Shown: in pieces, positions 1 through 64,000 of the stretch
Layout of the letters: each line of letters begins with the position of its first letter
Position numbering within the stretch: position 1 is the stretch's first letter
NCBI GenBank assembly: GCA_964016885.1
Contig: OZ024743.1
Span: forward strand, 304,048,001-304,112,000
Reading direction: 5' to 3'
DNA length: 64,000 nt
Source: Eledone cirrhosa
Lineage: Eukaryota
Notes under the pieces: model-generated
What the model was told of the DNA's origin: nothing
Seen by the model: the letters and a program-made list of their open reading frames with translations, nothing else
Database searches by the model: none
Made by a program: the position numbers and the translations under genes

Positions 1-689
1 ACTCGTAAAGTGTCTCTCTGGCAACTTGTCCCTTTCTTTTGAATCTATCGCCCATTGTTGTCGTTGACATTATTTGGCATTTTTAACGACTGTTCTAGCG
101 ATGAATATTCTCGATCAGAGACAACAGTGTTAGTCATTTAACTTTATCATAACTATAATTATTTTTCTCTTTAGAAGAGACAACAGCATGAGGTCCACAA
201 AATCGTTATTTTCTTTTCTTTGTCTTCTTTCGTCCTTCTATCTGTGCTGTTTGTTTTATCACACACACCATACCAACAGAAAGATTTATTTTTTCTGTTG
301 CAAGATCCAGCATTTGAAAAGGGTACTATAAATTAAATCGTGCGAATCAATTTTGCTGGTTTGTGTTCTAATGAAGTTATAGGTGTGTGGAGGACTGTGT
401 CTTGTACATCGCCTTTCTTTATTTCCCCCTTCCAGTCAATTCTATGCGCCAACACACTTTTTGTTATCCTCCTATTTCAATCTTTTCTACATTTCATCTG
501 CCTGTCACCCACCTTATTGGACGTCTTTGTCGGCCACTGTCCACTGGTCTCTGTCTACTGATGCATTTTACCCATCGCTTACATTGATAGCTCTTGACTG
601 TTTTATCGGCTGTTCTAGCTATTTTTGTCGTTTTTGTATGCATTCAAATACGCACTCCCGTCATCTCAATCAGAGACGACAATGTTCTA

Positions 690-753
<64 letters not shown>

Positions 754-1096
754 AAATTAAGATAAATCAAATGAATCTAATCTAAATAAAAATTATATAA
801 CACGTGGTGCTGGCCAGTCGCTGATTTGAGCTTTAAGTGTAAACACGGATCGCTGGAACTTCTTCCTTGTTGAAAATCCAAGTCTCCACTTCCCTGGTTT
901 ACCATCCGATTAATTGGTGAAATATATTTCTTTAATGGAATATATACAGGAAAGATTAATCATATTATAAGGTATCTATTTTTGAAGTTCTGGTCAACTT
1001 TATTTAGTTACCTACCTAGCTATGTGTGGTTACACACTTGTAAAAATTATCTCCTGTGATTATTCATGTTTATTTATATGTTAATCAATTTCTAGT

Positions 1097-1155
<59 letters not shown>

Positions 1156-1212
1156 AAAGTGAGGGGTTTTTTTTAAATGAAAAATAACCGAGGTGTCCTA
1201 CACGAGTGAATG

Positions 1213-1648
<436 letters not shown>

Positions 1649-2854
1649 AGACTTGGGCTACATCCATTCCATAGTCAGCACAGTACATGTCGGTTCTCTC
1701 AGACTGCTGTACTGAGTGATTTCATCAGAAGGAAACTTGATACTTGATGTGGCCGGTTTCCCATCACGATACAAGTCTGTCAGTTTCAAGAGGCTTTCCT
1801 GACTTATCTAAGACACCACAGGTTACTCCTGTTGTCATCTGTATCTCTCGGATCAGGAAACAGGAAGCACCAGCCGAAATGCAAAGGAGCGAAATAAAAC
1901 TAAAATTTGGTTTTAACTGAAATGGCCCTCTGCTTTTGTGTCTGTTGTCGAAAACTCTGGTGTCCTCGCTCCCTAACCTCTCACCATCTTCTACACAAGC
2001 TGGAGCAGTAGATTCACTTTAGGTGGAATCGTTGATAAAGCAGTCAATGGGGGAGTTTCATCCCTCACCAAATCTCACCCATTGATATTTTTTGCACCTT
2101 CCTTTTTGTAACTATATACAACTGAATGGTGAATGTTAGATCAATATGTTAGGTTGAAGGTATAAATATCCTATATCAAATTCCATTTTACGAACGATAT
2201 TTAATTTATATAACACGTATGTTAGACGTCTTTATATGACTGTCGTGGGCTCCATAAAATAGATGCCAGTCAATTATTTAACATTGAATTGTTATCAATG
2301 TATATTTTGTGTTGGTTATTGTTAAAAACAAACATTACTCTTTCTCCTTTTCATGCATGTTTTAACATTTAGAGACGCAGTTCACTTGTGTATGTGATGT
2401 TGTATCCGAATGCAGTCCCTAAATTATAAATATCTGACTTCCAAAATATTCAATAAGCACGAACAAGCCAACCTGTGTAGGGTGTAGGAGTAATGATAAT
2501 AGTATAGTTAATTCGGTTACTCGAGAGAGTGTTGCCTAGTGATCTTGAAAATCACACTTATATTCACGTTGCTCCTGTACAGTCAACTTAGCGTGAGTAC
2601 CAATAGTAACTGGAAATGAAAACTGCGATAAACCGTCGATTAACACCGGTTGGATGAACCTTCAGCTAAAAAATATGTTAACTCAGTCACCATTAACCTT
2701 ATATCTTAACTTGAGTTGCCTGCGTATGATTATCATAATTGTTGTTAATGATCCATACAATTAGTATGATGATTACTGACTCTGTTCTTGTCTTAACAAA
2801 GGCGTTACACATACAATGTTTTCCTCTGATGACAACTAGAATTATGTTGTTGTT

Positions 2855-3545
2855 ATTGGGGCTCTATAGAATGTTAGTGGCGGGGAAAAAATGTTAACGT
2901 TATTAATGAGTCTTTGAGCGTCGAGGAAAATCATGTAGCTACTCTTTTGTGGAGGACTTACCATTCAGGGCCCATACCAAGATAAGATCCTGGCCTGATA
3001 GTGCTACCGGGGAGCATTGCCAGTTTGAAATCATTTCTACAGGCATGGAAGTTATGTCCAAGATTCGCGCAAGGCAAAGACGTCATCCTTGTGCACTCGT
3101 CGATTGTCAGACTATTACTGACTCTTGGTTTATGTCGAAAACCAGCTGTCACGTGCACGCCGGATCCAGCTATCATCTAAGTCATTCGTGAAGATTTCCC
3201 AACCGGGACAGACAGGCAGATTTTTCTGTCTAATGGCCATGACGAAATAGATCATAAGGTAGAAGCGTTGAAAGGATTTGAAGGCAAGAGCTTTCACCAC
3301 CAGTGAAGCCTTGATTAACCTCTTGATGTTTCATTTGAAAAGGAAAATAAGGTGGAGAGGGAAATGCTACATATCCGCCAGTTTGTTGAAAGGGAGGTAT
3401 GAGTGATGAACATGGTCCTGGTTGATGGGTCTGCTCTGAGTATGCAGCAGTTGATTGGAGGGCGATAATTGTGAAGGAGTGAATGACGTTCCGGTCAGAG
3501 TGATAATGGATATTTGTGTGTGTGTGGGGGTGGGGGGGCTTTCCC
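2855..3545 (+). pseudogene. Old, decayed 3' fragment of a Tx1/L1-clade retrotransposon related to the 46.7-64 kb family
   Basis: Piecewise translation (ESLSVEENHVATL, CYRGALPV, FYRHG, CPRFAQGKD, FHLKRKIR) matches the ORF2 C-terminus at 46979-47600. Many stops and frameshifts. The 3'UTR is also similar. Confidence 0.7.
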
Positions 3546-3959
3546 ATGATTGATCCTCGAATATTTCCCCTCTGTTAAAGAATTTTCTTTTATTTAAACT
3601 TTGACGTTTGTTGTTTTTCTTCAAAATTTTTACACAAAATTTCTCACAATATATGTCGATCATTTTTCAGTATATATTTGGATAATTTGTTCAATTTTGC
3701 GATGAATATATTTTTCCCAGTGGGGATAAATTACCATTAGAAAACATTTTATTTCTTTTTGATCTTTGACTGTGATATCTGGTCAGTTGTTTTTTTATCT
3801 CTCTGTTTTATGTATTGATTTAATCTAAAGTGTATCTGAATTGTCATTCTCTGACAAATTTTCTGGTATAACTTTGTGCCAACATTTTCTGCTAGTATTC
3901 CTTAGTTTTTACTTAAATTGCAGTGTAAATAAATATCAATTCTATCATATCTGTGAATA

Positions 3960-4002
<43 letters not shown>

Positions 4003-4111
4003 GATATTAACAAATGGAGACTATATTTATAAAATCATATCTATTTTATTATACATATATCAGTTATAAAAATATTTGCTTGTTGTATCCCAACAATTTA
4101 AATAGAACTTT

Positions 4112-4189
<78 letters not shown>

Positions 4190-4371
4190 TAGTAAAAAGG
4201 AAAAGAAAATGCTAATATATATATATATATATATATGTTTGTATGTATATACATGTATATATCTGTGTGTTTGTGTGTGGGCGTGTTGGCGTGGGTGTAT
4301 GTGCTTTTTGTTTGTGTGTGTGTGTATTGGACAATGAAAATGACACAAAAGCCGAAGATAAATTGATAATT

Positions 4372-4556
4372 AGCTCATGGTGGATTGGCAGTATCGGTAA
4401 AGGAACGGATGCCATGCTTTGCAATAAAGAGTTACGGGCCTTTATGGTCTGAGTTCAAATCCCGCCGAGGTTAACTTTGCCTTTATCCTTACGGGGTCGA
4501 TAAAATAAAGAACCCGTAATAGACTGGCCTTGTGCCAACAGTAGAAGCAATTATTT
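4372..4556 (+). mobile_element. tRNA-derived SINE (octopus-type)
   Basis: A-box-like TGGCAGTATCGG, B-box GAGTTCAAATCCC and body CTTTGCCTTT(C)ATCCTTACGGGGTCGATAAAATAAAG. Five copies occur in the window. Confidence 0.8.
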
Positions 4557-4619
4557 TAGGTTCATTTCAGTGCTGATTTATTATGGGAGTAATAAATCAA
4601 CACTGAGTAAGTACTGGTT

Positions 4620-5222
4620 ATATTGATACCTATTTCTACTATAGGAGAAAGGATAGGTGAACACTGGCGAGAGCTCCAGGAAGGGAAAAACACTTCAGTA
4701 CTCCAACAACATGCCAAAATAGAACATAGGGGACATTTAGGGAACATAGAGATGAACATTATATCAACACGCAGAAAAGATGCAATGCTCAGAAAATTCA
4801 CAGAGGCGACAAACAAACGAACTCCAACCAAAATAAAACAGAAAAGATGAGTGGAATAGCAACACAAAACTAGTAATTAAGTACAAAATACAGACACACA
4901 CTAAAACAAAACTAACAAAACAAATCAGACACACACACAGAGAACAAACAAGCAACTGGTGATAAGTAAATAAACAAATAAAAACACACACACATACGCG
5001 GATATAATGCATTCGAAAACTAAACACACAACAAGCAACAAACAAAAACAAGATGGTGTAGGGCAGAACAAAGGAAAGGCAAACTAGTTACTGAAGAGGA
5101 CACAGAAAGTGTGACGAAAGATGTTTCACATATAAACAACTATCCGGTTATCGAACCAACCAGCCAACCGGAAATTTATAATAAATTGAGCTGAAACCCA
5201 TACTTGCGCGTGTTTTTATTGG

Positions 5223-5225
<3 letters not shown>
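4620..5225 (+). mobile_element. 5'-truncated Penelope-like element: GIY-YIG C-terminal remnant plus pseudo-LTR with degenerate hammerhead (5087-5130)
   Basis: IGERIGEHWRELQ..SVLQQHAKIEH..EA aligns with the 31812-32387 GIY-YIG ORF. The downstream sequence is homologous to 32480-32840. Ends in (TA)n. Confidence 0.75.
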
Positions 5226-5266
<41 letters not shown>

Positions 5267-5291
5267 AGGGCACAAGACCTATGTATGTATG

Positions 5292-5326
<35 letters not shown>

Positions 5327-5454
5327 ACACACACACACACATATATATATATATATTTTTTTTTAGTATATGTTGGTTGTATACCAACACCTGAGTATGC
5401 AGGTTGGAGCACTCGACGTTATGCGCAGGTTGGTTTGGTTACTCCGGAGTAATG

Positions 5455-5611
5455 TAAAATAAAGTAAAATAAAAAGTCAAATGTTTAAAATTTAGCTTCG
5501 TTTATTACTGCTGTATATATTTCGGTGACAGCCAAAGATGGCTGTCACCGAAATATATATAGCAGTAATAAACGAAGCTAAATTTTAAACATTTGACTTT
5601 TTATTTTACTT

Positions 5612-5618
<7 letters not shown>
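5455..5618. repeat. 80-bp-arm palindrome (fold-back pseudo-LTR)
   Basis: Centre is GGTGACAGCCA-AAGA-TGGCTGTCACC. Arms carry GAAATATATATAGCAG, homologous to the hammerhead at 41454-41507. Confidence 0.85.
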
Positions 5619-5680
<62 letters not shown>

Positions 5681-5833
5681 CACATAAATATATATATATA
5701 CACATACATATATATGTATATACACACAGACATATATATATATATATTTATATATATACAAATATACATACATGGGTCATGTGCCCTCAACACACACGCA
5801 CACACACACACTCACATATATATATATATATAT

Positions 5834-6425
5834 GTCAGGTCACCAGTTGGTGCTACTGGTAACATGTATCCCAGTACAACCCGTCTCATGGTCGGGTCGT
5901 TGGCGACCAAACTGGCAACCTCACCAAGGTTTCTTAATGAGGAGGGTGACTTTGAACATCCTGTAGGACTAAAAACAAAACTCGTCAAAGGGCAAAGGAG
6001 CTCTTAAGAGTCAATCACCATCCAAAATCACCGGGAAAGATGACTCCTTAGCCTTTGTCAAGGCAGAATTCTAGGAGAAGGAAAACTCTGATATAACACC
6101 TGCAACCCTGATGGTATCCAATGTCTTGTTCTTCTTTTTGGTAAATATCATCTTGGTTAAGAGAGTGGGACTGGTTTTGTGCAGTGCCTTTGCTCCCTAT
6201 AAAAGCTTCACGGCACAGGCATTGCTTTGTATCTGGAGATCTCTATCGTCATATGATACCATGGGCCCAGCACTCTGTGTCAATGATTGTCACAAGTGTA
6301 ATGTTTTTACCGGAAAGTTCAAGTCGCTGGCTGGACTAAATATTCACACTCGTTCAGCGCATCGGTAGGGGTTCTCCTACATGGATATAAAGTAGTGGCC
6401 GTACTCGAAAACGAGTTGGCAGCCA

Positions 6426-6428
<3 letters not shown>
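5834..6428 (+). mobile_element. Short non-autonomous RTE-derived element (5'UTR-like segment fused to a C-terminal C2H2-like end)
   Basis: CTAGGAGAAGGAAAACTCTGA resembles RTE 5' regions. The 3' part encodes CNV..KFKSLAGLNIHTRSAH. There is no RT, and the element is flanked by (TA)n on both sides. Confidence 0.45.
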
Positions 6429-6483
<55 letters not shown>

Positions 6484-7771
6484 CCAATAGAAACACACGC
6501 AACTATGGGTTTCACCTCAAAAGAAGAAGAAGAAACAAGGTCTGTCTAGTTGTTGGATAAGGTGCATTTACAAATAAGAGGAAAGCACGAAAGGCGGCAA
6601 TTTTCCTTCATTAGTTGTCTGCTGGGGATCATGGATATTTCTACGCATTAAAGACAAGATATCAAGCCGCAGTGCGTCAATAACCAAAAGAAGTTATTGT
6701 GAAAAAAGGCGAGAGAGTGAAGAAAAATGTATAACAGAAGGGGAAAAGGGAAGAAAGGAAAAAAAGCGAAAAAGAACGGAAAACAACATACTGAAGAGGG
6801 AAATCCGAAAGCACATGTGTGTGATCAACACGAATAGAGAAAAATTAAGGTCGACATCAAGAACTGGACTTAAGTCCGTTGCTGTGTGGACGAGAAAGAA
6901 ACACGTCTGACCTCCGAAAGAGTAAGTGAGAAAGCGACAGGTGAGAGTAACAGCGGGGCGGTTAGAAGAGAGAGGAAGAGTAAAAATGAGAGGGAGAAAG
7001 GGAGAGAAAGAAAGAACCAAACTCCCACTGCCTCCATTTCTCCTGCTCTCCCCATCTCTCATATACACCAAGTCCGAACACAAAGGAACCAAACTCCCAC
7101 TGTCACTGCCTCCGTCTCTCCCTCTCTCGCCATATCTCACTATTGTTAGTAAATGGCGACCACGCGTTGGCTGCCCCGTGACTCCGGCGGACAAAATAGA
7201 GAAGATGTTTCCCCGGAGGATGGTGAGGGAGTCAAGAGCAGGAGGGGCGGAGGCAGTGGCAGTAGGAGTTTGCTTCCTTTGTGTTTGGACCTGGTGTCTC
7301 TATAAGAGATGTGTCTACTCGTAAATGTTTAAATAACAGTACACACTAGAAGTGAATTGTGGGTACATTGTAATTTGCTTTCTCAATCCTGTGCTGGGGC
7401 TGTGGGGAGGCCAGTAAGTAGGACTCCATTTGCTCATATTACAAGGAGATGGGGAGGGCGATGACAGTGGGAGTTCGTCTCTTTCACGTTCGGACCATAT
7501 CCTTGTGGTTGTGTTTATTATCTATATACCAATTACCATGTACTCACAGTACACACTAGTAGTGTATTGGCCAAAGTCTTAGGAGCAGCCGTGATCTATG
7601 ATACGGAGGAGTGGTAGCATGTCAGAGACCGCCGGATTTAAAATTTCTCAATGGCTGAAGATGTAAATTGTTGCTAGATTTGGTTTCACTTGTAGGGAGG
7701 TGTTAACCTCTGAGGTTTACTGTTCATAGTGAGAGTCTATATATATATGCATGTGTGGGTGTATGCATCAG

Positions 7772-7851
<80 letters not shown>

Positions 7852-7881
7852 TGTGTGTATGTATGTGTATATATATATATA

Positions 7882-8762
7882 AGAGGTGTGTCAGAAATGT
7901 TCCAGGACCGATGTCACAAAAGATTTATTTCAAACCCCAACTTTACACTAAGAGTTTTCTCCTTCAATGTAATCCCCCTGGAGTCTAATACACTTTTCCA
8001 TCCTTTTCTGCCATGCTTGCATGCACTCCTGGAAGGATTCTTCCGGGATCCTCCGCAGTTCCATCGTCATGGCCTTTTTGATGTCGTCCACGTCTTCAAA
8101 ATGCGTCCCCTCCGGGTCGTACTCGAAGATCCATGACTCATCACCGGTGATGACTGTCCCTAGCAAGTCTGGTTCGGTTTCAAGACGCTCGAGGATGTCT
8201 TCGCACACTTGCATGCGTCGACCCTTCTGGTCATCGTTCAGCAGTTTTGTCACCATCTTCGCGCAGACGTTCTGCATGTCCAAATTTTCAGTGAGAATCT
8301 ACCAGACGCTGTCCCGATTCATGCCCAGGTCATTTGCCATCAGTCGAACAATCAGCTGACGATCGCTACGTACCATCTGCCTGACGCGCTCAACGTTGAC
8401 CTCAGTCCTGGTTGTTGAGGGCCTTTCATCCTGGGGTCATCTTGCACCACTCAAAGACACGTGAGCGTGACATCGTCTCATCTCCATACACTTGCTGCAG
8501 CAATCCCAGTGCTTCTGACGGAGTTTTCCCCAACCGTACCAGAAACTTCATGTTCGTTGCTCTCTGCTCATTGCTTGATGACCTGAAAGAGTGGACATGT
8601 ATATAAAATTATGAAGAAAAAAGTGTGATCGCTGCAGAGAGCTAAGAGTACAATTACATACTCCTGGGGGATTACATTGAAGGAGAACACTCTTGGTGTG
8701 AAGTTTGGTTTTGAAATAAATCTTTTGTGACATCAGTCCTGAAAATTTACTGACACACCTCG
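7882..8762 (-). mobile_element. Internally deleted mariner (Tc1/mariner) DNA transposon
   Basis: ~105-bp terminal inverted repeats ((C)GAGGTGTGTCAG...) with TA flanks. Transposase remnants: MSREQRTNMKFLVRLGK (from 8571), [15 protein letters not shown] and QGDYIEG. The catalytic centre after the first D is deleted. Confidence 0.92.
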
Positions 8763-8797
<35 letters not shown>

Positions 8798-8944
8798 GTA
8801 TGTGTGTGTGCGTGTGTGTGTGTGGGTATGTGTGTGTGTGTGCGTTTGTATATATATATGTATATATATATATATAGGTGTGCGCATATTTATATATTTA
8901 TATGTTTACGTGTATTTATGTATATGTATGTATATGTATGTGTA

Positions 8945-9036
<92 letters not shown>

Positions 9037-9039
<3 letters not shown>

Positions 9040-9635
9040 CAACGGAGGCCGTATGGACTCCGTTTATTCTTGAGACTCGAAACCGATTCGGTAAAGGTAA
9101 CTAGAGTAAGTAAAGTTAATTTTTAAAAATTTAATTTGAAACTTTTTCTTATTTGCTAAACCTTGATTATATATGTTCTGGCTCGTTAATTTATTAACCT
9201 GCCATTTAACCACATTGGCATATGGTTGGACAATAGATGTGTCCCTTGTGCGTATAGGAATATATACTCTATTATTATTCTCCTCTTGGTTGAGTAAAAT
9301 ATTTGGTCGTTCTGACCGCTGCTAGTTATAGCGGTAGCCGACTGACCTCCCTGCCCCCGCCTCTATCTTTAGACTCGGCCCTTGAAAAAATTGATTCCAC
9401 TTCATTTTCTCTCATCTCAGGAACAGTTTTGAATAGCGCCAGTTCGTAATTTGAATTCGGGAATTTTATATTCTTCGAATGAAAAGACCCTTCTGACGAG
9501 AGTTTTTCTTTGCAATGGAGGCCGTATGGATTTTTGAGACTCGAAACCGATTCAGTAAAAGTAACTATAGTAAGTAAAGTTAATTTTTAAAAATTTACTT
9601 TGAAACATTTTCTTATTTGCTAAACCATGATTATA
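9037..9635 (+). mobile_element. Penelope-like partial tandem pseudo-LTR (non-autonomous)
   Basis: 9037-9172 is repeated at 9510-9635. Both ends lie in (TA)n, and a hammerhead is present. A related copy is on the minus strand at ~31098-31250. Confidence 0.75.
9488..9561 (+). ncRNA. Type I hammerhead ribozyme (extended stem II)
   Basis: CCTT-CTGACGA-GAGTTT...AGACTC-GAAAC-CGATTC(A/G)-GTA-AA(A/G)G. The upstream partial copy (9079-9097) has perfect stem III and stem I sequence. Confidence 0.7.
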
Positions 9636-9656
9636 TATATATATATACATATATAT

Positions 9657-9778
9657 AAGAAAAAGTATGACGCCGATGGCAGAGCTCAAGTCGTTTCGAC
9701 TGTTATTTCTGGCTATTTCTATCCAGAAATAGCCGTCGAAACGGCTTGAGCTCTGCCGATCAGGTCATATTTTTCCTA
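9657..9778. repeat. Fold-back palindrome of a pseudo-LTR family also seen at 31666-31775
   Basis: GGCAGAGCTCAAGTCGTTTCGAC...GTCGAAACGGCTTGAGCTCTGCC. The centre is the GGCTATTTCT/AGAAATAGCC stem. Confidence 0.8.
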
Positions 9779-9856
9779 TTACCCACTCTACTACCCTAAG
9801 TATTGCGTACTCTGGTGCGTTATGGTCTATCTGGTTGCTTACCACAACTCCTTTGT

Positions 9857-9942
<86 letters not shown>

Positions 9943-10159
9943 ATGTATGTATGTAAATATATATAATATATGTGTTTGTATGTATGTGTGAATGTATATA
10001 TATATGTGTGTGTGTATATGTATATATGCATGTGTGTCTACTCTGGAAGTTTGCTTAACATTACCTATTGAGTACGCTGAGATGCAACCGGTTTTAGCAG
10101 TGAAAGCCATGCTAGTTCCGTCAATGATATATATATATATACATTTACTATAAAAATGG

Positions 10160-10206
10160 CTTCTACTGCACTAGAACTGTTTCATTCGGGAGAAATCATC
10201 AGGAAG
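10160..10206 (-). ncRNA. Minimal type I hammerhead ribozyme in a short pseudo-LTR remnant
   Basis: Minus strand reads CTTC-CTGATGA-TTTC-TCCC-GAAT-GAAAC...GTA-GAAG (stem I CTTC/GAAG). Confidence 0.65.
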
Positions 10207-10276
10207 CACTGGGCTTATATATATATATATATTTGTGTGTGTGTGTGTGTGTGTGTTTGTGTGTGGTGTGTGTGTG

Positions 10277-10323
10277 TAAATCTTTTGTGACAGCAGTCCT
10301 GGAACTTTTCTGACACACCTCGT
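10277..10323. mobile_element. Solo terminal inverted repeat of the mariner family at 7882-8762
   Basis: TAAATCTTTTGTGACAGCAGTCCTGGAACTTTTCTGACACACCTCGTA matches 8717-8764. Confidence 0.8.
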
Positions 10324-10427
10324 ATATATGAAATGTCTATTTCTCTGTATGGATGTGAGCACGCGTGTCGTGTATGTGTGCCTACATGTCTGTGTTTTAA
10401 AATAATGTTAAATCTTTAATGATTTGC

Positions 10428-10462
<35 letters not shown>

Positions 10463-10509
10463 TTATGTATGTGTGCATAGATAATTATTTGTATTTTCTA
10501 TTTCATGTA

Positions 10510-10688
10510 ACTGTTTCTACTTTTGGCACAAGGCCAGCAATTATCCAGTACATTACTGGTACTTTATTTTATCGACCCCGTAAGGATGAAAGGCAAAGTT
10601 AACCTCGGCGGGATTTGAACTCAGACTGTAAAGGGACCTAACTATGCTGGAAAGCATGGCGTCCGACTCTCTACCGATACTACCATAT
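10510..10688 (-). mobile_element. tRNA-derived SINE copy
   Basis: Reverse complement of the 11682-11867 SINE, including the A and B boxes. Confidence 0.85.
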
Positions 10689-11099
10689 TTCATATAACGT
10701 CCTCTTAATCACTTCAGCTATTTACAAAGTAACTGATTAGTCAAAGGTTGCCTCCCTTAGTCAAACGAGGGAACAAAAGAGAAAACAAACAATTGTAAAT
10801 AGTCTCCAGAGAAATTTCAAGTTTGATTTGCCTCCCTTATTTCGAATATTAAGATCTCTGGTAATTGGAGCAGACATTGTCGGTGAAAAAATCTTCCCTT
10901 TTCATATATCTGTCCACGTGGCTGACGACGGACCAGTTCAAAAGGGCCCCTTCGAATATACTGCGGCGGACATAACTGCACACCGATACCAATGGTTGCA
11001 CATACATGTTAAGTGTTTGAAACATTAGTTATACTACACCCACTCCCCATATATACATAAAGTGCGCACACACACATATATTAGATATATTAGATGTAC

Positions 11100-12200
11100 A
11101 TAGATGTAGTTCTAAGGCTTGCTATCCAAAAATAATGTAGTTAATTCTTCTCTCCCTGTCACCACATAATCGGTAGTTAATGTGTTCTGTTTGTAACGTA
11201 TTTCTGGTAGTTACCGGTAGGAAAGTTTTCATGTTGTGCAGTTATTAGAAACCATTTAGTGTTTTTCTAACCATTTTTGTGAAATTGTTTTTTCCCTTTC
11301 TCCCTGGTAAGCTTTTATCGTATGTTTACTTGACTTCGTTTTACCATAGCATTCTGGATAGCTGTTTTTAAATGGAATTTTATACTTCTTTTCCAGTTTC
11401 TGTAGTTGCTTTTTTGTATCAGGGTTTTCTTCATAATTATCTGCCAATTCAGCTTCTGCTTTGAATTTATTGTCTTCCTTCAAGATAGAAATCTACTTGT
11501 GTTTTGATCATGTTTTATGTATATTTGTGTTAACAATTCAATATTTTTCATCTGAAATGTTTGTAGTCCCACGATAGTTTTCTGCAATTATAAGGCTTGT
11601 TCCCTCACTGTGCTGGTGGGTATCATATTTCTACAACTGATTTTAAGTGGAGTATATTAAATGCAGTCATTATTGATCTAGGGCGGTGGATTGGCAGTAT
11701 CGGTAAGGGTCGGACGCCATGCTTTGAAGCATAGAGTTACCTCCCTTTATGATCTGAGTTCAAATCCCGCCGAGGTTAACTTTGCCTTTCATCCTTACGG
11801 GGTCGATAAAATAAAGTACCAGTAATGCACTGGAATAATTGCTGGCCTTGTGCCAAAAGTAGAAACAATTATTGATCTAGGGCGGTGGATTGGCAGTATC
11901 GGTAGAGGGTCGGACGCCATGCTTTCCAGCATAGTTACGTCCCTTTACGATCTGAATTCAAATCTCGCCGAGGTTGACTTTGCCTTTCATCCTTACGGGG
12001 TCGATAAAATAAAGTACCAGTAATGTACTGGGTATTGCTGGCCTTGTGTCAAAACTAGAAACAATTATTGATCTAGTGTGTGTGTTTTGTCTAATATTTA
12101 GAGTTTATTTTATGTCGAGCTGAGAATTTGTTTAATGTAGACATTTACTATAATGGTTAGAATATTGTTAACTATTACTATATTATTTGCATTAATAATC
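11100..12200 (-). pseudogene. Ancient decayed R4/Dong-like non-LTR fragment, interrupted by the SINE dimer
   Basis: Minus-strand remnants YRLCGDRERRINYIIFG (CCHC-like), SQKWLEKH and ...SEGTSLI resemble the 3' half of the 58815-61513 element. Heavily frameshifted, and the boundaries are approximate. Confidence 0.45.
11682..12063 (+). mobile_element. Two tandem full-length tRNA-derived SINEs
   Basis: Two ~185-bp units. ATTATTGATCTAG occurs at 11669-11681, 11868-11880 and 12064-12076. Confidence 0.9.
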
Positions 12201-12294
12201 TAATAATGCGTAATAATCTGATCCGGCTATAATATTACATTTTAATATTTTCTGTCCCGTGTGTGTGTGTTGAAATGCTACTAGGTCATTGATA

Positions 12295-12352
<58 letters not shown>

Positions 12353-12690
12353 TATGCCTGTGTTTCATCTAATTCGCTTTTCGCAGTTTCTTTATCCTGC
12401 GTGATATTAGTGGTGTTCACTAGATTTCCCTTTTTCACTTTTGCCTTTGCACATGTTTCCAATTAAAATTCCATGTTTATTTCTTTTGAGAAACTATGTT
12501 TGTCGGGTCTAATCATTCAAGTTGTCTCTCGTCTGCAACGTACAGCGGTACATCGTCCAGATACAGGAGATGGTTAAGTTTGTTTTCGTAGCATTTATAA
12601 CCAAGACCTGTCTTGTTTAGTATCATAGATAACGGTAGCAGAATGAACTAGTCATATTTTGTATGCATATACGTATATATATACATATAA

Positions 12691-12738
<48 letters not shown>

Positions 12739-15350
12739 GGAGTTACCGCCTTAAATCGGGGGTAACCACAGTTTAAAAGATACTGAATACAAAGGTAGAG
12801 TGTAAACATCATTATTTAATATAGAAATAGCTTTCTACAGGATTAGAACTGTTTACTTCGTAATAAAACCTCTTTATTAAGTAATGATGACACACAAAGA
12901 CACACACACACACACAGATACACACATACACATACACACATACACATATATATCTCTGTGTATGTGTATGTCTGTGTGTTTCTAGGTGTGTGTGGTAGAG
13001 GGAGTTTGTGCGTGTATATATATATGAGTGTTTGTGTGTCTGTGCGTCTGTATATGTTTGTAAGTATGTATGAGTGTATATGCGTGTGTGTATAATACTT
13101 CTTAATAGATGACGTTTTTGTGGTAATCTTTATTCTGAATGGTCATTATGGTTGAATGTGAGTATGACATCTCGCCTATTTACTGAACCGTTAATAATAA
13201 AAGACGTGATTCCGTATGAAAATTTACATTATAAGAAATCAAAGTTAGCTGTATGTACAGGAAGAAAATATATTATACTATAATCACTGCAAGAATATGA
13301 CGCATATTTCTATTTAATCGTAAATCATATTTTCACAGATATGATTCATATTATTTTACGCAATCTAGAATAATTATGGGAGTATACAATGTGTTTACTT
13401 TATCAAGTCCTAATTACTTACAGAATTGCAATGAAAACATCTTAGGTCCTGTGCCCTCGACAATATTTCAGTGATGGATAAGGATTTCTCCTATACACTA
13501 CATATTTTTTTAGAAAAAGGAAGAACCGGAATTCATCGGCACTCCATGAAGGAAAATTTAATGGACAACGATGAAGATTATATTTCCTTCGCAAAGGAAC
13601 GTAAGAAAAACTTCATGTAATATTATATGTTGTTCTACAGCTTCTGTCGAGCCAACAGACTTGAAATAATAATGACAGATCAAACTCAATATAAAACGAT
13701 AGACTGGAGAAGGACACGGTCTAATATATTGCTTCCAACATTTAACTGGTATTCATCTTGTCAGCCTTAGATGCAGCATTTCAAAATAAATTAAACCTCA
13801 AAACATAAAGTGGTACTTCCGACATGGTTTCTGCCATTTTAACATCATCGCTCCCTTATAGTTTATATAATGACATAATTATATAATGACATCTAAACTC
13901 AACTAAATGCATCAGATTTTCAGAAAGAGATATAATACATTCAAGTAATTTCCAGAATTACTCAACCTCTAAAAGGGGAAAGCCAAGTTTGACACTCGGG
14001 TTATTGTATAAAGATATCTATGTCATTTTGGGGGGAGGGTGTATTTGCCAAACTAAATCCTTATATAACAAACACTTTCCCGAAAGAATCATCGATATAT
14101 GATAAGCATTGAAAATAGACAAAAATCAGGTAAGGTGTACGTATCTAACATTTTTCTTGCTTTTAGTAAAGCAATGAATAATATTACCGTCAATCAGTAT
14201 AAAGTCTATTGCTGTACTTTTTATATTATCGCCCATGGTGTAGTTTTTCTTCGATATTGTAAGCGTCAAAGCAATTATAACCAAGGTCAGTTTCCCTTAT
14301 TAGCCGTTTGCTATATTGCATAAGGCAATAGAAATCAAAGTTTATATAATGCAAAAATTCATAAGATGAACATTATTACGGATAATTTGCACTGGCATGT
14401 GTTGTAATATAATTGCCCAAAATAATGTGCGTTAGACATAGCTACTCAAATATCATTTGAAATGACTAGTTCTGTACATTTCCAATTATTTCCACCAAGC
14501 GAAAATGATTATAAATCAATTTATGCTATTGGCAAAACGCGTCAGCTTTATATAAAAATGCAATGAGAATTGCCATTAAGTATTGATGAAATACGTAAAG
14601 TGCTTAAAACATTAGGAAAGAGAGTTTATTGATTTTCTTCACTGGGAAATTATGAGGTGCTTCTGGCGATTATTCATCTCTAGATATACAAGCAAATATG
14701 ATGTAGGCAACTGATTCAATTTTATTATAACACTTGATTTAGTAATTTGATAATGGAAATACAATCCCGGTTTAGGTTGATGGATTAATTGGGTGATATC
14801 AAACTAAAAGTTATATACCGCTTCTCAATATCATGGAATATTTAACATCGTCAAATATTTAGGAATACTAACGGCCAGCTCATTTGTTTGCATTAATGTA
14901 ACATATGAAATTATCGATGGTGGGAAATGTGACTCTGAAACAGTTTTTTACTCAGGCAGTCAATTTACTGCAGGTCAGCGTGGCGGAGCTTGTCGTAATC
15001 TAATTTATATTCAGAAGTTCGTTCTTCGTCAGCCCTACAAGATGCAGAAACTTTCAATGTTTAAGATGTGTCAGTATTTACATTGGTAAGAAGGTCTTTA
15101 TATGTTTTTATAATATTATATATATACGGGATAACAGGTTATCGTTATGGCAGTCCACTTAGATGTAGTCCAGTTGGAGTATTTTTTGTAGTGGGTAGTA
15201 TTAACGTGTGGCTCAGTTTGACTCAACAAGACGTTTCCATAGTGATGCTGCGAGTTCGCGGTGATTTCTATGTAGTTTATACTTGGAGTAATAATAATTC
15301 AAAAAAGAAGATTGACATGGTTCGCTATACAATAAGGGCTTTATTCACAT

Positions 15351-15460
15351 TGCTGACAATTGTTTCTTTGATCTGGCAGGTCTAGAGTTCGCTATACGCC
15401 TGATTTTGCGCCAATCGAACTCCAATAATTTCTTTATAACCAGTCTTTATCATCGGAGCA
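15351..15460 (-). ncRNA. Hammerhead-like motif with variant core (CCGATGA) and long stem II
   Basis: Minus strand reads TGCT-CCGATGA...GAAAC-AATT-GTC-AGCA (stem I TGCT/AGCA, palindromic loop III). Confidence 0.55.
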
Positions 15461-18400
15461 GGTGAAATGAAGAAAATACATAAGGCATGGTTTTTATATA
15501 AGTGTAGTATTAAACCAGAACTATAATTTCAATGATAAAATAAAATAACTAGATAGCAGACAATTAAAATAATAACATCAATATAAGTAAGAGATAGAGT
15601 ATAATGGAGAATCTAGCATGTTAAACAGACTGATATGATACAGATGTATGGAATTGACATGTGAAAAATGCTATAGGGTACATTACATATAGTGATAGGG
15701 TAGCGACTAGATAACAGTAACCACTAAGATGTACTTAGAGACAGAATTTATGAGTATCCACCGTGCTGTAGGTATTCTAGCAATAAACCGGAGATTTACT
15801 TTTTATTTTTTTTATTAATTGACAGATAAACATTTTCGTTTGATTAATTTAGTGATGATGATAGTTTTTATGTGGTGTTAAATAGAGTTGTAGATTCGGT
15901 ATTTAAGTGGCCTATACCAAAGGTGGGGATTGTTAGTTCGAATCGTGGGGGTTTAGTTGTCACAGCATAAATAACAAGTCCTGTATAAATAAGACAGTGA
16001 TAATAACAATAATAGAAGGTAGTAAAGTAGTAAAATGTGCATGGTAGGTATATAGAACATGAAAAATAATATTAGGGTTATATTGATATAAATAATAAGA
16101 ATAATAAGAATAATAAGAGGAAAGTGAGATTTCAAGAGATGTAGGAGTAATAAGATAATGTACTTAGAATTAGGTTCATCTTTTAGAGATCGTGAGTGCT
16201 AATGAGAGATATAGATCATTGGTCCGAAGTAGTGGGTAACCGCGAAGATATGATTGATTTATGGGCTGATAAGATAGTTGTAGACATATTCCAGTGGTAT
16301 AGAATTAGGGAGGCTATAAGGTATTTCTAGAAGATTATAGTTCCGTATGGGCTGTGTGAGGAGGTGGATTTCATATGTTAAAAGCTAAGTGGTATTGGTT
16401 CGAACATTGGTTATTTGCGCTGAATCGTTCTATCTCATTGTGATGTCGAAACTGTTCATCCTGTTTTTTTCTTTCCCAGTAGCTATTTTCAAATTTTATG
16501 ATAGTCCGTCTAGCTGCTAGTATTATTTTAATTTCTTCTGGCGTAAGGTCCGAGTTATTTTGGGCAAATATTAGTGCTTTATCTAGGGTGACTGGGGATA
16601 TGGATGCGTAGTAATCATTTATGTCAAATTGTATGAAGTTGCATTCTTCCCTATTTTGTATTCTATTGAACCATTCAATTGCTTCCTTAGTGTTACCTCA
16701 TTATGCTAATGTGATCGAACGATTCAGCACAAATAACGGATGTTTTGGGGATATTTATAGCATACAACCTACATAAGGAATTTAATAACCTACAAGGATG
16801 AATTTATAGAGACGACACGCTCCTTATAGCTAGGAACTTAAATAACCAGAGCATGGAAAGACTAAGAAAAAACATTAGAACATTCTTCAAAAAACTAGGC
16901 CTAGATATTACCTACGAAATGAACTCTAAAATGGCAAACATTCTAGACGTAACTCTAAACCAAGCACGGGATTCCACAAAAATAATAAGAATCTAGCCTA
17001 CATTAGTTATAACTCAAACCACCCCCGATCCATAATTAAATCCATAGCACGAAGTGTATCCCTTAGAATATCTCGTTTATCCTCAAACCAAGACATTTTT
17101 AAAGAACATGCTAACTATCATAACGCAGCATTACGTAGGGCTGGACACAAAGAAAAGCTGCAGTTTATAACGGATAAGGATAACACAAATAAACCCATTA
17201 ACACAGATACCAACCGCTCATACAAAAATAGAGGTAACCGGACTAGACATAAAACTAGGCAAATAGCACCTAGAGTAAGAGGACCGAACACGAATAATGT
17301 AAACCCCAGAAACTATAGAAGAACTAGAGAAAGAAAATACCTTTGGTTTAATCCATTCTTCAACTCCTCTATAAGAACTAAACTGCCTTCTACGTTCTTT
17401 AAACTAATAGATAAGCACTTCCCTATATCGCATAGATATCATAAAATCTTCAATAAAAAAACTATAAAACTCTCATTCTCTACTGCTGCAAACATTGAAT
17501 CGCTCATACGCAAGATCAACCAAAAGAGTACCTCTAGGAAAGATATCACACCCATACGCAACATAGCACGAAACACAAAACACAAACACATTACACTATC
17601 ACAACCGCAAACGCACATGAACACACCGCAGCAAAACTTCAATAGGCATAAATCACAACCCACATACAATAGCTTACAAAACCGCAATGTGAAAGCTGCA
17701 TAGAGTAATTCCCCGAACTGCAACTGCCACCTACCGGATAAGTGCCCACTCGCGAATAGATGCCTTGATTCGTGCCTAGTGTACATGTGTACTATAAACT
17801 CGGGCAACTCCACTTGGCACTACATTGGATCCACCGCGGGTGCTTTTAAAAAAAGATAGTATGTGCACAGACATTCAATGAAGAACCGTGCACTGATAAA
17901 TTCTACAACCCTCGTCAATAAAATATGGCAACTTAAGGGCGAAACCTTGATTATAATATTAGCTGGTCGAAATTAGCGACCGCAAAGACATATAGCAGCG
18001 GTATGTCGTACTGCGGACTCTGCAAACTTGAATTGCTCCATATCTTAAGGATCGATAAAATGCTACTCAACAGTAAAATAAAAGGTCAATTTTCTGCAGA
18101 CATAAGATTGCTACACAATTCGCGAGATTTAAACCACCGTGATTCGAACCAATACCACTTAGCTTTTAATATATGAAATCCACCTTCTCACACAGCCCAA
18201 TACGTAACTATAATCTTCTAGAAATACCTTATAGCCTCCCTAATTCTATCCCACTGGAAGATGTCTACAACTAGCTTATCAACCCATAAATCAATCATAC
18301 CTTCGCGGTTACCCACTACTACTGACCAGGGATCTATATCTCTCATTAGCACTCACTTTCCTCTTATTATTCTTATTATTCTTATTATTCTTATTATTAT

Positions 18401-19043
18401 GAACATCTCAATATAACCCTAATATTATTGTTCATGTTCTATATACCTACCATGCACATTTTACTACTTTCTATTATTGTTATTATCACTGTCTTATTTA
18501 TACACGACTTGTTATTGATGCTGTGAAAACTAAACCCCACAAGATTCGAACTAACAATCCCCACCTTTAGTATAGGCCACGTAAATACCGAATCTACAAC
18601 TCTATTTAACACCACATAAAAACTATCATCATCACTAAATTAATCAAACGAAAATGTTTATCCGTCAAATAATAAAAAAAATAAAAAGTAAATCTTCCTG
18701 TTTATTGCTAGAATACCTACAGCACGGTGGATACCTCATAAATTCTGTCTCCAAGTACATCTTAGTGGTTACTGTTATCTAGTCGCTACCATATCACTAT
18801 ATCTAATGTACCCTATAGCAGTTTTCACATGTCAATTCCATAATCTGTATAATATCAGTCTGTTCAACATGCTAGATTCTCCATTATACTCTATCTCATA
18901 CTTATATTTAAATTATTATTTTAATTGTCTGCTATCTAGTTATTTTATTTTATCATTGAAATTATTGTTTTGATTTAATACTACACTTATATAAAAACCA
19001 TGCCTTATGTATTTTCTTCATTTCACCCTTTGTTATATTTTGA

Positions 19044-19103
19044 ATACCTGATGATATCACACCGGATTCATACTGAACCTGTTCATTGAAATATTCATAG
19101 TAT
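19044..19103 (+). ncRNA. Hammerhead ribozyme candidate
   Basis: ATAC-CTGATGA...GAAAT-ATTC-ATA-GTAT. Stem II is weak. Confidence 0.5.
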
Positions 19104-19743
19104 AATAAACCTTTCAAAGATTTACACCTGTCCAGCCTCCTGTTATTTTATAATATGTATGTATATATATATATATATATAAAATAATAATATAATAATA
19201 TATAATAATCATACAGACAATAAATACATTATCTATTTGTCTAGATATCTATTTATCTATTAACATTTCTCTACGTCAGGCAGTCTGTCGTACTACGAAT
19301 CTGTAGTTGTTTGTGTATATCTACCAATGTATTTATTTTCGGACGAGTATGACAATAATAACTAATCGCACATCCCAATATCAATCCGGAGATAGCTAAA
19401 TATTTAGCAACATAGATAGATAAATCGATGCAGGTATAGAGTGATAGGCATATAGGCAGATTATTAATTAATTGTAGTAAATTTATTTTTAAAGTCATTA
19501 CTGGCCAGGTTTGAGTGTATCCCATTGTATATATACAAACGTTTGAAAATGTATTTCTCTTCCAAAATGTTTAACATTGAATAACTTTTCATTCCGGGTA
19601 TATAGATCAAAGAAACAATTGTCAGCAATGTTTCATCAGCATTATTTTATAGCGAACCATGTCAATCTTCTTTATTGAATTATTATATATATATATATGA
19701 TAAAGAACACAAGAGCGTCTACAACATCAAGAGATTTTTATTG

Positions 19744-19788
19744 GCTTACAATGTTTCTTCCTTACGTAACCGTAGGATTCGTCAGAGC
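19744..19788 (-). ncRNA. Minimal type I hammerhead ribozyme (left-arm pseudo-LTR)
   Basis: Minus strand reads GCT-CTGACGA-A-TCCTACG-GTTA-CGTAAGGA-A-GAAAC-ATT-GTA-AGC. Confidence 0.75.
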
Positions 19789-20512
19789 TATAAAAGGGGT
19801 TTGATTGGTGTTATGGACTCTACCAACTAAACATTCAAGAACAAAGAGTAAAGAGAGTAAAGAGCAAAAGCAGGGGACGATAAGTCTAATTTTGGTGCGG
19901 GAAGGTGTGGGTGTGCGTCCTTGTTTACTAGCTGTGGTCATATTCATTCCCGGGAGTCGAGTAGTTAGTTGAGCCATTGATGGGGAGGCGTCGATAGTAG
20001 GGTGCAGAGGGTGTGCAGAGGCTACACACACACAAAGGGCATACAATATATATATAACCGAGGAGAAAGTACATGAGGTAATTAGAAATGGAAAAAGAGT
20101 AATAATAATAATATATAATTAATAATGTATAATAAGGCATGGGGAAGATTACACTATAATAAGGTATAAAATTAAGAATAAGGTAAAATATAAAGGAGGA
20201 TAGAAGTGAAAATAAGAATAAAGATAACAATATATATATATAAAAAATATATATACATACACACATATATACATATCATACACACACACATACACATATA
20301 CACATACATATATATATACACATACATATCACATATACTCATACACACAATATAATACACATGTATACAATATACATATATATATATACAATATACATGT
20401 ATACAATACACATACACATGCATGCATGCATGCACACACGTACGCACACATATATACATATGTCTGTGTGTGTGTGTGTGAGAGAGAGAAAAGGAGAATA
20501 CACACACACACA

Positions 20513-20553
<41 letters not shown>

Positions 20554-23509
20554 CAACCTTGTAGGGGACTGGTCCACCCTTAGGCTACCTATCTTTCTGG
20601 TATATGGGTTGGGGGGGAAGCTATAGTCAAGGAGGGGTATGTCTAGGTGGGGGTTGCGTAATGTATGTTACGTCTAAGTGCTAGGTTTAAAATAGAAGAA
20701 AGAACTCAGGATTTTGTGTTGGCAAGAGGAGAACATTTCCGATTTCCTGTTAAGCAGGTTCAGTTTAGAGTGTATTATGGCATGGCATTCCAGTAAACAC
20801 AGGTCACAACTCTCGCTCTGCGGTCGGTATGGCGTGGATCTAGTAAGCTTCCTCCAAAAAAGTTTGTATGGTGTACTATTATTTTTTAAAAAGGAGATGT
20901 ATCCCGCCAGTGATGTGGCATTTTTATGCCATCTAATGATATAGAGGCACCTAGTGATAATGCTAGTAACCAAAGTTCGGGAGGTACGCTAACTGATCGA
21001 ACCCGCAGCTGCAATTGTAGGCGGAGTAGTAATTGTCCCCTAAAGGGGGATTGCCTCATGAAAAACATCGTATTTGCATGTGACGTAACCACACACAGCT
21101 CTACCAAAACATATATAGGATCAACTTCCAATACATTTAAAACTAGATTTAACGCGCATATGACCACATTTAGTCACGATAGACAAAAATGCCACCTCAC
21201 TGGCGGGATACATCTCCTTTTTAAAAAATAATAGTACCCCATACAAACTTTTTTGGAGGAAGCTTACTAGATCACCGCCATACCGACCGCAGAGCGGGAG
21301 TTGTGACCTGTGTTTACTGGAATGCCATGCCATAATACACTCTAAACTGAACCTGCTTAACAGGAAATCGGAAATGTTCTCCTCTTGCAACACAAAATCC
21401 TGAGTTTCTTCTTCTATTTTAAACCTAGCACATAGACGTAACATATATTACGCAACCCCCACCCAGACATACCCCTCCTTGACTATAGCTCCCCCCCACC
21501 AACCCATAACCCAGATAGATAGGTAACATAAGGGTGGAACAGTCCCCTACAAGGTTGCTGTTTGTGTGTGTGTGTGTGTGTATTCTCCTTTTCTCTCTCA
21601 CACACACACAAACATATGTATATATGCGTGCGTACGTGTGAGCATGCATGCATGCATGTGTATGTGTATTGTATACATGTATATTGTATATATATATATG
21701 TATATTGTATACATGTGTATTATATTGTGTGTATGAGTATATGTGATATGTATGTGTATATATATATGTATGTGTATATGTGTATGTGTGTGTGTATGAT
21801 ATGTATATATGTGTGTATGTATGTATATTTTTTCTGTAGAAGTCTTCTCTATATGTGGTGTTTGGCATAAATTCCTCCTATAATAATATTCTTTGAGAGG
21901 AGCACGATGTGTAGAATAACACATATGTATTGTCGCAGTTGAAACTGAGAACCACCACCCCTCCTGCTGACCCAAATGTTTACTGAGGACCAGAACACCA
22001 TTCTCCACAATATAAGAGAGGAATACGCTTGCCGAACTATTGATGACCATAACATCACATTCCAAGGTAATGGCAAAACACAGTGAATGCTAAACACGAC
22101 CAGAACACCACAACATGCACATCGGAGCAACAGAGATATAATATCAATAAGCGAATCAATTGAATTTTTTGAGTTGAAATACATATAAATATGTGTCTGT
22201 GTGTATCGGACACACGTACACATAAAGAAACTGCTGACCTAAATGTACCTGTCATGCCTGTCTGAATTCCTAAGAGAATTTTCGGTCAGTTACTATCTTG
22301 ACCGATTACCCTCACAATTACTACGTAGCGGTTCTTGCACGTGACTACTGGACCCGGATGAAACGAAGACGAAGAATTTCCTTGCATACCGTTTTGTACC
22401 ACAGATGTGATCTCACTCTGCCTCGTTAATGTTCAATCGACACCAAAGTTCTACGTTCGGGGCAATAGAATTGAATCCAACCACCGACAACATAGTTGGA
22501 TGACCGATAATCACACCAAACCGGAGTACTGTGATCCTTGTGATTTCGAGATATACAACCACTGACACTGTTACGAAGACCAGAAAACCATACTCCATAA
22601 TATTCAACCAAGTGATTGATTTGTGCGACCAAAATAACACCACACACATATTGAACTAGGAATATTGGATCCTCCGTCAATGTCTGGGTGAGCAAAAATA
22701 GATTTCTATCTGCATTGGAATTTACGAACTTGTGCATCTGCTGTGGTGTCAAAAACAAACGCACATGACCGCACAGATGAACAATGGGCTATGCCACGTG
22801 GGTTGAACCTGCAAGTGAATTGAAGGATGTGTAACTCTGATATACAGATTATTTATTATTAAGATGTATAAACTTGACATAATTATTATCATCTTATATT
22901 CTCTCAACGAATCACATTTGATTATATTTCTCTATCCCGTTTTCTCCCCCCATAATTATAATATTTTTATTTGAAAAAATCGGTTTTTTTACGTTGTGTT
23001 TTTCCCTTCCTAATACTTGCTTATATTTCTTTATATATTCTCTATATATTTTTTATATATATTTTTTTTTATCTTTATTCTTATTTTCACTTCTATCCTC
23101 CTTTATATTTTACCTTATTCTTACTTTTATACCTTATTATAGTGTAATCTTCCCCATGCCTTATTATACATTATTAATAATTATATATTATTATTATTAC
23201 TCTTTTTCCATTTCTAATTACCTCATGTACTTTCTCCTCGGTTATATATATATTGTATGCCCTTTGTGTGTGTGTAGCCTCTGCACACCCTCTGCACCCT
23301 ACTATCGACGCCACCCAATCAATGGCTCAACTAACCACTCGACTCCCGGGAATGAATATGACCACAGCTAGTAAACAAGGACCAACACACTACCCTCCTG
23401 CACCAAAATTAGACTTATCGTCCCCTGCTTTTGCTCTTTACTCTCTTTACTCTTTGTTCTTGAATGTTTAGTTGGTAGAGTCCATAACACCAATCAAAGC
23501 CCTTTTATA

Positions 23510-23553
23510 GCTCTGATGAAATCTACGGTTCGTAAGGAAGAAACATTGTAAGC
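23510..23553 (+). ncRNA. Minimal type I hammerhead ribozyme (right-arm pseudo-LTR)
   Basis: GCT-CTGATGA...GAAAC-ATT-GTA-AGC, the mirror copy of 19744-19788. Confidence 0.7.
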
Positions 23554-23728
23554 CAATAAAAATCTCTTGATGTTGTAGACGCTCTTGTGTTCTTTATCAT
23601 ATATACGGCTCTGCTCCAATGCATAGAGCTAATTATTATGCTGCCAACACCTTAATGGGACACGGGTATACAATACCTAACTCCTATTAACATAAGTATA
23701 TATATATATATATATATTTGTATGTATG

Positions 23729-23814
<86 letters not shown>

Positions 23815-23815
<1 letters not shown>

Positions 23816-24470
23816 ATTAGTTATTATTGCACCGATGTGAGGTATATGATTTTTAATTCAATGAAATATCTATGATCGTCGGCAAATCACTGATGAGGGA
23901 CTCATTTTATTACATGTTATCCATGCGCTACCTGCAGTATTTTTCTCCATATTTTATTACATATATTTACCCAAACTGCGATTCTCTGTTTTTCTCTCTC
24001 TCTCTCTTACTGCTCCCCCATTCTCTCTGTTTCTCCTACATTCTTTCGCCCCCACTGTCATGTCTGTTAACTCTTCCTACACTTTCACTCACTCACTGTT
24101 TCTCCTCTCTTCACTTCATCCCGTACACCACGAAGGCTATTTTTCTCTCTTCTCACATGGCCTTCGTTCGTGTAAGGTCTTTTTTCTAAAGCGCTCATAT
24201 ATTCACACAGCTTATGCTAAACAGAATAATTATGAAGCTTGTTTCATTCCCCTACGGTTAGCTATACTCTTTGTTGTTCTCCTGTCTCACTCGCTTTACG
24301 CGTTTTAATTGTCCTAATAACTTATTTTAGTTATTATTGCACCGACGTGAGGTATATGATTTTTAATGCAATGAAATATCTATGATCGTCGGCAAATCAC
24401 TGATGAGGGACTCATTTTATTACATGTTATCCATGCGCTTCCTGCAGTATTTTTCTCCATATTTTATTAT
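23815..24470. repeat. Partial tandem direct repeat between (TA)n tracts (pseudo-LTR-like architecture)
   Basis: 23818-23960 is repeated 510 bp later at 24328-24470 with very few differences. Confidence 0.7.
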
Positions 24471-24513
24471 ATATATATATTATATATATATATATATATG
24501 TATTGTATGTATG

Positions 24514-24536
<23 letters not shown>

Positions 24537-24544
<8 letters not shown>

Positions 24545-24790
24545 TCGAACAAATTGATGAAGGAGAAGGAAGCCGTTAAAACACATTTATAAAAAGCTCT
24601 TACATATGTTTCGTCCAATGGGGCTTGTCTGAGGCAGTTAAATAGGCAAATAATGAAATAATGAACACTTATTAAATTATTTGCCTATCTAACTGCCTCA
24701 GACGAGCCCCATTGGGCGAAACATATGCAAGAGCTTTTTATAAATGTGTTTTAACGGCTTGCTTCTCTTTTGTCAATTATTTCGATTATA
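24537..24790. repeat. Inverted pseudo-LTR pair, each arm with a hammerhead-like motif (variant core CAGACGA)
   Basis: 24537-24654 mirrors 24676-24790. The motif is CAGACGA-GCCC-CATT-GGGC-GAAAC-ATAT-G(T/C)A at 24699-24729. Confidence 0.75.
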
Positions 24791-24958
24791 ATTCCTCTGC
24801 TTAACTTCGTACACTAAATATTAACGCCTCTAATATTTAACCCTGTTTACATAAGCATCGAGCACATATCCACCTACTTTTCGCAAATAACCCTCTGTAT
24901 CGTTTCTCTGTATACCTCATCCTTCTATCCTCTCTCACGATAATGTTTACCTTTTACA

Positions 24959-25028
<70 letters not shown>

Positions 25029-25324
25029 AAAGGTAAAAAGAAATAACAACACAATCGGTACAGTATATCGAAGGGATACATTAGGTTAACGCTTGATATA
25101 GCAGGAGGAGGGCCTTAACGTCTTAGACGCAAGTCCTTCACCCGAAGAAAGAATGATAAATAAGTTAGATTGAGTGGACGGGCGGGTTGGAACTGGAAAG
25201 GTTGTCTCTAGATAAAAATAACAGGTCCATTCATGTTGACATCTCTTGCAAAACTGTTGGTGGTGGGGTTTTGTGTATGATTTATTTTTTTAGGAAAATG
25301 GATGATGGAGAGCGTCTACGTTAA

Positions 25325-26276
<952 letters not shown>

Positions 26277-26280
<4 letters not shown>

Positions 26281-27638
26281 TGTAAGCGTGTGTGTGTGTG
26301 CGTGCGTGGATCCCTATTCCTACTGGATCCCTATCCCTACTGGACTTCCAACTCAGGGTAACAGAGAAAGGCAACATCCACACCTGCTTCTATAAAAAAG
26401 CCGCCAGCAGGGACCTGTTCGTACATTTCAGATCGGCCCTCCCACTCGGTGCCAAGTTCGGATACATAAGGAATGAACTGGCACGTATCCGGAACAAATG
26501 CACCGACGCTAGAGACCGAGACACACACACCACACATTTCCTGGAAGTACTCAAACTGAACGGATACACGACATCCACCACAAACCGTGCCAGAAAGAAC
26601 AGAGGACACCACACCGAGGCACTAACACTTGCTTCCTGAAGCTCCCACACTTCAGTGAAGAAACAACAACAGCCATCCGCAGAGCCATCAGACGAGAAGG
26701 ACTAGATATCCAACAGGCCCACTCAGGTCCTTCTCTGCGCGGACAGCTAGCCAAAAGACACTCCACCAGACATGACAACTGCTGCAGACTAGCCAACTGC
26801 CCCATCAACGACACAGACCTATGCCACCAGGCTTACGTCGTATACAGACTAGAGTGTGACAAATGCAACAACTTCTACGTAGGTAGCACCACTAGACCAC
26901 TCCACATAAGAATAAAAGAACACCTCAATACTAACGCTTCCTCATTTAAGAAACACCTAGTTAAATGCAAAAACACCGACAAAACCATAACAGTTAGGAT
27001 AGAATCTAAGGAAAGAAAGCTCGGCAATCTTAGAATTAAGGAAGCACTAATTATAGATAAAACACAACCACCAATCAATAATAGACTAGAACTCAACACC
27101 CAATGTATAACCTGATAGGGCTTCTAGCCCCATATTTACACACCCCCCACACACACACGCTTACACCTCCACTTATTCTCTCTCACACATACACACACAA
27201 AACCAGTTCTAACACCAGATAACACCTATCCCTCACATTTACGAATAGACTTATCTTCTTACACTCACACACACACTCACATACTTACACCTTCATGCAT
27301 TCTCCCACACACTTAAACAGGCATGTATATTAAAAAAAAGACCTATACAAACCCCTTTTAAAGGGAGACTACTCTTTATCCACCTAATTTTAACTCTTTG
27401 ACATTAGAGATAGAACAGATACTCTATACTATTTCCTGTCAGCATAGCTTGGCAAGATATTTAGAACGCTGGTTTGAGAATTTATTTCCCTCTGAAGAAG
27501 AGATATTATCTCGAAAATTAAGGACATTTTAAATAAATCTAAGGTAAAAGACGAATTGTCAACAATATCTTTTGCAATTGCATTCTTTTTTCTATGTCCA
27601 TACCTGCATTGTTTTGGCTTTATTATACATATTCAAAC

Positions 27639-27640
<2 letters not shown>
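26277..27640 (+). mobile_element. 5'-truncated Penelope-like element (RT thumb + GIY-YIG + pseudo-LTR)
   Basis: LSLLDFQL...FYKKAASRDLFVHFRSALP, then after a frameshift CRLANCPI..LC..VVYRLECDKCNNFYVGSTTRPLHIRIKEH...EALII...PINNR. The 5' junction (26277-26300) is an inverted copy of 27148-27170. Confidence 0.88.
27489..27523 (+). ncRNA. Minimal type I hammerhead ribozyme
   Basis: CCT-CTGAAGA-A-GAGAT-ATT-ATCTC-GAAA-A-TTA-AGG. Confidence 0.75.
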
Positions 27641-27700
<60 letters not shown>

Positions 27701-27914
27701 GGAAGCTTAGTAAAATCGAAGCTTTGGCTGTGGCCAAGTAAAGTCGACCTACAATTAGGATTGAGTAGCAAAGCACTCAATAAGTGTAGGTCCTTAGATT
27801 AATAACATTACGTTTAAATAGCTTGACAAATTGAAAATTGCGGCAGCCAAAACCCAACACACAATACCAAAACAACAAAATAACTAATCAGGTTAAAACA
27901 TCAGACCTCATATT

Positions 27915-30900
27915 ACCTTGATCATCTTGACCGACCAGTCTGTCGAGCGTCCATTCGGCGCCGTTGGTTACAGCACGCCGTCCAATTCTCACTGGATCGT
28001 GTAGTCCAAATCGTATTTCTAAAATCGTAACTCCACCTTCGTGGAGGTCTTCCGAGTCTCGTTTCCGCTCGCGGGGGTACCACTCAGCAACTGCGCGGTT
28101 CCTCCGATTATCGGTGAAGCGGGCGACGTGTCCAGCCCTTCTGAACTTGCTGCGCATATATTCCGTTATGACGTCCCTCACGCCGGACTTCTGTCTAATG
28201 ACTTCGCTCCTGGTGTGATCTCTCAACGAGATTCCTAGCATTGCTCTCTCCATGGTTCTTTGAGCCGTTACCAGCCTCTGCTCTTCTCTCTTCGTTGTAG
28301 CACAATTTTCACTGCCATATAACATTGTAGGTAAAACTGTGCTATTGAAGAGGTTGGCGCGGGTGGTCTTGTCCAACCTCCCCTTGAGAAAATCCCTTAT
28401 GCTGTTGAACGCCTTCCATCCGGCCAATTACTCTCCGCGAGATCTCCCACTCAATGTCACGGCGCATGTTCACTTCTTGTCCTAGGTAGACGTATTCCTC
28501 CACCTTCTCTATCTCATCACCGCCAACCACCATTCGACCTGTTGGTACGTTGTCGGACCGCATGAACTTCGTTTTCATGCGGTTCATCTTGAGGCCTACT
28601 GCAGAGTTTTTGATGTCGAGCTCCGTCAACATGGTCTTAATCTGATCCGTGGTTTCAGCGATGCCTAAGATGTCATCAGCGAAACGGAGGTGGGTAAGTA
28701 TCTCACCCTTGATTTTGACACCGCCTTGCTATTCAATGCCTCTGATGATCTGCTGGAGACACGCGGTGAAAAGTTTTGGAGGGATCGTATTCCCTTGCTT
28801 CACTCCCTTCTCGACCGGCACTCGTACGGGTGATGACAGCAGAGCAATGTCGGTGGTGCATCCGGAACTCGCCTCCTTGAGCTGTGGAACGTATTGCGCC
28901 TCGACTCCTTGCCTCTGCAGCGAGTTCAGCACTGCGTTGGTTTCGACACTGTCGAAGGCCTTCTCGTAGTCTAGAAACGCAACGCAAAGAGGCATCTTGT
29001 ACTCTTTCGCTCGCTCAAGCAGTTGTGTCAGAGTAAATATGTGGTCCATCGTGCTGTAGTTCTTCCGGAAGCCGGCTTGCTCTCTCGGTTGCTGTTCGTC
29101 CAGATGACGTGATAACCTGTTCAGGATTATCTTCGTGAACAGCTTGTACACGTGAGACAACAGGCATATGAGTCGGTAGTTCTTCAGATCTTCTCTATCG
29201 CCCTTCTTGTATAGCAGGATGGTATTCGACTCTTTCCACTGCGAGGGTATTTCTCCCTCGTCTAGATAGTGTGTTAATCGCTCGACGAGGATTTTCCAGA
29301 GCTGCTCTCCGCCTGATTTCAACACCTCCGATGTTATGCCGCCTTTCTCTGGCGCCTTTCCGCTTTTCATCAAGCCGATGTCTCTGTTGACCTCACCGAC
29401 AATGATGGATGGCACATTTTCTTCCCGTTGGGGTGACCGCAACGGCTGCATATTCCCGGGGACTTGAAGAGCTTGGTGTAGAAGTCTTCGCAAACCTTTT
29501 CTACCTCAGACTTGTTGCTGACCGGTACTCCAGCTGTGTTCTTCAGGGTGGTCAACTCCGATCTATACATTGCCATGTCCCTCTCGCATTTCTTGAGGTT
29601 CTTCTTTTCATTTGCGACCTTCAGGAGCTTCTCGATCCGGTATGACTCAAGTCTCTCTACAGCTGTTGACGTATCACTCTGCGCAGTAGGGAATATTCGA
29701 GGTGATCTTCAAGTGTCCACTTCATATTCTTCCTCTTCTCAAGCAACTTCATAGTTTCCTCCGAGACTCTTCCCTTCCGCTCGCTCTGGCACACAACCTT
29801 AGCCTTCCTCAAGCACTCCTTCAGTTTCCTTATCAGTGAGTCGTAGTCAGCGTCTATGCCATCTCCTTGGCGCCAGTTTTCCTGTATGATGGCTTCCTGC
29901 AGCTGCGCCTCGTTGAAGACCCGGACGCCCAATGCGCCCACTTCTCCCTCGTCCGGTCGATGACGACCATCGCCATCACCAGACGATGACCACTGCCAGT
30001 GTTGAATGGTGTTATGACGGAGACGTCTTGCAGTATGCGTAGCTTGTCGACCAAAATGTAGTCAATCTCGTTTCGGTGCTCAGAATTAGGCGATACCCAG
30101 GTCCATCTCTTCTCCTTCTTCTTCCTGAATAGGCTGTTTTCGATGTAGAGTCGTCTCGCCCCCGCCATGGTGACCATACGCTCTCCTCTCTCATTTCGTT
30201 CTCCTAGGCCGAATCTTCCGACATACTCTTCCCCTTGCCGACCTTTGCGTTGTAGTCTCCCATTACGACGGTGTAAGTGGACTTAACAGCTAGCACTTTG
30301 TCTAGCTGGCAATAGAATTCTTCCACTTCATCGTCGGCTGGCACTTGTGTGAGCGTAGGTCTGGACGATATTGAGGGTGGCATTCTCTGAGAGGTTCACG
30401 TTCAGTACACCAATACGTAAGGATATGAACTGGCAAGAAACGACCTTCGAATCCCAATCCTTGCTTATGATGAACCCTGTACCTCCGACTGATCTGGCAC
30501 CCTCTGCTGTCCCGAGTCTCACGGGCATCCATCTTGCCATCGCGAACTCGTCTCATTCTTATGGCGTATCTCGCACAGCCCTAAAACGTTGTACCTGATC
30601 TTCTTCTCCTCCATTAGGTGGTTCAGTCTTTGCCCCCCTCCATCCTGCCAAAGACCTGCAGTTGTAGGTGCATATGGCAAGATTAATTATGTTCCTTGGC
30701 GGCCTCGGGAACTTGTGATTCTTAGCAGACTCTCGTCGCTCGGGTTGGACACCGCCGTCCTGGAGTGGCCCGATTGACGCGCAGGGTATTGAAGCCCTTT
30801 TCTTCGTGCTGTTTTAACCATAAGATGACGCCATCCCACTGGCTGGACGGGAAGGCCGGTATCTCTTCAGTTTAGCTAGATTTTGAACTCTAGAAGACGA

Positions 30901-31043
30901 TGAATCATCTCTAGGACCAATAGTCTGATACCTGTGTAGCATGGTAAAACCTGCCAGGACATTGAGTCCCGCTACCATACCTATCAGACAGCCAGCGTCA
31001 CCGCTGCGCCACCTTTGAAGCACTGAAGTAGGATTTTGCAGAC
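27915..31043 (-). mobile_element. Near full-length decayed RTE-clade LINE (APE + RT)
   Basis: APE motifs: GDYNAKVG, WTWVSPNSEHRNEIDYIL, GSGHRLV. RT motifs: NYRLICLL, EQAGFR, DYEKAFDSV, KGVKQG, HLRFADDI, EEYVYLG. Multiple frameshifts. Confidence 0.92.
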
Positions 31044-31051
31044 ATTATATA

Positions 31052-31093
<42 letters not shown>

Positions 31094-31779
31094 CATATAA
31101 TCAAGGTTTAGCAAATAAGAAAAAAGTTTTAAAATAAATTTTAAAAAGTTTACTGTACCTGCTATAACTACTCTTACCGTACGGTTTTAAGTCTCAAAAT
31201 AAATGGATAATCCATGCGGAAAGTCCATTGAAAAGGAAGACTCTCTAGGCTAAATAGAAAGCAGACGAAAAGGGATTCTGGGGAAAATAGAGAGGGAACG
31301 TTATAGAATAGGTTAATACATTGAGATTAGAAGATAAGAAATTAAATAAAAATATATATAAAAATAATAAAATTGGATAGTAAAAAGTAATAAAAAAATC
31401 TCTAGAGTCTAAAGCAGCTGCTATATTTAGTTGGTATTACGTTTTCGGCCAAAGCTATATATAATTTACTGGGGTGGGATCCTGAGGCTACAAATTTCTT
31501 AGAATTCCTTTCAACGCTTGACCGGCTCCACCCACTCCCTCGTTGTTCTACAGGCAAGTTAAGCCACCACCACCTCCCACCCACTGCCATGAAAGATTTA
31601 ATTGTGTTTACAAGAAATGTTGACCAATCCTTTTGACAATTACAATCTTCCCATATAAGGAATTACCCCTTGAAATGTTCGGCTATTTATTTGCCACGCT
31701 AAAAATTCTAATTTAGTCCAGAAATAGCCGTCGAAACGGCTTGAGCTCTGCCGTCGGGTTTAAACATTTTCCCATATAT

Positions 31780-32860
31780 AGAGGGAGGAGCCAGAACCAA
31801 ATGGGAAAAAAATGGTAAATAATGATACAAATGTGACCTGCCCCTTGTATAGGAGCAAATTTTGGAATAAAATAGAAAGAACTAGGAATAAGGTTAATAG
31901 AATAAACTCATGGTATCATAGCAATAAATACCAGATTGTAATGTTCATCAATACAACCCATAGAGGTGAATTAGCTTACACATTTAGAAGGGCCCTAGAT
32001 AAACTTAAACTTAATATTAAGATAGTAGAAAGACCAGGTACCTCCATAAAAACACATATTAGCAATACATACCATTTTCAAAGACATCCCTGTATAGATA
32101 AGAAATGTATAATCTGTAAACTAAGCCCCCATATTAACTGTAAAACTAGAAATGTAGTATATAGCATGAGATGTACTGAAGGACAATGTAAAGATAAGAA
32201 TATAGTGTACATAGGTGAGACAGCTCGTAGTATAGGAGAACGATTCAATGAACATTGTGGAGAGCTTCAAGATAAAAAAGAATCATCAATACTCCACCAA
32301 CATGCTAAAATAGAACCTAAGGGCAAATTAGATAACATAGAAATAAAAATAGAATCTACACACAGAAAAGAAGCAATGTTTAAATAAATCATAGAGGCAA
32401 TAAACATAAATGAACTCCAAGGAAAATTAAATAGAAAGCATGAATGGAATAGTAACATCACAACTTGCAATTAAGGGCAAAATGAAAACACAAACACATA
32501 CATAGAACAAACAACCAACCAGTAACATGTAAATAAACAAATAAATAAACAAATAAAAACACACACAGACACCCGGATGTAAGACATGCGCAAACTACGC
32601 ACACAACACACACAAAAAAAAGATGGCGTAAGACAGAACAAAGGAGAGGCACGAAACAAAGAAAATAATCCCCAGTCACTGAAGATGTCACTGAATGTGT
32701 GACGAAAGAACTTTGACAATATATGAACAACCATCCGGTTGTGGAACCAACCAACCAACAGGAAATTTATAAATTCTTAAATGTATAAATTTAATTTATA
32801 ATAAATTGGAGTGTCCAATGTGTGCGTGTGTTTCTTATTGGCAACATGACCCTCCCAAAG
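31780..32860 (+). mobile_element. 5'-truncated Penelope-like element (GIY-YIG endonuclease + pseudo-LTR)
   Basis: ORF 31812-32387: C..C..C..CKTRNVVYSMRC...IVYIGETARSIGERFNEH. A hammerhead lies downstream. Confidence 0.88.
32675..32717 (+). ncRNA. Minimal type I hammerhead ribozyme
   Basis: GTCA-CTGAAGA-T-GTCAC-TGAATGT-GTGAC-GAAAG-AA-CTT-TGAC. Confidence 0.8.
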
Positions 32861-32925
32861 TATAACAATATCGGTTTCAACACATGTTTTCAGACAAAGA
32901 ATCTTGCTTAACAAACTCAGAAACG

Positions 32926-32960
<35 letters not shown>

Positions 32961-33674
32961 AGAAAAAAAGAGTATCAGTGTTGCGACTAATGGAATTTAT
33001 TGGACATATTCTCTGAGGCTTGATCGATGTGAAGATCGAACCTGGCTCTGAAAATCGTCTTGATTCTACGAAGCAGATTTTCTGTGATATCATACTCTGC
33101 ATTGAGTGCTCAAACATCCTACCACATACGACGCTTTAAGCATCCAACACCAATGATATATATATATAAATTTTAGTACAGCATAGACAAAGCTCTAGTA
33201 TACGGCCAAGCTAGCGTGTATGCTTATTCGGTTTGTAGTTTTAGCACTCAGATGAGGTAAAACCCCAGAGTATAACATTATGTTCAGACAGCTTAGCAAA
33301 TTAGATATAGCAGTCGGCAGTCCGACCGCATCGCTAGAGCAACGAAAATACAGGACCCAGGTAAAGATTTTTTACTGACCTGGACATAACGCTGAGGCTG
33401 GGTGTAAAGTATATAATCCACATCGTGTTTCCACAATATTGATCGCAAAATCGCACGCAACGACAGCGCTAAGTTTCTGCAAATCCATGATCGACGAATT
33501 CCTATTGCAGGAGTCTGCAATATAATGGTTTTTGACGACAGAACATAGGATTTACTTCTTCAGCAAGTCTTTCATTCTTAGCCAAAGCGGGTATGCTGTG
33601 ACTTTAAAGGTCGCCACAGACACATGGTTTTGTCCGAAGGGAGGTAACCCCCGCTTAGGCGGTGTATTCTAATT

Positions 33675-33762
<88 letters not shown>

Positions 33763-35717
33763 CTATATTGAATTTATTTTCTGAACATAGATAGATTCAA
33801 AATTACGTTGCCATAGATAAGTGGTGCTTTATCACAAATTTTTTGTTAACGCTGTGCGAGAAGCAGAGACACAGAGAAAGATATCAAATTAGAATTCTCA
33901 ATATTAATACAAAGTAATTGTTATAGACACTTGTGTTTTCTCATAAATATATATCGTTCATAGAATAGTTGAACCCAATATTAATTATTGAAACATTATT
34001 CGTTAAATCGAGACAAAGAAAAACATTGTTCTAAAACAAAGAATAAACATATAGTAGTTAATTAGTTACATACTATTTGAAGTTAGGTACGTGATGATTT
34101 ATCATGTGTGCATTAATGTATGCAAATATTTATGCAACTATGAAAATATGCTTGTTTAAATAGCGTTTCAAATTTACTATTAACAGTTCTGAAACTTAAA
34201 GACAATGACTTTGATACATTACCCGCTTAAATATCCCTATTAACTAGCAAAGAAAAATCAATACGGAACGAGACCACACGCGATGATCTACAACGACAGT
34301 AAATCCTTGATATCTAGCCCTAAAAAAAGAACAATATAATTTTGGGAGATTTCCCTGGTGTGTTACGTGTTGTATTAATTTGAATGTTTCCATTAATTTG
34401 CCTTCCCTGATATCAAACGCCGAAAATATCATCTTTGAATTTTATTCCTCTAATGAGATAGTGGTAAAAAGAAATCTCAGGCGAGCTGGAGAACAGGTCT
34501 TCAGAGAAGAAACCCCCCACCTACCGATTTACTCCATTGTAAATATTCATGTTTCTTCTTATAATTATTAGGATAATGTATGACAAACATTAAAATATTT
34601 TACTACGTATATTTTTGGACTTAGGTGAAATAATTTTGCCATTCAATTTTCTGGCTTACTATGATAATTATCTCTCCAAAACCTTCGATCGTTTGATCGA
34701 CTTTTCCCTGTTCTCAAATTTTATATTCTTTTTTTTTTTTTTTTTTCGGTAAATAATAAAAATTATCATTATTGCTAACGTAGCTGATGAGAAAATCGTA
34801 AAGAAAAGATGTTGGAGTAAACGCTTCGAAGCTTTCTTGAAACTATATCCAATACAGAATTGAGGTCGTATGCAAACGCAATGGGTAGGAGATGCTCAGG
34901 AAACAAATGGAAACACGAAATTGCCTGACATTTCAATATCTCATGTTAGATTCAGTCGGACTCAGAAATGTAAATATTCGAACCAAATGTCATTAAACAC
35001 TTTTCCGATGCTCTACCGATTCAACCAACCCAAAACCTTCGGTGCCAATATAAGAATAATTGATATTAATATCAATGTTACTCGATACAGCGGTATCGGT
35101 AATTGTGAAAGTAGAAACAGAAGACGATGTAGAAACTCCTGTCGATAGTATATTGTATTTGTTGCCAATAGTTCGATGATTTATCTAGCGTTACTCTTAC
35201 TACTACGTGTTTGTAAACGAGGCCATTGAAACTTTCTAGTTGATTCTCCATAAGATTACAGAAATGTCATTAAATGATAAATCATAACACAATAAATAAT
35301 AGAAGAATTGCATAACTGGAGAGGGTTTTATTAGGCTTTAGCACTAATCAAATCTTATCAAATGAATATATGTTCCAAAGCTCTGATTTTCATGAAGTAT
35401 AACATATCGACAAATGTGAGCCAATTATATACTGACCAAATTCCTGTATTTCAACACTATGTAAGGAAGTAATATTTGGATGGTAAAAATATATTCATTT
35501 TTTAATATAAATATGAAAAAAAAGGTAGGTTCTCAGAGGTGTGATTATTCAATAGAATAGTTACCGAATAGGGAATAAATATTTGAACATTGTTCCGGTC
35601 ACGTATTTGCTAAAACGAAATCAACAACAACAAAAAGCAAACATATTGTGAGGCTTCATATGTAAATTAATGAATTTGCTAATATTTTAGTACAGACATT
35701 ATAATATATATATACAT

Positions 35718-36455
35718 GACTAGTTGAGGTACCCGGCTTTTACCGAGAGAACAGTTAGGAGAAGACGGACAAAAGAGAAAAACGACTATATTAGATGTGT
35801 TGTCTGGTATGAGGTGAGACCGTAATGTGTGTGGGTGAGAGTGTCTGAGAGAGACATGAAAAATAAAACTTCCTTATTAGACTGGGGGTGTAAACTGCCT
35901 ATTAAATGGAAGCATTGACCTTGGATTTTAAATGTTGTCAAATAACCATGTTATCAAAGGACGTTATCTGAAACGCAGCAATATACGGCATAATATTCCT
36001 TCTGAAGTATTGTTACGTTAGTACGGACTATAAGTAGTATATGGTTAAAACGTGGCGGGTATATTAATTTCAAATAGTATAATTTTTTCTTTGTTTGTAA
36101 AATCAAAGAATGTAAAACGACTTTATAAAAGCTAATGCAATATTGTTAAACCTTCAACTCATACTTGTGTGGGACGTCACTCTCTGTCTCTCTTTCTCTC
36201 TCTGAATATCTAACACTTTAATTGTATCTCTCTCTCTGTATAACGTCCTATCTCTCTCTTTCTGCCTCTCCCTCTCTCTCTCTCTCTTTCTGCCTCTCCC
36301 TCTCTCTCTCTCTCTTTCTCTCTCTCTCACTCTTGCTCTCTCTCTCTCTCCCTGTTTAGATGTGTATGCATGTATTTGTGTGTGTGAGTGTGTGTATAGT
36401 TTTCGTGTGATTCAACCAACCAACCAATAAACATCTTTCTTTTATATTATAAATA
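35718..36455. mobile_element. Possible non-autonomous Helitron-like element
   Basis: One end is ACTAG...TACCCGGC. The other end has (ACCA)n followed by CTTTTATATTATA, with internal (CT)n/(GT)n. This resembles Lep1/DINE-type termini. No coding evidence. Confidence 0.4.
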
Positions 36456-36889
36456 AATTTCTCCTTCTTATCCATTCATAAAGAAAGATTGAGAAAAGTT
36501 AATGTTTATTAGAACAATGTCAATTACAAACATAAGATGCAACCATTTTAAAAACATTCTAGAAGTACTCGATGGCATGGTCAATGAATTAGTAACTATT
36601 TTCAAACTGATAACTTCAGTTTTATCTATAGTAGATCGATATTCCTTTTCTTTTGGTGTATCCCCAACGACATCAATACATCACATCCCAAATTTAGATA
36701 TTTTTCGATAAGCATTTATGAATGACGTCTTAAAATAAATGTACCTAATGATTTCTTTCCTATTTCTATATTGCACATAAATATAATTAATTTTGTCGAA
36801 AAAAAAAATTTGATTTTTGCACTATCAATTTGCTACGAATATGTATACATGTGGGTGTGGGGGAGTGAGTGGGTGCGTCTGATATTAAT

Positions 36890-37057
36890 AATTGTTTCCA
36901 CTTTTTGGCACAAGGCCGACAAATATCACAGTGCATTACTGGTACTTTATTTTATCGAACCCGTAAGGATGAAAAGCAAAATTAAACTCGGCGGGATTTG
37001 AACTCAGGCCGTAAAGAGCCCTAACTCTACGCTGCAAAGCATGGCGTCCGACCCTCT
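36890..37057 (-). mobile_element. 5'-truncated tRNA-derived SINE copy
   Basis: Reverse complement of the SINE body including the B box. Confidence 0.8.
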
Positions 37058-37094
37058 AAAATACATGTATGTATATATGTTTATGTGCATATAT

Positions 37095-37157
<63 letters not shown>

Positions 37158-37244
37158 TAATAATAAATTTGAAGACTAAAATCCAAAGAGGGCTCGATAA
37201 GGATAAATAAATATCAAATATATAAGAACCGTAGAGTAAATATT

Positions 37245-37778
37245 TATTAAAATAACAGATTAAAGTTTAAGCAAAGGATCGCTGCTTTCACCCTTAACGG
37301 GATCTTCTGAAACTAAAAAAGTCAATCTGTGAACGCAGAAGTGAATATTTCAAAAAAAGTTGCTGCCGGAGGAAGACAGGAAGTCGATACTTTGGTTCGT
37401 GGAAACGTTCCCTGGCAAAGAACGAAAAAAAAACGAAGATAATACGTCATTATTTGGAGAGCTGAAAACAATTACACGCAAAGACAAGACCACGTTTATG
37501 GTATAAATGAAGTCGTAGACTAATAAACGTGGTCTTGTCTTTGCGTGTAATTGTTTTCACCGCTCCAAATAATGACGTATTATCTTCGTTTTTTTCCGGT
37601 TCTTTTCCAGGGAACGATTCCACGAACCAAAGTATCATCTTCCTCTCTTCCTCCGGTTGCAATGTTTTTTGAAATATATACTTCTGCGTTCACAGATTGA
37701 CTTTTTTAGTTTCAGAAGATCCCGTTAAGGGTGAAAGCAGCGATTCTTTGCTTAAACTTTAATCTGTTATTTTAATAT
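37245..37778. repeat. ~255-bp-arm imperfect palindrome (inverted pseudo-LTRs) with variant hammerhead (CAGAAGA) in each arm
   Basis: 37248-37499 mirrors 37523-37775. The motif is GTTT-CAGAAGA-TCCC-GTTAA-GGGT-GAAA-GCA...TGC-TT-AAAC at 37709-37757. Confidence 0.8.
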
Positions 37779-37792
37779 ATATATATATATAC

Positions 37793-37879
<87 letters not shown>

Positions 37880-37924
37880 TACAGACAGACAGACAGACAT
37901 AGTGGGATAGACTTTGGGAAGATC

Positions 37925-38150
37925 ATACTGCCAATGAAAACACACGCATGTTGTGTTTTACTTCAACTTATTATTGTAATTTCCCAGTCGGTTAGTTTAA
38001 CAACCAAATGGCTGTTTAGTTGTTGATTGTCACCAAAGCTCTTTCGTCAGACATTCTGTGATCTCTGTGAGTCCTTTTGTTGTTATTTTGTGTCTCTCCT
38101 TGGTTCTGTCTTATACCATCTTGGTTTTGTGACCGTTGTACTTGGACTAT
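37925..38150 (-). mobile_element. Decayed pseudo-LTR of the 4620/31780 Penelope-like family
   Basis: The reverse complement resembles 5040-5225 and 32615-32845. Confidence 0.6.
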
Positions 38151-38356
38151 ACATATAACGCATGCGCAGCCCAAGTAAACACCTCACAAACTTGAAGAAA
38201 AATGAAGACGACGTATAACAATATCCTTTTCAACACTTGTCAGGTAAAAAATCTTGCAAACCAAATACAAAGACGCTACACATACACACACGCTCACGCA
38301 CACACGCACACACACATACGCGCACACACCCACCCACACACGCACACGCACACACA

Positions 38357-38426
<70 letters not shown>

Positions 38427-39064
38427 CAGACTAAATTGGAGAAAGGTTGTTCAATGCAGATATATATATATATATGCGACAGATCACACAGCATGTAAAT
38501 TGTTATACTATAATGCACTATACTTGCGATTATAAACCACAAAACAATAGGAACGCTGGAAAATGATAATATTAAAATGAAATCCATTATAACGACCTCA
38601 TTCATTTTAAATGTCACTTTATGATTACATGGCAAAACACTCACAGCAACACTAAATGTATGTTTAATATACGAAACCTAAATGTATATGAGTTCATATA
38701 CACCTCTATCCTGATTCAAGTTGTGTAATGCCATCCGATCGAATTGTCACTATGCAAATTAAAGCCTTAAGTATATATCATTAACAGTATATATAAGATA
38801 ATATTGCACTTTATGCTATGAAATATGGTTCAAAATAGTGTTGGAAAAAACAACTTTTAGCCGGATATTATGTGCCACTAACATGATGACAGCGTTTAAA
38901 ATATCCACAACCTCACTAAATCAATATTTATTTTCCGTAAATATAGTGTATCTGGGATCATATAAGAGTTAATCTGAATCACGCAGTATTATTAGTATTG
39001 CTAATTCCCACACTCATATACGTACATAAATACGCATTCACTCAGACACATACACGCGCGCGCG

Positions 39065-39102
<38 letters not shown>

Positions 39103-39595
39103 AGTGGTGTGTGTGTGTGTGTGTGTGTATGTGTGTGTGTGTGTGTAGCAATATCTGTGCGTGTGAAAAAGGAATAACAAAAATAGATGTCAATTGAGAA
39201 AAGAGCGGCAATAATATATTATTTATTTATGTCCATGCGCGAAACCATCGCTACAGAAGGTTAATAAAGGTTAATAAAAGGCTGATGCAACGAACCTCAG
39301 ATTTAAACATATATTAGCACTGTTACAGATGTATAGCGCCTGATGATGTGTCGCAACGTTTATTCCTCTTGAATTCTGGTGATATGGTTAACATTGAAAA
39401 ACACACACACACACATATATACATGGTTGGTTGGTTTTGACTTCTATATTGTTTGTATCGCCATAGTTAATTTATTTGGCAATCAATGATTATCATTGCA
39501 TAAGGCGGAACAATTTTTCTCGGTATATATATATATACCGAGAAAAATTGTTCCGCCTTATGCGCAAAAAGGTGAAACGATTGTTCTCGGTATGG

Positions 39596-39626
<31 letters not shown>

Positions 39627-39630
<4 letters not shown>

Positions 39631-40710
39631 TGAGTGTATATTGATTAATATTCAGAGCCATCCTCAGCATTCTCGTGTAGCACCCTTCCACCATCTGAGT
39701 CAGTTTGTTGGTCAGTGTCCGTACGTTAGCACAGACTCCATTACAGCAATGAAGAGGCGGATTTTCAGGTCTTAATGAAGGTCCGACTTCCTCACCGAAC
39801 TCAAGCTGTGGCACGCCGCCCAGGCTTTGCTCTTCCTCTCAAACACATCATCTTCCGTATTCCCAACCTTTGCTCCCAAATACAGGAAGTCCTCATCCAA
39901 TTCTAGCGGCTTCTCGCCTACATTAGTGATCCTCCCTGGCTTCTCAACATTCTCTGGAGTGATCCAGCCAAAAGCTCAAAGATCTCTGTCATCCCATCAG
40001 GTGTAATGACATGGTATTTGCTGTTGGTGTAGAGCAGTGATATCAGATCCCCTAACTTCTTGGCGATTCCAAAAGCCTGTTATATCTTCATCAGGCAGTG
40101 ACGGTCCACAGAATCAAAGGCCTTCCTAAAGTCAATGAAAACCATGACCGCAGGAAGACACTTTGTTCTAGTTCCCTCTAATATCCTCCTCAGCATCAGG
40201 ATGTGACTGGTGGTTGATCTTCCCTCCTTGAAGCCGTTCAGGTTGACCTGAGCTTCTTATCCATCTCAGATTGGATCCTATTAAGAATCATCCTGTTAAA
40301 GGTATTTGCCACAAGTGACGTCAGTGAGTTCCCCCTGTAGTAGTTGGTGTTAGAGAGATCTCCCTCTTTGGCACTGGGACGATGTTACTGATCCTCCACT
40401 GATTCGGGGCAACTCCTTTCTCCAGTGCCTGTATGGGAGCATCCCAAATGTCAGCTCAAAAGTGATACAGAGGAGACTGAGGTTAGCTGGACATGCTCAC
40501 CGACATCCAGAGTTGACATTGCACTCAGTGCTCCTGTGGGAGCCCCTATATGGACACACCGGAAGAAGAAAACCAAGGTTGACGTATGTTGATGTCCTAA
40601 GGACAGACACGGGTCTGTTGGAGACGCAGGACATGGCAGCGATAATGAGGGACAGAGACCGCTGGAGAGAACTCGTCCATGGATCTCGGGAATTTTACCC
40701 GCTCCCGAAT
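39627..40710. mobile_element. 5'-inverted, truncated RTE-clade LINE fragment
   Basis: Minus strand 39627-40430: NYYRG..LTSLVANTFNRMILNRI, FIDFRKAFDSV, EDFLYLG, CYTRMLRMALNI. Plus strand 40430-40710: LYGSIPNVS..RRLRLAGHAHRH..LLWEP..MRDRDRWRELV. Confidence 0.85.
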
Positions 40711-41350
40711 ATATATATATATATATATAAACAGCTGCGGTAAACGGTAAATATTTACCTTTACTGATTAAAACAAAGATTTAAAAATCAATGCATTGCT
40801 CTGTAGAAAATAAAACAGGATCTTCTTGACCCTAGTCTCTCTTGTTATTGTAAATATCCTTTGTAACCTAGGGGATATACATTAGAAATTTACGCGAATT
40901 ATGCACCATTAAATGTGGCAGCTTTGCGTAAATGTAAAGAAGCTTTCAATTATTATTTTAGTTTTCCCCACGATTTGTAAATGACTAAACGTATATATAT
41001 ATATATGTTACATTGCCGCTGAATGCGAAACACTTTCCCAAAACGTTACCACCGAAATTAACAAGAACTTACAAGTACGAGAATTAATAACTACTTACTC
41101 TATAACATGGAACTATTAAAAAGCCATAAACCAATGAAGACATTTCTCCTATTTAATATATACATATTACACTTACCTATTATTTCTTCAAACTTACATT
41201 TTAAACTTAGCTCCGTTTAATTGATTATTTATGTTGTTTTTTTTTATTTTTCCCAACTAAGAAGAAAAGCTAGTTAAGTGTCATCTATCTGTTCTTCAAA
41301 CTTATAATTATATTAAAGATACAGTATATTATCAAATATACTATACATAA

Positions 41351-41407
<57 letters not shown>

Positions 41408-41411
<4 letters not shown>

Positions 41412-41830
41412 CAAAACATAAGTCAATTGCATGAACTCATAATCCTTTATTTACTGCTATATATGTTTCGATGATAGCCATTGAGTGGCGATGACCTCAT
41501 CAGGCAGGTAGTCAGTTCTTAGATATGCCAGCTCTGTGTTTATGGTGTTGATGGTTTTAGAGCCTTGGGACATATGAGCTTGTTGGGGATAATTTCATGT
41601 AGTCAGCAGGAATAATCTTAATTCTCATTGGTCAGTTTGTAGATGCTTGTAGGGTTGGTATTTCACCTCACAAAGGCAAGTGGTGTTGCAAAGTTCAAAC
41701 AGTCAGGCAAGATGACAATAGTTCCATATGACTGATTTTTACAAAAAGCATTCCTGGTCAGATATATATTCAATTGAGGTTTATAGTATGCAATTCGATA
41801 CTACAGGTCATTCTTAAATTGAGGAATTTA
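41408..41830 (-). mobile_element. Penelope-like 3' remnant with pseudo-LTR
   Basis: IAYYKPQLN (GIY-YIG C-terminal-like) upstream of a hammerhead. Ends in (TA)n. Confidence 0.6.
41454..41507 (-). ncRNA. Type I hammerhead ribozyme
   Basis: Minus strand reads CTGC-CTGATGA-GGTCATCGCCA-CTCAA-TGGCTATCATC-GAAAC-ATAT-ATA-GCAG. Confidence 0.75.
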
Positions 41831-42995
41831 TGTGGGGTGGCACTACTGAAAATGATGGTTATAGTCAAATACTATAAAGTTTACATATAAAAAGACTTAT
41901 GTTGGTTGACTTGTACATACACTCACACCTACCCCCACATACACACACACACATCTACACACACAAATCCAAACAGGTGTATATATATATGTATGTACGC
42001 ACAAGTGCATATATATATACAACAGAGGCCCCAAAATCCAAGTATATGGCAGATATAAAAAGAGGTGGGTGTTATTTTTAGAGAAAAGTAAAGTGGCTGT
42101 TTGGAAAAGTTATTGTTTAGACTAGACAAAACTAGAGTCTGATATATATCTTCACAGCAATAGCTTAGGGGCTTTGGAGCTTAGGCGAATCCCTTAGTAC
42201 AGACACATATAGGTACAAGTACCCACCCTCACTTGTATACCTCTGGATGCGTGTGTATGTCTGTATACACTTGTGCACTCATACAAGAGAGCATATACAA
42301 ATAAACTCTTAAGCATACACTCGAACATTTTTCAAATGCAACCTGGGGTATTATTATTTCATTGCGTTAACATAAGTGTGTACATTGACGTAATCCCAGT
42401 ATACACACACGACGCACAGATGCGGGCACGCATTCATGCGTATAGGGTTAGTACCTATGGATAATTGTTCTTCCTGTGTGGGCCACTCCTAGGGGGGGGG
42501 GGCTTCCTCAGGTTCAATAAACGTGGTTTTGCTGACTCCCAACCAGTAGAGGATCCCGTGGACAATCCACTGTAGGGACCACAAACTATGGGTGGGTGTT
42601 GTTGCCCATTTGTCATTGGTACGGGAAATAGGGGACCTACATTGGAGGGGGGAGGTCGTTGTGGGAGGCTATAACCGGGGTTTATCCATATGGCTTGAGG
42701 AAAGTTCCCGCCCTTAGGTGTCTGCAGGCGCCGGATAAGTCGGCCCTTCTGTTTAATAGCTTGGTTCCGCATGAAGTATCTCGAGTGTCTCACTAAGACA
42801 AAGTAGCAAATACCAGACCCACCTCTGTCTGGGGAAACCTTTCTAACCACGGGCCAGACCAGAGAGTGCGGGGTCTTTTCAAGTTTGAGCTTCCAGATCT
42901 ATATATATGTGTGCATGTATGAATAAATATATACATACTACTGTACCTCTGTATACATATATGTATGTACCTATACATACTTGTATATATACATA

Positions 42996-43063
<68 letters not shown>

Positions 43064-43318
43064 AAAGAATAGAGGTGTAACACACAAGTTATTATATATT
43101 GGTAAACGGAATAGAAAATGCTGACAAATTGTTCACAGTTGAAAAATGGTTTAATTAGGAATAAAAGAGTATTAGTGATTGTATGGGTTAGTATTCAGTT
43201 GTGGTTTTAAGTTTTTAAGTTTTTACCGGTTGCGCATTTCTAAATGCTTTTCAAAAATAATTTTGAGATAGAGTGTCCGTGCTGTTTGCTCTGATCTGAT
43301 TAGTTTTGGGAATTCTAC

Positions 43319-43555
43319 CTGTTTTTATGTTAAAAAAGTGGCTCCAGCGTTATTTTTGTGTTGCAAAAATGCTTGTGGTCAAAACAATTTTGATTGGTCG
43401 GTAGAGGTCATGTGAATGTAAAAAGTTGATTTTGCGCCAAGACTGTTTTTATGTTAAAATGTTAGAAAAGTGGCTCCAGCAAAAATTATTGGTCAAAACA
43501 GTTTTGATTGGTCGGTAGAGGTCATGTGGATAAAAAATTGGTTTTGCGCCAAGAT
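43319..43555. repeat. Diverged ~120-bp tandem duplication
   Basis: AAAAGTGGCTCCAGC...TTTTGATTGGTCGGTAGAGGTCATGTG...TTTTGCGCCAAGA occurs twice. Confidence 0.7.
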
Positions 43556-43579
43556 TGAGAAATGACTCTTTCACAACAA

Positions 43580-43623
<44 letters not shown>

Positions 43624-43692
43624 TAGTAGTAGTAAGGTGTTCGATGCTGCGACAATAGCCACCAGCGATGTGTGTCAAATGGCTATTAAGAT

Positions 43693-43734
<42 letters not shown>

Positions 43735-44985
43735 ACATACACACAGCAGAGTCATTCGAAGGTCAAAAGATATTTTTCAGCTTTTGTCTTATACGGAGAA
43801 GTGCGTGTGTGTGTGTGTATGTGTGTATAAGTCTCTTTGTATGTTGATGTACGCGTGTGTATGTGTTTGTGTATATATGTGTGTGTGTGTGTGCGTGTGT
43901 GGGTGGACCAGTATTTTTTTCCCCCTGGTAAAATGGTGTACATTATTCGATTTTTTCAGTAAAATCGGTTCTCTTAATAGAACATCAACAATCTTAACAA
44001 TAAAAGGTGTGAAATGATATTCACTATATATATATATACACACACACACACACATATATATTTTCACTACATATATATATATATATATACATATATACAT
44101 ACATATATATGCACATATATTTTTTTGTATTGCACCATAGAGCATGTGTGTTTACGTGTGTCATTGTGTTTATATGTGGGTAGAGATGTGTGCTGATGTA
44201 GGTATGTATGTTGACGTGTGTATGTTGTGGGTTCGTCTTAGGGAGAAGTGTTTAGACGGGGTCCGTATTTGTTAATGAAGTAAGATTCCTTGCTGATGCG
44301 CTGGGTGTAATAATACTAACGACAAATTCGGTTTGTATTTAATTTCTTGATTTTTTCTTAAATTGAGACAAGCAAACCCAATTGTCTATAGTTAGTATTC
44401 TTTTCACCTTAGCGAATCTGGTCCCTTACGATGTGATCTCATATATGTATATATCAGTGTTCGTTTTTCTTTTATATTTAATTATAATATACGGCTCGGA
44501 AATATCTCTTTCTTGGAGCTATTTTATTGTAAGAGACTAACCCAATATATACCTTTGATATATATATATATATATATTGGAATTTCGTATTTCTAAGGAA
44601 ATACGGTATGTATTTAGAAAGCCGTACCTGTGCAAAAGACACCGGCAGCTATCGCCCCCTGGCGGTGTCCAGCAGAATTTAGGGGCACAATAGTGAAAGC
44701 ATTTCAAACCGAACCGGTAGTTATCAGGAGATCCCTCCCGCTCTTGCAATAGATGGACTTGAAAACAGGCGAGAATACATAGTTTTCTCGTCTGTGTAAA
44801 TGAGGTGATTAATCTCATTTGCATATGAAGCCGCATTAGTTGGCTCAACTTATATTAGAATAGAAATAGGATTTAGCTTCGAGCATAGCTGTATACGGAT
44901 ATGTATTGGAATTTAGTATTTCTAAAGAAACATGGTATGTTTATAAATATATTAACATATACACATTCATACATACATACACACA

Positions 44986-45053
<68 letters not shown>

Positions 45054-45350
45054 TATATATATTTATATATATATATATTCATCTTAATCTTCTATGTTTG
45101 TTCCTTGCTTCTCTGCACCATCTGAAACAGTCATACATTCCTGTCTTGGTGGCGGGTTCCGTTGAACGGGCGTAGGAGCCCATTCCATTCACGCCACTCA
45201 GACACATCCTGCTTTGTGATTCGTGTAGCGCAGTGTTTAAACGATTTGTATTAACTCCTAAATACATAGACAACTTAGATGTAATATGATTTTTGTTTAG
45301 CTTCCTCATAATCCCATGAATTGAACATGTTCATGCTTAATTTTAATATA

Positions 45351-45465
<115 letters not shown>

Positions 45466-46648
45466 ATTCGTCCCAATGTGAATATTTGAAACAATAATCG
45501 ATCTTTCTAAGTACTGAGAAAATCAAGTAAATTAACCAGAAAGAGATGACAGAGGCACCTCCCACCTTTATTACTATCCCTTGGTGCAAACCTTCTTAGA
45601 CATATGTAGGTTTAGCTGGCTTCCTGTGTTGTAAAAATACTGCATATTTTGAAAATCCAAGTGAAAGGTAGTGTTGCGCTCAAGAAAACACCCAGCCACT
45701 TGTCCAGAAATTGAAAGCTTGCCTTTTTAATCAGGATTCCAGTTTTCTAACCACGAGGCTTCATGTCTTCTATTCCGAAGAAAGTGGTCGCTTGCATACC
45801 GACAATTTCGTCCAGTGCTTAGCAATAGTCTTTTGTATTTGGAAAATAATCTATTATATATTGATTGCTCTGCAGGTGTCACAAGTACCATGCTAAGAGA
45901 AAACTGACTGGAATGAAAATAAAGGCTAATGTGACATTTCAAAATACTCTGTTGATTACTTATTATGGAGAATTCTGTATAGCACACCATGGCACATTCT
46001 TGAAAACAGTTTCACCTATTGATTTTCCGAAATTTCTATTCTCAGGTTAAATTCAAAATCTATATAAATAGTTTCCAACTTAGAGTTCAATAGAGAAATA
46101 TCGATGAGGGCAGAAGACATAATCTTAATTGTATCTATAGCAAACATGTCACATATTTTGATATAAGTTGTTGAAATACTTACTCTTAGTTCGTCGTATC
46201 CAATCTTGTGTGAGCGGTACTTGACTTCTGGGGATAGAGCGCATTCTACTTTGGTTCGCCTGTAAAATGTACTGAATGGCCAAGGAACGTTAGTTAACAG
46301 AATATTAGAGTGATATATTAGCCGAAGGAATATATCTCACTTATGATTAACATCGTTAAATTGGATATAATAAGCGGTCTTTGAAAACGCTTTCCTGGTT
46401 ATATCCGTGTTTGTTTTATTTTATTAAATACAAATTTGTTTACGTCGTACGAAAATTATAGGTATAATGCAATCTCGGTTAAATGTTAATAGTATTGTGT
46501 CAAAATATAAGAGACATATATACCTAAGATATATTAATACATGATATTTCCCATTTTGAAGTACATGTTTGTAGCTTCGCATTAGATTGTTCAAAGAATT
46601 TGAAACAAATATGCATCTACTATTGAGTTATACTGCATTAATATAGCT

Positions 46649-46659
46649 AAATAATAATA

Positions 46660-46715
<56 letters not shown>
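46649..46715. repeat. (AAT)n tract: 3' tail/target of Tx1-like copy 1
   Basis: About 22 AAT units directly after the element's AATAAA signal (minus strand). Confidence 0.9.
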
Positions 46716-46717
<2 letters not shown>

Positions 46718-46978
46718 TTTATTTATTAACCACAAGGGTTTACATAAAGTAGACATTAAGGACAGTGCAGGACAATGCAGGACGGTACAAATGGGCATTT
46801 CTGCGTGTAAAAAAAACAAAAACAGAGGATGTAACAAAAATAACAATGAAAATAACAATGAAAAATTCCCCAATAGGGGGGAGACTTCGGAGGGACATTT
46901 GTGGAGAAAGCCCAGTAAAAAGCCACAATGACCCTGACCACCAAGGCAAGTGCCCTCTCCCAGTTTTCCACCTTTAGT

Positions 46979-49900
46979 TTACAGATATATACTCAGAGTC
47001 GGCCCATTCACTCGGGCCATTCTTGCTTCTCTCACCCATCTTTCAACAAAATGCTGGGAAGAGAGCACTTCCTTCTCTACTCTGATTTTCCTTTTCAAAT
47101 GAAATTTGAAAAAGTCAATCAGAGCATCACCGAAGAGGTAAGTGCTCGTCTTCAGCCCTTTCAAACGTGTCCACCATACTATCTCTTTCGCCATGGCCAC
47201 CAGACAGATAAAAACTGCCTGCCCTTCCCGGCTAAAGGAGGAGGGCGGGGAAATCCTCACGATAGACTCAGATGATAGCTGGATCCGTCCTAAACGCGAC
47301 AGCAGGTGTTCGACATAAACCCACAAGTCAGCAATTTTCGGACACTGGACGAGTGCGTGCAGGACGGTTTCGTCGCCCTGCGCGCATCTCGGACATGCCC
47401 GGCTGACGGCACCTCCATGCCTGTAGAGTTTATCCCGAACTGGCAAGGCTCCTCGGTAGCACTGCCAGGCCAGAGATTTCTGGAAGTTGTCCATAGGCCC
47501 TGGCCCGAAAGTTCTTCCGAAGAGATTGGCTAGTTGATTTTCGTCGACGCCTAGAGTTTCCCCAAGTACGTCGTCGCTCTTCCCCTCCACTAATCCTCTA
47601 TAGAACGCCGAGGTGGAGTTTCCACCGATCACATTGCCCGATTGGTCGAGGGCTGTGAGCGCCTGAAGACATTCCAGTCTCCAGGCGCTCCCTCTCGGTC
47701 TTCGCTTGACCCAGGACTGCAGCTCCGTCAAGGAAACGAGCTGGGGAAAAACGCGTCTAGCAAACGGCGACCACACCTGATCACCGTCGAGGAAGAGGTG
47801 GAGATGTCGTAGCCTGAGCGCGTGCCTGCGCATCATCAGCCACGGCATGCCCAGCCCTCCACGTAGCGGGTGTTGACAACAGATGGACCGCCTGACCATC
47901 GGAGCACGTCCCTTCCACAAAAAGCGAAAGAGCAAACGCTCCAGCGCAGTCAGGCGAGGCTTAGGACAAGGTACGACGGTTAGGCGGTAGCAGATGACAG
48001 ACGCGATGTACGCGTTAGCCACCTCCGCTCGACCTTTCAGGGATAGCTTCCTCTCCGCCCATTTCTGGGTGAGAGAAGCCACCCTGCTCGTCACCTCGTC
48101 CCAGTTTTTGTCCGTCTGGAGGTCCGGACCGAACCAGACCCCTAGCAATTTAACCGGTCCGTCCGTCCAGCGCCCGACGACGCTGTTGGACGGCATGGAC
48201 CTGCCTCTCCAGGTGCCGAGCTGCAGGCCCACTGACTTTTCCTGGTTGATCATTGCTCCTGTCACCGCTTCGTATTCTCTTAGTGTAGTGCCGATCGCCT
48301 CGATGTGTTTGGCGTTCGACACCACTACGGTGACATCGTCCGCGTATGCTGATACGGATCTTCCGCATCCTAGTTCGCGCGGGACCCCCCTCAACGTCTC
48401 CAGTTTGTGCAGTAATGGCTCGAGAGTCAATACGTACAAGAGGGACGAGAGGGGACATCCTTGGCGGACCGAGCGCATGATGTTGAACGGTTCCGACAGG
48501 TGACCGTTCACTCTCACCACAGAGCAGATGTCGCTGTGCATGGCAGCGATCCAGCCTCTGAAGACGGGCCCAAAGCCAGCCGCCCTCAGGACTGCCGCTA
48601 GGTAACGATGGTCGACCCTATCGAAAGCTTTCGACTGATCTAAATTGATCAAGGACCCACCCGTGCTAGGTTCCCTAGCTACCCTCTCTACGATGTATCG
48701 CATGAGGTGGAGGTTGTCGTGGATGGATCTGTCGGGAATGGCGCATGTCTGCGCCTCTCCCACCAGACCACCAACGACAAGCGCCAACCTCTTTGCTAGC
48801 ACCTTGGCCAAAATCTTAAACTCTGTGTTTAGCAGAGTTATGGGCCGGAAATTTTCTATGTTATCCCCCTTGTTCGGATCCTTTCTCAGCAGTGCCACCG
48901 CTCCTCGGCTCACAGAACTGGGAATTCTCCCGTTCTGTTGCCAGTTGCAGTAGACGTCCGCCAAGAGGCCTCCAAACAAGTCTGGCATCTGTACGTAAAG
49001 TTCATAGGGCAGACCATCCAAACCAGGCGATTTACCCCTTGTGCAGCCAGACATTGCCTACCTTACTTCAGCGGCTGTTATCGGCTTTTCGCAACACTTC
49101 GCCTCAGTGGCCGAGAGCCGCGGCAGTCCGTCGAGGTAGACACTAAAGTCCATCCCTCTACCCGGCCCACCGCTGCCCCCGAACAGCTGAGCGAAGTGTC
49201 GCTGAAAAGCTTCACACATTTGCCCGGGATCGAGTAGCATGCGCCCGTCGTGGTCCACCAAAGACCGGATCGTGGCTTTGTTGCCACGACGCGCCTCCGC
49301 CACTCGGGCCCATTGAACGGCTTTCGTCCCCTCGTGTCTGAGAGCACGCACCCTTGCTCTGACAACGCAGCCTTCGTGCTTTGCATTGAAGAATTGGTCA
49401 AGGGCCAATTTCGCCGCAAGCACGTCGGTCGCAATGCCTTTGCTAAGCGCCTCGTCTAATTTTCTAACTAGTTCTCCCTCTGCTCTATTTTTCTCTATTG
49501 CTAAAGCCTTACTAAATCTAATCGATTCTATTCTAATCGCTCTTTTCAGAGCAAACCACCACTTGTTGTTGACGATGGCCCCCGTCAACGCCCGCTTAAC
49601 TAGTTCGCTAATCCGGTCTCTGTAGGCCTTGCGCGCTGGTAAGGACGCGTTTAGCTTCCAGTAGCCGGGTCCTCGTCTATGAAGCCTATCTAAGTCAAGC
49701 ACACAGATCACGAATTTGTGGTCCGTGTAGCTGACTATCTTGAATTGTGGACAGCCTATGCTAGACCTATCTATTTCCCTACAAAATACTCTATCTAGAT
49801 ATGATCTGGATGACCCTATGCGGTTTGTCCAAGTCCACATTGGCACATTCGGGAAATCCAATCGGTACCTGTCAGACAGTTCAAAACGCCTGAGCAGGTT

Positions 49901-50398
49901 GGTGAGGCTCTTGCACCCTCCACCCCTATCCGCTAATCCCACACAGTCCCAGCGTGCATCTAAGATCCCGTTCCAGTCGCCCACTAACACTAAAGAGCGG
50001 GACGTTCCAAGAAAGGTCTCCAGACGCCGGAAGAAATCAGGCCGCCCTGCTCCTGTCGGGGCATAGACGGCCACTAGCCTGAAAGCTTGCCCGTATCCGC
50101 TGGTCACGTCCAGCACCACCAGCTTACCCTCTGGGTCCAGGAAGATGGCCCGTATGGCGAGATCCAAACCTCTCCGAAAAAGTACAGCAATTCTTCCACC
50201 GGATCCAGGACGGCTGGGAGATGCGTACACATCGTAGCCGCCGAAGATCGGTGCGAAGGCCCGTGCTTCGGAGATTCTGGTCTCGCTGATGGCCACTACA
50301 TCTATGTTTAGTGACCTGAGGTCGTTGAGCAGGTGACCCTGCTTCCATGACGACCCCAAGCCACGCGCATTTATGCTGCCTATTCTGAGTGAGGTCAT
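46979..50398 (-). pseudogene. ORF2 (APE endonuclease + RT + C-terminal zinc finger), 1139 codons interrupted by one in-frame TAG at 49058-49060
   Basis: SINARGL, VAISET, VGDWNGILD, SYLDR, YTDHK; KSPGLDG, FRPITLLN, DQSKAFDRVDH, VRQGCPLS, AYADDV; CPRC..DETVLHALVQC. The TAG is GAG (Glu) in copies 2 and 3. Confidence 0.93.
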
Positions 50399-50433
50399 GT
50401 TTAAAATAGAGTGGAAAAGATGGGAAAGACCAC

Positions 50434-52530
50434 TTACCGTACTTTTGGTAGAGGAGGGATGGTTTTTACATCCCTTTTCACTTGATCGTCTGGTGAAGGG
50501 ACCGTTGAATCGTCCCTTCGGCAGGTCGTCGGCTCTTCTAAGAGAATGTCTGAGTATACTCTTCGATTGATGGTTCCTCCCAGGTCCCTGAAATCACCAA
50601 CTGCGTTGGGGAATTTCGTTTTAATATTTGTGTATTGTTTCTGTGCTATTTTTAGCAGTCTTATGTTAGTTGGCGTTTTGATTGGTGCTGGTATTATGTA
50701 GTCCTGTTGTGAAATGTCTGTGTGTTCAATTATGTAAGTCATTAGTTTCTTGTTGTGTGTATTTATTGCCGTGCATTTGTTTTTCTGGGGGTGGGGTGTG
50801 GTTCTGCTATTTTCTTGTCGTTGTTGCTGGGTGTGTGTGTTTTGTTGTTGTGTTTGCGATGTTGGTGCTTGTGGTGGTGGTGTTGAAGGTGTTGTTGGCG
50901 GTGGGGTTGTCGCCGGTGGTGATGGTGGCGCTAGTGTGGGTGGTGATGGTGTTGGTGTTGTTGCTGCTGTGGGTTTCTTTGCAGTAGACTTTACCCTTTT
51001 CTCATTTCTTTCCTCCCTTTTCAAAGGCGACGATGCGCTGCTTCTGCGTTTGTGCCTTCTTACGACCTTTTGCCATCTCTCTCCCACCTCACACTCCATG
51101 TCTGATTCTGTGAGGTCGGGGAGGGGTACCAACTCCACTCTTTCACTTGTTGTTGTTGGTGATGTTTGCACTGGAGTCTCTGTTGCAGCTGCATTTGGTA
51201 TTGCTGTTGTTGTTGTTAGTATTTCCACTGCTGCTGCTGTTTTTGATTTCCGTGGAGTGGGTATGGGTGCCACGGGCCTATCGTTCCTGGTTGCCACTTG
51301 TCCTGTTGCTGGTAGCCGTGGAGCCGGATTCGGAAGGAGGGGGGTTTTCTTCTTTTCCAGGGTCTTCTCGTTGCAGAAGGCCCTGAGGTGAGTCTTCGAT
51401 CCACAGCGAAAGCATTTCGGGCGTTTGCCCTCAACACTTATGGGCAGTTGAGTGCCGTTATCGAATTCTATCACATCCGGGATAGCTTCGATGAACTCCT
51501 GGTTGGTTTGGATTAGCATCTCAATGGAGGAGCCGACCCAATCTTCTCTTACTTTTTTCTGTACTTGCAGTACAGTTGTTTTGTCCTCGATTCCGACGAG
51601 GACAGACGCGGCCAGCCAAGAAGGGGTCATTCCGGGGGGGACGTGGGTCAGTTTGACCCTCACAATTTTTTGCCCACAGTAGGAGGGCACCAACACCATT
51701 TCCTCGCTCCTTAGGGTCACTACTGATTGGGCCTTTGCCTCCTGGGGTGTGGCAAAAAGTACGTCTACGGTGGCATATTTTTTGCCTCGGGTGATGTGCG
51801 TTTTCCGCTGCCACACAGACCCCAAGGCTTTTTGTATTTGGGCCTCTGTGGCTCTTTCCACCCTACGGGATTTTGTACTTACTGTACGGTACGTGACCGT
51901 ACAGTGCTCTTGGGTTTCGAAAAAATTTTTCGCTGCCTTGCAGATTGCTCGGTGTCCGTTCTTTGTCACCATCTTCTTCGCTTCCTCTAATTCCTCATTT
52001 GTTATGAGGATTGTTTCCAAGTTTTTCGCAATACCTGCAAATGAGATTGGTTTTTCTCTGCTGTTGTTGTTGTCGTCAGAGCTGCTGGTACTTTTGTTGT
52101 TGCTGCAGGTACTACGACTACTGCCTCCGCCGCTGTTGCTGTGGTTGTTGTTGGTGTTGCTGCTGCTAATGCTGTTGTTGTTTATGCTGCTGGTGATGCT
52201 GTTGCGGCTGCTACTGTTGTTTTCATTGTCACTGTTGCTGTTGTTATTACGGCTGCTACTGCTATTATTCCTGACGTCAGACGAATGAACTGGGTTTTCG
52301 TATTTCCCGCACACCTGTTTCGTCGCTGTCGTCGTCGTCGTGGAGAAACCTTGCACGCTTTGCACGAGACTTTTCTTTTCTTTCGTCACTTGCGAAAGAG
52401 AAGGGAGGGAGAGAGACACATTTAAAGAAGGGAGGGAGAGAGACAATCTTCTCTCTGCTGTAGTGATGATTGAGGAAGAAGAAGACGGAATGAGTGGGAG
52501 TGACGTATGAAATTTCTTTTTCGCAGCCAT
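50434..52530 (-). CDS. Retrotransposon ORF1 (gag-like nucleic-acid-binding protein), 698 aa, intact
   Basis: CFRCGSKTHLRAFC (CX2CX4HX4C) knuckle, with N/S-rich and P/T-rich low-complexity segments. Ends 35 bp before the ORF2 ATG. Confidence 0.9.
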   Translation of the reverse strand: MAAKKKFHTSLPLIPSSSSSIITTAERRLSLSLPSLNVSLSLPSLSQVTKEKKSLVQSVQGFSTTTTTATKQVCGKYENPVHSSDVRNNSSSSRNNNSNSDNENNSSSRNSITSSINNNSISSSNTNNNHSNSGGGSSRSTCSNNKSTSSSDDNNNSREKPISFAGIAKNLETILITNEELEEAKKMVTKNGHRAICKAAKNFFETQEHCTVTYRTVSTKSRRVERATEAQIQKALGSVWQRKTHITRGKKYATVDVLFATPQEAKAQSVVTLRSEEMVLVPSYCGQKIVRVKLTHVPPGMTPSWLAASVLVGIEDKTTVLQVQKKVREDWVGSSIEMLIQTNQEFIEAIPDVIEFDNGTQLPISVEGKRPKCFRCGSKTHLRAFCNEKTLEKKKTPLLPNPAPRLPATGQVATRNDRPVAPIPTPRKSKTAAAVEILTTTTAIPNAAATETPVQTSPTTTSERVELVPLPDLTESDMECEVGERWQKVVRRHKRRSSASSPLKREERNEKRVKSTAKKPTAATTPTPSPPTLAPPSPPATTPPPTTPSTPPPQAPTSQTQQQNTHTQQQRQENSRTTPHPQKNKCTAINTHNKKLMTYIIEHTDISQQDYIIPAPIKTPTNIRLLKIAQKQYTNIKTKFPNAVGDFRDLGGTINRRVYSDILLEEPTTCRRDDSTVPSPDDQVKRDVKTIPPLPKVR

Positions 52531-53020
52531 GTTGTTTTTTGTTTAAAATGAATATTGGGTACAAAACCCCAATAACTGGTTATTTAACCCCGAAGGGCCA
52601 AATAACGGACAGAAAGACCCCTCTCACGAGGAGGAGGGTGTCTTTATCTACAAGTTGGTCTAAGTTTTAAACAATTTACAATTGTTAAAGCGTTCAAAAT
52701 TTACAGTACCTTACAGAGCCGAGCCTCCGTCAACCATAGCATTCAATAATAATAATAATAATAATAATAATGATTTCTTTATTAACCACAAGGGTTTACA
52801 TAAAGTAGACATTAAGGACAGTGCAGGACAATGCAGGACGGTACAAATGGGCATTTCTGCGTGTAAAAAACAAAAACAGAGGATGTAACAAAAATAACAA
52901 TGAAAAATTCCCCAATAGGGGGGAGACTTCGGAGGGACATTTGTGGAGAAAGCCCAGTAAAAAGCCACAATAACCCTGACCACCAAGGCAAGTGCCCTCT
53001 CCCAGTTTTCCACCTTTAAT

Positions 53021-56000
53021 TTACAGATATATGCTCAGAGTAGGCCCATTCACTCGGGCCATTCTTGCTTCTCTCACCCATCTTTCAACAAAATGCTGGG
53101 AAGAGAGCACTTCCCTCTCTACTCTGATTTTCCTTTTCAAATGAAATTTGAAAAAGTCAATCAGAGCATCATCGAAGAGGTAAGTGCTCGTCTTCAGCCC
53201 TTTCAAACGTGTCCACCATACTATCTCTTTCGCCATGGCCACCAGGCAGATAAAAACTGCCTGCCCTTCCCGGCTAAAGGAGGAGGGCGGGGCAATCCTC
53301 ACGATGGACTCAGATGATAGCCGGATCCGTCCTAAACGCGACAGCAGGTGTTCGACATAAACCCACAAGTCAGCAATTTTCGGACACTGGACGAGTGCGT
53401 GCAGGACGGTTTCGTCGCACTGCGCGCATCTCGGACATGCCCGGCTGACGGCACCTCCATGCCTGTAGAGTTTATCCCGAACTGGCAAGGCTCCTCGGTA
53501 GCACTGCCAGGCCAGAGATTTCTGGAAGTTGTCCATAGGCCCTGGCCCGAAAGTTCTTCCGAAGAGATTGGCTAGTTGATTTTCGTCGACGCCTAGAGTT
53601 TCCCCAAGTACGTCGTCGCTCTTCCCCTCCACTAATCCTCTATAGAACGCCGAGGTGGAGTTTCCACCGATCACATTGCCCGATTGGTCGAGGGCTGTGA
53701 GCGCCTGAAGACATTCCAGTCTCCAGGCGCTCCCTCTCGGTCTTCGCTTGACCCAGGACTGCAGCTCCGTCAAGGAAACGAGCTGGGGAAACACGCGTCT
53801 AGCAAACGGCGACCACACCTGATCACCGTCGAGGAAGAGGTGGAGATGTCGTAGCCTGAGCGCGTGCCTGCGCATCATCAGCCACGGCATGCCCAGCCCT
53901 CCACGTAGCGGGTGTTGACAACAGATGGACCGCCTGACCATCGGGGCGCGTCCCTTCCACAAAAAGCGAAAGAGCAAACGCTCCAGCACAGTCAGGCGAG
54001 GCTTAGGACAAGGTACGACGGTCAGGCGGTAGCAGATGACGGACGCGATGTACGCGTTAGCCACCTCCGCTCGACCTTTCAGGGATAGCTTCCTCTCGGC
54101 CCATTTCTGGGTGAGAGAAGCCACCCTGCTCGTCACCTCGTCCCAGTTTTTGTCCGTCTGGAGGTCCGGACCGAACCAGACCCCTAGCAATTTAACCGGT
54201 CCGTCCGTCCAGCGTCCGACGACGCTGTTGGACGGCATGGACCTGCCTCTCCAGGTGCCGAGCTGCAGGCCCACTGACTTTTCCTGGTTGATCATTGCTC
54301 CTGTCACCGCTTCGTATTCTCTTAGTGTAGTGCCGATCGCCTCGATGTGTTTGGCATTCGACACCACTACGGTGACATCGTCCGCATATGCTGATACGGA
54401 TCTTCCGCATCCTAGTTCGCGCGGGACCCCCCTCAACGTCTCTAGTTTGTGCAGTAATGGCTCGAGAGTCAATACGTACAAGAGGGACGAGAGGGGACAT
54501 CCTTGGCGGACCGAGCGCATGATGTTGAACGGTTCCGACAGGTGACCGTTCACTCTCACCACAGAGCAGATATCGCTGTGCGTGGCAGCGATCCAGCCTC
54601 TGAAGACGGGCCCAAAGCCAGCCGCCCTCAGGACTGCCGCTAGGTAACGATGGTCGACCCTATCGAAAGCTTTCGACTGATCTAAATTGATCAAGGACCC
54701 ACCCGTGCCAGGTTCCCTAGCTACCCTCTCTACGATGTATCGCATGAGGTGGAGGTTGTCGTGGATGGATCTGTCGGGAATGGCGCATGTCTGCGCCTCT
54801 CCCACCAGACCACCAACGACAAGCGCCAACCTCTTTGCTAGCACCTTGGCCAAAATCTTAAACTCTGTGTTTAGCAGAGTTATGGGCCGGAAATTGTCTA
54901 TGTTATCCCCCTTGTTCGGATCCTTTCTCAGCAGTGCCACCGCTCCTCGGCTCACAGAACTGGGAATTCTCCCGTTCTGTTGCCAGTTGCAGTAGACGTC
55001 CGCCAAGAGGCCTCCGAACAAGTCTGGCATCTGTACGTAAAGTTCATAGGGCAGACCATCCAAACCAGGCGATTTACCCCTTGTGCAGCCAGTCATTGCC
55101 TCCCGTACTTCAGCGGCTGTTATCGGCTTTTCGCAACACCTCGCCTCAGTGGCCGAGAGCCGCGGCAGTCCGTCGAGGTAGACACTAAAGTCCATCCCTC
55201 TACCCGGCCCCCCGCTGCCCCCGAACAGCTGAGCGAAGTGTCGCTGAAAAGCTTCACACATTTGCCCGGGATCGAGTAGCATGCGCCCGTCGTGGTCCAC
55301 CAAAGACCGGATCGTGGCTTTGTTGCCACGACGCGCCTCCGCCACTCGGGCCCATTGAACGGCTTTCGTCCCCTCGTGTCTGAGAGCACGCACCCTAGCT
55401 CTGACAACGCAGCCTTCGTGCTTTGCATTGAAGAATTGGTCAAGGGCCAATTTCGCCGCAAGCACGTCTCGCAATGCCTTTGCTAAGCGCCTCGTCTTAT
55501 TTTCTAACTAGTTCTCCCTCTGCTCTATTTTTCTCTATTGCTAAAGCCTTACTAAACCTAATCGATTCTATTCTAATCGCTCTTTTCAGAGCAAACCACC
55601 ACTTGTTGTTGACGATGGCCCCCGTCAACGCCCGCTTAACTAGTTCGCTAATCCGGTCTCTGTAGGCCTTGCGCGCTGGTAAGGACGCGTTTAGCTTCCA
55701 GTAGCCGGGTCCTCGTCTATGAAGCCTATCTAAGTCAAGCACACAGGTCACGAACTTGTGGTCCGTGTAGCTGACTATCTTGAATTGTGGACAGCCTATG
55801 CTAGACCTATCTATTTCCCTACAAAATATTCTATCTAGATATGATCTGGATGACCCTATGCGGTTTGTCCAAGTCCACATTGGCACATTCGGGAGATCCA
55901 ATCGGTACCTGTCAGACAGTTCAAAACGCCTGAGCAGGTTGGTGAGGCTCTTGCACCCTCCACCCCTATCCGCTAATCCCACACAGTCCCAGCGTGCATC

Positions 56001-56438
56001 TAAGATCCCGTTCCAGTCGCCCACTAACACTAAAGAGCGGGACGTTCCAAGAAAGGTCTCCAGACGCCGGAAGAAATCTGGCCGCCCTGCTCCTGTCGGG
56101 GCATAGACGGCCACTAGCCTGAAAGCTTGCCCGTCTCCGCTGGTCACGTCCAGCACCACCAGCTTACCCTCTGGGTCCAGGAAGATGGCCCGTATGGCGA
56201 GATCCAAACCTCTCCGAAAAAGCACAGCAACTCCTCCACCGGATCCAGGACGGCTGGGAGATGCGTACACATCGTAGCCGCCGAAGATTGGTGCGAAGGC
56301 CCGTGCTTCGGAGATTCTGGTCTCGCTGATGGCCACTACATCTATGTTTAGTGACCTGAGGTCGTTGAGCAGGTGACCCTGCTTCCATGACGACCCCAAG
56401 CCACGCGCATTTATGCTGCCTATTCTGAGTGAGGTCAT
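53021..56438 (-). pseudogene. ORF2 of copy 2, broken by TTA>TAA (55497-55499) and a 2-nt deletion (~55467)
   Basis: Span is 3418 bp versus 3420 bp in copy 1. APE (313 aa) and RT (817 aa) ORFs are otherwise open. Confidence 0.93.
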
Positions 56439-56473
56439 GTTTAAAATAGAGTGGAAAAGATGGGAAAGACCAC

Positions 56474-58570
56474 TTACCGTACTTTTGGTAGAGGAGGGAT
56501 GGTTTTTACATCCCTTTTCACTTGATCGTCTGGTGAAGGGACCGTTGAATCGTCCCTTCGGCTGGTCGTCGGCTCTTCTAAGAGAATGTCTGAATATACT
56601 CTTCGATTGATGGTTCCTCCTAGGTCCCTGAAATCACCAACTGCGTTGGGGAATTTCGTTTTAATGTTTGTGTATTGTTTCTGTGCTATTTTTAGCAGTC
56701 TTATGTTAGTTGGCGTTTTGATTGGTGCTGGTATTATGTAGTCCTGTTGTGAAATGTCTGTGTGTTCAATTATGTAAGTCATTAGTTTCTTGTTGTGTGT
56801 GTTTATTGCCGTGCATTTGTTTTTCTGGGGGTGGGGTGTGGTTCTGCTATTTTCTTGTCGTTGTTGCTGGGTGTGTGTGTTTTGTTGTTGTGTTTGCGAT
56901 GTTGGTGCTTGTGGTGGTGGTGTTGAAGGTGTTGTTGGCGGTGGGGTTGTCGCCGGTGGTGATGGTGGTGCTGGTGTGGGTGGTGATGGTGTTGGTGGTG
57001 TTGCTGCTGTGGGTCTCTTTGCAGTAGACTTTACCCTTTTCTCATTTCTTTCCTCCCTTTTCAAAGGCGACGATGCGCTGCTTCTGCGTTTGTGCCTTCT
57101 TGCGACCTTTTGCCATCCCTCTCCCACCTCACACTCCATGTCTGATTCTGTAAGGTCGGGGAGGGGTACCAGCTCCACTCTTTCACTTGTTGTTGTTGGT
57201 GATGTTTGCACTGGTGTCTCTGTTGCAGCTGCATTTGGTATTGCTGTTGTTGTTGTTAATATTTCCACTGCTGCTGCTGTCTTTGATTTCCGTGGAGTGG
57301 GTATGGGTGCCACGGGCCTATCGTTCCTGGTTGCCACTTGTCCTGTTGCTGGTAGCCGTGGAGCCGGATTCGGAAGGAGGGGGGTTTTCTTCTTTTCCAG
57401 GGTCTTCTCGTTGCAGAAGGCCCTGAGGTGAGTCTTCGATCCACAGCGAAAGCATTTCGGGCGTTTGCCCTCAACACTTATGGGCAGTTGAGTGCCGTTA
57501 TCGAAGTCTATCACATCCGGGATAGCTTCGATGCACTCCTGGTTGGTTTGGATTAGCATCTCAATGGAGGAGCCGACCCAATCTTCTCTTACTTTTTTCT
57601 GTACTTGCAGTACAGTTGTTTTGTCCTCGATTCCGACGAGGACAGACGCGGCCAGCCAAGAAGGGGTCATTCCGGGGGGGACGTGGGTCAGTTTGACCCT
57701 CACAATTTTTTGCCCGCAGTAGGAGGGCACCAACACCATTTCCTCGCTCCTTAGGGTCACTACTGATTGGGCCTTTGCCTCCTGGGGTGTGCCAAAAAGT
57801 ACGTCTACGGTGGCGTATTTTTTGCCTCGGGTGATGTGCGTTTTCCTCTGCCACACAGACCCCAAGGCTTTTTGTATTTGGGCCTCTGTGGCTCTTTCCA
57901 CCCTACGGGATTTTGTACTTACTGTACGGTACGTGACCGTACAGTGCTCTTGGGTTTCGAAAAGATTTTTCGCTGCCTTGCAGATTGCTCGGTGTCCGTT
58001 CTTTGTCACCATCTTCTTCGCTTCCTCTAATTCCTCATTTGTTATGAGGATTGTTTCCAAGTTTTTCGCAATACCTGCAAATGAGATTGGTTTTTCTCTG
58101 CTGTTGTTGTTGTCGTCAGAGCTGCTGGTACTTTTGTTGTTGCTGCAGGTACTACGACTACTGCCTCCGCCGCTGTTGCTGTGGTTGTTGTTGGTGTTGC
58201 TGCTGCTAATGCTGTTGTTGTTTATGCTACTGGTGATGCTGTTGCGGCTGCTACTGTTGTTTTCATTGTCACTGTTGCTGTTGTTATTACGGCTGCTACT
58301 GCTATTATTCCTGACGTCAGACGAATGAACTGGGTTTTCGTATTTCCCGCACACCTGTTTCGTCGCTGTCGTCGTCGTCGTGGAGAAACCTTGCACGCTT
58401 TGCACGAGACTTTTCTTTTCTTTCATCGCTTGCGAAAGAGAAGGGAGGGAGAGAGACACATTTAAAGAAGGGAGGGAGAGAGACAATCTTCTCTCTGCTG
58501 TAGTGATGATTGAGGAAGAAGAAGACGGAATGAGTGGGAGTGACGTATGAAATTTCTTTTTCGTAGCCAT
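56474..58570 (-). CDS. Retrotransposon ORF1 of copy 2, intact (698 aa from the ATG at 58570)
   Basis: Colinear with copy 1 ORF1, and the CCHC knuckle is conserved. Confidence 0.9.
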   Translation of the reverse strand: MATKKKFHTSLPLIPSSSSSIITTAERRLSLSLPSLNVSLSLPSLSQAMKEKKSLVQSVQGFSTTTTTATKQVCGKYENPVHSSDVRNNSSSSRNNNSNSDNENNSSSRNSITSSINNNSISSSNTNNNHSNSGGGSSRSTCSNNKSTSSSDDNNNSREKPISFAGIAKNLETILITNEELEEAKKMVTKNGHRAICKAAKNLFETQEHCTVTYRTVSTKSRRVERATEAQIQKALGSVWQRKTHITRGKKYATVDVLFGTPQEAKAQSVVTLRSEEMVLVPSYCGQKIVRVKLTHVPPGMTPSWLAASVLVGIEDKTTVLQVQKKVREDWVGSSIEMLIQTNQECIEAIPDVIDFDNGTQLPISVEGKRPKCFRCGSKTHLRAFCNEKTLEKKKTPLLPNPAPRLPATGQVATRNDRPVAPIPTPRKSKTAAAVEILTTTTAIPNAAATETPVQTSPTTTSERVELVPLPDLTESDMECEVGEGWQKVARRHKRRSSASSPLKREERNEKRVKSTAKRPTAATPPTPSPPTPAPPSPPATTPPPTTPSTPPPQAPTSQTQQQNTHTQQQRQENSRTTPHPQKNKCTAINTHNKKLMTYIIEHTDISQQDYIIPAPIKTPTNIRLLKIAQKQYTNIKTKFPNAVGDFRDLGGTINRRVYSDILLEEPTTSRRDDSTVPSPDDQVKRDVKTIPPLPKVR

Positions 58571-58814
58571 GTTTTTTTTGTTTAAAATGAAATTTTGGGT
58601 ACAAAACCCCAATAACTGGTTATTTAACCCCGAAGGGCCAAATAACGGACAGAAAGACCCCTCTCACGAGGAGGAGGGTGTCTTTATCAACAATTTGGTT
58701 CAAGTTTTAAACAATTTACAATTGTTTTAACGGTTAAGAATTACTATACCTTACAGAGCCGAGCCTCCGTCAACCATGGCATTCAATAATAATAATAATA
58801 ATAATAATAATAAT

Positions 58815-61512
58815 CAGAGCCTTGGTGCAAGAAACGACTGAGTGGTCAAATCAGGGAAATAAGAAATGACATTGGAAAGCTTGAGTCCCTACTGAATGGG
58901 ACACTAAAAAACATAGACACTAAAAATAGACTGGAAATATAGTACAAAGGAAAAAGCTAAATATTATCATAGAGGAACTGAAGCAACGCATTGTAGCAAA
59001 GAGTGAAAAAATCAGGCGATACGAGAACAGAGTCAGTCAGTATAGACAGAACCTCATGTTCGACAACAACCAGAAGATGCTGTTTGGACACCTTGAAGGG
59101 AAAGAAAGAGGCAACGACTTGATCCCTGAGGCGGAACAAACTAAAACATTCTGGAGAGGAATATGGGAGCAGGATGTTAAAAATAATGACCAGGCAGTGT
59201 GGATTGAGACAGTACAGAAGAAGATTAATGAACAGGCACACTAACAAACCGATTTGAGTATCACAGTTGAAACTCTTAAGGGGCAGTCCCAAAAAACTAA
59301 CCAACTGGAAATCACCAGGCCCAGATGGTGTGCAGGGGTATTGGATTAAAAATATAACATCCCTCCACCCGAAACTGACAACCATGTTCAATGACTGCTT
59401 GATGTCAGGTGAGGTACCAGAGTGGTTGACAAAAGTTACCACAGTTCTGATAATGAAAAACCGAATCAAGGGTAATGATGTTACCAACTATAGATCTATC
59501 ACATCTCTGTCCGTAATGTGGAAACTGTTGACAAACATTATGTCTGAGGAAATCTACCATCACCTCCACACAAACAACGTGTTACCGGACGAACAGAAAG
59601 GATGCCGAAAGAAGTCACGTGGTACAAAGGACCAGTTACTTATTGATAAGAGGGTAATGAGGAATTGCAAGAGGAGACACACTGGTCTTGCCATGGCATG
59701 GATAGACTACAAAAGGCATTTGACATGGTGCCTCATTCTTGGATCACCACAAGCCTGGAGTTCTTCAAGGTAGCAGATAACATCAGACAGTTGTTGGGCA
59801 AAAGTATGAAGTCCTGGGAAACAGAGTTAACATCAGCTGGAGAATCCATGGGAAGCGTGAAGATCAAGAGAGGAATCCTTCGGGGAGATAGTCTGTCCCC
59901 TCTGTTGTTTGTCCTTGCCCTGATGCCCGTGACCAGTGTACTGCGAAAAGTGAGAGCAGGATACAGGTTGGGAAAGGGAAGGCTTATCATCAATCACCTC
60001 CTCTTCATGGACGATCTTAAGCTCTTCGGAAAGAGTGAGAAGGAGTTGGATGTGCTTGTTGACACTGTCCGTATTTTCAGCAATGGTATATGTATGCAAT
60101 TTGGTATTAGTAAGTGTGGAGTCCTTGTGATGAAGAGGGGTAAATTGAGCAGAAGTGACGGAATCCAGGTACAAACAGGTGAGATGATAAAGAAATTGAC
60201 TCTGAAGAAGGATACAACTATTTGGGTGTTCTGGAGGCTGATGACATCAAGAACAAAAACATGAAGGAATTGATAAAACTGAATACATTCGGAGAGTAAG
60301 GAGCGTATTAAAGTCACATCTGAACAGTAGGAATGCCATAAATGCAGTAAATTCCCGAGGTGTGTCTATTATTAGGTACAGTGCGGGAATTCTGAGATGG
60401 AATGTTGCTGAACAAAAAGAAATGGATAGGAAGACTAGGAAGTTATTGACTATCTACAACATGTTCCACAAGAGGAGTGATGTCGATTGACTCTACTTAA
60501 GGAGATATCAAGGTGGAAGAGGTCTTATCAGCATAGATGACTGTGTTCAGATGGAGAAAACAACCTACACAAATACGTGACTGATAGTAAGGAGCCAATG
60601 CTCAGAACTGTACTGAAGGAGGGGACAATAGACCAGGGGATGCCCAAGGAGGAAATAACATCAAGGAGGAAGAGCAGCGTTCAGGAAAAATCCCTTCATA
60701 GTACCTTCTTTGAGAAAACTGAATTCAGAGATCCACAGACATGGAACTGGTTGAAAAGAGGAGACCTTAAAAAGGCTACAGAAGGAATGTTAATGGCTGC
60801 GCAAAAGCAGGCCCTCAAAACGAAGTGGTTGAAACACCATATTTACAAGAAGGAGGCTAGCCCACTGTGTAGGATCTGTGAAGAGAGAGAGGAGACTGTG
60901 GCGCACTTTGTATCCGAGTGTAAACACCCAGCCCAGACTCACTATAAGGCCTGGAGATATGATGTGATGGGCAGGGTGATCCACTTGCATCTATGCAAGG
61001 TAAACAATTTACCACATTCTGAGAAGTGGTATGAGCATAAGCCAGAGTCGGTGATAGAAAACGATCAGGTGAAGGTGCTGTGGGATTTTAGAATACAGAC
61101 GGACAAGAAACTGGAACACAATAGACCTGACCACGTGGTTGTGGACACAGAAAAAGATCGTGCCTGATTGTGGATGTGGCCTGCCCATTCGACACGAGAG
61201 TGCAAGAGAAGGAGAGGGAGAAAATTAACCGATACCAGGACTTAAAGTGGGAGGTAAAAAGGATTTGGAACTGCCATGAAGTCAAAGTGGTCCCGATTGT
61301 GATAAGCGCACTAAGTACTATCTCAAAAAGTTTCCAGGGATTGTTAAAGAAAATTGGCCCCTTCACGCTTTTTGGAACGCTTCAAAAGGCATGCTTGCTG
61401 GGAATAGCAAGAACACTCCGATACGTCATGAATATCTGAGGCTGCAAGTAGTGGCTTGATATTCATTTCAACAAACTTTCCAGTTAACTAACATCTATGA
61501 CTGAGACTCAAA

Positions 61513-61513
<1 letters not shown>
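58815..61513 (+). mobile_element. 5'-truncated, decayed R4/Dong-clade non-LTR retrotransposon (RT + CCHC + restriction-like endonuclease)
   Basis: EPWCKKRLSGQI; NWKSPGPDGVQGYWIK; EQKGCRKKSRGTKDQLLID; AWIDY.KAFDMVPH; RGILRGDSLSPLLF; HLLFMDDLKLF; CRICEEREETVAHFVSEC; WDFRIQTD..NRPD...DVACPFD..EKINRYQDL. (TAA)n on both sides. Confidence 0.93.
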
Positions 61514-61550
<37 letters not shown>

Positions 61551-61570
61551 TTAATAATAATAATAATAAT

Positions 61571-64000
61571 GCTTTCTTTATTAACCACATGGGTCCACAT
61601 AAAGTAGACATGAAGGACAGTACAGGACAATACAGGGTGGTACAAATGGGCATTTATGCATGTAAAAAACAAGAAATAGAGGATGTAATAATAGAACAAT
61701 AAAAAAATTCCCCAATAGGGGGGTGACTGCCGAGGGACATTCGTGGAGAAAGCCCATTAAAAGGCCACAGTGACCCTGACCACCAGGGCAAGTGCTCTCC
61801 AAGTTTTCCACCTTTAATTTACAGACACATACTCAGAGTAGGCCCATTCACTCGGGCCGTTCTTGCCTCTCTCACCCATCTTTCAACAAAATGCTGGGAA
61901 GAGAGCACTTCCCTTTCTACCCTGATTTTCCTTTTCAAATGAAATTTAAGAAGTTAATCAGGGCATCACCGAAGAGGTAAGTGCTCGTCTTCAGCCCTTT
62001 CAAACGTGTCCAGCATACTATCTATCTCGCCATGACCACCAGACAGATAAAAACTGCCTGCCTTTCCCGGCTAAAGGAGGGGCAAGAGGGCGGGGCAATA
62101 CTCACGATGGACTCAGCTGATAGCTGGATCCGTCCTACACGTGACAGCAGGTGTTCGACCTAAACCCACAAGTCAGCAATGCTCGGACACTGGACGAGTG
62201 TGTGCAGGACGGTTTCGTCGCCCTGCGCGCAGCACGGACATGCCCGGATGACGGCACCTCCATGCCTGTAGAGTTTATCCCGAACAGGCAAAGCTCCTCG
62301 GTAGCACTGCCAGGCCAGGGATTTCTGGAAGTTGTTCATAGGCCCAGGCCCGAAAGTCCTTCCGAAGAGATTGGCTAGTTGATTTTCGTCGACGCCTAGA
62401 GTTTCTCCAAGTACGTCGTCGCTCTTCCCCTCCACTAATCCCCTATAGAACGCCAAGGTGGAGTTTCCACCGATCACATTGCCCGATTGGTCGAGGGCTG
62501 TGAGCGCCTGAAGACATTCCAGTCTCCAAGCGTTCCCTCTCGGTCTTTGCTTGATCCAGGACTGCAGCTCCGTCAAGGAGACGAGCTGGGGAAAGACGCG
62601 TCTAGCAAACGGAGACCACAACTGATCTCCGTCGAGGAAGAGGTGATGTCGTAGCCTGAGCGCGTGTCTGCGCATCATCAGCCACGGCATTCCCAGCCCT
62701 CCACGTAGCGGGTGTTGACAGCAGATGGACCGCCTGACGATCGGAGCACGTCCCTTCCACAAAAAGCGAAAGAACAAACGCTCCAGCGCAGTCAGGTGGG
62801 GCTTAGGACAAGGTACGACGGTCAGGCGGTAATAGATGACGGACGCGATATACGGGTTAGCCACCTCCGCTCGACCTTTCAGTGATAGCTTCCTCTCGGC
62901 CCATTTCTGTGTGAGAGAAGCAACCCTGCTCGTCACCTCGTCCCAGTTTTTGTCCGTCTGGAGATCCGGACAGAACCAGACCCCGAGCAATTAAACCGGT
63001 CCGACGTTGTTGGACGGCATGGACCTGCCTCTCCAGGTGCCGAGTTGCAGGCCCACTGACTTTTCCTGGTTGATCATTTCTCCTGTCACCGCTTCGTATT
63101 CTCTTAGTGTAGTGCCGATCGCCTCGATGTGTTTGGCGTTCGACACCACTACGGTGACGTCGTCCGCATATGCTGACACGGATCTTCCGCATCCTAGTTT
63201 GCGCGCGACCCCCCTCAACGTCTCCAGTTTGTGCAGTAATGGCTCGAGAGTCAATACGTACAAGAGGGACGAGAGGGGACATCCTTGGCGGACCGAGCGT
63301 ATGATGTTGAACCGTTCTGAAAGGTGACCGTTCACTCTCACCACAGAGCAGATGTCGCTGTTCATGGCAGCGATCCAGCCTCTGAAGACAGGCCCAAAGC
63401 GAGCCGCCCTCAGGACTGCCGTTAGGTAACGATGGTCGACCCTATCGAAAGCTTTCGACTGATCTAAATTGATCAATGATCTACCCGTGCCAGGTTCCCT
63501 AGCTACCCTCTCTACGATGTATCGCATGAGGTGGAGGTTGTCGTGGATGGATCTGTTGGGAATGGCCCATGTCTGCGCCTCTCCCACCAGAACACCAACG
63601 ACAAGCGCCAACCTCTTTGCTAGCACCTTGGCCAAAATCTTGAACTCTTTAATTAGCAGGGTTATGGGCCTAAAATTATCTATGTTATCACCATTGTTCG
63701 GATCCTTTCTCAGCAGCGCCACAGCTCCTCGGTTTACAGAGCTGGGAATTCTCGCGTTCTGTTGCCAGTTGCAGTAGACGTCCGCCAAGAGGCCTCCGAA
63801 AAAGTCTGGCATCTGTACGGAAAGTTCATAGGGCAGACCATCCAAACCAGGCGATTTACCCCTTGTGCAGCCAGTCATTGCCTCCCGTACTTCAGCGGCT
63901 GTTATAGGCTTTTCGCAACACTCCACCTCAGTGGGCCGAGAGCCGCGGCAGTACGTCGAGGTAGACACTAAAGTCCATCCCTCGATCCGGCCCGCCGCTG
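61571..64000 (-). mobile_element. Tx1/L1-clade retrotransposon copy 3 (older, frameshifted; continues beyond the window)
   Basis: 3'UTR and RT/zinc-finger region homologous to copies 1 and 2 but with more substitutions, a deletion near 63000, a stop at 62160-62162 and an insertion near 62080. Confidence 0.93.

Follow-up and report, generated by a model that had tools for sequence, protein, structure and literature searches.

The palindrome at positions 5455–5618 of a 64,000-nt stretch of DNA (the window) from the 3.0-Gb genome of Eledone cirrhosa is, judged from its sequence, a head-to-head, 5'-truncated fragment of a Penelope-like pseudo-LTR (pLTR). We consider it probable that the insertion arose by twin priming, with two cDNAs of one short RNA joined head to head, here via the self-complementary stem II of a hammerhead motif. 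The centre of such palindromes appears to be family-specific, and in three families (A, B and C) it coincides with the common 5' end of the copies. Stem II is a minor local junction hotspot, accounting for ~1% of the inversions in family A, the parent family.

The palindrome at 5455–5618 and its parent element

The two 80-bp arms are identical at 79 of 80 positions (sole mismatch at 5513) and face each other across a 4-nt AAGA loop, and the centre lies in hammerhead stem II, as the initial annotation had proposed. Its reading that the arms keep the 3' half of the hammerhead alone was also borne out. The right arm contains, in this order, the stem II 3' strand, GAAA (5550–5553), a palindromic TATATA, TA and GCAGT; the stem I strand lies at 5562–5566 and cleavage is predicted after 5561. 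A CUGANGA/CTGANGA core and the stem I 5' strand are absent from both arms of 5455–5618. The symmetry, however, holds for the arms alone. An extension of ~90 nt on the left had been overlooked, and the insertion as a whole (5365–5618) is asymmetric, with a tail on one arm only (Table 1). The reversed pLTR plus tail of locus L143 aligned with 5360–5549 at 90%, loose read ends fall at 5365, and in direct-repeat copies the tail region continues into the 5' UTR and the start of the ORF. TA repeats abut both ends of the insertion, with TA/CA repeats at ~5227–5357 on the left; because of these flanks a target-site duplication would be hidden. The C of the stem II 5' strand of the parent is replaced at 5527 by a G that stems from the inverted arm. 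The left arm is therefore a copy of the stem II 3' strand, and the join lies within 7 nt beside the loop. An identical 7-nt overlap was measured at the junction of locus L183. The AAGA loop in the junction has the sense orientation of the short arm on the right.

Table 1. Features of the window that relate to the palindromes and their parents
Positions	Strand	Feature	Remark
1154–1497		Family C palindrome, tail on left	Arms 1220–1357 and 1360–1497
5365–5454	-	Tail of pLTR (putative long reverse-transcription start)	~90 nt, left arm only
5455–5534	-	Left arm, inverted	Stem II 3' strand, GAAA, predicted cleavage site, stem I 3' strand, T-rich segment
5528–5538	+	Junction	7-nt overlap ACAGCCA common to both arms, and parent stem II loop AAGA
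5539–5618	+	Right arm	3' half of type I hammerhead, finishing at putative short start site
5619–5670		(TA)n target microsatellite, right side	Abuts right arm
9657–9857		Family B palindrome, tail on right	Arms end in 3' side of stem II loop
31665–31759	+	Family B pLTR, uninverted	Complete hammerhead layout with a slightly degenerate core; parental type for 9657–9778
39538–39590		Family D short head-to-head remnant	Centred in loop of minimal hammerhead
41391–41507	-	Sister-family pLTR end	Hammerhead motif intact, with core CTGATGA; feature terminates in (TA)n

Uninverted copies of family A contain stem I ACTGC, the core CTGAAGA, stem II GGTCACAGCCA-AAGA-TGGCTGTCACC and then GAAA, a hammerhead motif predicted to fold into stems I and II. 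Genome-wide, 7,210 exact stem II cores and 6,300 copies with core and stem II intact were counted, and the family A pLTR has about 7,000 genomic copies. Longer loci (L143, L144) comprise a pLTR, the tail, a short 5' UTR, an ORF, a 3' UTR and a second pLTR without tail. At L143 a direct pLTR with tail is followed by the ORF start and by a 3' pLTR with the short end; at L142 and L144 the 5' copy is inverted and tailed. The ORF encodes a PLE-type reverse transcriptase (RT), a Cys-rich linker and a GIY-YIG-like end. A 481-aa frame at L036 carries a YRDD motif, and among the Atlas clusters closest to it are some that are RT-named or bear RVT_1 (0.93–0.97). Pfam returned no match for this frame; the family A copies read are frameshifted. 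Downstream of the RT, PF01541 scored below its cut-off on a frameshifted segment (E 0.0048, 17.6 bits; cut-off 22.6), and a VYG...YIG motif is visible there, directly preceded by a CNC...CPL...C motif. A Zn-finger-like Cys motif within the linker that joins RT to endonuclease (EN) is described as a Neptune/Nematis feature in the accessible part of PMC8557442. Direct or inverted pLTRs flanking the ORF, a tail at one end and a hammerhead motif in the pLTR were all found in family A, as in EN+ Penelope-like elements (PLEs). Both the parent layout and the arm content agree with the earlier classification of the palindrome as a Penelope-like pLTR derivative without an intact ribozyme.

The homologous hammerhead to which the palindrome had been compared (41454–41507) does exist, but its core differs from that of the parent. 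With 72–80% identity over 65–120 nt to an autonomous family A copy, it is a diverged sister family, related to the parent of 5455–5618 but not that parent. An Rfam scan of the window gave sub-threshold miRNA-like hairpin matches only and no hammerhead family.

Junction positions in families A to D

Family A coordinates are given relative to the predicted cleavage site. A genome-wide search for tailed head-to-head inversions of this family with gaps ≤480 nt returned 1,671 matches, and 90 of the first 100 places were taken. The resulting 91 rows gave 88 mapped inversions after three had been dropped (two loci tailed on both sides and seen twice, one mis-aligned row). All 88 lie in the first 174 Mb of contig C1 and were chosen for their tail and for gaps ≤480 nt. 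Their centres are highly varied. At least one arm ended at TCATATGA (-173 to -164), ~120 nt upstream of the core, in 58 of the 88, and both arms did so in 23. Solo copies shared this 5' end (8/16 begin between -170 and -164); family A was without a TATA-like box at -30. A centre in stem II was seen once (1/88), and eight other inversions have one end in stem II with a different geometry. Exact symmetric junctions were counted 377 times genome-wide at TCATATGA vs at most 20 times at stem II. The proposal that the stem II hairpin defines the inversion breakpoint is contradicted by these counts.

The exact inverted stem II form had 22 matches, comprising 17 simple palindromes, three complex ones and two otherwise intact hammerheads in which the loop alone is flipped (L122 and L139, among ~6,300 intact copies); a few further palindromes carry mismatches. 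Seven of the first 50 (of 180) short-spaced family A inversions had the stem II spacing (six of 84 nt, one of 85 nt), ~6-fold the uniform expectation (p ~1e-4 vs uniform spacing). The enrichment at stem II expected by the initial annotation thus stands as a local effect and does not extend to the mapped inversions at large. Stem II is also the strongest cDNA hairpin of the pLTR (-9.6 kcal/mol, 30-nt windows).

Junctions of the mapped inversions were of several types (n = 88): an overlap of 1–8 nt (40), an overlap of more than 8 nt (5), a blunt join (12) or an insert (31). Both arms stop at -167 in L161 and L237, where a foreign insert of 7 or 18 nt separates them. Short inverted templated inserts were common at upstream-site junctions (L173, L214, L217, L234, L242, L244). 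Snap-back from stem II, another element of the earlier proposal, was recognizable at three loci (L132, L141 and L038/L145), where ~16–30 nt were copied back before rejoining, but it does not amount to a rule. To judge from these copies, snap-back is real but secondary.

Three further palindromes of the window had been said to share the geometry of 5455–5618, and they fared differently. At 1213–1504 (family C) the geometry is another one: both arms retain a complete U3:A8-type hammerhead motif, ~40 nt upstream of which the palindrome is centred. This centre is the common 5' end of the family, shared by inverted and solo copies, which begin at an A lying 30 nt after TATAAAA (seen in one uninverted parent, L090). 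At 39538–39590 (family D) the centre does fall in the stem II loop, but this stem has 2–3 bp and did not make the palindrome. Family D ends are scattered from the loop to ~70 nt upstream, with no single 5' end (by eye). In families A, B and C, solo copies without an inverted partner share their 5' ends with the inversions.

The arms of 9657–9778 (family B) lack the 5' half and end in the loop, as claimed, but the join is not a stem II pairing; the junction holds a short templated insert. Family B is abundant: 52,348 exact matches to a 24-mer were counted genome-wide, and at least 14,379 palindromes (gaps ≤50 nt) have their centre in the region of the stem II loop. The stem II 5' strand is retained by 2,033 copies. 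In the parent, which shows a hammerhead layout, stem II spans ~50 nt. In inverted context, 54 of 55 arms ended within -18 to +2 of the anchor, in the 3' part of the stem II loop. Neither the loop nor the 5' strand was kept at any of the 50 junctions listed (by eye). The arms end before copying reaches the stem II 5' strand; the position is right but the stem does not prime. Apical-hairpin fold-back was considered for family B and dropped, as the junctions do not retain that loop. The ends cluster at TTAGTCC/TCAGTCC, 29–31 nt after a TATA-like stretch. We take this motif to be initiator-like and the stretch, on the stem II 5' strand, to be a TATA-like box. The putative TATA box and initiator overlap the strand and loop of hammerhead stem II. 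Family B palindromes are probably centred in the stem II loop because transcription starts there.

Two more palindromes, at 24541–24789 and 37237–37785, have hammerhead-like motifs in their arms with CAGANGA replacing CTGANGA; their centres lie 35 nt and ~190 nt, respectively, upstream of these ribozyme-like motifs. A tail-like extension is seen on the right of 24541–24789. Just upstream of the family B palindrome, 9488–9555 holds a hammerhead-like motif (CTGACGA, long stem II, GAAA). A perfect 33-bp tail-to-tail palindrome centred on (TA)7 occupies 39498–39563; private changes are common to its two copies, and one of its arms falls outside the family D remnant. The large inverted repeat at 20237–21838 has a 259-nt spacer with what seems to be a Cys-linker and a GIY-YIG-like fragment (by eye), and appears to be an asymmetric inversion of another Penelope-like family. 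It is surrounded by near-identical hammerhead motifs 3.7 kb apart, at 19750–19790 (- strand) and 23500–23550 (+ strand). On the - strand, 46900–64000 contains tandem non-LTR retrotransposon-like ORFs whose translations have endonuclease- and RT-like N-termini.

Proposed joining of two primed cDNAs, and the alternatives

Inversions of all four families have one tailed and one short end (A 29/32, B 29/31, C 14/15, D 23/24; 95/102 in total), and both kinds of end abut (TA)n. One tailed and one short arm were likewise seen in each of the 21 simple stem-II palindromes inspected; L038, in the 22nd row, is complex. A MITE reading was rejected on the unequal ends and the heterogeneous centres, which do not fit the equal TIRs of a clonal family. 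In addition to the palindromes, 71 loci matched a pattern in which an inverted piece of tail lies within 55 nt of the start of a sense pLTR. A few of these tail-only loci carry extra inverted inserts, and all 20 that were fetched end at the short site. Inverted and uninverted pieces are joined via microhomology or short inserts, overlaps at the junctions being 0–8 nt. The pieces overlap on the RNA in palindromes, including 5455–5618, and do not in the tail-only class. Most tail-only pieces share no sequence, so that neither is a fold-back copy of the other. Such structures could also be what is left of a full palindrome that has since lost an arm.

The two arms of a copy have the same source. 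Among 112 inversions, arms of the same copy differed at 25 of 1140 subfamily-diagnostic positions, vs 37% in random pairs, and shared 30 rare alleles; in many copies the arms have remained identical. At least two diagnostic differences separated the arms in 7/112, and four 'differences' in stem-II copies are the loop; this result neither shows two templates nor separates twin priming from fold-back. Indeed, same-source arms fit fold-back or later gene conversion equally well. With a single source for both arms, one RNA, or the RNAs of one locus, would serve twice.

In the twin-priming model, both strands of the (TA)n target would be nicked and each nick would serve as primer on the same short RNA, the long and the short end representing two reverse-transcription starts. 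At the long end, GA or GATA repeats are often found between tail and (TA)n (L371–L390, L142–L143), the RNA continues TCTATCTA, and TA also follows the short end. These ends suggest priming by TA pairing with slippage at the (TA)n target. The cDNAs would usually run off at the RNA 5' end, placing the centres ~120 nt upstream of the core in family A, ~40 nt upstream of the motif in C and inside the stem II loop in B; the RNA 5' ends are inferred from where copies end and from motifs that resemble TATA boxes and initiators. The two cDNAs would next be linked end to end, either through microhomology or with an insert. In ~1% of family A inversions the join is at stem II, putatively through direct annealing of the two cDNA ends or, alternatively, through a brief snap-back of one cDNA that makes homology to its partner. 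Either route would still require a second, tail-primed cDNA. The palindrome at 5455–5618 may have formed via snap-back homology or direct stem annealing, for which the data are alike.

The initial annotation had 5455–5618 made by self-priming of the cDNA on stem II, and a related, single-cDNA fold-back has the tail-primed strand snap back at its 3' end, either at the RNA 5' end or in stem II, and copy itself, with an endonuclease trimming the second arm at the tail boundary ahead of the join. Self-priming was already proposed for palindromic Penelope inversion junctions (PMC3846280, in the part available). The subfamily markers and rare alleles common to both arms, the frequent short inverted templated inserts, the three loci with stem II snap-back copies and the strength of the stem II hairpin all speak for fold-back, yet we consider it unlikely. 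It predicts the loop or spacer always on the tailed arm, and the reverse was found in 12 of 21 stem-II palindromes (loop in sense with the short arm, including 5455–5618, vs nine with the long arm) and in 37 of the 56 asymmetric inversions. The 5' reach was greater in the short arm in 37 inversions, greater in the long arm in 19 and equal in 32 (n = 88); the 37:19 bias has p 0.02, dropping to 30:19 with p 0.15 when seven cases favoured by the search anchor are subtracted. A short-start cDNA cannot gain a tail by self-copying, and a long-start cDNA must own the loop or spacer. Self-priming alone thus fails for 5455–5618, where the arm with the sense loop is the short one and the tail, which copying back cannot add, is on the other. 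Loop polarity could, however, have been scrambled after insertion (cf. the flipped loops at L122 and L139). Fold-back is also unable to produce the tail-only pieces; the strongest hairpin is used in 1/88 family A inversions, and the stem II loop is kept in 0 of the 50 family B junctions listed. A stronger form, in which the stem II hairpin is a programmed second-strand primer that defines the inversion point across families, is very improbable. The local enrichment in family A and the at least 14,379 family B loci are in line with it; the single stem II centre among 88, the centres 35–190 nt upstream of the ribozyme-like motifs in family C, 24541–24789 and 37237–37785, and the family B arms that stop before the stem II 5' strand are not.

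Perfect palindromes are unstable, and a longer inverted repeat might have been remodelled after insertion, its centre later collapsing via hairpin-tip cleavage or template switching in replication and landing on stem II or other microhomologies. The loop flips in two intact copies and the resemblance of the junctions to microhomology-mediated end joining, compatible with any break, lend this some plausibility, but we regard it as quite improbable. Solo copies of families A, B and C have the same 5' ends without an inverted partner, many arm pairs are still identical, and run-off more simply accounts for inversions in which one arm ends precisely at -167 and the other variably; the pattern of long and short ends at the insertion would remain unexplained. 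Least credible of all is a clonal, MITE-like family from one master copy, or a set of sequencing fold-back chimeras. Short inverted repeats in TA context and the ~20 loci with a common centre could be taken for either. The stem-II palindromes, however, belong to several subfamilies, carry arm-symmetric variants and show both loop polarities, and the centres of the inversions vary. A library chimera is unlikely, since the ~20 loci are dispersed, with flanks that are not mirrored and ends that are unequal. Read support for the window copy itself is weak: short reads on the left arm were found in X24 (3–4 of 3,102), X1 and X3 (one sample) contributed a single contig apiece, and no listed independent read or contig bridges the 5455–5618 stretch.

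Relation to known elements and implications

Pen families of Adineta vaga share with the Eledone families the pLTR-ORF-pLTR organization, an RT with C-terminal GIY-YIG (GIY-YIG-like in Eledone), a head-to-head inverted 5'-truncated copy, a tail at one end, junction palindromes and microsatellite targets, as far as the available text of PMC3846280 and PMC8557442 goes. In Eledone, unlike in these families, most copies are tiny ORF-less palindromes at thousands of loci, and the tail is longer (~90 nt vs 30–40 nt). The same portions of these papers attribute the junction to self-priming on an antisense template and the tail to endonuclease resolution, whereas the Eledone junctions point to two joined cDNAs. 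Minimal type I PLE hammerheads with a long helix II, a short helix I, a palindromic helix III and a U3-A8 variant are described in PMC4209133, which already noted opposite-strand pairs 100–700 bp apart. The window copy differs from them in having no catalytic 5' half, and the accessible sections of PMC4209133 contain no junction mapping. Inverted pLTRs, the one-sided tail, junction palindromes, opposite-strand hammerheads and self-priming are thus already in print (PMC3846280, PMC8557442 and PMC4209133, in the parts available). On twin priming or hammerhead fold-back in PLEs, a search of open-access papers (main text) gave nothing on point.

The closest biochemical likeness is Poseidon PAc of Anolis, whose protein in vitro nicks both strands of its target and extends them from two starts within the RNA that delimit the tail (PMC11167929, available part). 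An AT-rich target is common to both systems, as would be two tail-bounding RT starts, nicking and extension of both target strands and an uncleaved RNA template. That account, in the portion available, is without head-to-head inversions or junction positions, and the Cys-rich RT-EN linker of family A is of the Neptune/Nematis kind, unlike that of Poseidon PAc. Drosophila Penelope has an internal pLTR promoter with an initiator (PMC2377424, part of the text), and tandem derivatives are dealt with in the accessible part of bioRxiv 10.64898/2026.07.22.740005.

In the twin-priming model the Eledone cDNAs mostly overlap and start at two fixed internal sites, which would yield palindromes, unlike in L1. 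Twin priming of L1, described by Ostertag and Kazazian in 2001, reportedly joins inverted and uninverted pieces from two target primers by microhomology. Its pieces are said to be non-overlapping parts of the RNA that end in poly(A).

For PLEs at large we put forward, with slightly more doubt than confidence, symmetric twin priming on pLTR-initiated RNA from the starts that bound the tail, with the join at the transcript 5' end. In family B the core promoter would lie inside the ribozyme, so that short transcripts could not self-cleave and would have seeded more than 14,000 ribozyme-less palindromes. The stem II rule would be striking if it were general. As it is, 5455–5618 is an ordinary kind of object, and the putative family B start inside the ribozyme is the most unusual lead.

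The origin of PLE inverted repeats with a tail at one end is named as an open question in the accessible text of PMC8557442. Thousands of junctions in Eledone offer a testable answer, namely two primers, two cDNAs and one join. This model ties in with the two-start, two-strand chemistry seen in vitro (PMC11167929, available part) and would account for the way in which a retroelement fills a genome with short palindromes that look like MITEs. If it is true, the centres of these palindromes would be a genomic readout of the start site of each family.

What the first reader, a model, noticed from the sequence alone, without database searches (positions are those of the whole stretch)
46649..64000. 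(AAT)n-targeted head-to-tail Tx1 array whose own tails regenerate the target, co-colonised by a Dong/R4 element
Seen: all four junctions are (AAT)n tracts (46649-46715, 52745-52771, 58785-58814, 61514-61570) with no intervening host DNA. Both complete Tx1 5' ends begin at the same base next to (ATT)n, and the R4/Dong element lies antiparallel between two such tracts. Known: Dong/R4 elements target (TAA)n, and some Tx1-clade families (Kibi, Koshi) target other microsatellites. Inference: this is an (ATT)n-specific Tx1 family whose (ATT)n tail recreates its target, forming a growing landing pad shared by an APE-type and a REL-type element. Relative decay suggests copy 3 and Dong came first, then copies 2 and 1.
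Basis: partly seen in the sequence, partly recalled or inferred. Interest (0 to 1): 0.78.

Follow-up and report, generated by a model that had tools for sequence, protein, structure and literature searches.

The report
ATT-microsatellite-targeting LINE array, head-restored target
Several unrelated jumping genes in this animal genome all land in ATT repeats and pile up there, and the main one likely keeps its landing site alive with its head rather than its tail, probably by using the repeat as its own transcription start.

Summary
The array is real and larger than reported: six LINEs and seven (AAT)n tracts over 27.7 kb, running past the window. The main element is a young Tx1-like family. 2,291 of 2,369 exact 5' ends genome-wide follow (ATT)3, and 595 head-to-tail junctions exist. 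Copies 1 and 2 are independent insertions. Two Dong/R4-like families, older Tx1-like families and a SINE use the same tracts.

The 'own tail regenerates the target' idea is mostly not supported. Where target-site duplications (TSDs) can be read, they start right at the element's end with no added repeat; at most two extra units were seen. The signal is at the head instead. Full-length copies have a sharp floor of six ATT units upstream. In three of four 5' module types a DPE-like promoter motif sits exactly +28 from that sixth unit. The RNA therefore likely starts in the tract and carries an (AUU)6 leader that anneals back (inferred, untested). In 12 of 23 tandem pairs (a partly selected set) the upstream copy carries its neighbour's first 0.56-4.1 kb.

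Verdict: a new variant of known target-specific LINE biology with a testable promoter-target coupling.

The parts
46650..46715 (.). (AAT)22 tract with one AGT; 3' flank of Tx1-like copy 1 and left end of the array
46716..52744 (-). Tx1-like type A copy 1, 6,029 bp. ORF1 52530-50434 (698 aa, one CCHC knuckle); ORF2 50398-46979 (APE-RT-CCHC) with a stop at 49058-49060. First ~95 bp are of an older subfamily, the body is young
52730..52735 (-). DPE-like hexamer at element position 10-15 of copy 1 (predicted +28 to +33 from position 52762 in the tract)
   Evidence: function inferred
52745..52771 (.). (AAT)9 spacer between copy 2's 3' end and copy 1's 5' end; holds the predicted start site of copy 1
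   Evidence: start site inferred
52772..58784 (-). Tx1-like type A copy 2, 6,013 bp. ORF1 58570-56474; ORF2 56438-53021 with a 2-bp deletion near 55500
58770..58775 (-). DPE-like hexamer at element position 10-15 of copy 2
   Evidence: function inferred
58785..58814 (.). (AAT)10 tract between copy 2's 5' end and the truncated 5' end of the Dong-like element
58815..61513 (+). 5'-truncated, frameshifted Dong/R4-like element (RT, CCHC, PD..D..K restriction-like nuclease); its ORF normally starts about 790 bp further upstream
61514..61570 (.). (AAT)19 tract with one ATT; tail-to-tail junction of Dong and copy 3
61571..64000 (-). 3' part of Tx1-like type B copy 3. The full element runs to G000:C4:304114935; it shares ORF2 with type A but has a different 5'UTR/ORF1

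Best explanation
This is one of hundreds of pile-ups made by repeated, independent insertion of a young Tx1-like LINE family and of Dong/R4-like LINEs into the same ATT/AAT microsatellite, and the Tx1-like element likely restores its target through where it cuts and through a repeat leader at its head, not through a long tail. Steps: (1) Shown: elements sit immediately 5' of an ATT, Tx1 on the ATT strand and Dong on the AAT strand. Inferred: the APE domain nicks there and 1-2 AUU units at the RNA end prime reverse transcription. (2) Shown: truncated copies and a SINE with a similar 3' end leave 8-20 bp TSDs that begin at that ATT with no added repeat. (3) Shown: full-length copies have at least six ATT units upstream, do not duplicate 3' flank interruptions, and carry a DPE-like motif +28 from the sixth unit. 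Inferred: Pol II starts 18 nt inside the tract, the RNA carries (AUU)6, and the cDNA end anneals to the tract, giving a uniform junction and a new promoter-competent copy. (4) Shown: many tandem copies carry their downstream neighbour's tract and 5' end. Inferred: a cDNA primed upstream of a resident completes its 5' end on that resident. Each insertion leaves usable tract on both sides, so arrays grow.
For: Specificity: 2,291 of 2,369 exact 5' 26-mers follow (ATT)3; background is 12 of 93,200. All 32 full-length copies with both flanks have ATT on both sides; 45 of 53 3' ends taken in genome order have at least 4 units. Independence: copies 1 and 2 differ by 1.32% over the last 2.4 kb, and each is closer to dispersed copies (0.45%, 0.58%; 39 and 38 of 76 are closer). 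595 tail-tract-head junctions exist. Floor: at least 4 units in 2,571, at least 6 in 2,419, at least 7 in 1,988, a loss of 3% per unit and then 18%; 99 of the first 100 listed spacers are 18 bp or longer. TSD contrast: a 3' flank interruption is duplicated at the 5' side in 9 of 19 truncated versus 0 of 15 non-tandem full-length copies (Fisher p=0.002, hand-scored). DPE-like motif at position 10: 85 of 88 type A, 4 of 5 and 2 of 2 in two type C clusters, 1 of 2 type Y. Chimeras. Co-occupants: all 24 Dong-type 3' ends found in 20 loci are followed by AAT; a second REL family is 36-44% identical; 44 of 49 SINE 3' ends start with ATT. Precedents: R2 leader annealing (PMC3774820); DPE at +28 to +32 in non-LTR promoters (PMC4748587).
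Against: No RNA data for this organism were available, so the start site and leader are untested. Type B heads (0 of 27) lack the motif at position 10 yet also seem to have about six units. One young full-length copy has only 11 bp of tract (L159). Only 7 of 19 partial copies in the genome-order sample have ATT at their 5' boundary; the other 12 may be later deletions, but this was not shown. The TSD set was selected for a G/C within 12 bp of the 3' end, which works against seeing long tails, and single-base interruptions may be later mutations. Two spacers show up to 2 extra ATT. Many chimeric arrays were picked for shared interrupted tracts; among 10 unselected pairs 5 show 5'-side duplication and 1 shows 3' sharing (p=0.11). 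The window pair itself shows no 5' sharing. Tx1 placement has only moderate support (0.90). The DPE consensus used is recalled, and DPE function in this phylum was not checked.
Confidence: 0.7

Rival explanations
1. One reading: the element carries or synthesises an (ATT)n tail, and that tail is the new target.
For: 3' tracts are long (median 11 units in 53). About a quarter of type A heads follow another Tx1 3' end (595 junctions). Two spacers hold up to 2 ATT not in the target. The TSD sample is biased to short 3' runs.
Against: In 9 of 9 readable truncated TSDs the 3' side has no more ATT than the target. 16 of 18 SINE non-repeat TSDs are at offset 0 (not selected on run length). A tail does not explain the six-unit floor at the 5' end.
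Confidence: 0.15
2. The six-unit floor reflects a fixed 18-bp staggered cut, or a need for 18 bp of pure repeat, with no RNA leader; the DPE-like motif is incidental.
For: Several TSDs are 18 bp (L139, L185). Type B lacks the motif but has a similar floor.
Against: TSDs of truncated copies and SINEs vary from 8 to 20 bp. Full-length copies whose 3' flank leaves ATT after 1-3 units (L128, L131, L135, L147, L159, L322) show no duplication of that flank. The motif is kept at one position in otherwise diverged heads.
Confidence: 0.3
3. The 5'-shared tandem copies arise after insertion, by unequal crossing-over or gene conversion between the empty and filled alleles or within arrays, not during reverse transcription.
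For: One array (C2:43.4 Mb) has a middle copy with one neighbour's 5' part and the other's 3' part. Shared segments have zero differences even where the rest is 0.3-0.6% from the nearest outside copy.
Against: 3'-side sharing is seen in only 1 of 23 pairs. In two arrays the interrupted tract is duplicated while the bodies differ from base 7 or base 40.
Confidence: 0.35
4. The array is an assembly artefact or a single segmental duplication.
For: No read spanning the junctions was seen; the tool skipped the tracts.
Against: The copies belong to different subclades, differ in 5'UTR and lesions, and span 0.5% to more than 13% divergence. The Dong truncation point is private to this locus among those fetched.
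Confidence: 0.04

Closest known systems
Microsatellite-specific Tx1 families: Kibi (TC)n, Koshi (TTC)n, crocodilian (TTCC)n/(TTTC)n families (PMC4494074, passages and section 15; PMC3812793, passages)
   Same: Two-ORF APE-RT LINE inserting into a simple repeat; falls on the Tx1L side of the RT tree
   Different: Target is (ATT)n. It forms its own lineage with unnamed proteins at 39-79% identity, away from Tx1L. ORF2 is 1,139 aa. Kibi and Koshi proteins were not available for the tree.
Dong / R4 clade (PMC7998251, passages)
   Same: Single ORF with RT, CCHC and restriction-like nuclease; 3' ends in (TAA)n
   Different: Nothing new seen except that two such families share tracts with APE elements in opposite orientation; no named Dong protein was available to test clade membership.
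R2 elements whose RNA keeps upstream target sequence (PMC3774820, abstract and passages)
   Same: Target-derived leader lets the cDNA anneal and gives uniform 5' junctions
   Different: In R2 the leader comes from ribozyme cleavage of an rRNA co-transcript. Here it would come from Pol II initiation inside a microsatellite; Rfam found no ribozyme.
DPE-type internal promoters of jockey, Doc, F, G, I, TRAS1, SART1 and L1Tc (PMC4748587, passages)
   Same: DPE at +28 to +32 from the start site
   Different: Here the motif is only 10 bp inside the element, so the initiator would lie in the target DNA. The TRAS1/SART1 paper could not be read, so a similar arrangement there is not excluded.
R1 tandem arrays at the 28S target, separated by the TSD (PMC3414825, passages); L1 chimeras formed on resident copies (recalled, paper not held)
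   Same: Tandem pile-up at a regenerated target; homology-assisted 5' completion
   Different: Dispersed over hundreds of microsatellites, with several families and frequent natural chimeras.

Membership tests
Tx1 clade (L1 group) | Two ORFs; ORF2 with N-terminal APE, RT and C-terminal CCHC | tested here: met
   PF03372, PF00078, PF13966; catalytic APE residues align with Tx1L; 20 of 30 fetched best-hit copies have both ORFs open
Tx1 clade (L1 group) | ORF1 with zinc knuckle rather than the vertebrate L1 ORF1 domain | tested here: met
   One CCHC at residue 373; no Pfam hit for ORF1
Tx1 clade (L1 group) | RT groups with Tx1L to the exclusion of L1 proper | tested here: inconclusive
   58-member clade with Xenopus Tx1L at SH-like 0.898, apart from vertebrate L1-like proteins; internal placement weak (0.38); 106 of 160 sequences used
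Tx1 clade (L1 group) | Target-sequence preference (over 20% of flanks by the PMC4494074 criterion) | tested here: met
   96.7% of 5' ends
Kibi/Koshi lineage | (TC)n, (TTC)n, (TTCC)n or (TTTC)n target | tested here: not met
   Target is (ATT)n
Kibi/Koshi lineage | RT clusters with named Kibi/Koshi proteins | not testable with these tools
   No named Kibi/Koshi protein returned; Repbase and Dfam not available
Dong/R4 clade | Single ORF with RT, CCHC and PD..D..K restriction-like endonuclease | tested here: met
Dong/R4 clade | (TAA)n target | tested here: met
   24 of 24 Dong-type 3' ends in 20 loci followed by AAT; full 5' ends mostly lay outside the fetched DNA
Dong/R4 clade | RT phylogeny with named Dong/R4 proteins; N-terminal Myb/SANT domain | not tested
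   The 120 listed of 1,446 hits carried no family names; no profile search of the N-terminus was run
DPE-dependent core promoter | Motif at +28 to +32 from a mapped start site | tested here: inconclusive
   Motif and spacing fit the six-unit floor for types A, C and Y, not B; start site not mapped
SINE partner of this LINE | Shared 3' end and shared insertion signature | tested here: met
   Similar last ~27 bases; 44 of 49 start with ATT, TSDs 10-20 bp; mobilisation itself untested

The most novel reading that the evidence does not exclude
A LINE that outsources its transcription start to its target. It keeps only the DPE half of a core promoter, takes the initiator from the (ATT)n tract 18 nt upstream, carries that tract in its RNA, and rebuilds the promoter at each insertion. 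Only on-target full-length copies would be expressed, and neighbours in the arrays would donate 5' modules, driving the 5'UTR/ORF1 swaps seen between subfamilies.
Probability: 0.4. Interest if true: 0.72.

Novelty: new variant of a known kind. Interest (0 to 1): 0.55.

Why it matters
It adds (ATT)n to the known Tx1 targets and shows two unrelated nucleases (APE and REL) converging on one microsatellite from opposite strands, with about 2,400 near full-length young copies as natural replicates. If the leader model holds, target choice, promoter and 5' junction precision are one mechanism. That would explain the high share of full-length copies (45 of 100 3' ends pair with a type A head) and could be tested with one RACE experiment. 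The chimeras offer a visible route for the 5' module swaps seen in L1-group elements.

Tried and rejected
Segmental duplication of the window pair: rejected. HDV-like ribozyme at the 5' end: a hairpin loop resembles the R2 core quoted in PMC3414825, but no matching P1/P3 pairing was seen by eye and Rfam found nothing. Read support: no RNA holder was listed; contigs and RAD reads laid on 56500-64000 skipped the tracts and were uninformative; no read-level result for the left border was obtained. Earlier findings of the scan: none. Literature: searches found no (ATT)/(TAA)-targeting Tx1 family. Kojima and Fujiwara 2004, Gilbert 2005, Takahashi and Fujiwara 1999, the supplements of PMC4494074, Repbase and Dfam could not be read, so prior description there is not excluded. 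Order of copy 1 versus copy 2: tract lengths (10 and 9 units) and divergence fit either order.
Full report
Setting. The window is G000:C4:304048001-304112000 in a 3.0-Gb animal genome. The repeat landscape looks octopus-like, but that is my inference and no call names the species. In Octopus vulgaris, Dong-R4 and L1-Tx1 are listed among recently active LINEs, with no target analysis in the part read (PMC13282606, part 1 of 3).

Observation. Copies 1 and 2 each have one ORF2 lesion. The array continues: copy 3 is a full-length type B element with a different 5'UTR/ORF1, followed by a tract, an older type C Tx1-like element, a tract, a second Dong and a last tract. That makes six LINEs and seven tracts in 27.7 kb.

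Identity. ORF2 has APE, RT and a C-terminal CCHC; ORF1 has one knuckle. In an RT tree of 106 of 160 sequences, the element groups with Xenopus Tx1L and lancelet/coral Tx1-like proteins (support 0.90) apart from vertebrate L1-like proteins, as its own lineage. The REL element has RT, CCHC and a PD..D..K nuclease and lacks about 790 bp of ORF start. The label Dong/R4 rests on this anatomy and the TAA target (PMC7998251, passages), not on a tree.

Target specificity. Of 2,369 exact type A 5' ends, 2,291 follow (ATT)3 in register, against 12 of 93,200 host positions. There are 3,872 exact 3' ends and 595 tail-tract-head junctions. Among 53 3' ends taken in genome order, the next element after the tract was a Dong 3' end in 10, a second REL family in 7, a type A head in 5, a type B head in 5, a SINE in 5, and unclassified in 21. 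So this array is a typical example, not a special locus. Against a clean picture: only 7 of 19 partial copies in the genome-order sample have ATT at the 5' boundary. Large later deletions are common in these copies and may explain this, but I did not show it.

History. Copies 1 and 2 differ by 1.32% in the last 2.4 kb and are each closer to dispersed copies (0.45%, 0.58%). Distances to the nearest fetched copy rise to about 4% (Dong 1), 5-7% (copy 3), 6% (Dong 2) and over 13% (type C). The array grew by separate insertions, youngest on the left. The order of copies 1 and 2 is open.

Tail test. I fetched 40 copies chosen for a G/C within 12 bp of the 3' end and 20 chosen for a G/C within 15 bp of the 5' end, plus 12 more later. 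Nine of 19 truncated copies show a TSD of 8-18 bp starting at the element's end, and none of the nine has more ATT than its target. A 186-bp SINE with a similar 3' end behaves the same: 44 of 49 copies end before ATT, and 16 of 18 called non-repeat TSDs are at offset 0. Two tandem spacers show up to two extra units. The RNA tail therefore likely serves priming only. The selection works against long tails, so the rival is weakened rather than excluded.

Head signal. Full-length copies differ: 0 of 15 non-tandem copies duplicate a 3' flank interruption (p=0.002 versus truncated, hand-scored), even where the flank leaves ATT after one unit. Their upstream run has a step: at least 4 units in 2,571, at least 6 in 2,419, at least 7 in 1,988, and 99 of 100 listed spacers are 18 bp or longer. 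A DPE-like pentamer (consensus recalled) sits at element position 10 in 85 of 88 type A heads, in most type C heads and in 1 of 2 type Y heads, but in 0 of 27 type B heads. DPEs lie +28 to +32 from the start in non-LTR promoters (PMC4748587, passages), which puts +1 on the A of the sixth upstream ATT, the observed floor. I infer an (AUU)6 leader whose cDNA anneals to the tract, as proposed for R2 elements that keep upstream target sequence (PMC3774820, abstract and passages). This is untested; I put the leader at about 0.55 and the full promoter-coupling reading at 0.4.

Chimeras. Of 23 adjacent type A pairs compared, 12 share an identical first 0.56-4.1 kb and then diverge (one of them has only 3 differences in all), 6 more share an interrupted tract with 6-358 identical bases, 4 show nothing (including the window pair), and 1 shares the 3' part. 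In the clearest cases the rest of the upstream copy is 2 and 6 differences from an outside copy but 86 and 147 from its neighbour. Thirteen pairs came from arrays noticed for shared tracts; among the 10 others, 5 show 5'-side duplication. Completion of the cDNA on the resident is the favoured reading; unequal crossing-over explains at least one array and remains a serious rival. Copy 1 has an old-type first ~95 bp on a young body with no resident downstream, which fits descent from such a chimera.

Comparison and verdict. Known Tx1 microsatellite targets are TC, TTC, TTCC and TTTC (PMC4494074, passages and section 15; its supplements were unavailable; PMC3812793, passages). Tandem arrays at a regenerated target are known for R1 (PMC3414825, passages). 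LINE-SINE pairs sharing 3' ends are known (PMC4824008, passages). Ten searches found no ATT/TAA-targeting Tx1, but Repbase, Dfam and three key papers were out of reach. Interest 0.55.

Noticed in passing
window 11682-11867 and a second copy to about 12066 (+): tRNA-type SINE in tandem, with a 13-bp TSD repeated three times; its 3' end resembles the Tx1-like 3' end and it inserts before ATT, so it is a likely partner SINE
   Followed up: partly
window 2863-3443: Old fragment of a related Tx1-like ORF2 3' region (about 69% DNA identity)
   Followed up: no
window 28522-29406 (-): Distant RT similarity (24%) in a GC-richer stretch; probably another LINE
   Followed up: no
window 37237-37785, 1210-1508, 24541-24789, 5452-5621: Long self-inverted repeats (170-550 bp, 89-97% identity), possibly MITE-like elements
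   Followed up: no
G000:C4:304129642 onward (L032, L033): A second (AAT)n-linked array of older Tx1-like copies starts about 7 kb beyond the first
   Followed up: partly
G000:C1:57085549-57104371 (L245-L247), C1:441.09-441.11 Mb (L314-L317), C6:45.10 Mb (L277, L278): Clearest arrays of chimeric copies sharing an interrupted tract and 5' end with the downstream neighbour
   Followed up: yes
G000:C2:43.44-43.47 Mb (L037-L039): Middle copy has one neighbour's 5' part and the other's 3' part, consistent with unequal crossing-over
   Followed up: yes
e.g. L191, L211, L173: A second REL (Dong/R4-like) family, 36-44% amino-acid identity to the window's, also ends in the same tracts
   Followed up: partly
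type A, B, C and Y heads across fetched loci: At least four different 5'UTR/ORF1 modules; A and B share ORF2 from about 85 bp before its start codon, which points to module swapping
   Followed up: partly
window 58660-58690 (-), 5'UTR of copy 2: Conserved hairpin whose loop resembles the R2 ribozyme core; no full ribozyme found
   Followed up: partly
older copies: Frequent internal deletions of 0.5-3 kb in copies 3-10% diverged
   Followed up: no
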